In this document: positions 1 to 33,853 of the stretch, one piece after another
Position numbering within the stretch: the stretch's first letter is position 1
Layout of the letters: each line of letters begins with the position of its first letter
Source: Macrostomum lignano
Lineage: Eukaryota
Assembly (NCBI GenBank): GCA_002269645.1
Contig: NIVC01004833.1
Span: 1-33,853, forward strand
Direction: 5' to 3'
DNA length: 33,853 nt
Notes under the pieces: generated by a model
Databases searched by the model: none
Told to the model about the DNA's origin: nothing
What the model saw: only the letters and a program-made list of their open reading frames with translations
Position numbers and translations under genes: made by a program

Positions 1-260
1 TATTATGCCTTTTGGCGGCTAAATCAGCCAATGTCAGCGCCTTAGCTTCTGTGCGAGACTGATAAAGGAGTTGCAGTTTAAATCAGTGCAGGATGCGCGA
101 TTCATTAAACTCATTTTAGAGCAGTTCAGGATAGCGGCTATATGGACTTTTACCGTGTTTACTAGAGGCCTGACCTAACTTGTGATTTTGTTTTGCTAAT
201 TGCGAACTTCATTGACATAGACCACATGGCTATATAGTCTGACACATTTCACAATTGTTT

Positions 261-712
261 TCTCTGTCCGGTCTTTGTTCTCTGACCGATCCCGCTCTTT
301 GTTCTCTGACTGATCCCGCTCTTTGTTCTCTGACCGATCCCGCTCTTTGTTCTCTGACCGATCCCGCTCTTTGTTCTCTGACCGATCCCGCTCTTTGTTC
401 TCTGACCGATCCCGCTCTTTGTTCTCTGACCGATCCCGCTCTTTGTTCTCTGACCGATCCCGCTCTTTGTTCTCTGACCAATCCCGCTCTTTGTTCTCTG
501 ACCGATCCCGCTCTTTGTTCTCTGACCAATCCCGCTCTTTGTTCTCTGATCGATCCCTCTCTTTGTTCTCTGACCAATCCCGCTCTTTGTTCTCTGATCG
601 ATCCCGCTCTTTGTTCTCTGACCGATCCCGCAGTTTGTTCTCTGACCAATCCCGCTCTTTGTTCTCTGACCGATCCCGCTCTTTGTTTTATGACCGATCC
701 CGCTCTTTGTCC
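261..712 (+). repeat. 24-bp minisatellite (CTCTTTGTTCTCTGACCGATCCCG), about 18 copies, upstream of the peroxiredoxin acceptor and probably intronic
   Basis: Period 24 read directly; it explains the repetitive ORFs at 230-829. Confidence 0.95.
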
Positions 713-770
713 TTTATCAAGCTAGTGAATTCAAAATCTATAACAGAACTTTGGAAATTCCGCGTTGCAG

Positions 771-1364
771 GGCGGGGAGCCGCAGCAGTCGCTGCAGCCG
801 GGCTCCGCTGCCCCGAGCTTCACCTGTAAGGCTCTCCTGCCTGACCAGAGCTTTGGAGACGTCCGGCTGAGCGACTACTCGGGAAAGTACGTTGTGCTCT
901 TTTTCTACCCGGCCGACTTCACCTTCGTGTGTCCGACCGAGATCGTGGCCTTCTCGGACCGGGCCGAGGAGTTCCGGAGGATCAACTGCGAGCTGCTGGC
1001 CTGCAGCACCGACTCGCACTTTGTGCACCTGGCCTGGACCAACACGCCGCGCCAGGACGGCGGCCTCGGCCGCGTCAGCATGCCGCTGCTGGCCGACCGC
1101 TCCCAGGCCGTCAGCCGCGCTTACGGCGTCCTCAAAGCCGATGAGGGCGTCGCCTACCGCGGCCTCTTCATCATCAGCGACCGCGGCCTGATCCGCCAGG
1201 TGACCATCAACGACCTGCCTGTTGGTCGCTCGGTTGACGAGACGCTCCGCCTGGTGCAGGCCTTCCAGCACGCCGACAAGCACGGCGAGGTCTGCCCTGC
1301 CGGCTGGCGGCCCGGCGACCGAGCGATGAAGCCGGACCCCAGCCTCAGCAAGGAGTACTTTCAG
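771..1364 (+). CDS. Prdx: Typical 2-Cys peroxiredoxin (Prx1/AhpC subfamily), main coding exon; the 5' exon is not identified in the window
   Basis: Motifs [13 protein letters not shown] (peroxidatic Cys), [12 protein letters not shown] (resolving Cys) and C-terminal EYF. The track start at 765 is TTG inside the acceptor TTGCAG|(770), so there is no ATG. A donor CAG|GTGCGG follows EYFQ at 1364/1365; without splicing the frame stops at 1409. Confidence 0.93.
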
Positions 1365-1461
1365 GTGCGGCGGGTGCTATGGGGAATCTCGCTGATGGAG
1401 GGCGACTAACGAAATCTTGGCTGTTTTATCTGTAGGAAATTCTGAAAATACTGTTCCACAA

Positions 1462-1632
1462 TTGAGTCTGAGCACTTGAGTCTTAATACTTGAGTCTGAG
1501 TACTTGAGTCTGAGTACTTTAGTCTGAGCACTTGAGTCTGAGTCCTTGAGTCTGAGTACTTGAGTCTGAGTACTCGGTTCTGAACACTTGAGTGTAAGCA
1601 CTTGCTTGAGTCTGATTACTTGAGTCTGAGTA
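1462..1632 (+). repeat. 14-bp degenerate tandem repeat (ACTTGAGTCTGAGT), about 12 copies
   Basis: Direct periodicity; AT-richer sequence 3' of the Prx donor. Confidence 0.85.
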
Positions 1633-1951
1633 CATTCTTCAGTTGATTTCTTGCTAATCGTCAGCTTAAAGATCGGTCCTAAGCTTTCCTTAGAGAGCAG
1701 CTTACGAGTACATGTTAAGAGAAATAGCAAATTGTTCTCATTTAGCTGGCCAACGTCACGACAGCATTTTTGCGCTCACCTCAACAGAATTCATCAGAGT
1801 TATGAAAGCGCCGGATTATTCATGTGCGTCCACAGAGAGCTTGCCTAAATCTCCTCACCCTGTAATCCCTCTCGCCTGCCCTGAGTTCGAATCCTCTACA
1901 CCCTACATCAACTCAAAGCCGCCGCATTGAAATTGTCGCCTTGGCATTCAG

Positions 1952-2184
1952 CCAGATGGCGGCGGCGGGCCGCAGCCGCCCGACAGCCCGCCCGCTGCCG
2001 TTGCCGCACCAGAAGGCGCCGCCGCCGCTCCTCCGAAGGCGACAAGGCGGCTTCGTCATCCCAGCCGGAACCGGAAGTGAAGCCTGCCGGGTCTCGGATT
2101 TTCCCCTGGCTGGACGAGAAGGCCTACAAGGCGCACGCCTTCGCCCCCTCGCCCGGCTGCTCCTGCTGGAAGAGGCGGCACTGA
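1952..2184 (+). CDS. Candidate terminal exon of the peroxiredoxin gene (Pro/Ala-rich extension); frame uncertain
   Basis: GC-rich island after acceptors CATTCAG|(1951) and CCAG|(1955). Phase 0 from 1952 reads PDGGGGPQPPDSPPAAVAAPEG... Confidence 0.35.
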
Positions 2185-2321
2185 GCTGCTCCGCTCATGG
2201 TTGGGGTCTCCGTGCTCAGTTGTCCGTTATTGCCGTTGCTCTTTCTGTTGGCTAATAGAAATTTGTGATTGTTCTCTTGGGTCTCGTTGGGGTTTTTAAT
2301 GTTGCTCAAAGTGCATTGAAG

Positions 2322-3400
2322 CTGGTTAAACATGAGCATGAGACACCTGGTTAGACATGACCATGAGACACCTGGTTAGACATGACCATGAGACACCTGG
2401 TTAGACATGACCTTGAGACACCTGGCTAGACATGACCTTGAGACACCCAGTTAGACATGACCTTGAGACACCTGGTTAGACAGGACCTTGAGACACCCAG
2501 TTAGACATGACCTTGAGACACCTGGTTAAGCATGACCATGAGACACCTGGTTAGACATGACCATGTGACACCCAGTTAGACATGACCTTGAGACACCTGG
2601 CTAGACATGACCTTGAGACACCTGGTTAGACATGACCTTGAGACACCTGGTTAGGCATGACCATGAGACACCTGGTTAGACATGACCTTGAGACACCTGG
2701 CTAGACATGACCTTGAGACACCCAGTTAGACATGACCTTGAGACACCTGGTTAGACATGACCTTGAGACACCCAGTTAGACATGACCTTGAGACACCTGG
2801 TTAGACATGACCATGAGACACCTGGTTAGACATGACCATGTGACACCCAGTTAGACATGACCTTGAGACACCTGGCTAGACATGACCTTGAGACACCCAG
2901 TTAGACATGACCTTGAGACACCTGGTTAGACATGACCTTGAGACACCTGGCTAGACATGACCATGTGACACCTAGTTAGACATGACCTTGAGACACCTGG
3001 TTAGACATGACCATGAGACACCTGGTTAGACATGACCATGAGACACCTGGTTAGACATGACCATGAGACACCTGGTTAGACATGACCTTGAGACACCTGG
3101 TTAGACATGACCATGAGACACCTGGTTAGACATGACCATGAGACACCTGGTTAGACATGACCATGAGACACCCAGTTAGACATCACCTTGAGACACCCAG
3201 TTAGACATGACCATGAGACACCCAGTTAGACATCACCTTGAGACACCTGGTTAGACATGACCATGAGACACCCAGTTAGACATCACCTTGAGACACCTAG
3301 TTAGACATGACCATGAGACACCTGGTTAGACATGACCATGAGACACCTGGTTAGACATGACCTTGAGACACCTGGCTAGACATGGCCATGAGGACACCAG
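2322..3400 (+). repeat. 25-bp minisatellite (CATGACCTTGAGACACCTGGTTAGA), about 43 copies
   Basis: AGACACCTGG recurs at 2341, 2366 and onward. Confidence 0.95.
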
Positions 3401-3857
3401 CTTAGTTATAAAAAACAGTTAGTGTGCTGAATTGGTGTTTTTACATTTATTTACATTGCACCTGTTACATTAAAAGTTGTGGTTGGCAATTGTATTAGAG
3501 CCCATGCCCGCAGCTCAGTAGTCGCAATGCCTCTCCCTCCGCCCCTCTGACTGTTTCAGTCCATCTGAGCGAGCCAAGCTGACAGCCGCGGCCCGCTGGG
3601 ATTCCCCAGGCCAGCCTGCGAGCTACCCAGACTTTCACGTCGGTATCCCAACATTTGCGCTTCGCAACATTTTTTAAGTCAACTCTTTTTTAATGTCTAT
3701 TACTTTATCATCTGTTCGAATGTGAGCACTTTAATCCTTGTCGTCCTCACCTGAGGGGCTAGTTGTGCAATAATAGTTTGTCGAGCCCCCATTGCAACAC
3801 TGTCTCAAAAATCGGCCTCCTGCTTATTCATTAAGTTCGTAGCTTAGTTAGACACTG

Positions 3858-4205
3858 ACGCAGTTGCTATGCAGTTGCTATGCAGTTTCTATGCGGTTGC
3901 TACGCTCTTGCTATGTAGTTGCTACGCAGTTGCTACGCAGTTGCTACCCAGTTGCTACGCAGTTGCTATGCAGTTGCTATGCAGTTTCTATGCGGTTGCT
4001 ACGCTCTTGCTATGTAGTTGCTACGCAGTTGCTACGCAGTTGCTACCCAGTTGCTACGCAGTTGCTATGCAGTTGCTACGCAGGTGGTACGTAGTTTCTA
4101 TGCGGTTGCTACGCGGGTTGCTCTGCCGTCGCAATATAGTTTCTACATAGTTACTATGCAGTTGTCACATAAAGGTCACGCAGTTGCTATGCAGTTGCTA
4201 AGCGG
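3858..4205 (+). repeat. 11-bp minisatellite (GCAGTTGCTAY) with a 99-bp (9-mer) higher-order duplication
   Basis: The order of variant units repeats at 99 bp, visible as a 33-aa repeat in ORF 3864-4094. Confidence 0.9.
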
Positions 4206-4848
4206 ATAGTAAGCAGTTGCTACACGCCGAACCTAAGATGTGCAATGGCCCCACCAGCCCCAGCCCCAATTTTTTTACTTGTTTTCGTTGTCTCAAGCAG
4301 GCACACTTTTACTTTAGCCTAGGCATTTGTTATTTTATTTTCTACGGTAAGGCTTCGCCACTGCCAAGCAGTTTGCAACAGTCCCATGATTGGCAGCTTT
4401 TCAATGTTTATCGCCCAGCTGCAGTTCGCAATTGCCTGTGCTTCATCATCATCATTTGTTCTGTTCAAATCGCTATTATTAATTGTTGTCACTTTTTCCC
4501 CATCAATTTGTCACCCCCTGAGGCGCCTCGGATCAACCAGCGAGTTTTTCATCTCCCAACTTTTCATTCCCTCCCAGATACTTCAGTGAATTGATTGCGC
4601 AATTCAGCGCCTCAACTATTTGAATATTTTGTCTCATTGTTGTCTCCCAGCCAGCTTCCGACCGCTTCAGTTTCTATTCTTTATAGCTACAATGGTATTT
4701 CAGCAAATACAGACGAATCAGCCACGAATCGACAATCCCGAAGTATTTTACGTTTCAGAGATTGACGGCTTGTACTTTTCATTTTCTATTTTGTAGATTA
4801 GCTATGAGATTAACTCATTGTTCGGGTACTTGTTTTGCTATGTGGGGA

Positions 4849-5680
4849 TTCAGTGAGCTCCCATCCCCTCCCTGATCCTTCAGTGAGCTCCCCCCATGAT
4901 CCTTCAGTGAGCTCCCCCCATGATCCTTCAGTGAGCTCCCTCCCTGATCCTTCAGTGAGCTCCCCCCATGATCCTTCAGTGAGCTCCCTCCCTGATCCTT
5001 CAGTGAGCTCCCTCCCTGATCCTTCAGTGAGCTCCCTCCCTGATCCTTCAGTGAGCTCCCTCCCTGATCCTTCAGTGAGCTCCCTCCCTGATCCTTCAGT
5101 GAGCTCCCTCCCTGATCCTTCAGTGAGCTCCCTCCCTGATCCTTCAGTGAGCTCCCTCCCTGATCCTTCAGTGAGCTCCCTCCCTGATCCTTCAGTGAGC
5201 TCTCTCCCTAAACAGTGAGCTGAGTCCCTGCTGATCCTTCAGTGAGCTCCCTCCCTGATCCTTCAGTGAGCTCCCCCCATGATCCTTCAGTGAGCTCCCT
5301 CCCTGATCCTTCTGTGAGCTCCCCCCATGATCCTTCAGTGAGCTCCCTCCCTGATCCTTCAGTGAGCTCCCTCCCTGATCCTTCAGTGAGCTCCCCCCAT
5401 GATCCTTCAGTGAGCTCCCTCCCTGATCCTTCAGTGAGCTCCCTCCCTGATCCTTCAGTGAGCTCCCTCCCTGATCCTTCAGTGAGCTCCCTCCCTGATC
5501 CTTCAGTGAGCTCCCTCCCTGATCCTTCAGTGAGCTCCCTCCCTGATCCTTCCGTGAGCTCTCTCCCTAAACAGTGAGCTGAGTCCCTGCTGATCCTTTA
5601 GTGAGCTCCCTCCCTAAACAGTGAGCTGAGTCCCTGATCCTTCAGTAAGCTCCCTTCCTGATCCTTCCGTGAGCTCCCAG
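4849..5680 (+). repeat. 24-bp minisatellite (GATCCTTCAGTGAGCTCCCTCCCT) with a roughly 360-bp block duplication
   Basis: Period 24 (DPSVSSLP shadow ORF). The interrupting variant CTAAACAGTGAGCTGAGTCCCTGCTG recurs near 5210 and 5570. Confidence 0.93.
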
Positions 5681-5735
5681 CCACTCCCTGAATTCCCGAT
5701 GGCAATGATGAGGCAGTGATGCAGCTGGAATAGTT

Positions 5736-5998
5736 TTAGTCAGCGGCTTCAACTGCTTTGGCGAGGCTTTCAACCATTGCAAACTGCTCGGCTAAGACTC
5801 GAGTACCTGAGCTGCTATCAGATTAAACTGCAACTGACTATTTCGAGGCTGGCGATGATTTATGCCAGCTTGAGCAGCACTGAGTGGCTTCTTCTTAAGC
5901 AGCTCCGATAAGGTTTGCTGCATCTCTCGATAAAAAAGCTTTGCCCACACAGCGTAATACTCGTAAATCAATTTTTGTTCAGAGTTCAGACGCTGCAT
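5736..5998 (-). other. Possible coding segment or exon of unknown product (MQRLNSEQKLIYEYYAVWAKLFYREMQQTLSELLKKK...)
   Basis: Non-repetitive, helical-looking Q/E/K/L-rich translation with an acceptor-like TTCTGTTCCTATGCAG| at 5993. No recognisable family. Confidence 0.25.
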
Positions 5999-6212
5999 AG
6001 GAACAGAACTTTTATTGTACTAGTGAGGTCACGCTCCCAAGCTAGGTTTAAGGTCTTCATCTGGGGCATCTGGGTTCTGCTGATTAAGCAGATGAAGCTG
6101 AAATACGAGTAGCTTGCCCCGTGTATCACAAAAAAATTAATAAATTGCCATCATGCTACTTATCTGCATTGGAGCGTAGTAGTAGAGATAATCAATTTGC
6201 TTTTCTCTAGAA

Positions 6213-7400
6213 CCTTCACTGGGTTCTCATTCCCTCTCTGATCCCTTACTGGGTTTTTATTCCCTCTCTGATCCCTTACTGGGTTTTTATTCCCTCTCTG
6301 ATCCCTTACTGGGTTTTTATTCCCTCCCTGATCCTCACTGGGTTCTCATTCCCTCCCTTGATCCTCACGGGGTTCTCATTCCCTCCTTTGATGCTCACTG
6401 GGTTCTCATTCCCTCCCTGATCCCTCACTGGATTCTCATTCCCTCCATGATCCCTCACTGGATTCTCATTCCCTCCCTCATCCCTCACTGGATTCTCATT
6501 CCCTCCCTTGATCCTCACTGGATTCTCATTCCCTCCCTGATCCCTCACTGGATTCTCATTCCCTCCCTCATCCCTCACTGGATTCTCATTCCCTCCCTCA
6601 TCCCTCACTGGATTCTCATTCCCTCCCTCACCCCTCACTGGATTCTCATTCCCTCCCTCATCCCTCACTGGGTTCTCATTCCCTCCCTCATCCCTCACTG
6701 GGTTCTCATTCCCTCCCTCATCCCTCACTGGGTTCTCATTCCCTCCCTCATCCCTCACTGGATTCTCATTCCCTCCCTCATCCCTCACTGGGTTTTCATT
6801 CCCTCCCTCATCCCTCACTGGGTTCTCATTCCCTCCTTCATCCCTCACTGGGTTCTCATTCCCTCCCTCATCCCTCACTGGGTTCTCATTCCCTCCCTCA
6901 TCCCTCACTGGATTCTCATTCCCTCCCTCATCCCTCACTGGGTTCTCATTCCCTCCCTCATCCCTCACTGGATTCTCATTCCCTCCCTCATCCCTCACTG
7001 GGTTTTCATTCCCTCCCTCATCCCTCACTGGGTTCTCATTCCCTCCTTCATCCCTCACTGGGTTCTCATTCCCTCCCTCATCCCTCACTGGGTTCTCATT
7101 CCCTCCCTCATCCCTCACTGGGTTCTCATTCCCTCCCTTGATCCTCACTGGATTCTCATTCCCTCCCTTGATCCTCACTGGATTCTCATTCCCTCCCTTG
7201 ATCCTCACTGGATTCTCATCCCCTCCCTGATCCCTCACTGGATTCTCATTCCCTCCCTTGATCCTCACTGGGTTCTCATTCCCTCCCTTGATCCTCACTG
7301 GATTCTCATCCCCTCCCTGATCCTCACTGGGCTCTCATTCCCTCCTTTGATCCTCACTGGGCTCTCATTCCCTCACTGATTCCTCACTGGGCTCTCATTC
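6213..7400 (+). repeat. 30-bp C/T-rich minisatellite (ATCCCTCACTGGRTTCTCATTCCCTCCCTC), about 40 copies
   Basis: Period 30 with 29-bp variants at the ends; produces the RDEGGNENPV and IPHWILIPSL shadow ORFs. Confidence 0.95.
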
Positions 7401-7448
7401 CTTCATTCATCCTTCGGTGTTCAGCCACCCTTATATCCTTTAGTATTC

Positions 7449-7715
7449 CCTTCACCTGACCATTGCCCTCACCTGACCATTGCCCTCATCTGACCATTGC
7501 CCTCACTTGACTATTGCCCTCACCTGACCATTGCCCTCACCTGACCATTGCCCTCACCTGACCATTGCCCTCATCTGACCATTGCCCTCACCTGACCATT
7601 GCCCTCACCTGACCATTGCCCTCATCTGACCATTGCCCTCACCTGACCATTGCCCTCACCTGACCATTGCCCTCACCTGACCATTGCCCTCACCTGACCA
7701 TTGCCCTCACCTGAC
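7449..7715 (+). repeat. 17-bp minisatellite (CCTCACCTGACCATTGC), about 15 copies, ending at a candidate acceptor 44 nt upstream of the PDP start codon
   Basis: Period 17; the last unit runs into CTGACTGATTTCAG| (AG at 7723-7724). Confidence 0.92.
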
Positions 7716-7768
7716 TGATTTCAGCGCCCCCGCACATTCTCCACTATCGCGTCCGCTGCCGCCTCGCC

Positions 7769-10700
7769 ATGACGATTCGGCGAGCGGCCGCTCGTCCCGC
7801 GTGGCTTCGCCGCTGGCTGCACGCGGCTGCTGGGCTGCGCCATGCGGAGGTCATCAGCGGCAACCAGCAGTTCCCCCTCATCAGCCCGCAGCAGGTGCGC
7901 CAGCTGCTGCGCCAGGGAGCCGAGCGGCACACGGCTGACGTGGCCGGCTGGCAGGTCTCCGTGCACTGCAACCAGGTGCCCTGCAACCGGCCCGTGGAGG
8001 ACAGGTGACGGCTGGTCTTGGTTTCACTTGAAATTTCTTTCAATTTGTGCGTCTCCTGACTCAACTGCCACTCGTGGGTCACCTGACTCAACTGCCACTC
8101 GTGGGTCACCTGACTCAACTGCCACTCGTGGGTCACCTGACTCAACTGCCACTCGTGGGTCACCTGACTCAACTGCCACTCGTGGGTCACCTGACTCAAC
8201 TGCCACTCGTGGGTCACCTGACTCAACTGCCACTCGTGGGTCACCTGACTCAAATGCCACTAGCGGGTCACCTGACTCAACTGCCACTCGTGGGTCACCT
8301 GACTCAACTGCCACTCGTGGGTCACCTGACTCAACTGCCACTCGTGGGTCACCTGACTCGAATGGCACTCGTGGGTCACCTGACTCGAATGCCACTCGTG
8401 GGTCACCTGACTCAACTGCCACTAGCGGGTCACCTGACTCAACTGCCACTAGCGGGTCACCTGACTCAAATGCCACTAGCGGGTCACCTGACTCGAATGC
8501 CACTCGTGGGTCACCTGACTCAACTGCCCCAATCTCCAGACTGGCCGTCAGCCGCCTGCTGATTGGGCCTCCCGTGCAGTCGCAGGACGGTCCGCTGCTT
8601 GTCGGCGTCTTCGACGGGCACGCAGGACCCGCGTGCGCGAACTCCGTGCACCTGCGCCTGCCCGACTACCTGGCCGTGGCCATGGCCGACCCGCTGCGCC
8701 TGCACGACATCAAGGTGGCCGGACAGGCCCTCAGTCTCAACATTGCCAGGCTGCCCCACGGCCCGGAACTCGAGGAGGAGCTCGGCCGGCTGCACGACCA
8801 GCAGGTGCTGCGCCTGTTGTCATAGCAACTTACTAGCAACGCTCTGTCGCTGTTCTTCATTTTTAACTACACCAGCCTGCTGGATTCTTCGGTCCCCACC
8901 GCAAATCCTGTGCTGGATTCACCGCTCCGCAAATCCTGTGCTGGATTCTCCGCTCCGCAAATCCTGTGCTGGATTCTCCGCTCCCTACCGCAAATCCTGT
9001 GCTGGATTCTCCGCTCCCTACCGCAAATCCTGTGCTGGATTCTCCGCTCCCTACCGCAAATCCTGTGCTGGATTCTCCGCTCCCTACCGCAAATCCTGTG
9101 CTGGATTCTCCGCTCCCTACCGCAAATCCTGTGCTGGATTCTCCGCTCCCTACCGCAAATCCTGTGCTGGATTCTCCGCTCCCTACCGCAAATCCTGTGC
9201 TGGATTCACCGCTCCGCAAATCCTGTGCTGGATTCTCCGCTCCCTACCGCAAATCCTGTGCTGGATTCTCCGCTCCCTACCGCCCCATCCTGTGCTGGAT
9301 TCTCCACTCCCTACCGCAAATCCTGTGCTGGATTCTCCGCTCCCTACCGCAAATCCTGTGCTGGATTCTCCACTCCCTACCGCCCCATCCTGTGCTGGAT
9401 TCTCCACTCCCTACCGCAAATCCTGTGCTGGATTCTCCGCTCCCTACCGCCCCATCCTGTGCTGGATTCTCCACTCCCTACCGCAAATCCTGTGCTGGAT
9501 TCTCCGCTCCCTACCGGCTCCTCGAATTCCACTCTCCCCTCTGCTTTCGCCCCTCCCCTCTTTAACCAGCCAGCCACCCGTACCGCAGCTGTCCGCCTTC
9601 ACCTCGGAGACGCTGTCCATGAGCGAGCCGGAGCCGCTCGGCCACCGCCTGCGGGAGGCCATGCAGCGCCTCGACACGGACATCGGCGAGGCTGCGCAGC
9701 CCCGGCCAGGCGCCGCTGGCCTCAACCGCGCGCTGCTCCGCGTGGCGCTGTCCGGCTGCGTGGGCACCGTGGCGCTGCTGGAGCCGCCCGACCGCCTCCA
9801 CGTGCTGCACGTTGGCGACTGCGCCGCCGTCCTCGGCCGCTGCCACGACCAGCTGTGGTACGCGCACAAGCTCACCGAAGAGCACCGAGCCGACAATCCC
9901 GCCGAGCTCGAGCGCCTCATGCGCTCCCATCCGGTCAGCGAGCGCGACTTCCTTGTCCGCTACGACCGCCTGCTCGGCGAGCTCATGCCGCTGCGCGCGT
10001 TCGGCGACATTCGCTACAAGTGGAGCGCCGACCTGCTGCGCACCGCCGGCCGCCTGCTGCAGCTGCCCGCCACCTACAACCCCGTGCCGCAGTACTACTA
10101 CACCCCGCCTTACCTCACCGCCGAGCCCGACTTCGCCACGCAGCAGGTGACCTACGCTCATGTGACCCCCTCCTCTAATGTGACCCCCTCCTCTAATGTG
10201 ACCCCCTCCGCTCATGTGACCCCCTCCTCTAATGTGACCCCCTCCTCTAATGTGAATCCCCCTCTAATGTGGTCCCCTCCGCTCATGTGACCCCCTCTAA
10301 TGTGGTCCCCTCCGCTCATGTGACCCCCTCTAATGTGACCCCCTCGGCTCATGTGACCCCTCCTCTAATGTGACCCCCTCCTCTAATGTGACCCCCTCCG
10401 CTCATGTGACCCCCTCCTCTAATGTGACACCCTCCTCTAATGTGAATCCCCCTCTAATGTGGTCCCCTCCGCTCATGTGACCCCCTCTAATGTGACCCCC
10501 TCCTCTAATGTGACCCCCTCCGCTCATGTGACCCCCTCCTCTAATGTGACACCCTCCTCTAATGTGAATCCCCCTCTAATGTGAATCCCCCTCTAATGTG
10601 GTCCCCTCCGCTCATGTGACCCCCTCTAATGTGACCCCCTCCTCTAATGTGACCCCCTCCGCTCATGTGACCCCCTCCTCTAATGTGACACCCTCCTCTA

Positions 10701-11326
10701 ATGTGAATCCCCCTCTAATGTGGTCCCCTCCGCTCATGTGACCCCCTCTAATGTGACCCCCTGCTCTAATGTGAACCCCTCTAATGTGACCCCCTCCGCT
10801 CATGTGACCCCCTCTAATGTGACCCCCTGCTCTAATGTGAATCCCTCCGCTCGTGTGACCCCCTCCTCTAAAACCCCTCCGCTCGTGACCCCTCCTCTAA
10901 TGTGAACCCCTCCGCTCATGTGACCCCCTCCACTATGTCCTCCACTCATGTGACCCATGTGTCTGCTGCTCCCCATCCTGGCAGATTACAGGCGACGACC
11001 GGTTCCTCATCCTGGCCTCCGACGGCCTGTGGGACCACCTGCCGCCCGAGGACGCTGTCGCCATTGTCGGAGCCGCCATCGACAGCGGCGCCTTCGGCAT
11101 CGGCGGAGGCGGCGGCAGCAGCGGCAGCGACGCGGAAGAAGTCACGGAGAGCGGGCGCAGCGGCGCCAACCTTGCCACGCTGCTGGTGCGGGCGGCGCTG
11201 GGCGGGCAGAAGCGGGGAGACTCGGAGCCCTCGGAGGCGATGATCACCCAGCTGCTGTCGGCGCCAGCCAACGTGGCCAGGTACTACAGGGACGACATCA
11301 CCGTGGCAGTGCTGCTGCTGCACTGA
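7769..11326 (+). CDS. PDP1: Mitochondrial pyruvate dehydrogenase phosphatase catalytic subunit-like PP2C; join(7769..8004,8540..8804,9589..10146,10985..11326), 466 aa
   Basis: All three introns are GT-AG with matching phases (2,0,0); exons total 1401 nt ending in TGA. Motifs: NRPVEDR, LVGVFDGHAG, QRLDTDI, LHVGDCAAVLG, EHRADNPAELERL, RLLGELMPLRAFGDIRYKW, YYTPPYLTAEP, DRFLILASDGLWD, YRDDITV. The Arg/Ala-rich, acid-free N-terminus resembles a mitochondrial presequence. PDP1 versus PDP2 orthology cannot be resolved. Confidence 0.92.
8055..8527 (+). repeat. 27-bp minisatellite (CCTGACTCAACTGCCACTCGTGGGTCA), about 17 copies, filling PDP intron 1
   Basis: Period 27; the last unit runs into the acceptor at 8538-8539. 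Confidence 0.95.
8878..9515 (+). repeat. 33-bp minisatellite (CTACCGCAAATCCTGTGCTGGATTCTCCGCTCC) with shorter variants, filling PDP intron 2
   Basis: Period 33 (DSPLPTANPVL shadow ORF); each unit has an AATCC...GGATT inverted pair. Confidence 0.94.
10147..10955 (+). repeat. Variable minisatellite of about 20 bp (ATGTGACCCCCTCCTCTA / ATGTGACCCCCTCCGCTC) filling PDP intron 3
   Basis: Starts at the GTGACC donor (10147) and continues to about 30 nt before the acceptor at 10984. Confidence 0.92.
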
Positions 11327-11423
11327 CGCAAGTTGTTTTCGTGCCATTAACCTGCGTATTGACAGAAACTGTTGTAAAGTGAGCATTCACATCCAAAGCT
11401 TTGTTTTCAATTCAATTGATTGC

Positions 11424-12266
11424 TCCGCTGGTCTCTACTGACAGTAGTTTCGGGTGAAAACAACAGCCTATTTACAGTCTCTGCTGGTCTCTACTGACAG
11501 TAGTTTCGGGTGAAAACAACAGCCTATTTACAGTCTCTGCTGGTCTCTACTGACAGTAGTTTCGGGTGAAAACAACAGCCTATTTACAGTCTCTGCTGGT
11601 CTCTACTGACAGTAGTTTCGGGTGAAAACAACAGCCTATTTACAGTCTCTGCTGGTCTCTACTGACAGTAGTTTCGGGTGAAAACAACAGCCTATTTACA
11701 GTCTCTGCTGGTCTCTACTGACAGTAGTTTCGGGTGAAAACAACAGCCTTTTTACAGTCTCTGCTGGTCTCTACTGACAGTAGTTTCGGGTGAAAACAAC
11801 AGCCTATTTACAGTCTCTGCTGGTCTCTACTGACAGTAGTTTCGGGTGAAAACAACAGCCTATTTACAGTCTCTGCTGGTCTCTACTGACAGTAGTTTCG
11901 GGTGAAAACAACAGCCTATTTACAGTCTCTGCTGGTCTCTACTGACAGTAGTTTCGGGTGAAAACAACAGCCTATTTACAGTCTCTGCTGGTCTCTACTG
12001 ACAGTAGTTTCGGGTGAAAACAACAGCCTTTTTACAGTCTCTGCTGGTCTCTACTGACAGTAGTTTCGGGTGAAAACAACAGCCTTTTTACAGTCTCTGC
12101 TGGTCTCTACTGACAGTAGTTTCGGGTGAGAACAACAGCCTTTTTACAGTCTCTGCTGGTCTCTACTGACAGTAGTTTCGGGTGAGAACAACAGCCTTTT
12201 TACAGTCTCTGCTGGTCTCTACTGACAGTAGTTTCGGGTGAAAACAACAGCCTATTTACAGTCTCT
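11424..12266 (+). repeat. 56-bp minisatellite, about 15 near-identical copies, just 3' of the PDP stop codon
   Basis: GTCTCTACTG recurs at 11431, 11487 and onward. Unit: CTCTGCTGGTCTCTACTGACAGTAGTTTCGGGTGAAAACAACAGCCTATTTACAGT. Confidence 0.96.
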
Positions 12267-12319
12267 CCAAGATTTCAATTCACACCAAAAAGGCAGGTTG
12301 GCGCCGGCTCTTCGAAACG

Positions 12320-12325
12320 AATAAA
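12320..12325 (+). terminator. Candidate polyadenylation signal (AATAAA) for the PDP gene
   Basis: First AATAAA I found after the PDP stop codon; it lies beyond the 56-bp array. Confidence 0.4.
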
Positions 12326-13451
12326 TAATCTGCTCGCTCTCCGTTGCCACCCCGGCGCTCTGGCAAGGATTTGCTAAGAAGGATTTCCCCCTTTGTGCTT
12401 CTCTGCTTTCCTGTAATTTTTTTTTCACGTGCTCGCTAATCTCCTTAGCTATTCGAGGCTGGAATTCTGTATCCGGCTGCCTTGAATTTTGTCTGCTTTT
12501 TAGTTGCTTTTAGAGCAGCGGAGGCACTCGGCTGATTGCCGCCCCCCGCAGAGGCCTCTGGGCCCGCACTCTGTCTGATAACTTTGCTTTATTAGCAACT
12601 TACCTAATTGTCCAACGCGGGGTCAGCTCTCTGTGTGCTCACGCTGACTCTCAGTTCTCTCATACTGCTGGAAGTAGCCTGTCCGCTATGTTCCAGTGCC
12701 AGCCGCCTGCTAAAGTACAGATAACATCTTCACAGCAGTCTGTAATGTGTTGCCTGCATTGCTCATGTGCGCTGCCTGTTTTATAACTGTAAGTCTGCTC
12801 TGTCCGCCTACCCGCCTGTTCGTCTCATTCATTTTGTCTGCCGGCATGAAATTAATAAATTAAAAAAAATGAAATATTAAAAATTCTTGTTTCTAGCTTG
12901 AAGATCCATATTTTAAATGCAATAAATGCTAATTTGAGCAATAAAATTGTCTTGACTGATTATTTTACTAAGAGAGAGTTCATAGCCCGAGGCAAGGGTC
13001 AATTAGAGAAATCTCTCTACCCATTAGTCTGCGGGGGCTTCCCATCAGCGTCAGTTCTATTTTTTTCTGTACAGCCGGGGTCGCACCGGTTTTGGCCTGT
13101 ATTGTTGCTATTCAATAGGTGCTGTGCGGCGGCACTGTGCTTTATGCTCACTCAGTTCCAAGTTGTGACGTCCAATGCAAAAATAGACACTTCAGGCACT
13201 CGGCTCGGTCGTGTGTGAGCGCTCTTAGATGGAGCTACGCTCGAACTGCTCGAACTGGTGTCTAAAATTAGATACTCGTCATGACTCGCAGTAAGATGAC
13301 TCTGCCCAGCTGGCTGGCAGGCCCCATCACCCGCGCCGAGTCTCACTCGGGTGCTGCTGACGCTGCAGTCGCCCTGCCGGCGAGGACAGGCGCAAACTCT
13401 GCGTTTCGTCGAATGACTGGGAGGGAAATTCAGGCAGCTCAACTGAAAACG

Positions 13452-13687
13452 CGTCATTTGGGGTTGGTTTGTGCCCGAAAATCGACCGGTGGCTGTCTTG
13501 CGATTCACGCCAATGAGGGCCAGGTCACAAGGCACAGAACACATGCCTTACGATTAGAAAGTCAAGAGCCGCCGTACACCCTGTGTGAGCGAGTGCATGG
13601 GTGCGTGCTTGCGTACAGTATTAGCGGCCCTTGTATGTGCTCAGGAGTCAGCGGAATGGGCAGAATTGCCCCAGCGTACTGGTTGCG
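13452..13687 (-). repeat. Dispersed repeat, copy 1 (homologous to 17614-17777, inverted)
   Basis: A block of about 55 bp (CAACCAGTACGCTGGGGCA.TTCTGCCCATTCCGCTGAC.CCTGAGCACATA) is nearly identical. Further shared blocks are TGACTTTCTAATC, GCATGTG, TCTGTGCCTT and GGCCCTCAT..GTGAAT. This copy has an extra insertion of about 60 bp. Confidence 0.8.
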
Positions 13688-14130
13688 AGCCGGTGTCGCT
13701 GAAGGCGTTGCGCCTTGGAGCCCGCAGCCCCTCCTGCAGCAACATGTTAATGACGCCGCTCTGCGTCAGTTGATGCTCGCGGCAACGGCTTAGTTAACAA
13801 GGCCTGAGTTCCATACAGACAAACTTTGCCTTCTCTTTTTAGTTGCACTGACACCGTTTGGACGGCAGCTTCTAGTGGGTGTGTGGGTGCAATTTGGTTC
13901 GTGGGTGCAAATTTCCATGTTGAACTCAAATTCAGCAAAATGTTTCGGGTTGTCAGAGATGACAGGATTTGACAACATTTTGACATTGTATTTTAGATTA
14001 ATAGCGGTAGAGAAGACGAAACGGATTAGGGGAATAGTACAAGTGAGATTGTGAGTCAAATCGCAGCCTCTGCAGCTGCATCTCGCAGGTGTTCAAGTTT
14101 ATTTTTAACTCTCCAAAACAAATATTTGAG

Positions 14131-15030
14131 TCAGCGACGTCTCCACGAGTCCTGCGCAGCTCCCGCCCACTGCTGCCGCCCGCCCATGGTGACGTTGAGC
14201 CTGTTGTCGTCCCCGACGATGTTGAGCAGGCCTCCGTTCTGGTTCACCCCGCCGCAGTCCAGCAGGTCGGCTTCGCTGCCGCCGGCCTCCCTCCCCAGTC
14301 TGGACCGCGGGCCGCACGCCTCGACCGTCTGCTCGGTTCGCAGGCTGGCCATCGAGTTCCATCGGCCGTTGGGCTGGTGCTCGGGCCGGCAGAGCCGCAG
14401 CTCCGGCTGGGCCGCCGACTCCGCGGTGTTGACAGTCGCCGGATTCGCCCCGGCGCTGCTTCTGGCCGGCGGAATCGGCATCTGCCGGAACTCCCAGAAC
14501 AGCGACTTCAGCTCCGCCAGGGCGAAACGCCGCGGCTTTGTCTCAACGCAGCTGAGCAGCTCCGCCTCCCTCTCCAGCAGCTCCTGCCGGGACTTCACTT
14601 TCCTCCGCTCCAGAAACTTCACGAGCTGCCGGTCCGTGTTGGCCGCCTTCAGCGAGTTTCTCCAGCGCTTCTTCGCCGGCTTTTCTTCGAGGGCCTCCTC
14701 CCAGCCGCTGCTGTAGGCGCTCTCGCCGCGGTTCCAAAGCTTGGCGTTGTCCAGCACCTTCAGGAGCTCGTTGTGGGAGAAGCGCTGCCTCCGAGACCCG
14801 GCTCGGTCGATGATGCTCTTGCGATGCTCGACCAGCTGCTGCACATCCGTGACCTGCTGCACCTCGATGAAGTAGTCCCGCAGGCACCTGCGCGTTTTTT
14901 GTCTCTTAAAAAAGGTCACGAGATCCTGGCTGACCGGCCGGCTGCCGATTTCCGCATAGCCGCTCTCGCCTGAGACCCGCGGCAGTTGCGGGTTTCTGAG
15001 GCGGACTGGAAAATCGCTCAGTTCGGACAT
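14131..15030 (-). CDS. G1: intronless 299-aa protein of unknown family; two tandem 81-aa repeats of a basic helical domain plus a C-terminal RHIM-like motif
   Basis: ATG to TGA, GC-rich and non-repetitive. TATAAAAA at 15102-15109 (-) and AATAAA at 14098-14103 (-). Shares motifs with G2-G4. Confidence 0.8.
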   Translation of the reverse strand: MSELSDFPVRLRNPQLPRVSGESGYAEIGSRPVSQDLVTFFKRQKTRRCLRDYFIEVQQVTDVQQLVEHRKSIIDRAGSRRQRFSHNELLKVLDNAKLWNRGESAYSSGWEEALEEKPAKKRWRNSLKAANTDRQLVKFLERRKVKSRQELLEREAELLSCVETKPRRFALAELKSLFWEFRQMPIPPARSSAGANPATVNTAESAAQPELRLCRPEHQPNGRWNSMASLRTEQTVEACGPRSRLGREAGGSEADLLDCGGVNQNGGLLNIVGDDNRLNVTMGGRQQWAGAAQDSWRRR

Positions 15031-15315
15031 GATCGCCGAGATGGTTCGCTGCTTGGCTACGTGGCGGTTCTGAGTCTTGGCTGGCTGGCTGCTTCGTCAT
15101 ATTTTTATATCTTGGGTTCATTCCGCATTATAGTGCCTCCCCCTAAAATATCTGTGACTAATAATACCCTCTAAGTGGGCTTTTGTTGTCACAATGTACA
15201 GTGCAGACTCGTGCACAATGCCCGGCATAATTTTGTATATTTAAAATAGAGCTGGCAGACAGATGCGCCTCCATAGTTTTGCCCAGAACCGCCGCTTCAT
15301 CCAAGCAGCTCAGAG
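15031..15315. promoter_or_regulatory. 285-bp divergent intergenic region and probable bidirectional promoter between G1 and G2
   Basis: Head-to-head ATGs. TATA-like elements on both strands (15102-15109 -, about 15236-15248 +). An inverted homologous leader block lies at 15048-15072 (-) and 15284-15309 (+). Confidence 0.6.
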
Positions 15316-16224
15316 ATGAGTGACGTGAGTAGGGCGATTCAGTCCTGGCAGGGCGACGCGCGGGTGAAGAAGTTCATCATCAAGTCCTGCCCGAAGGGCG
15401 ACAGCCTCGGCCAGTTCCTCCGGGATGAGAATCTGCGAAGTCTCAACAAGAAAATTGCCAAACAGAAAAATGCGAAATTCGCTATTAAAGATGTTGACGC
15501 GGCTGTGAACCATCTCAGGGACAGCTGGGCTGCCAAGATGTCGCAAGCCGCACGAGCGGAGCCGGGCTACGATAGCCTCGCCGAATCCGGCGGCCGAGCG
15601 GAGTCGGGCTACGATAGCCTCGCCGAATCCCCCTGCCGCAGCTCAGCCTCTGAAGCCAGCGCCACCCAGACTTGCAGAAGCGTCTCCTCTCTGGCCAACC
15701 GGCCGCTGCCGCCAGTGCCATCAGAGCGGCGGGACTCCGACCGCGGCTACCAGACTCAGTCAGGCAGCCTGTCTGATGAGGACTCGCAGGCTGCCGGAGC
15801 TGCAGCAGCCCTAGCTGCGACCGCGGAGCCGAGCGTCCAGCCTCCGCGGCCGCAGCCGAGACGCTCTGCAGTCAGGGTGAGTCACAATGATGCCGCGAGC
15901 AGCTCCTGCGGTGCCGCCGAGGCTGCCGAGCAGCTGGTGGCGGACTCTGAGCAGGACTCGGCTGGCCGCACCTGGTCGGAGGCCGCGGCAGTCAGAGCTC
16001 CGCAGGCCCGGCCGCGGCTCAGCTTGGCCCGTCGTTCCAGCGAGACTCGTGGCGGCGATGACGCGTCCAGCCTCTCGGGACCCGCCGCCACCGCTGCGGC
16101 CCCGCCATCGAGCGGTCGGACGCCGGTCTGCCAGAACGGCTTCTTCAACATCCACGGCGGCAAAAACGAGATCGATGTCGACCTGGAGGCTGTGAAAATG
16201 TTGATGGACTTCAAATCGAAATGA
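15316..16224 (+). CDS. G2: intronless 302-aa protein of unknown family (helical N-domain, duplicated E[SP]GYDS motif, RPLPPVP, C-terminal RHIM-like motif)
   Basis: ATG to TGATGA with AATAAA at 16283 and 16292. The N-terminus aligns with G3 (WQGD..VKKF); the C-terminal motif aligns with G1. Confidence 0.85.
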   Translation: MSDVSRAIQSWQGDARVKKFIIKSCPKGDSLGQFLRDENLRSLNKKIAKQKNAKFAIKDVDAAVNHLRDSWAAKMSQAARAEPGYDSLAESGGRAESGYDSLAESPCRSSASEASATQTCRSVSSLANRPLPPVPSERRDSDRGYQTQSGSLSDEDSQAAGAAAALAATAEPSVQPPRPQPRRSAVRVSHNDAASSSCGAAEAAEQLVADSEQDSAGRTWSEAAAVRAPQARPRLSLARRSSETRGGDDASSLSGPAATAAAPPSSGRTPVCQNGFFNIHGGKNEIDVDLEAVKMLMDFKSK

Positions 16225-16784
16225 TGACCTTCTGATTCATATTTTGCACTGCTCAATTGGTCATTTTTTCTCTGTAAAATGAAATAAAAACAATAAATCT
16301 TTTCGCGCGATATCTTTTCAAAAATATATTCGAATAACCTCATTGAAATAGTTGATCATCGTTTTTTTATTTCTGAGATCCGAATTGGATTGTAAAGTTT
16401 CTGTTGTCCTTGCATTTCGTTAACCTTGCCGTGCTGGCGCTGGCCTCGATGCAGTAAGAGTTTGCAAAATAGTCAAGGCTATTTTTAGAAACCATTGTTG
16501 GGAATTTCAAACAGAAGAGCTAATAGTGTCTAATAGAGGCACAACCCTTTTGCCCAACCCAACCCAACCCTTCTGACCAACCCCAAATGTTTATTCAGGC
16601 ACCTGACGTCAGGGCCTATTAGGTAGGTGCGAATGTCAAGGTACTTTTGTAATTTTTTTTTATTCCTGACAATGTTTATTCCGTGTTATTGGAACTGCGG
16701 CCTACGGTTCTGTGCTTATTAAATGATATGACAACCCGCAGCCAGCGGCTACCTCGTATTAAATTTTTTTGCTCCTGATACACT

Positions 16785-16791
16785 TATAAAT
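16785..16791 (+). promoter_or_regulatory. TATA-box-like element upstream of G3
   Basis: TATAAAT 41 nt upstream of the G3 ATG. Confidence 0.45.
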
Positions 16792-16825
16792 GCGCTGCAG
16801 ACTTTCCAGTACTTAGCGCTCGGAC

Positions 16826-17560
16826 ATGCCAAGCCAGGTGGTCCAGGAGATTCGCTGCTGGCAGGGCGACCCAGCCGTCAAAAAGTTCGAGTCCGCCTGC
16901 TCGAAGTCGACCAGCCTGCAGGCGTTCTTCAGCGAGCGCAAGGATCAGCGACTATTGAAGAAGTTCCACGATCAGAAGCCGCAGAAGTTCGAGCGCAACC
17001 AGCTGCTAGATGCCCTGCAGCACCTCCGGAACTGCCTGAGTCAGCGGCAACAGCGCGAGAACGCCACCGGAAGCGCCGCCGGAAGCGCCGCCAGAAGCGC
17101 CGCCGGAAGCGCCGCCGGAAGCGCCGCCGGAAGCGCCGCCGGAAGCGCCGCCGGAAGCGCCGCCGGAAGCGCCATCGGAAGCGTCGAAACCGGCTACTGC
17201 AGCGTGAGCACCAGCTCAAGTCTTCCCTTGGACGCAGCTGCCGACCCATCGCTCGGTGGGCCCGCGGCCTCCGTTCTCAGCCCGGTGGATCCGCAGCCGG
17301 CCGAGCCTGTCTACGACGAGCTGTACCCGCGCCGGCGGCTCCCTGCGGCACCAGCAGCTGTTGAAGCGCCGAAGCCGCGGTCTCGCGCCTCCCTGGCGAC
17401 GCCTGGCGCCAATCTGGTGGGCTGCGCCTCGCCAACTCCGCCGGTGCCGGCGCCGCGAGCCTCGAGTGACGCGCGCTGGCGGCAGAGCAGCGGCATCAAT
17501 ATTTCTATAACTTGTCCTGTCCAGCTGCAGACTGAGTGTTATCAAGGACGACTGAACTAA
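16826..17560 (+). CDS. G3: intronless 244-aa paralog of G2 with a (GSAA)n linker
   Basis: ATG to TAA. The N-domain aligns with G2; contains ETGYCS, EPVYDELY and C-terminal RQSSGINISI. Confidence 0.83.
   Translation: MPSQVVQEIRCWQGDPAVKKFESACSKSTSLQAFFSERKDQRLLKKFHDQKPQKFERNQLLDALQHLRNCLSQRQQRENATGSAAGSAARSAAGSAAGSAAGSAAGSAAGSAAGSAIGSVETGYCSVSTSSSLPLDAAADPSLGGPAASVLSPVDPQPAEPVYDELYPRRRLPAAPAAVEAPKPRSRASLATPGANLVGCASPTPPVPAPRASSDARWRQSSGINISITCPVQLQTECYQGRLN
17069..17182 (+). repeat. 12-bp coding tandem repeat (GGAAGCGCCGCC; GSAA about x9) within G3
   Basis: In-frame repeat between the N-domain and the ETGYCS motif. Confidence 0.9.
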
Positions 17561-17613
17561 GGAGGAAGAGACACTTAGAGGAAAATAGTAGTATTTGCAG
17601 CAGGACAGTCCCA

Positions 17614-17777
17614 CAACCAGTACGCTGGGGCAGTTCTGCCCATTCCGCTGACCCCTGAGCACATAGAAGTCCTGACTTTCTAATCATCAAGCATGTGCGC
17701 TCGTCTGTGCCTTTGGGGGGGGGGTTGGCCCTCATGGTTGTGAATTGCGCGAAAACCATACACAAAGCCCCAAGTGA
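17614..17777 (+). repeat. Dispersed repeat, copy 2, starting about 50 nt after the G3 stop codon
   Basis: Homologous to 13452-13687 in inverted orientation (see copy 1). Confidence 0.8.
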
Positions 17778-18236
17778 ACGTGGCCAGGGTGATGCGAGGG
17801 TCAGACGCCAAAATGATTTACAAGGAGTGAATATTTCGCAGCCCGAATTCCAGTGGAATTTATTTATTCTTAATCTTCTACTTAAGCTGCTCTTAGCTAT
17901 CATATCCCTGATTTTTAAGCCAAATTATTAGAGTCAAATTCATCTTATTGACAGCCTGTCACCTCACGGTTCGTGTAAATCAATTGTTCAAGTATAGCAG
18001 ATGTTGAATTGCCATGCAGTTTCATGCGATCTTGCCTGTCCCGTTTGCAGATCTTTTCAGTAGTTTTTGCAGTTCATTTTTTTCAATTTAAGCGTAGTTT
18101 TAATAAGGCACTTAGTAAGCCGCCCTTACTAGTCAGTGTCTAATTATAGACCTATTGTACATTTAGTAATTTGCACGAGCGTACAGCCTAAAAATGCCGA
18201 GCGCTCTCCCTTACAGCCGCACCGACAGCCATCGCG

Positions 18237-19064
18237 ATGAGCTCAAATGCGCTCTTTCTGATCGACATCGTCCGCGACTCGGGCGGCAGCCGGGAGGCCG
18301 GGAATTTCGTCATCAAGAACTTGCCGAAGAACCTCACGGCGAAAGACTTCCTGGACAAGAACTACAGCAGGCGGCTGTCTCGTCAGTTCGAGGGCATCAA
18401 GAAACAGCCGTGCTCGCAGCGGGAGTTCCAGCAGCTCCTCGGCAAAATGAGGCGGCTCAGCCAGGCCTCAGTGAGCGGCGGCGAGCGAGACTCCGCCTAC
18501 GACAGCTCGACAATTTCATCCCGCGCCTCCAGTGCCAACCAGCTGGTGGCGGCAAAGGCGGCGGAGGCGGCGGAGGCGAAGGCGGCGGAGGCGGCCAAGG
18601 CGGAGGCGGCCAAGGCGGAGGCAGCCAAGGCGGAGGCAGCCAAGGCGGAGGCGGCCAAGGCGGAGGCAGCCAAGGCGGAGGCGGCCAAGGCGGAGGCGGC
18701 CAAGGCGGAGGCGGCCAAGGCGGAGGCGGCCAAGGCGGAGGCGGCCAAAGGCAACTGGGAAGCCACGCGGGTGGTGCAGCCGGCGCAGCGGCTCGGAGCT
18801 CCGCCGCCGATTCTGACGCCGGGCTCGGAGAGGCCCGGAGGCGAGCCGCAGCGGTTGGCTCAGCCGCGGCTGCCCACGGTGCCACCGCAGGTGGCAGATC
18901 GGCAGCAGCCGCCGCCTCCGCCGCCGCCGCCATCCGCACCGGCACCTCAGCCGCAGCCGCAGCCGCAGCCGCAGCCGCAAGCGATCTTCAGGCCAGGCAG
19001 AGTCAGGCAGAGCGGTGCCATCAACGTCGTGGGCCACAGGACCAGCATCGCGGTGCGCGACTAA
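18237..19064 (+). CDS. G4: intronless 275-aa member of the same family with an (AEAAK)11 helical linker and a poly-Pro/PQ tract
   Basis: ATG to TAA with AATAAA at 19170. FVIKNLPK..TAKDFL aligns with G2 FIIKSCPK..SLGQFL; contains DSAYDS and C-terminal VRQSGAINVVGHRTSIAV. Confidence 0.8.
   Translation: MSSNALFLIDIVRDSGGSREAGNFVIKNLPKNLTAKDFLDKNYSRRLSRQFEGIKKQPCSQREFQQLLGKMRRLSQASVSGGERDSAYDSSTISSRASSANQLVAAKAAEAAEAKAAEAAKAEAAKAEAAKAEAAKAEAAKAEAAKAEAAKAEAAKAEAAKAEAAKAEAAKGNWEATRVVQPAQRLGAPPPILTPGSERPGGEPQRLAQPRLPTVPPQVADRQQPPPPPPPPSAPAPQPQPQPQPQPQAIFRPGRVRQSGAINVVGHRTSIAVRD
18585..18749 (+). repeat. 15-bp coding tandem repeat (GCGGAGGCRGCCAAG; AEAAK x11) within G4
   Basis: Eleven in-frame units counted directly. 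Confidence 0.92.
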
Positions 19065-19509
19065 GCGGAGATTTAAGGCCGGTGAACTGCGCTGTACATT
19101 AACTTTTCTGAATGCCAAACTGACATTAGCCTACTGACTGACCCTGTGTACATTATCCAGCATGCGAATAATAAATTTATGATCCGTTCGCTCACAGTAT
19201 GTAAACTTCTTTTCTGTTGCAAACAATAGCTCTTGGTCCCGCCTTGCCGTTACTTGAGGAGAGCATCAAAGCAGATGGGGCTGCTACAGTGCAGTGGCAG
19301 CGCTAACGAGCTGCTCCGCTCAAGCTCAAAAACGGGAATCACCAAAGCCTCAGATTTTTAAAAAAGTATCGCTTCGCACAAAGCACACCTGTCCTCCGCG
19401 TGCCTTTGTTCGCGCCAAGCTCCTGGAAACGTTGCGTTCAGACCCTGCCTGCCTCCTTGCCTGCTGCTCTCTTCACTGATAAACACGGCACCGATCTCGT
19501 TAGCTCAGA

Positions 19510-19727
19510 CTGCCTTATGCTCTGCCTTCTGCTCTGCCCTCTGCTCTGCCTTCTGCTCTGCCTTCTGCTCTGCCTTCTGCTCTGCCCTCTGCTCTGCCTT
19601 CTGCTCTGCCCTCTGCTCTGCCTTCTGCTCTGCCTTCTGCTCTGCCTTCTGCTCTGCCTTCTGCTCTGCCTTCTGCTCTGCCTTCTGCTCTGCCTTCTGC
19701 TCTGCCCTCTGCTCTGCCTTCTGCTCT
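19510..19727 (+). repeat. 12-bp minisatellite (CTGCCTTCTGCT), about 18 copies
   Basis: Direct periodicity; gives the LCLL shadow ORF. Confidence 0.93.
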
Positions 19728-20468
19728 CTCCTCCTCCCTTACCTTCTTGAGACTTCTTGACCCCCCCCACAGCCTCAGATCTCAGGTCTCAGCAGCCCCA
19801 GCTCCCCCATCTCAGCAGCTGCCCCATCCCGCAAAATGTGAAAGGCCTCGGCAGACCAAAGCAAGCAGTGGTGGGAAAATTCTCCCAACATGGGAGGCTG
19901 ACCGGACGCTGCCGAGAAGCTGTCTCCACTGTTTTATCGCGAGTTCGAGCGGCGGCAGGCCGATCAGAATAAATTACTTATCCAAGCACCGAAGCTCCGC
20001 AGCTGCCGACTGTTTATTCAGAATTTATCAGCCCCGACCGGCCGCTGCCGCTCCGCCGATCAAAGCGGAGCTCGGTTCGATTTTGCACTTTTAGCTGCGA
20101 AACAAAAAGATTGGAGAAGGTGGATGAACTGAGCAATACAGAGAAGAGGTTTGAGCAGCAATGAGCCGCGCTGCACGAACCGAGTTATGAAAAACTGGCA
20201 CTTCTCACCGCCCTTCTCTCCCAGCGGCCTCTGCGCCGCTTTCTTCGCCTTAACAGAGTTGGGGAGGAGCGCGGGCCGAGGAGCGTCCCCATTCAGTCCG
20301 GGAAATATTAGATTTTGCAACCCCCCCCCCCAACTGCAGCTCCCGCCAGGGCTGGGTGCTGGGCGCTCGTGTCATTTGCTTGATAATGGGGGGGGTCCAC
20401 CTGCACTGCAGTGCGGCTCCCTGCGTGCGGGACTGGCTGGGTGCGAGCAGGGAGTGGGAGCGGCCAAG

Positions 20469-20845
20469 TTACAGTGTGTTAGCGAGCCTGTTACAGTGTG
20501 TTAGCGAGCCGATACAGTGTGTTAGCGAGCCTGATACAGTGTGTTAGCGAGCCTGTTACAGTGTGTTAGCGAGCCTGATACAGTGTGTTAGCGAGCCTGA
20601 TACAGTGTGTTAGCGAGCCTGATACAGTGTGTTAGCGAGCCTGATACAGTGTGTTAGCGAGCCGATACAGTGTGTTAGCGAGCCTGTTACAGTGTGTTAG
20701 TGAGCCTGTTACAGCAGGTGTTCGGGAGGCTGTTACAGCAAGTGTTCGGGAGGCTGTTACAGCAGGTGTTCGGGAGGCTGTTACAGCAGGTGTTCGGGAG
20801 GCTGTTACAGCAGGTGTTCGGGAGGCTGTTACAGCAGGTGTTCAG
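20469..20845 (+). repeat. Compound minisatellite: a 22-bp unit (TACAGTGTGTTAGCGAGCCTGW) switching near 20708 to a related 24-bp unit (TTACAGCAGGTGTTCGGGAGGCTG)
   Basis: Periods read directly; both units share CTG.TACAG..GTGTT. Confidence 0.9.
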
Positions 20846-21449
20846 AAAGCCTCAGGTGCTGGATGGACACATGAATTCATGACCAGCTGTCTTCGGGCTG
20901 TGCTCTCGCATATATTTTGCACATTGTCCGTCTGTCTCTGCTCGGGCATTCGCGATTTCCCAGCATCACGTGATGGAGCCCTCAAATTCAGGACGCCCGG
21001 CTGCATCAGATGAGGCTGGGCCAGGTGGAGAAAGGGTGGGGAGGGCTGAGCAGTTTGAGCTGCACGCTCATTTCACACCTTCTGAATTTTCCCACGGATT
21101 AACCCACAGTTCGACACCTTGCCAGGGGATCTGGGGATGAGGCGGCAGGTAACGAGGGCAGCGGGACGATCCAGCATCTCCGAATCCCAGACTCGATAAT
21201 TCCATCATGCTTTATTGATGCCGAAGACTGCAGGACCTCCTCCCCAATGATGGGACGCGGAGGCTGGCATTCTTCTCGCTCTCTCAAAGGCTGCCAACAG
21301 TCAGTGCCAAGTAATCCCTGCTATTCGCATCCCCGGCAGAGCTGTCCTTGCTCCCGTGCTCACGTTCTGCCACCCTCGAACTGGCATTTTTTATAACCGG
21401 GCCTTAACCCAAACCCCGTGTGTCTCAATCACTGACCTCTACCCCTGGT

Positions 21450-22657
21450 GCAGCTGCTGAGATGGGGGAGATGCTGAGATGGGGAGCTGCTGAGATGGGG
21501 CAGCTGCTGAGATGGGGGAGATGCTGAGATGGGGAGCTGCTGAGATGGGGCAGCTGCTGAGATGGGGGAGATGCTGAGATGGGGAGCTGCTGAGATGGGG
21601 CAGCTGCTGAGATGGGGGAGATGCTGAGATGGGGAGCTGCTGAGATGGGGCAGCTGCTGAGATGGGGAGATGCTGAGATGGGGAGCTGCTGAGATGGGGC
21701 AGCTGCTGAGATGGTGAGCTGCTGAGTCGGGGGAGCTGCTGAGATGGGGAGATGCTGAGATGGGGAGATGCTGAGATAGGGAGCTGCTGAGATAGGGCAG
21801 CTGCTGAGATGGGGGAGATGCTGAGATGGTGAGCTGCTGAGATGGGGCAGCTGATGAGATGGGGGAGATGCTGAGATGGTGAGCTGCTGAGATGGGGAGA
21901 TGCTGAGATGGGGAGCTGCTGAGATGGGGGAGATGCTGAGATGGGGAGCTGCTGAGATGGGGCAGCTGCTGAGATGGGGAGATGCTGAGATGGGGGAGAT
22001 GCTGAGATGGGGGAGATGCTAAGATGTGGAGATGCTAAGATGGGGAGATGCTGAGATGGTGAGCTGCTGAGATGGGGCAGCTGCTGAGATGGGGGAGATG
22101 CTGAGATGGGGAGATGCTAAGATGGGGGAGATGCTGAGATGGGGAGATGCTAATATGGGGAGATGCTAAGATGGGGAGATGCTAAGATGGGGGAGATGCT
22201 GAGATGGGGAGATGCTAAGATGGGGAGATGCTAAGATGGGGAGATGCTGAGATGGGGGAGATGCTGAGATGGGGAGATGCTAAGATGGGGAGATGCTAAG
22301 ATGGGGAGATGCTGAGATGGTGAGCTGCTGAGATGGGGCAGCTGCTGAGATGGGGGAGATGCTGAGATGGGGAGATGCTAAGATGGGGGAGATGCTGAGA
22401 TGGGGGAGCTGCTGAGATGGGGGAGCTGCTGAGATGGGGGAGATGCTGAGATGGGGGAGCTGCTGAGATAAAGGAGATGCTGAGATGGGCAGCTGCTGAG
22501 ATGAGGAGATGCTGAGATGGGGGAGCTGCTGAGATGGGGAGATGCTGAGATGCTCAGATGGGGGGCTCTGAGATGAGGGAGCTGCTGAGACGGGGGAGCT
22601 GCTGAGATGGGGGAGCTGCTGAGATGGGTCAGCTGCTGAGATGGGAGAGCTGCTGAG
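21450..22657 (+). repeat. G-rich variable minisatellite of about 14-17 bp (core GCTGAGATGGGG)
   Basis: About 1.2 kb of permuted GCTGAGATGGGG(G)AGAT and GCTGAGATGGGGCAGCT units. Confidence 0.93.
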
Positions 22658-23500
22658 GATCAGTTTCTGTACACTGCTGCTTGTCTGCATCAGATGGAGG
22701 GGCAGGGGAGAGATGAAGAGTCCCGCCTGTTGCCAGGCGGGCGCGCAGGTAGGCGGGTCCAGTTTCCGACCAATTTTCTCGCCTCTCCGGGCGGGGCCTT
22801 GAGAGAGGCGGAGCCGCATTGGGGACCTGGCGGCAGTGCGATGTCGGGCTTGATTAGCTCCGGGCATCCGACGTGTCTGCGCCGAGATGGGGCGGAGAGG
22901 CTGCAGGGCCGCTGGCTGCTGCATGGCACAGAGGCTTCAATTAAGCAGTTGTCAGATGCGGGCCGTCCGGCAGCCTCCCCAACTCCCGCTCTCTGGGCTT
23001 CATCGCTTTCACTGCCACTCAGAGGCCCCAGAATTGCAGGCGCAACACGCGGCGGGCATCTCAGGGCCACTCAGCCACCGCAGCCTGCCTGGCATCAAGC
23101 AAGTCTTGTTCCGCTTTCATCAGAGCCCGGCTGCTGCGGCTGTCAGTCAGGATTGTAAATTATCGGACAGGTTCACCAGAGAGCAATTAGACTGATTGTA
23201 ATTAATGTCGGGCCCCGTGGGCATCAGCGAGTCGGACAATTATGATGCAGGGCGGAGGCTGGACAATGGCCGGTGATGGATCACCGGGGCTCAGAGAGCT
23301 CGGCGCACTGCATTGAGCAGACTGCGCAGGCCCAGCCCAGAGCCGGGATGCACTTCATATTAGTGACTTCTCACCCAAGCCTCGGCCCCGTTAGTCAAGG
23401 CCGCGACAGGCCCTCAGGCAGTGCATTGATATGCCGGATAATTCCACATAGTGATGAGTACGTGTCATTGTTGTTTGAGACAGGGTCTATTATTGAGACA

Positions 23501-24213
23501 GTGATGAGCAGTGATGAGCAGTGATGAGCAGTGATGAGCAGTGATGAGCAGTGATGAGCAGTGATGAGCAGTGATGAGCAGTGATGAGCAGTGATGAGCA
23601 GTGATGAGCAGTGATGAGCAGTGAGGAGTAGTGATGAGCAGTGATGAGCAGTGATGAGCAGTGAGGAGTAGTGATGAGCAGTGATGAGCAGTGATGAGCA
23701 GTGAGGAGTAGTGATGAGTAGTGATGAGCAGTGATGAGCAGTGATAAGCAGTGATGAGCAGTTATGAACAGTGATGAGCAGTGATGAGCAGTGATGAGCA
23801 GTGATGAGCAGTTATAAGCAGTTATGAGCAGTGATGAGCAGTGATGAGCAGTGATGAGCAGTGATGAGCAGTGATGAGCAGTGATGAGCAGTGATGAGCA
23901 GTGATGAGCAGTGATGAGCAGTGATGAGCAGTGAGGAGTAGTGATGAGCAGTGATGAGCAGTGATGAGCAGTGAGGAGTAGTGATGAGCAGTGATGAGCA
24001 GTGATGAGCAGTGAGGAGTAGTGATGAGCAGTGATGAGCAGTGATGAGCAGTGATGAGCAGTGATGAGCAGTGATGAGCAGTGATGAGCAGTGATGAGCA
24101 GTTATAAGCAGTTATGAGCAGTGATGAGCAGTGATGAGCAGTGATGAGCAGTGATGAGCAGTGATGAGCAGTGATGAGCAGTGATGAGCAGTGATGAGCA
24201 GTGATGAGCAGTG
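23501..24213 (+). repeat. 10-bp minisatellite (GTGATGAGCA), about 71 copies
   Basis: Exact 10-bp register with occasional GTGAGGAGTA and GTTATAAGCA variants. Confidence 0.97.
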
Positions 24214-25027
24214 AAAGCAGAGTATGAAATTCGGCCTGGGGCTGGAAGCCGTCCTGCGGCTCCTCGCAGCTGGAAGTCTTCAGCCGTGCGACCCATTTTC
24301 TGTTTCTAAGAAACAAGGGATTACAGTGAGCCGGTCCCTGCGGCGGCAAGAGAAGCCATGGCGCTGGCGGGCGCCGCCCTGCAGATCCCCCGCCCAGCTC
24401 AACAGAGGCGGCACTAATGAAGCGGTAATTTGGGATCGCGAGCGGCAGAGCAGCAAGCACCGAAGTCTGCACTGGAAAGCGGCAAGAGGCTACTAAAGCA
24501 CAGATCATTTACGATCCGAAACTCCTATTCAGCAATGGAATAAGGCTATTCCTGGCATCAAAAAAGAGCAGATCGTGGCCTGCACACGAGTAGGAGAAGG
24601 CGAGGCTCAGGCTGGACTCTCAATTATTGCGGTCTGTCCACCACGGCCAGCCTCCTCCAAGATTTCCCCACTTGCCCCCCCCAGTCTTCTCCGGCGTCTC
24701 CGCCCCCTCCCCCTCCCCCCCGAGAGCAGCCGCTGCTGCACTTTCAGCGCAGTTGCGACTTCTGGGCGATTTGCCAGACACCCCCGGTGCGGGGCGGCAG
24801 TGAGCACCGGCTTAGCGAGTCTCCGACCCCCCTCCTCCACCGATCCCCAGGGCCTGTCAGCTGCCAGTCAGTTGCAAAGCCCCGGAGTGCCTCCCCGCTG
24901 AGCTCTCCATGCCAGCAGACTGCCCGAGTGTAAACGGCCCGCTTGGCTCAGTAATCCTGAGCTTGGAACTGCAACCTCTGCAACTGCGGCGGATCAGCGC
25001 TGTCCTCAAATCTGGTCTGCGCGGTCT

Positions 25028-25184
<157 letters not shown>

Positions 25185-26779
25185 CAGTGATGAGCACAGT
25201 GGCAGGCAATAAGCAGTGAGCTTGCACTGACCGGTGATCCCATGGAATCTGCAGCACTGCTGCGGACTCGGGCGTGCCTCCCTTCTTCCCAGTCGCTGCC
25301 GGGCAGGTGGCTGCTGCCTCCCCCTCCCCTGCCCCAGAAGGCCGAGCAGAGTAGCGAGTTTCTGCGCCCCTCCCGCCCTGCTGCAGTCGCTGGGCAAAAA
25401 GGGTTCCGGGGAGTCTCCGTGCACTGCAGGACGCGGGCCGCATTTTCCCCGCAGGAAAGCGCAGCCGTGTTTAGAATGCGCTGCCTGTTTATGTCAAGCA
25501 GTTGTGGGTCTGCTGCTGCGACTCCGTGACTACTGCGGCTGCGTCAGGGAAGCAGATGGCTGTAGCGCTGAAACCCCCGTTCCGTCTCCGCAGGATTTAT
25601 CACCTGTGCTGCTCCCCTGCTCCCGGTGTCCCTTGAATTCCCCAACCCCAGGTTGATGAATCGCCGCGCTGCCTACCTGGCGGAGAAGGCGAGCTGCTGT
25701 TAACATAAAAAGTAAATCCACTGTGCTGAGGAGGCGGCGGACGCGTTAATTTGCCGAGTTATTAACTGCCGACCCCCGTTCGGAGATGCGGGCGGCCGGT
25801 CCGGTGTTGCAGGAGGCTGCGCAATCAACTCGCAGGTCTCCGAGGCCGCCGCCGCTGCTAATGACTGCCCGCCTGGCCTGTCCTGAGCAGCGGGGTGGAG
25901 GAGGCCACGCAGCCACGCCCGAAAGCTACATTTTTGGAGATTAACGCCGCCCCCGCTGTTGCGGGGGGGGGCTCGCCAGACTGAAACTGCAGCCGCCCCG
26001 GGGGGGGCAGCCGACTCTTAGCGGGAGTGGCGGCGGCTGACTCGGCAAAACAATTCCGCTGTATTGACTTGGCCAGCCGCTGGAACAGACTGAGGGGCGG
26101 GGGGAGTGGCTGCAGCCTCCGCCAGTTCACGCAAAGCCGCCGCACAGACCTGGCCATGTTTTTGCGCTCGCAGATGTTCCACGGCATGGGGGTGGCCTGC
26201 AGAGAGTCTGAACTGCGGCTTGTCATTTTTATGCTATTCAAACTTCGTCACCGGATTGCGGGGCCCGAGCCCAGCGTCCCAATCCTTCATCAGTCCTGAC
26301 AGGCTGGGGAGGCTGGGAGGGGCTGCTGGGAGAGGTTAGAGTGGCTGCAGTAAGCGGCGAGAGCGCTTTTTCGAGTTTGGACATCGAATTCTCTGGAAAG
26401 GTGACTGCCCGCGGTCCGGCTAAGTAGAGGGGGACTGCAACCCCCCCCCCCCGGCGGCAGCTGGGGACAATGGGAGCGGCAGAGGCCGGATAATGGCGAT
26501 AAGGCCCAGGCAAAACTCTCGGGTGGGCCGGAGACCAGAGCGGCAATCAGCGCGGATCAATTGGAGGCGGAGGGCGCCTTCTGCTACTAGAAGAAGAAAT
26601 TGCTTTCCTGGCTGGCTGGCGGTGAGATGGAAAATCTCGGCCGCTATCGGGAAAAAATCTTTTTTCTTTTATTGCGGGGTGGCTGCTTCTGCTTGCTTTA
26701 TCTTCTAGTTGCAGCCCCGGCCCGCTTAATCCCCGCCGCCCCCCGCTGAACTTTCCCAGTGCCAGTATCCACGTTAGCT

Positions 26780-27020
26780 GCTGAGGGAGCAGGGAGAGAT
26801 GAGCTGGGGACTGAGGGAGGGAGCGGGGATAGATGAGCTGGGGACTGAGGGAGGGAGCGGGGAGAGATGAGCTGGGGACTGAGGGAGGGAGCGGGGAGAG
26901 ATGAGCTGGGGACTGAGGGAGGGAGCGGGGATAGATAAGCTGGGGACTGAGGGAGGGAGCGGGGAGAGATGAGCTGGGGACTGAGGGAGGGAGCGGGGAG
27001 AGATGAACTGGGGACTGAGG
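26780..27020 (+). repeat. 34-bp G-rich minisatellite (GATGAGCTGGGGACTGAGGGAGGGAGCGGGGAKA), about 7 copies
   Basis: GAGCTGGGGA recurs at 26801, 26835 and 26869. Confidence 0.92.
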
Positions 27021-27337
27021 AACTGAGGTGAAGTCGGTTTGATTTGAGTACCGGTGCGCGGCTTCACTTAAGCGGGCTCGTGTTTATTAATATGGCGCTG
27101 GGCACGCAGGCAGGCCGGCCGGGAGACAACACGGGCGGCTGGACAGCAAGCGGACGCGGTACGAAAGCATTGATAAGCTGCGGCTAATGAGGAGCGATGG
27201 AGACAAGCGGGGGGACAAGGACAGACAGACAAAACTAGGGGGGGGGGTCCAAAGCGGGCTGTCCACATCAAAAATTTGTTTTCGCATTGCGCCTTGTCAT
27301 TCAATGTCGTCACTCTCTCGGCGGCGCCGCGCCGAGG

Positions 27338-28684
27338 TCAAACGCGAGTTCCGTTGTCGGAGTCGTCAGCGGCGTCACTGCCGGTTTTAGCGGCCGCCTG
27401 GGCGGCAGCTCCGTTGTCGCTGAGCGGCTTCAGCTCCACTGCCTCAGGCTCGGCCTGCGGCTTCGGCTTCGCCCCGTCGGCGGCCATCAGGGAGACGCCG
27501 GCCGAGCGTTCGGTATCGGTGGCGGCGGCGGCGGCGGCAGCAGCGATGGTGACCCCGGGCCCGGTGCCGGCGTTGCTGCCCCTTCGATCGCCCTTCTGGC
27601 AGAGCTCCTTGCGGAACTGCTGGTCCTTGAAGAAGTAGATGAAGACGTTGACGCTGGAGTCGGCCAGGGACAGGATGTACGTGAGCTGCGCCGCGCGCAT
27701 CTTCAGGCTCTGGTCGGGGATGCGGACGAACTTCTCCAGCAGGTAGAGGGCGGCCCGCGGCAGCTCCAGCAGGGCGAAGGCGAGAGCGAAGATGAACACC
27801 ATGCGGGTGACGCGCTTGTTGCGCTCGGAGCTGCTGGCCATGGCGTTGCCGCGGTGCAGGGAGACGATGAGCACGATGGAGCTGAACAGGATCACCAGCA
27901 GCGGGATGATCTGGCTGAGCAGCGTCCAGAGCATGTTCACGGTGTTCCAGAACGGCGGCGTGCCGAGCGGCACATGCAGCAGCAGGAGGCCGCCGCCGGT
28001 CCAGCCGGCCGAGTCGCACACGTGAAACTCCGGCCGCATGAAGTTCTGTGCGTCCTTGATGAAGGCGCGGACTCCGCCGAGGACGAGCACCACGGCCACC
28101 TTGGCGACGAACATGCCGGAGACGCGGCCGAGGCTGAAGAGGCGGCTGGCGTTGACGCTGGTCCGCCGTGTGGCCACGTAGGAGCGCAGCAGGGCGGTGA
28201 GGCCGACCCAGCAGTTGCGGGAGAACTGCGACAGCACTGCCAGGTAGTTGGAGAAGCTCAGGAACAGGTAGAAGGCTGTGGCCTGAGCCCGGCCGTCGGT
28301 GGGCAGGTAGGTGGAGTAGTAGAAGTCCAGTGTGGTCGAGTTTTCGCTCAGCAGCGGGTCGAAGCCGACCCAGCGGATTCGCATGCGGTGGCTGAGCATC
28401 GCGATGCTGTACGACAGGGTGCTGCCCAGGCAGAAGGCGATCTCGCAGATCGTGAGAAAGATGAAGAACAGCAGGAAGTTGTTGCGGCCCCTGGAGTGGC
28501 TGAACACCCGCAGAAACACCACTAGGGATAGGATATTGAGCACCAGGCCGGCCAGGGCGGTGCCGATGGTGAGCAGGATCAGCTTGTCCATGGACTCCTG
28601 AGAAGCCCAGTAGGCCGTCTCATTGAGCGGCTCCCCTCTGGAGCGGTTGCCGCCAAGAACGGTGAAGCACTCGCCGGTCAGCAT
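27338..28684 (-). CDS. Intronless rhodopsin-family (class A) GPCR, FMRFamide/peptide-receptor-like orphan, 448 aa
   Basis: Seven hydrophobic segments: TM1 GLVLNILSL, TM2 FLTICE, TM3 CWVGLTALLRS, TM6 LLELPRA, TM7 DSSVNVFIY, then helix 8 FRKEL. N-glycosylation sequons NRS and NET in the N-terminus. The true ATG is probably GCAGCCATG at 28684; the track start at 28819 is GTG. Confidence 0.9.
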   Translation of the reverse strand: MLTGECFTVLGGNRSRGEPLNETAYWASQESMDKLILLTIGTALAGLVLNILSLVVFLRVFSHSRGRNNFLLFFIFLTICEIAFCLGSTLSYSIAMLSHRMRIRWVGFDPLLSENSTTLDFYYSTYLPTDGRAQATAFYLFLSFSNYLAVLSQFSRNCWVGLTALLRSYVATRRTSVNASRLFSLGRVSGMFVAKVAVVLVLGGVRAFIKDAQNFMRPEFHVCDSAGWTGGGLLLLHVPLGTPPFWNTVNMLWTLLSQIIPLLVILFSSIVLIVSLHRGNAMASSSERNKRVTRMVFIFALAFALLELPRAALYLLEKFVRIPDQSLKMRAAQLTYILSLADSSVNVFIYFFKDQQFRKELCQKGDRRGSNAGTGPGVTIAAAAAAAATDTERSAGVSLMAADGAKPKPQAEPEAVELKPLSDNGAAAQAAAKTGSDAADDSDNGTRV

Positions 28685-30259
28685 GGCTGCAGTGCGAGCT
28701 CGGGTGGTGCGGCCGGGCCACTGCCACTGGCGAAGTCCTTTTTCACTGGCACGAGCGCGCAGCTCTACTGGCCTGCGCGGCCCGGCCAATAAGACCGGGG
28801 CTGCCCCCCCCCCACCCACGGGGCGGCTCTCTGACGCCGCGGTAGGCCCCGGGGAAGAGCTGAGCTGCCGGGAGCGCGATTGAAAGGAGCTCAGAGTGTG
28901 TGCTGTGGCAACAACTCAATTAATATGTCATTCCAAGCTTTCAGCTCGCGCACTGTTCCCACTTCATCAGTCCATATTGCGGCCCGGCGTCCCAGCCTCG
29001 CATTTAGTCGGTGGCTGATGAGGCGACTGAGCTGGTCAGATCCTGTTTGCCCTGAGCTGTGCGCGATTTCTCTAGACTGCCAGCAGCCCCCCCCCCCCGG
29101 CGCGCGACAGACCGGCCGGGCAGGTGCCGGCCGAGCATAAATCACCCCTGCTCAGAGCTCACCACATCGTGTTTCCCGGCACAGCAGGCTGAGTGGGCGA
29201 GTGAGAGTGCTGCAAATTGGCTTCTCAGCTGCCGGCCTCACGCGCCCGCACTTTCAATCCGTTTCCACCTGCCCCTCCGCCGCGGGCCGGGACTCGCGCC
29301 AAGCACAGTTTCTGTCGCCGCCTTCGTGACAGGCGGGAAGTTGAATCGAATTCAGTGAGCCGAAGCAGGGGGGGGGTGGAAGCCAGAGGCAACTGCTTCA
29401 TCACGGGCTTCCCAGCCTGCTAGCCGCTACTTGGCAAGATCGATTGCGGCTGCGAGGGCTGGGGGAGGGGATAATTTTCCAAGAAGCGCCGCTCTGAGTT
29501 TTACAAGTGAAGCCCGAGCAGTTCTTGAGCGTCACGGCAGCCGGTGTTGGAGCCCGCGCTAATTTTAGTTGAAGAGCCGGACCTCTCGCGGTTGATCCGG
29601 GATGGCGACAGCTCCGTTCCGAGTGCTCGGCTGAGCAGGTCTCAAAATCTGCTTTCAAGTCCTCCCAGCATGAAACAGTGCGGAGATCAGCCCGGGCGGG
29701 GAGCAGAGTGGGGTAGCAACTACAAAGAGAATGCCCCTCATCCCCAAGCGGATGTTCGTGTCTTGGGGCCGCAGGTACTGCGTCCTGAGGTACCCTCTAG
29801 CGGGATCGGTGGCGGCCAGCTGCCCTGCCCGGCCTCGCAATAAATTTTACTCGCTTTAAAATTTCTGTCCAGGGGGAGGGGGATCTGCGGATTCGCGGCC
29901 AGATTGGAAGCGCCGCCTGATTTCTGCTTTGCCGGCTTTCGGGGGATTATCGACCGAGAATCAAGACATTTGTCCCGCGCGCTGTTTATCTCGCTCTCAA
30001 TTTCCGCAGTTAGCGCGGCGGAGGCGACAGAGAGTGTCGGCAGGAGCAGAGAAAAATTGTCGAATTCCCCAATCGGGATTTGAAAATTCCCCCCAAAACT
30101 AGCCCAGAGTTTTGTGCAGGAAAGCGCAGACGCATTTGACCTCAAAGCTTTCCATCTAACATGGCGAAACTAAACGTAGACAAAACTTCAGAAGATACGA
30201 GCGGCAACTGCTTCAGTATCTTCTGCAATCTCGGCTGCAGGGCTCTTTTCAGTGCCTTA

Positions 30260-30612
30260 GCTGGTACCTCCTACCAGTTCATCCCACAAAGCCTCCAACA
30301 GTGTCTCCTGAGGTACCTCTTACCAGTTCATCCCACAGAGCCTCCAACAGCGTCTCCTGAGGTACCTCCTATCAGTTCATCCCACAGAGCCTCCAACAGT
30401 GTCTCCTGAGGTACCTCCTACCAGTTCATCCCACAGAGCCTCCATCAGTGTCTCTTGAGGTATCTCCTACCAGTTCATCCCACAGAGTCTTCAGCAGTGT
30501 CTCCTGAGGTACCTCCTACCAGTTCATCCCACAGAGCCTCCATCAGTGTCTCCTGAGGTACCTCCTACCAGTTCATCCCACAGAGCCTCCAACATGCCTC
30601 CTGAGGAACCTC
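30260..30612 (+). repeat. 49-bp minisatellite, about 7 copies, most containing the 10-bp palindrome GAGGTACCTC
   Basis: GGTACCTC recurs at 30263, 30312 and 30361. Confidence 0.92.
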
Positions 30613-31519
30613 CTTAAGCCTGGGCCACAGCCTCGCTGCATTCCTACCCCACAGGATTTGCCGGTGCCCTGTTAGATCAGCTGCGCAAAGCTCGTGAAAC
30701 GCATCCAGTCAAAAGACTTCCCGCATCGAACCTCATTATTCCGGCTCCCCGAGTGTCAAAACTGTTTAAGCTGAACAAAGGCAAATTTTGTCTGTCAGCT
30801 GGCAGCAGCGTCAACACCCTTGGCGCCGTCCTGTAAGACTCGCTGCGCGCTGTGCCCAGCTGAGGCCGAGCCTTGCGAAAAGGCGCCGCATTTTTCTTTG
30901 AAAAAAAGTGCAAGATAAACTTTGTCGAGCGATGCCGCTGACTTAACTCCGGAAATGTGTTTATGAGTTCGTGAGTTCATGAGTTCATGAGTGAGTTATG
31001 AGTGAGTTCATGGAAAGCTTCCAAGGCTCTTCCCTTAGGAAAAAAAGTGGAGCTTTCGACTTAGATTATCGACTGTTCTTCCTGGCAATGCCTTTGTGAG
31101 AATGTTTGTCAACCGGGTGGAAGCCGGTGAAGTTTCTGCTATGTACTCAAGGGTAGAACAGCTCAGCGGTGAACGCGTCCGGCTGTCGCGTCACGTCACG
31201 ACCCCTGGTTCGATTAATTTTCGGCTTGTTGCGACTTTCTTAGTCTTTTTTTTCAGTTCACCTTCACTTGTCGGTTTAACTCTGTTTTCTCTCTCTGTCT
31301 TGTAATTCTTATCTCTCTTCCTCGCCGCCTTCTGATTGGCTCTCCATTTACGCCTCTCTCTTTAGTCGCGCTCTCCACCCCTCCTTTTATTATTCTGGAC
31401 TCCACCACCCCCTGTCTTATAAATATACTGGTTCGCCAAACTCACTTTTACTTGTCTCTTATTTCTCACTATTACTAAATATTTTCTTAATTATTTAGTA
31501 TTTTATTTACACGATTTGT

Positions 31520-31625
31520 GCATGAAAATTGGCTTGATCGGGGGTTGCTGTGTGATTCACATCCACGGCGTAGGAGTGTACATGCCAGGTGATGCTCAGG
31601 AGTGGGTGGAACTGCCTCACCGCTG
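31520..31625 (+). repeat. Possible third, more diverged copy of the dispersed repeat at 13452-13687 and 17614-17777
   Basis: Collinear short matches: GGGGTTG, GCTGT..GATTCAC, ACATGCC and TGCTCAGGAGT..GGG..GAA.TGCC.CA.CG..CTGG. Confidence 0.4.
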
Positions 31626-32217
31626 GATGTGGGATGACGTCCCCGAAGGCGTCGCGCTAGGGTGGCTGCAGGCCTCTTGAAGTTATAGAAATATCAAGCC
31701 GAATATCTTGAAACAAGGATTTTTTAATATTTCTGCATGTTATAAATAATATTTAAAAAGCACCCACCTCTAGAGTAGCGGGAGAAGCATCCTCACAGAC
31801 AAGACTCGTGTGTTACAGCCGGTTCGCAAGGAAGATCTCACTTTTTAGACTAATTCCTAGCTCGCGCCGTCACCGCCCCTCCCCAGCCAAGGGACCTGGG
31901 CTCGAGGCCCCAAATCAAGGGCCGAGAGATGTCTTTCAAACTGCTGCACGGACAAACAACTGAATTTGGCCTGGGGCGAGGACCCGAAATCCACTCGGAT
32001 CACCTGGAGACTCAATCCATTCTGTGTTAACCCTCGAGTCTGTCTGGGCAGGGAGCCAGAAGGTCTCGCCCAAAACAATACTGGGAACAAAATAATTTAG
32101 AAATGGCGTTGCGCTTCACAGCATTTTGAATTTCTTTCATGTCAAAAAGCATCGTGAATATCAAAACAGCATTTTGTGGGATCTGTGAGGTCAATGATTT
32201 CTCCGATGGCAGCGGAG

Positions 32218-33853
32218 CTACTGCCGAGTCATCTCGCAGACCACAAGGGTCTCCAACTGCTCGCAGGCCTCCATGTCGTCTGTGAACCTCGCGTAGTCCT
32301 TCCGTCGCTCCTCCGGCGGCACGTCCGAGCCCAGGTTCACGACGCTCCGCCGGTAGACCTGCTCGAGGGGGAAGCCGGACCACTTCACCCGCTCGGCCAG
32401 GGCTTCGATGATGCTGTCCGGGACAGTGTCCGAGATGCTGTCGTCTTGGAGGTTGTAGTTCGGGCTGATGGCCGGCGGCTGCCGGTTGTTCAACACGCTG
32501 TCCACCGCCTCCATCAGACGGTGGATGCAGCCCCCTGCCTGAGGTGTCAACGTGTCCTCGTAGCTGCTGCGGTCTTCTTCGAGGTGATAACCGGCACAGT
32601 GCTTCACCAGGTGCGCGTTGCTTTGAAGAAAGCGCAGGTCGTCTGCGCAGCCGTTGACTTTCATGTCCTGCAGGCGGTCGCGGGCCAGCTGGCTGTCCAA
32701 CAGCTGACTGCAGCTCGCCCGCTTCTTGCGCTCCCGCGCCAGCATGGACGTCAGGAGGGTGTCCAGCTCAATGGGGTACTCCTTCGGCAGCCGCGGCAGC
32801 GGGGAGTCGCCGCACACCTGCTCCTTCAGCTTGTTTGGATCGAACGGCAGTCGCATGGTGCTCATCTCAAAACAGGGTGCAGCCGAGGCTCCAGACGTCG
32901 CACTTGCTGTCGTATCCTACCAAAAGGTAAGTCAGTGAGTGCATTAAAGTCAGTAGTGCTGACTCTTCTAATAATGGCTACTCCAAATTATTATTGCTTT
33001 CCTGTTAACAGTCCGATACGATAAATATGAGGCTAGAGTTTGCAGTTTCGGGGTGCTGTGATGGCGTAAATTCTTAAGATTTGTCTCGATTGATGCTCAA
33101 GATCTGTCTCGATTGATGCTCAAGATCTGTCTCGATTGATGCTCAAGATCTGTCTCGATTGATGTCTTAGATTTGTCTTGATTTGATGCTCAAGATCTGT
33201 CTCGATTGATGTCTTAGATTTGTCTTGATTTGATGCTCAAGATCTGTCTCGATTGATGTCTTAGATTTGTCTTGATTTGATGCTCAAGATCTGTCTCGAT
33301 TGATGTCTTAGATTTGTCTTGATTTGATGCTCAAGATCTGTCTCGATTGATGTCTTAGATTTGTCTTGATTTGATGCTCAAGATCTTTCTCGAGTGATGC
33401 TTAAAATATTTTTGAGCGTGTATTTTTTGAACCGAATAGCTTTAAAAAGAACATCTGAGAAAATATTTCTAAATGATAGCTTTAAAGGTGGTTGCTGGGG
33501 AAGCTCTGATTCAGTATGCGAGGAGACCACATCCTCCTATCTCTACATTTTTACCTACCTTCGACGGGAACATCGACAGTAGCGGTCAGGGTGCCGTTGA
33601 GGTTGCTCATGATCTCCGGCACATGTACATCAAAGTGCCGGCCACTGTCGAGGCGTAGTCGCCCTCGCCGAGCAGCCGACGGCGAAGCCGAAGTCTCCAA
33701 TCTTAGCGGTGGCGTCCTGTTTCAAGAAGATATTCTTCGGCTTGATGTCGCGGTGGATGATTTTGTTGCCGTGCAGGTAATCCAGTCCAAGCAGCAACTG
33801 CAGGAACCAGCGAATAACGGTGTCCACGGGGAATTTCTTGTGCTTCCGGTCCA
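32218..33853 (-). CDS. NEK-like Ser/Thr protein kinase, 3' part (subdomains VIa-XI plus a tail of about 140 aa); exons 33559..>33853 and 32218..32916; three 1-nt frameshifts, so either assembly errors or a pseudogene
   Basis: IRWFLQLLLGLDYLH..IIHRDIKPKNIFL..KIGDFG. After restoring the frame it reads FARRLLGEGDYASTVAGTLMYM.PE, then GYDSKCDVWSLGCTLFEMSTMRLPF and EYPIELDTLLTSML..RASCSQLL. The GT-AG intron at 32917-33558 has matching phase 1 (G|GA). Specific NEK orthology is not resolvable. Confidence 0.85.
33075..33401 (+). repeat. Intronic 23-bp repeat turning into a 47-bp (23+24) dimeric unit, inside the kinase intron
   Basis: TGATGCTCAA has period 23 at the start; GATGTCTTAG has period 47 from 33161. 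Confidence 0.88.

What the first reader, a model, noticed from the sequence alone, without database searches (positions are those of the whole stretch)
14131..19064. Cluster of four intronless, highly diverged genes with a shared modular architecture: candidate undescribed signalling-adaptor system
Seen: G1(-), G2, G3 and G4(+) are single-exon ORFs of 244-302 aa packed into 5 kb with no non-coding satellites, unlike the rest of the window. Overall identity is very low, yet the same parts recur in a similar order: a basic helical domain of about 60-70 aa, a [DE][ST][GA]YxS motif, a Pro-rich low-complexity linker and a short conserved C-terminal beta-type motif. Known: a small folded domain, a disordered linker and a terminal amyloid motif is the layout of RHIM-type (RIPK1/RIPK3/ZBP1/TRIF, insect Imd/PGRP cRHIM) and fungal HET-s-type signalling proteins. 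Compact, fast-diverging tandem families are also typical of immune or stress loci. Inference: a lineage-specific family of inducible, short-lived adaptors that polymerise through the C-terminal motif. I recognise no known family.
Basis: partly seen in the sequence, partly recalled or inferred. Interest (0 to 1): 0.85.

Follow-up and report, generated by a model that had tools for sequence, protein, structure and literature searches.

The report
Flatworm-only four-gene modular protein family
Four neighbouring intronless genes of the flatworm Macrostomum lignano form a real, fast-evolving protein family with one shared domain-and-motif layout and no detectable relatives elsewhere, but no test run here shows that they are amyloid-type (RHIM-like) immune adaptors.

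Summary
The window is contig NIVC01004833.1 of the Macrostomum lignano assembly. G1 (14131-15030, -), G2 (15316-16224, +), G3 (16826-17560, +) and G4 (18237-19064, +) are intact single-exon ORFs. The same four genes lie in the same order at a second, diverged locus.

They share a collinear layout beyond chance:
- a basic N-terminal domain (AlphaFold2: five helices, pLDDT 85);
- an E-S-[GA]-Y-x-S motif;
- an Ala/Ser/Pro-rich repeat linker;
- a C-terminal motif, Q-[NS]-G-x-hydrophobic-N-[IV]-x-G followed by hydrophobic-x-V.

Two parts are weak: G1 keeps only part of the N-domain, and G3's C-motif is degenerate.

Pooled dN/dS between the two loci is 0.53 (p=0.001). The GenBank gene models are transcript-derived.

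No relative appeared in Pfam, PDB, Foldseek, an exhaustive HMMER search of 1.84 billion proteins, or viral and metagenome contigs.

The RHIM/amyloid reading is not supported. The defining tetrad is absent, Pfam RHIM does not match, and similarity to verified RIPK1 and RIPK3 RHIMs is at chance level.

Best reading: a lineage-restricted family of mostly disordered, motif-bearing scaffold proteins. Biological role and any inducibility are untested. Interest is moderate to low.

The parts
14131..15030 (-). G1 coding sequence, 299 aa, single exon. It is the most divergent member: an extra ESGY motif ahead of a partial N-domain, then a second helical stretch.
   Evidence: ORF. Annotated in GenBank as a 299-aa hypothetical protein on this contig. 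The copy at the second locus is 93% identical.
15316..16224 (+). G2 coding sequence, 302 aa, single exon.
   Evidence: ORF. Matches M. lignano hypothetical proteins Mlig017204g1 (83% identity) and Mlig010841g2 (92% identity).
16826..17560 (+). G3 coding sequence, 244 aa, single exon. It contains an in-frame (AAGS)n repeat at 17062-17183.
   Evidence: ORF. The second-locus copy is 89% identical, dN/dS 0.27. A partial model, Mlig010168g2, exists.
18237..19064 (+). G4 coding sequence, 275 aa, single exon. It contains in-frame (KAEAA)n and (PQ)n repeats. GenBank instead uses the overlapping alternative frame 18194-19102.
   Evidence: ORF. The N-domain HMM match beats all 3000 shuffles. dN/dS is 0.33. 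The alternative-frame ATG at 18194 is deleted at the second locus, and that frame is not open there.
15316..15555 (+). G2 N-terminal basic domain of five helices (aa 1-80).
   Evidence: AlphaFold2 pLDDT 84.8, pTM 0.68, helices at 3-9, 15-24, 31-34, 37-49 and 57-79. pI 10.1.
16826..17059 (+). G3 N-terminal domain.
   Evidence: BLASTP against G2, E=1e-10.
18237..18500 (+). G4 N-terminal domain.
   Evidence: BLASTP against G2, E=1e-3. HMM match beats all 3000 shuffles.
14785..14937 (-). G1 aa 32-82, a partial N-domain corresponding to profile positions 27-77.
   Evidence: HMM score 3.1 bits, 22/3000 shuffles as good. hhalign E=0.08. Weak.
14950..14967 (-). G1 motif ESGYAE.
14707..14724 (-). G1 motif ESAYSS.
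15559..15618 (+). G2 motifs EPGYDS and ESGYDS, duplicated by a 42-nt tandem repeat (15553-15636) that is absent at the second locus.
17186..17203 (+). G3 motif ETGYCS.
18489..18506 (+). G4 motif DSAYDS.
14467..14487 (-). G1 RQMPIPP, of the class I SH3-ligand type.
15700..15720 (+). G2 RPLPPVP, of the class I SH3-ligand type.
17333..17353 (+). G3 RRLPAAP.
18867..18884 (+). G4 RLPTVP.
14185..14247 (-). G1 C-terminal motif VNQNGGLLNIVGDDNRLNVTM.
   Evidence: Leave-one-out HMM, 2/3000 shuffles as good. AlphaFold2 draws it as a hairpin at low confidence.
16126..16185 (+). G2 C-terminal motif VCQNGFFNIHGGKNEIDVDL.
   Evidence: 0/3000 shuffles as good.
17477..17533 (+). G3 degenerate C-terminal motif WRQSSGINISITCPVQLQT.
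   Evidence: 195/3000 shuffles as good, best match at the right position. 11-mer core against G4: 178-385/5000.
19002..19061 (+). G4 C-terminal motif VRQSGAINVVGHRTSIAVRD.
   Evidence: 0/3000 shuffles as good.
15031..15315 (.). Divergent G1/G2 intergenic region with a TATA-like box for each gene: 15104-15109 on the - strand, and 15236-15248 on the + strand.
   Evidence: Sequence. About 97% identical to the second locus over columns 74-285 of the alignment. Promoter function is inferred.
16604..16611 (.). Perfect CRE palindrome TGACGTCA upstream of G3, conserved at the second locus. A TATAAA lies at 16785.
   Evidence: Function is inferred.

Best explanation
G1-G4 are a tandem, lineage-restricted paralogous family of Macrostomum lignano. 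So far it is seen only in this species.

What the proteins look like. They are mostly disordered, basic and non-secreted, and all share one modular plan:
(1) a small folded, basic N-terminal domain of five helices and a new sequence family;
(2) a Ser/Tyr-containing acidic motif, E-S-[GA]-Y-x-S, probably a phosphorylation-dependent docking or turnover site;
(3) one R-x-[LM]-P-x-x-P motif of the class I SH3-ligand type;
(4) an Ala/Ser/Pro repeat linker that expands and contracts in frame;
(5) a C-terminal strand-turn-strand motif, hydrophobic-N-[IV]-x-G then three residues then x-hydrophobic-x-V. It is the only hydrophobic island in the disordered half.

Most likely mechanism. They act as scaffold or adaptor proteins. 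The N-domain binds a target. The linear motifs recruit kinase, SH3 or E3-ligase partners. The shared C-motif mediates association with a common partner or among family members.

Shown: the genes, their paralogy, the collinear motifs, the fold prediction, weak purifying selection, and the absence of relatives.

Inferred: every functional step.
For: Real genes.
- The same four ORFs lie in the same order at the diverged second locus L001. All coding indels there are in frame, apart from one frame shift in the G1 copy.
- Pooled dN/dS is 0.53, Fisher p=0.001.
- The GenBank models come from a transcript-based annotation pipeline.
- Each gene has a TATA-like box. G1, G2 and G4 have AATAAA signals downstream.

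Paralogy and layout.

Folded N-domain: pLDDT 84.8 from only three sequences.

Disorder and composition.

No signal peptide or transmembrane segment is evident in the sequences.

No relatives:
- Pfam.
- PDB sequences.
- Foldseek against PDB and BFVD.
- Word-indexed searches of 5.8 billion proteins.
- Exhaustive HMMER search of 1.84 billion representatives.
- Viral and metagenome contigs.
Against: - No expression pattern, interaction or phenotype data were found. The gene IDs are absent from the supplementary files that are held as text for five M. lignano papers; a sixth paper had none held.
- Selection is only weakly purifying, and G2 alone is near neutral at 0.79.
- The motif-bearing modules are not measurably more constrained than the linkers: N 0.46, linker 0.56, C 0.68.
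- Short motifs such as RxxPxxP are common in Pro-rich sequence, and all motifs were defined post hoc.
- Full-length G1 is predicted at low confidence, pLDDT 43.
- The databases probably lack other Macrostomum species, so 'species-restricted' may only reflect sampling.
Confidence: 0.4

Rival explanations
1. The C-terminal motif is a RHIM, cRHIM or HET-s-type amyloid motif, and the proteins polymerise through it as inducible, short-lived immune or stress signalling adaptors.
For: - The architecture is analogous: a helical domain, a disordered linker, and a terminal motif of about 20 residues shared by several proteins.
- The motif reads as strand, G-x-x-N turn, strand, with a hydrophobic-N-hydrophobic core. 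AlphaFold2 draws a hairpin.
- G1 NIVGDDNRLNV resembles RIPK3 VQVGDNNYLTM, 95/5000 shuffles as good.
- E-S-G-Y-x-S has the S-x-x-x-S spacing of the beta-TrCP degron D-S-G-hydrophobic-x-S (my own knowledge of that motif).
- The genes are intronless and carry TATA-like boxes.
Against: - The RHIM tetrad (V/I)-Q-(V/I/L/C)-G and the cRHIM pattern VxxG are absent from all four proteins.
- No Pfam hit, RHIM and HET-s families included, at E<=10.
- 15 of 16 comparisons with verified RIPK1 and RIPK3 RHIMs are at chance level, and the remaining one does not survive multiple testing.
- The hairpin has pLDDT of about 42.
- No NLR, kinase-RHIM or death-fold partner lies nearby.
- G3's motif is degenerate.
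- There are no data on induction or half-life.
Confidence: 0.1
2. Fast-evolving reproduction-related orphan proteins, for example testis or sperm proteins. The shared motifs would serve germline-specific roles rather than signalling.
For: - About 48% of M. lignano germline-enriched genes have no homologue outside the species, and flatworm-specific families with a disordered part and one ordered domain are documented, e.g. Mlig-sperm1 (PMC5816591).
- dN/dS is high at 0.53, and the low-complexity linkers are repeat-driven.
Against: - The gene IDs do not appear in the held supplementary lists of neoblast- or germline-enriched genes or of reproduction-related genes. Those files may be truncated.
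- There is no similarity to the Mlig-sperm1 description, which includes a beta sheet plus helices and is conserved in planarians.
Confidence: 0.2
3. Nuclear regulators. The basic helical N-domain binds nucleic acid or chromatin, and the disordered tail carries regulatory phospho-motifs.
For: - The N-domains have pI 9.7-10.4 and a net charge of +6 to +12.
- G1 contains KKRWR and RRKVK clusters that look like a bipartite nuclear localisation signal (sequence).
- A weak, non-significant sequence match to the Nab2 N-terminal helical domain, E=1.1.
Against: No significant sequence or fold match to any DNA- or RNA-binding domain. The NLS reading is by eye only.
Confidence: 0.15
4. Not functional proteins at all: chance ORFs in GC-rich DNA, recently born or decaying genes, or cargo of a transposon or endogenous virus.
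For: - GC-rich sequence here carries long ORFs in several frames.
- G2's dN/dS is 0.79.
- No relatives were found anywhere.
- The genes are intronless and tightly packed.
Against: - Paralogues are similar at protein level, 39% aa identity with synonymous sites saturated, dS about 1.3.
- Collinear motifs exceed chance.
- Repeat indels between the two loci are in frame.
- Pooled dN/dS is significantly below 1.
- The gene models are transcript-derived.
- The N-domain fold is confidently predicted.
- No transposase, reverse transcriptase or viral hits.
- The cluster is syntenic with PP2C at both loci.
- No terminal repeats bound it.
Confidence: 0.05

Closest known systems
RHIM and cRHIM adaptors (RIPK1, RIPK3, TRIF, ZBP1; insect Imd, PGRP-LC/LE, Pirk)
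   Same: A short motif of about 20 residues, rich in beta-formers, is shared by several otherwise dissimilar proteins and sits in a disordered region. A G-x-x-N turn followed by hydrophobic-x-hydrophobic is seen in G1 and G2, as in RIPK1 IQIGAYNYMEI and RIPK3 VQVGDNNYLTM (sequences verified).
   Different: The defining tetrad (V/I)-Q-(V/I/L/C)-G is absent; here the residues are N-[IV]-x-G. There is no Pfam RHIM hit, and similarity is not above chance. No kinase, death domain, TIR, Z-alpha or PGRP domain is attached. Amyloid formation is untested.
Fungal HET-s/HELLP and bacterial BASS amyloid-signalling pairs
   Same: An N-terminal helical domain with a C-terminal amyloid-type motif, encoded in gene clusters (PMC13506858).
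   Different: Those systems pair an effector with an adjacent NLR that carries the same motif at its N-terminus. No NLR lies in this window. The N-domain here is 80 aa, basic and without a membrane-insertion helix. There are no Pfam HET-s or sigma hits.
beta-TrCP phosphodegron substrates (D-S-G-hydrophobic-x-S; IkB-alpha, beta-catenin, Emi1)
   Same: An acidic residue, Ser/Thr, a small residue, an aromatic residue, any residue, then Ser, with the same i/i+4 serine spacing (my own knowledge of the degron; motif positions).
   Different: None of the sites fits the strict pattern DSG.{2,3}[ST]. They have E for D, or A for G, and one site ends in E. No evidence of phosphorylation or of rapid turnover.
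Adaptors bearing class I SH3 ligands ([RK]xxPxxP)
   Same: Each protein has one such site. G2's RPLPPVP is close to the optimal Src-SH3 ligand RPLPPLP (my own knowledge).
   Different: The motif class is very loose and common in Pro-rich sequence, and binding is untested. In G4 the conserved copy is RLPTVP, with the Arg one residue closer.
SAM-type five-helix oligomerisation domains (e.g. LEAFY N-terminal domain, PDB 4UDE)
   Same: About 75 residues, four short helices plus a long C-terminal helix. This was the best structural superposition, TM 0.52-0.53 and rmsd 3.6 A over 70 columns.
   Different: Foldseek E=4.3 and probability 0.21, so not significant. No Pfam SAM hit.
Flatworm-specific orphan families in M. 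lignano (e.g. Mlig-sperm1, PMC5816591)
   Same: Lineage-restricted, no Pfam domain, one ordered domain plus a large disordered fraction, and duplicated loci in the Mlig_3_7 assembly.
   Different: Mlig-sperm1 is conserved in planarians and has a beta sheet plus helices. The family here has no detectable relatives outside M. lignano, and its expression is unknown.

Membership tests
RHIM (Pfam PF12721) | Core tetrad (V/I)-Q-(V/I/L/C)-G within an 18-20-residue amyloidogenic segment (PMC13506858) | tested here: not met
   The residues ending at the motif's Gly are NIVG (G1), NIHG (G2) and NVVG (G4). G3 has NISI at that position, and its nearest approach is VQLQ.
RHIM (Pfam PF12721) | Match to the family profile, or to bona fide RHIM sequences | tested here: not met
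   hmmscan of the four C-termini against Pfam-A at E<=10 gave 0 families. A profile of the four motifs against PDB gave 0 hits. RIPK1 and RIPK3 11- and 16-mers against G1-G4 were at chance level, except RIPK3 vs G1 at 95/5000.
RHIM (Pfam PF12721) | Forms cross-beta amyloid and hetero-oligomerises with other motif carriers | not testable with these tools
   Needs ThT, EM, SDD-AGE or multimer modelling. Single-chain AlphaFold2 gives only a hairpin at pLDDT about 42.
cRHIM (insect Imd/PGRP type) | VxxG core (PMC13506858) | tested here: not met
   No V lies three residues before the motif's Gly; that position is N in G1, G2 and G4. The pattern is too loose for this to carry much weight.
HET-s / sigma / BASS amyloid signalling | Profile match (Pfam HET-s_218-289, Ses_B), and the same motif on an adjacent NLR | tested here: not met
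   No Pfam hit. No NACHT or NB-ARC ORF in the window; the neighbours are PP2C and a GPCR.
beta-TrCP degron (pattern DSG.{2,3}[ST], recalled from ELM entry DEG_SCF_TRCP1_1) | Strict sequence pattern | tested here: not met
   The sites are ESGYAE, ESAYSS, EPGYDS, ESGYDS, ETGYCS and DSAYDS. None has D-S-G. The pattern is quoted from memory.
beta-TrCP degron | Phosphorylation-dependent ubiquitylation and a short half-life | not testable with these tools
   Requires experiment.
Class I SH3 ligand | [RK]xxPxxP | tested here: met
   RQMPIPP (G1), RPLPPVP (G2), RRLPAAP (G3), RQQPPPP (G4). This is a pattern match only; binding was not tested.
SAM domain | Profile or fold match | tested here: inconclusive
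   No Pfam hit. Best Foldseek match is 4ude_B, TM 0.52, E=4.3.
Death-fold domains (DD, CARD, PYD, DED) | Six-helix bundle, with a profile or fold match | tested here: not met
   Five helices are predicted. No death-fold hit in Pfam or in the Foldseek PDB search.

The most novel reading that the evidence does not exclude
G1-G4 are the first flatworm example of a motif-templated signalling module. On this reading the shared C-terminal hydrophobic-N-[IV]-x-G ... hydrophobic-x-V element is a new, non-RHIM class of functional-amyloid or beta-zipper assembly motif. It would let the four paralogues co-polymerise, with the E-S-G-Y-x-S site acting as a phosphodegron that limits the signal.
Probability: 0.07. 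Interest if true: 0.75.

Novelty: new variant of a known kind. Interest (0 to 1): 0.3.

Why it matters
If the family proves to be a functional scaffold set, it would add a new small helical fold and a new conserved C-terminal interaction motif to the list of protein modules. It would also give the transgenic and RNAi-tractable model M. lignano a compact four-gene locus for studying how lineage-specific, mostly disordered proteins are built from short linear motifs, and how they diverge after tandem and whole-genome duplication.

If the C-motif really templates polymerisation, amyloid-type signalling would extend to Platyhelminthes with a motif unrelated to RHIM.

As things stand it is one of many uncharacterised orphan families in a genome rich in them.

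The practical gains are two. The GenBank annotation of G4 and of the PP2C fusion model appears to be wrong. The family is now defined precisely enough to search for in other Macrostomum genomes.

Tried and rejected
1. Pfam on the full proteins and on the C-termini found nothing above cut-off. The weak hits (Mitofilin, Shadoo and others) fall on the low-complexity repeats.
2. Three word-indexed searches of 5.8 billion proteins returned only M. lignano copies.
3. The exhaustive HMMER profile search of 1.84 billion representatives with the N-domain returned only the G3 fragment of the duplicate contig.
4. PDB sequence searches with the N-domain and the C-motif found nothing significant.
5. Foldseek of the N-domain model against PDB and BFVD gave no hit with E<1.
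6. AlphaFold2 on full-length G1 was low confidence and not usable for fold search.
7. The RHIM hypothesis was tested three ways and rejected as a membership claim.
8. A transposon or viral origin was rejected: no bounding repeats, no viral relatives, and synteny at both loci.
9. The frameshifts in the 99.4%-identical contig L002 were first considered as pseudogenisation. They are 28 indels, most of them 1 bp within short single-base runs, plus 1 substitution, which points to consensus errors.
10. The alternative-frame ORF 18194-19102 used by GenBank was rejected as the G4 product.
11. Expression data: the gene IDs were not found in full text or in the held supplements of five papers; a sixth had none held.
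12. An ITAM reading of G2's doubled YDSL was rejected. The duplication is a recent 42-nt repeat absent from the second locus.
13. Metagenome contigs held no relatives.

Full report
**Origin of the window.** The window is the whole 33,853-bp contig NIVC01004833.1 of the Macrostomum lignano assembly GCA_002269645.1, a free-living flatworm.

Two other contigs of that assembly carry the same locus.
- L002 (NIVC01003958.1) is 99.4% identical over 14.4 kb. Within the 5.2 kb of the finding it differs by 28 indels, most of them 1 bp within short single-base runs, and a single substitution. I read it as the same locus with consensus errors, so the frameshifts it shows in all four genes are artefacts.
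- L001 (NIVC01000020.1) is a truly diverged second copy, with synonymous divergence of about 0.06. It holds the same four genes in the same order and orientation next to the same PP2C phosphatase gene.

**The observation.** G1 (14131-15030, -), G2 (15316-16224, +), G3 (16826-17560, +) and G4 (18237-19064, +) are complete ATG-to-stop ORFs of 299, 302, 244 and 275 aa. The flanks are dominated by minisatellites. The 5-kb interval has only three repeat arrays, and all are in-frame coding repeats: (AAGS)n in G3, and (KAEAA)n and (PQ)n in G4.

Long ORFs occur in several frames of this GC-rich DNA, so an ORF alone proves little. Several results show that these four frames are the coding ones.
- The N-termini of G2 and G3 are 39-40% identical as protein (E=1e-10) although synonymous sites are saturated, dS about 1.3.
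- The repeat-number differences between the window and L001 are all multiples of three.
- Pooled dN/dS over 1082 codons is 0.53, Fisher p=0.001. By gene: G1 0.62, G2 0.79, G3 0.27, G4 0.33.
- GenBank gene models exist for G1 on this contig, G1' and G2' on L001, and G2 and part of G3 on L002.
- That annotation was built only from RNA-seq-derived transcripts (PMC5730564).
- Each gene has a TATA-like box 40-100 nt upstream of its ATG. G1, G2 and G4 have AATAAA shortly after the stop codon.

**Shared architecture.**
- N-domain. G4 against an HMM of G2+G3 beats all 3000 shuffles. G1 residues 32-82 match only profile positions 27-77, with 22/3000 shuffles as good, and hhalign is not significant. G1 therefore has at best a partial domain.
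- [DE][ST][GA]Y motif. It occurs in every protein, with a per-protein chance of 0.4-1.4%.
The per-protein chance is about 2%.
- C-terminal motif. Leave-one-out HMMs recover it in G1 (2/3000), G2 (0/3000) and G4 (0/3000). G3's copy, GINISITCPVQLQT, needs a one-residue gap, lacks the Gly and is only marginal at 195/3000, though found at the right place.
- The order is the same in all four: ES[GA]Y, then RxLPxxP, then the C-motif.
- The N-domains are basic (pI about 10). The linkers are Ala/Ser/Pro-rich with 9-16% hydrophobic residues. The C-motif is a hydrophobic island.

The motifs were defined after inspection, so these probabilities are optimistic. The joint pattern is still well beyond chance.

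**Structure.** AlphaFold2 on the G2 N-domain, using only the three-sequence alignment, gives a confident bundle of five helices: pLDDT 84.8, pTM 0.68, helices at 3-9, 15-24, 31-34, 37-49 and 57-79.

Foldseek finds nothing significant in PDB or BFVD. The best superposition is the SAM-like LEAFY oligomerisation domain, TM 0.52, E=4.3.

Full-length G1 is predicted at pLDDT 43. Its C-motif is drawn as a beta-hairpin (270-274 and 277-281), but at a confidence too low to use.

**Relatives.** None were found outside M. lignano.
- Pfam.
- PDB sequences.
- Three word-indexed searches of 5.8 billion proteins.
- An exhaustive HMMER profile search of 1.84 billion cluster representatives.
- Viral and metagenome contig scans.

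These collections include the well-sequenced flatworms through NCBI and UniRef, but probably not other Macrostomum species. 'Restricted to M. lignano' therefore means 'no relative detectable outside the genus'. It does not mean the family is proven species-specific. The saturated divergence between G2, G3 and G4 argues that the family is much older than the species' recent genome duplication.

**The RHIM/amyloid interpretation.** A 2026 review defines RHIMs as 18-20-residue segments with a core tetrad (V/I)-Q-(V/I/L/C)-G, and cRHIMs by VxxG (PMC13506858). Neither is present: the flatworm cores are NIVG, NIHG, NVVG and NISI. No Pfam family, RHIM and HET-s included, matches the C-termini at E<=10.

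I checked my recollection of the human RIPK3 and RIPK1 RHIM sequences against PDB chains 7DAC and 9HR6 and scored them against all four proteins. Only RIPK3 VQVGDNNYLTM against G1 NIVGDDNRLNV stands out, at 95/5000. That is one of 16 tests and does not survive multiple testing.

What remains is an analogy of layout: a helical domain, a disordered linker, and a shared strand-turn-strand motif with a hydrophobic-N-hydrophobic core. This is compatible with beta-zipper or amyloid-like association and equally with ordinary partner binding. Membership in RHIM, cRHIM or HET-s is therefore rejected. 'Works like' remains possible but is unsupported; I put it at about 0.1.

**'Inducible and short-lived'.** E-S-G-Y-x-S has the serine spacing and the central aromatic residue of the beta-TrCP degron D-S-G-hydrophobic-x-S (my own knowledge), but no site fits the strict pattern. 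Intronless genes with TATA boxes, and a conserved CRE palindrome (TGACGTCA at 16604, also in L001), are typical of rapidly induced genes. This is suggestive only.

I found no expression data. The gene IDs do not occur in the searchable full texts or in the held supplementary files of five M. lignano papers; a sixth had none held. The neighbours are a PP2C phosphatase and an intronless rhodopsin-type GPCR, not immune genes.

**Best explanation and rivals.** I commit to a lineage-restricted tandem family of mostly disordered scaffold or adaptor proteins.
- That the genes are real protein-coding paralogues: confidence about 0.9.
- That they act as motif-based scaffolds whose C-motif mediates association: about 0.4, all of it inferred.

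The rivals, with confidences:
- Fast-evolving germline proteins, 0.2. Orphans are strongly over-represented among M. lignano germline genes (PMC5816591).
- Basic nuclear regulators, 0.15.
- The RHIM-like amyloid model, 0.1.
- Non-functional ORFs or mobile-element cargo, 0.05.

Module-wise dN/dS (N 0.46, linker 0.56, C 0.68) does not single out the motifs. With only about 130 substitutions in total, the comparison has little power.

**Novelty and interest.** At the level of sequence and fold family this is unassigned. In GenBank the proteins exist only as 'hypothetical protein', and G4 is not annotated in its correct frame. As a kind of thing it is familiar: a tandem family of taxonomically restricted, largely disordered, motif-bearing proteins. 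M. lignano has very many orphan genes. I therefore rate it a new variant of a known kind, with moderate to low interest (0.3). The score would rise sharply only if polymerisation through the C-motif, or stress or immune induction, were shown.

Noticed in passing
window 7727-19102 (+); alternative-frame ORF 18194-19102: The GenBank model on this contig is a 745-aa 'PP2C' protein spanning 7727-19102. It ends exactly at the stop of an alternative-frame ORF that overlaps G4 and translates to Gly/Gln/Arg-rich junk. It looks like a chimeric read-through or mis-spliced transcript on which the longest ORF was chosen. G2, G3 and G4 are therefore not annotated on this contig. The alternative ATG at 18194 is deleted at the second locus. 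A good 3' splice acceptor (ctctcccttacag, ending about 18216) lies between the two ATGs and could be a spliced-leader acceptor.
   Followed up: partly
L002 (NIVC01003958.1), aligned to window 5388-19753: This near-identical duplicate contig differs from the window by 28 indels (most of them 1 bp within short single-base runs) and 1 substitution in 5.2 kb. These break all four genes and produced truncated or partial GenBank proteins (Mlig010841g2, Mlig010168g2). They are probably uncorrected long-read errors rather than pseudogenes.
   Followed up: yes
window 7727-11300 (+) and the surrounding 268-12266: The PP2C phosphatase gene upstream has introns, and the whole left half of the contig is packed with minisatellite arrays of 10- to 56-bp units, up to 1.2 kb long. 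Some of them are shared with the second locus.
   Followed up: no
window 27338-28819 (-): An intronless 493-aa ORF encodes a rhodopsin-family 7TM receptor (Pfam 7tm_1 E=3.5e-8; Srw-type E=1e-8).
   Followed up: partly
window 32218-32865 (-): A 215-aa ORF has a sequence reminiscent of the C-lobe of a protein kinase, but no Pfam hit. It may be one exon of a larger gene.
   Followed up: no
window 15553-15636: A 42-nt tandem duplication doubles the motif in G2, giving EPGYDSLAES and ESGYDSLAES. The two YDSL are 10 residues apart, an ITAM-like spacing. The duplication is absent from the second locus, where the single copy reads ESGYYS.
   Followed up: partly
window 17062-17183, 18548-18748, 18905-18979: Coding micro- and minisatellites (AAGS, KAEAA, PQ) differ in copy number between the two loci, always in frame: 16 codons fewer at the second locus in G3, 31 codons more and 5 fewer in G4. 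The linkers therefore evolve mainly by repeat slippage.
   Followed up: yes
window 13630-13685 and 17614-17669: An inverted repeat of 56 nt at 95% identity, extending to about 160 nt at 86%, lies downstream of G1 and downstream of G3, in the same position relative to each gene. It could be a remnant of the inverted duplication that made G1, or a small dispersed element. Part of it is present downstream of G3' at the second locus.
   Followed up: partly
window 16604-16611; L001 aligned position: A perfect CRE/ATF palindrome, TGACGTCA, lies about 220 nt upstream of the G3 start and is conserved with its flanks at the second locus. G3's TATAAA at 16785 is not conserved there.
   Followed up: no
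window 15031-15315: The divergent G1/G2 intergenic region is about 97% identical between the two loci (6 substitutions in about 212 nt). That is less diverged than synonymous sites (about 6%), which hints at a constrained bidirectional promoter, but the difference is not statistically clear. Both 5' leaders contain CCAAGCAGC.
   Followed up: no

What the first reader, a model, noticed from the sequence alone, without database searches (positions are those of the whole stretch)
14191..19055. Conserved C-terminal RHIM/beta-arch-like motif in the cluster proteins
Seen: G1 VNQNGGLLNIVGDDNRLNV (14191-14247, -), G2 VCQNG-FFNIHGGKNEIDV (16126-16179), G4 VRQSG-AINVVGHRTSIAV (19002-19055) and a degenerate G3 WRQSS-GINISITCPVQLQ (17477-17530). 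Consensus: V-x-Q-[NS]-G-x(1-2)-hydrophobic-N-[IV]-x-G-x-x-[NT]-x-[IL]-x-V. It is conserved while the flanking linkers cannot be aligned. Known: RHIMs read hydrophobic-Q-hydrophobic-G-x-x-N-x-[LM] (RIPK3 VQVGDNNYL), and curli repeats use a similar GxxN beta-arc between alternating hydrophobic/polar strands. Inference: this is a strand-arc-strand amyloid nucleation motif. The core is one residue out of register with a canonical RHIM (N-I-x-G instead of I-Q-I-G), so it could be a new motif class rather than a true RHIM.
Basis: partly seen in the sequence, partly recalled or inferred. Interest (0 to 1): 0.8.

Follow-up and report, generated by a model that had tools for sequence, protein, structure and literature searches.

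The report
Conserved C-terminal beta motif, flatworm orphan proteins
Four neighbouring, species-restricted genes of the flatworm Macrostomum lignano share a real, conserved 18-residue G/N/Q-plus-hydrophobic motif at their C-termini that looks like an amyloid-type assembly motif, but it is not a RHIM by any sequence test and its amyloid nature cannot be tested with these tools.

Summary
The 18-residue block is the best-scoring shared segment in the tails of G1, G2 and G4 (score 107 against 71±7 in shuffles, 0/100). It occurs nowhere else in the window in any frame.

The window is a whole 33.9-kb contig of Macrostomum lignano. G1-G4 are a tandem orphan family. A profile search of 1.84 billion representative proteins found relatives only in M. 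lignano. Pfam, PDB and fold searches gave nothing.

Each protein has a ~80-residue helical N-terminus, a conserved [DE][ST][GA]YxS island, a long low-complexity linker and the C-terminal motif.

The motif has the composition reported for amyloid signalling motifs: Q/N/G/V/I make up 62% of it against 21% elsewhere, K/P/L are depleted, and there is no proline. It is the most beta-prone segment of each tail. AlphaFold draws it as a strand-turn-strand at low confidence.

It fails every sequence test for RHIM membership. There is no Pfam hit, a PDB profile search found no RHIM while a RHIM control found RIPK1, RIPK3 and M45, and hhalign gave 0.12% probability.

No partner carrying the motif was found, but the proteome could not be scanned. 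The amyloid reading is plausible (about 0.35) and untested.

The parts
14131..15030 (-). G1, 299-aa ORF. Most divergent family member, transcribed divergently from G2 (285-bp spacer).
   Evidence: ORF list. The exact product is an NCBI-annotated protein on a 33,853-bp contig. Marginal N-terminal similarity to G3 (E 0.018-0.045), plus the shared architecture.
15316..16224 (+). G2, 302-aa ORF.
   Evidence: Hits only M. lignano hypothetical proteins P0001 (83% identity) and P0002 (92%).
16826..17560 (+). G3, 244-aa ORF with a (GSAA)n repeat and a half-degenerate motif.
   Evidence: N-terminus is 36-41% identical to G2 (E 5e-11).
18237..19064 (+). G4, 275-aa ORF with an (AAKAE)n repeat and a poly-P/PQ tract.
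   Evidence: N-terminus similar to G2 (E 1e-3). The 15-nt coding minisatellite is at 18584-18748.
14191..14247 (-). G1 motif VNQNGGLLNIVGDDNRLNV.
   Evidence: Identical peptide in L001 and L002.
16126..16179 (+). G2 motif VCQNGFFNIHGGKNEIDV.
   Evidence: AF2 places strands at residues 277-280 and 285-288 around the GGKN turn, at low pLDDT. The L001 copy differs by D287N.
17477..17530 (+). G3 half-motif WRQSSGINISITCPVQLQ. The first half is kept; the second half is lost and contains a proline.
   Evidence: The L001 copy reads RQSGVINISIKCPVQLQ, with 3 non-synonymous differences in 18 codons.
19002..19055 (+). G4 motif VRQSGAINVVGHRTSIAV, two residues before the stop codon.
   Evidence: The L001 copy differs by V264I.
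15601..15618 (+). G2 ESGYDS. Representative of the second conserved island [DE][ST][GA]YxS, also at G1 14707-14724(-), G3 17186-17203(+) and G4 18489-18506(+).
   Evidence: The six-frame regex hits only these four sites in the window.
15316..15555 (+). G2 N-terminal helical region (residues 1-80). Equivalent regions: G3 16826-17050, G4 18237-18470, G1 14731-15030(-).
   Evidence: Alignments A2 and A3. AF2 gives helices 3-10, 15-23 and 31-80, mean pLDDT 65.

Best explanation
G1-G4 are a tandem, lineage-restricted family of soluble, basic, largely disordered cytosolic proteins of Macrostomum lignano. Each carries a small helical N-terminal region, a phosphorylatable [DE][ST][GA]YxS island and a long low-complexity tether. 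Each ends in an 18-19-residue beta element, V-x-Q-[NS]-G-x(2-3)-N-[IV]-x-G-x-x-[NT]-x-[IL]-x-V.

I think this element most likely works as a homotypic or heterotypic beta-sheet assembly module of the amyloid-signalling kind. Under this reading, three short strands (V-x-Q; hydrophobic-N-[IV]; x-[IL]-x-V) are joined by two Gly-containing turns. They stack in register between molecules, with the alternating aliphatic residues buried and the invariant Gln and Asn forming ladders. That would let the four paralogues, and any unknown partner carrying the motif, co-assemble. It is not a member of the RHIM family.

Shown: the motif is real, it is conserved at protein level, it is compositionally and positionally like amyloid signalling motifs, and it is unrelated by sequence to known motif families.

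Inferred: beta-arch stacking, co-assembly of the paralogues and any signalling role.
For: - The motif is the best conserved tail segment. It is more conserved between G1, G2 and G4 than their N-terminal regions are.
- Conservation is at protein level, with synonymous codon differences.
- The conserved positions are two Gly, Gln, Asn and alternating V/I/L. The variable positions alternate with them.
- Composition: Q/N/G/V/I 62% against 21% in the rest of the proteins (p = 5e-11), K/P/L 7% against 20%, and no proline in G1, G2 or G4. Dyrka et al. report the same bias for amyloid signalling motifs: about 25 residues, beta-prone, conserved G/N/Q, enriched Q/N/G/V/I, depleted K/P/L.
- It sits at the extreme C-terminus behind a disordered linker and downstream of a small helical domain. 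That layout matches fungal and bacterial effector-plus-motif proteins.
- It is the top beta-propensity segment of each tail. AF2 gives a strand-turn-strand.
- It is shared by four adjacent genes.
- At aligned variable positions G1 carries D-D and R where G2 carries G-K and E and G4 carries H-R. This charge complementarity would favour mixed stacks, as argued for RIP1/RIP3 and HET-s.
- The GenBank gene models at this locus and its paralogue come from an RNA-seq-guided annotation, so the genes are transcribed.
Against: - There is no detectable sequence relationship to RHIM, HET-s or any Pfam family.
- No gene with an NLR, TIR, death-fold or kinase domain carries the motif in the 34-kb window or in L001.
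- The N-terminal domain has no recognisable effector fold.
- The AF2 confidence is low, and a strand-turn-strand is equally a plain beta-hairpin.
- Charged residues lie within the motif.
- G3 has lost the second half. The G1 copy in L001 has a net +1 frameshift upstream of the motif.
- Between the two genomic copies the motif codons do not have significantly fewer non-synonymous changes than the rest: 2 observed against roughly 3.6 expected (my estimate from the counts).
- The family is known from one species only, so deep conservation cannot be assessed.
Confidence: 0.35

Rival explanations
1. The motif is an amphipathic beta-hairpin or beta-strand recognition element. It folds on binding to a globular partner by beta-augmentation and does not polymerise.
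For: AF2 draws a hairpin: FNIH, GGKN turn, EIDV. In a hairpin register the conserved aliphatic residues pair across the strands on one face, and the conserved N and Q lie on the other face (sequence). Most conserved short elements in disordered tails are partner-binding motifs (general knowledge). No amyloid-family homology was found.
Against: Eighteen residues with about ten constrained positions is long for a linear motif. The N/G/Q/V/I bias and K/P/L depletion are those of amyloid signalling motifs. No candidate partner is known.
Confidence: 0.3
2. The motif is a slowly decaying remnant of the ancestral gene. It looks conserved mainly because the surrounding linkers are scrambled by repeat expansion, and it has little or no function of its own.
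For: Linker differences between the genomic copies are mostly in-frame repeat indels. The genes evolve fast, with non-synonymous to synonymous counts of 16/7 for G1 and 35/14 for G2. G3's motif is half lost. The G1 copy in L001 is frameshifted. The motif shows no significant deficit of non-synonymous changes between copies.
Against: Between the old paralogues the motif is more conserved (39-50%) than the N-terminal domain (21-28%). Synonymous codons have diverged. The conserved positions follow a structured pattern of G, N, Q and alternating aliphatics rather than being random. The block stands at z = 5 above shuffles.
Confidence: 0.17
3. The motif folds back onto the protein's own N-terminal helical region. 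This would be an intramolecular lock, or a small split domain, rather than an intermolecular contact.
For: The N-terminal region and the C-terminal motif are the two main non-repetitive conserved parts, together with the short [DE][ST][GA]YxS island. The tether between them is long and flexible.
Against: The full-length G2 model has pTM 0.20 and pLDDT below 50 across residues 84-285, so it gives no confident long-range arrangement. G1's N-terminus is very different, yet its motif is the best conserved.
Confidence: 0.1
4. The motif is a true, divergent homologue of the metazoan RHIM or insect cRHIM, and the proteins are adaptors or inhibitors (Pirk-like) of an IMD/RIPK-type pathway.
For: The spacing Q-x-G-x-x-N, and hydrophobic-N-hydrophobic-x-G-x-x-N-x-hydrophobic, recall V-Q-V-G-D-N-N-Y-L. 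cRHIMs are so loose that only the fourth-position Gly is invariant. [quoted passage not shown]
Against: The defining hydrophobic-Q-hydrophobic-G tetrad is absent, because the residues flanking Q are polar. There is no Pfam RHIM hit. The profile search and hhalign are negative while the RHIM control works.
Confidence: 0.05

Closest known systems
RHIM (RIPK1, RIPK3, TRIF, ZBP1, viral M45/ICP6; Pfam PF12721)
   Same: About 18-20 residues, flanked by disordered sequence, and rich in G, N, Q and beta-branched aliphatics. Shares the Q-x-G-x-x-N spacing and a G-x-x-N-x-hydrophobic stretch.
   Different: The core tetrad [IV]-Q-[IVL]-G is absent. Q is flanked by polar residues, and the hydrophobic-N-hydrophobic triad is one residue further from the Gly. 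No profile similarity was found. The host proteins have no kinase, death, TIR or Z-alpha domain.
Insect and crustacean cryptic RHIMs (PGRP-LC/LE, IMD, Pirk, shrimp SRB2)
   Same: An invertebrate, loosely defined Gly-centred motif in small or cytoplasmic regions. Pirk also carries it at the C-terminus.
   Different: The cRHIM is defined functionally, by amyloid formation and IMD signalling. Its sequence rule (x-x-x-G) is too loose to test. No PGRP or IMD context is present here.
Fungal PP motif and bacterial BASS3 (RHIM-like amyloid signalling motifs)
   Same: A terminal motif of about 20 residues with conserved N, Q and G, located on a small effector protein.
   Different: The PP motif is a pseudo-palindrome around G-hydrophobic-Q-hydrophobic-G, which is absent here. 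PP and BASS motifs are paired with an NLR encoded next door, and no such pair was seen here.
HET-s prion-forming domain / HRAM
   Same: One solenoid rung is 21 residues, with short strands, Gly turns, Asn ladders and charge-complementary stacking of two different repeats.
   Different: HET-s has two repeats per protein, whereas these proteins have one motif each. No Pfam HET-s hit.
Bell-domain proteins with a C-terminal BASS motif (bacteria)
   Same: The architecture: an N-terminal helical domain of about 100 residues plus a C-terminal amyloid-type motif.
   Different: No sequence or fold similarity could be established. The linker here is about 170-190 residues of low-complexity sequence.

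Membership tests
RHIM (Pfam PF12721) | Core tetrad [IV]-Q-[IVL]-G inside G-hydrophobic-Q-hydrophobic-G-x-x-N-x-[LMI] | tested here: not met
   The regex [IVL]Q[IVLC]G..N.[MLIVF] finds nothing in six frames of the window or of L001. In the motif, Q is flanked by N/C/R and N/S.
RHIM (Pfam PF12721) | Match to the family profile | tested here: not met
   hmmscan of the full proteins (E<=1) and of the isolated C-termini (E<=10) returns no RHIM hit.
RHIM (Pfam PF12721) | Reciprocal profile similarity to solved RHIM cores | tested here: not met
   Motif profile A4 against the PDB finds no RIPK, M45 or HET-s chain at E<=10. The control RHIM profile A7 finds RIPK1, RIPK3, M45 (E 0.0025) and mouse RIPK3. 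hhalign of A4 against A7 gives 0.12% probability over 4 columns.
RHIM (Pfam PF12721) | Forms cross-beta fibrils and hetero-oligomerises with other RHIMs | not testable with these tools
The rest needs wet-lab work.
cRHIM (IMD pathway) | Four-residue core with an invariant fourth-position Gly (VxxG, LHFG, VHIG, ARNG) | tested here: inconclusive
   NIVG, NIHG and NVVG satisfy x-x-x-G. The published rule is so loose that compliance carries no information.
cRHIM (IMD pathway) | Resides in a PGRP, IMD, Pirk, STING or SRB2-type pathway protein | tested here: not met
   No Pfam domain is present in G1-G4. Profile relatives occur only in M. lignano.
Fungal PP / bacterial BASS3 motif | Pseudo-palindrome centred on Q with a G-hydrophobic-Q-hydrophobic-G core | tested here: not met
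   The motif reads V-x-Q-[NS]-G, with polar neighbours of Q.
Amyloid signalling motifs in general (NLR-associated) | The same motif on a receptor (NLR N-terminus) and on an effector encoded by an adjacent gene | tested here: not met
   Only the four paralogues carry the motif in the window, L001 and L002. Neighbouring genes are peroxiredoxin, PP2C, a GPCR and a kinase fragment, all without the motif. The rest of the proteome could not be scanned.
Amyloid signalling motifs in general (NLR-associated) | About 20-25 residues, terminal, beta-prone, conserved G/N/Q, enriched Q/N/G/V/I and depleted K/P/L | tested here: met
   set against the description. This comparison was made after seeing the motif.
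HET-s / HRAM | Two 21-residue pseudo-repeats per protein and a match to Pfam HET-s_218-289 | tested here: not met
   There is one motif per protein and no Pfam hit.

The most novel reading that the evidence does not exclude
G1-G4 define a new amyloid-type signalling or assembly motif in animals, unrelated to RHIM. It would sit on a flatworm-specific family of adaptor-like proteins that co-polymerise heterotypically: G1 with G2 or G4, through charge-complementary in-register stacking as between the two HET-s repeats. The conserved [DE][ST][GA]YxS island might switch or degrade them through phosphorylation.
Probability: 0.12. Interest if true: 0.8.

Novelty: new variant of a known kind. Interest (0 to 1): 0.4.

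Why it matters
In animals, the papers read here describe amyloid-based signalling only for RHIM and the loosely related cRHIMs. A second, unrelated motif class in a lineage-specific family would show that animals, like fungi and bacteria, invent such motifs repeatedly. M. lignano has an established transgenesis method, so puncta formation and mutants could be tested directly. If the motif turns out to be an ordinary partner-binding hairpin, the finding reduces to the annotation of a fast-evolving orphan family.

Tried and rejected
- **Pfam** on the full proteins and on the isolated C-termini: only sub-threshold matches to low-complexity or coiled-coil regions (VasL, SipB, Shadoo, Mitofilin).
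- **N-terminal profile against 1.84 billion representative proteins:** only M. lignano fragments, plus one unrelated repeat protein at E 7e-5.
- **N-terminal profile against PDB sequences:** nothing meaningful. The 'lysozyme' hit is three sub-threshold stretches matching the ...AYDSL... island.
- **AlphaFold2:** full-length G2 gave mean pLDDT 44. The N-terminal region gave pLDDT 65 and pTM 0.34. Foldseek of that model against the PDB had a best E of 4.4, so no fold assignment was possible.
- **Search for other proteins carrying the motif** (alignment A6 against 5.8 billion proteins, E<=10): no hits. It also failed to return the known family member P0001, so it is uninformative rather than negative (first attempts were rejected).
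- **TRAF6-type P-x-E-x-x-[aromatic or acidic] and ITAM-like YDSL-x10-YDSL readings of the linkers:** seen by eye in only some paralogues, and the G2 duplication is absent from the L001 copy. Dropped.
- **The 'VVNLGSDV' stretch** in the C-terminal extension of the neighbouring kinase (tblastn E 0.07 against the G1 tail): judged chance, and it is followed directly by Pro-Pro.
- **Literature:** no paper mentions these locus tags. A search combining RHIM with flatworm and planarian terms turned up nothing relevant among the top-ranked papers.

Full report
**What the window is.** The best hits of G2 are two hypothetical proteins of Macrostomum lignano. The window is 99.4% identical over 14.3 kb to contig NIVC01003958.1 of assembly GCA_002269645.1 (L002). 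The exact G1 product is recorded on a contig of 33,853 bp, which is the window's own length. A second copy of the locus lies on the 1.55-Mb contig NIVC01000020.1 (L001). It is 92-98% identical and has the same four genes next to the same PP2C gene. The DV1 genome is known to be partly duplicated. Its GenBank annotation derives from an RNA-seq-guided transcriptome, so the annotated models at these loci are transcript-supported. Other genes in the window are a 2-Cys peroxiredoxin, a PP2C phosphatase, a rhodopsin/Srw-type GPCR and a kinase fragment. Minisatellites are everywhere.

**The observation.** The four peptides translate exactly as quoted. Each sits at the end of an uninterrupted ORF of 244-302 codons. 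In every gene the N-terminal homology region, a second short conserved island and the C-terminal motif lie in one frame. All indels between the two genomic copies are multiples of three, except one in G1. Alternative-frame and antisense ORFs of similar length exist, because the DNA is GC-rich and repetitive. Only the stated frames carry the paralogous similarity.

A three-way block search over the tails of G1, G2 and G4 puts the 18-residue motif first, allowing a spacer of 0-1 residue. It scores 107 against 71.4 ± 7.1 in composition-preserving shuffles (z = 5.0, 0/100). The 11-residue core alone is not significant, so it is the whole pattern that counts. Regular expressions for the motif hit only these four genes in six frames of the window, L001 and L002. 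Codons for the conserved Gly, Val and Ile/Leu differ between paralogues, so the constraint acts on the protein. By hand count from the aligned peptides, motif identity is 9/18 for G1-G2 and 7/18 for G2-G4 and G1-G4. The N-terminal regions of G4 and G1 are 21-28% identical to G2. G3 keeps only R-Q-S-x-x-I-N-I and has a proline in the second half. Its L001 copy reads RQSGVINISIK.

The linkers are not entirely unalignable. All four proteins also share [DE][ST][GA]YxS after the helical region: ESGYDS, DSAYDS, ESAYSS and ETGYCS. The regex hits only these four sites in the six-frame translation. There are weaker P-rich and W-x-E-A islands. Much of the linker divergence is in-frame expansion of coding minisatellites: (AAKAE)n in G4, (GSAA)n in G3 and the YDSL unit in G2.

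**What the proteins are.** They are an orphan family. A profile of the four N-terminal regions, searched against 1.84 billion representative proteins, recovered only M. lignano sequences (the G1, G2 and G3 copies) plus one unrelated repeat protein. Pfam, PDB sequence search and Foldseek with the N-terminal model gave nothing. The proteins have no hydrophobic N-terminus or membrane span. They are hydrophilic and basic, with pI 8.6-10. AlphaFold2 predicts helices for residues ~3-80 of G2 (mean pLDDT 65) and disorder for 84-270. Non-synonymous differences between the two genomic copies are frequent: 16N/7S in G1, 35N/14S in G2, 9N/10S in G3 and 7N/9S in G4. So the family evolves fast.

**Anatomy of the motif.** In G2 numbering it reads V271-C-Q-N-G-F-F-N-I-H-G-G-K-N-E-I-D-V288. 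The constrained positions are V1, Q3, [NS]4, G5, N8, [IV]9, G11, [NT]14, [IL]16 and V18. Positions 2, 6, 7, 10, 12, 13, 15 and 17 vary. From G5 onward it is an internal pseudo-repeat of six residues: G-x-x-N-hydrophobic-x, then G-x-x-[NT]-x-hydrophobic.

Q/N/G/V/I make up 62% of the three intact motifs against 21% of the rest of the proteins (p = 5e-11). K/P/L make up 7% against 20%, and there is no proline. Pro- or Gly-rich residues lie immediately upstream (GRTP, RPGR, DCGG). The motif is the top beta-over-alpha propensity window of every tail. AlphaFold2 draws strands 277-280 and 285-288 around the GGKN turn, with block-mean pLDDT of only 42-60 over residues 271-300.

These properties match the general description of amyloid signalling motifs: about 25 residues, terminal, beta-prone, conserved G/N/Q and hydrophobic patterns, enriched in Q/N/G/V/I and depleted in K/P/L. 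They also obey Kajava's rules for beta-arcades, namely Gly at turns, N/Q ladders and apolar rows. I made this comparison after seeing the motif, so it is suggestive only.

**One further hint.** At aligned variable positions G1 has D-D and R where G2 has G-K and E and G4 has H-R. In an in-register stack this would disfavour G1 homopolymers and favour mixed G1:G2 or G1:G4 layers. The same argument has been made for RIP1/RIP3 and HET-s. G1 and G2 are also transcribed divergently from a 285-bp spacer. With three sequences this could be chance.

**Is it a RHIM?** No test supports that.
- Pfam finds no RHIM, HET-s or other amyloid-motif family, even at E ≤ 10 on the isolated C-termini.
- The motif profile finds no RIPK, M45 or HET-s chain among PDB sequences.
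- A three-sequence RHIM profile, whose RIPK3 and mouse RIPK1 cores were checked against PDB chains, readily finds RIPK1, RIPK3, M45 and mouse RIPK3.
- hhalign between the two profiles aligns only G-x-x-N, at 0.12% probability.

Structurally the difference is real. The insect and crustacean 'cryptic RHIM' requires only a Gly at the fourth position. NIVG, NIHG and NVVG comply, but that carries no information.

**What speaks against the signalling model.**
- No other gene in the window, or in the 21 kb of L001, carries the motif.
- The neighbouring kinase's 'VVNLGSDV' stretch is a chance-level match.
- The N-terminal region resembles no effector.
- G3's motif is decaying, with 3 of its 9 non-synonymous differences falling in the 18 motif codons.
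- The L001 copy of G1 has an 8-bp deletion plus a 9-bp tandem duplication about 25 codons upstream. As assembled, this puts the motif out of frame, and the annotated product P0003 follows the shifted frame. The assembly does contain indel errors, with 80 gaps between the window and L002, so this may or may not be real.

**Verdict.** The motif is a genuine, protein-level conserved element with the look of an amyloid-type assembly motif. It sits on a previously uncharacterised, species-restricted family. It is not a RHIM. I cannot decide here whether it stacks as a cross-beta arcade (my estimate 0.35), docks as a hairpin on a partner (0.30), is a decaying remnant (0.17), locks onto its own N-terminus (0.10) or is a very divergent RHIM (0.05).

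Noticed in passing
window 14707-14724(-), 15601-15618(+) (plus a variant EPGYDS at 15559-15576), 17186-17203(+), 18489-18506(+): A second conserved island, [DE][ST][GA]YxS, follows the helical region in all four proteins: ESAYSS, ESGYDS, ETGYCS and DSAYDS. The regex hits only these four sites in six frames. It resembles a beta-TrCP-type DSGxxS phosphodegron, or an acidic Tyr/Ser phosphorylation site. G1 has an extra ESGYAE near its N-terminus.
   Followed up: partly
window ~14339-14346 (G1); the matching region of the G1 copy in L001 (ORF 8858-9847, - strand): The L001 copy of G1 lacks 8 bp (AGCCTGCG) and has a 9-bp tandem duplication (AGACGGTCG). The net +1 frameshift lies about 25 codons upstream of the motif. 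The motif DNA downstream is identical, and the annotated protein P0003 follows the shifted frame. This is either a young pseudogene or variant, or an assembly error.
   Followed up: partly
aligned motif positions 12-13 and 15 (G1 14191-14247, G2 16126-16179, G4 19002-19055): Charges are complementary between paralogues at variable positions. G1 has D-D and R where G2 has G-K and E and G4 has H-R. G1 and G2 are also head-to-head, 285 bp apart. This would suit heterotypic in-register stacking, but it rests on three sequences.
   Followed up: no
window 15559-15618 (G2) against L001 ~10280-10297: G2 in the window has a duplicated unit (EPGYDSLAES ... ESGYDSLAES, which reads YDSL-x10-YDSL and looks ITAM-like). 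The L001 copy has a single altered unit (ESGYYSATDS), through in-frame deletions of 18 and 27 nt.
   Followed up: partly
window 14089-14973(+), 14051-14716(+), 18194-19102(+), 18516-19118(-): Long ORFs of 200-300 codons lie antisense to, or frame-shifted over, G1 and G4. They encode low-complexity Gly-, Arg- and Pro-rich strings and are by-products of GC-rich repetitive coding DNA. Older gene models (P0002, and P0003 in part) drift into such frames after indels.
   Followed up: partly
window 32218-32865(-) and 33630-33827(-): Exons of a protein kinase lie here: an HRDIKPKN catalytic loop and DFG motif in the upstream exon, and a kinase C-lobe end plus a ~150-residue tail in the last exon. The tail contains 'VVNLGSDVPP', a chance-level resemblance to the G1 motif (tblastn E 0.07). 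Pfam does not hit the last exon alone.
   Followed up: partly
window 268-12266 and 19510-33403: TRF lists 24 rows at score >= 300, and overlapping rows with different periods describe the same array, so there are somewhat fewer arrays. Periods run from 10 to 122 bp. Several arrays lie in the PP2C gene region (about 7.8-10.9 kb) and generate long spurious repeat ORFs in several frames.
   Followed up: no
tails of G1, G2 and G4 (for example G2 residues ~174-184 and ~219-230): There are weaker shared islands in the linkers. One is a P-rich block: QMPIPPARSSA / QPPRPQPRRSA / QPPPPPPPPSA. The other is a W-x-E-A block: WEEALEEKPAK / WSEAAAVRAPQ / WEATRVVQPAQ. They may be homologous remnants or coincidences of low complexity.
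   Followed up: no
tool behaviour: The word-indexed search with the C-terminal alignment A6 returned no hit at E<=10. It missed even P0001, which contains one of the query rows verbatim. A null result from this tool on short alignments should not be read as absence.
   Followed up: no
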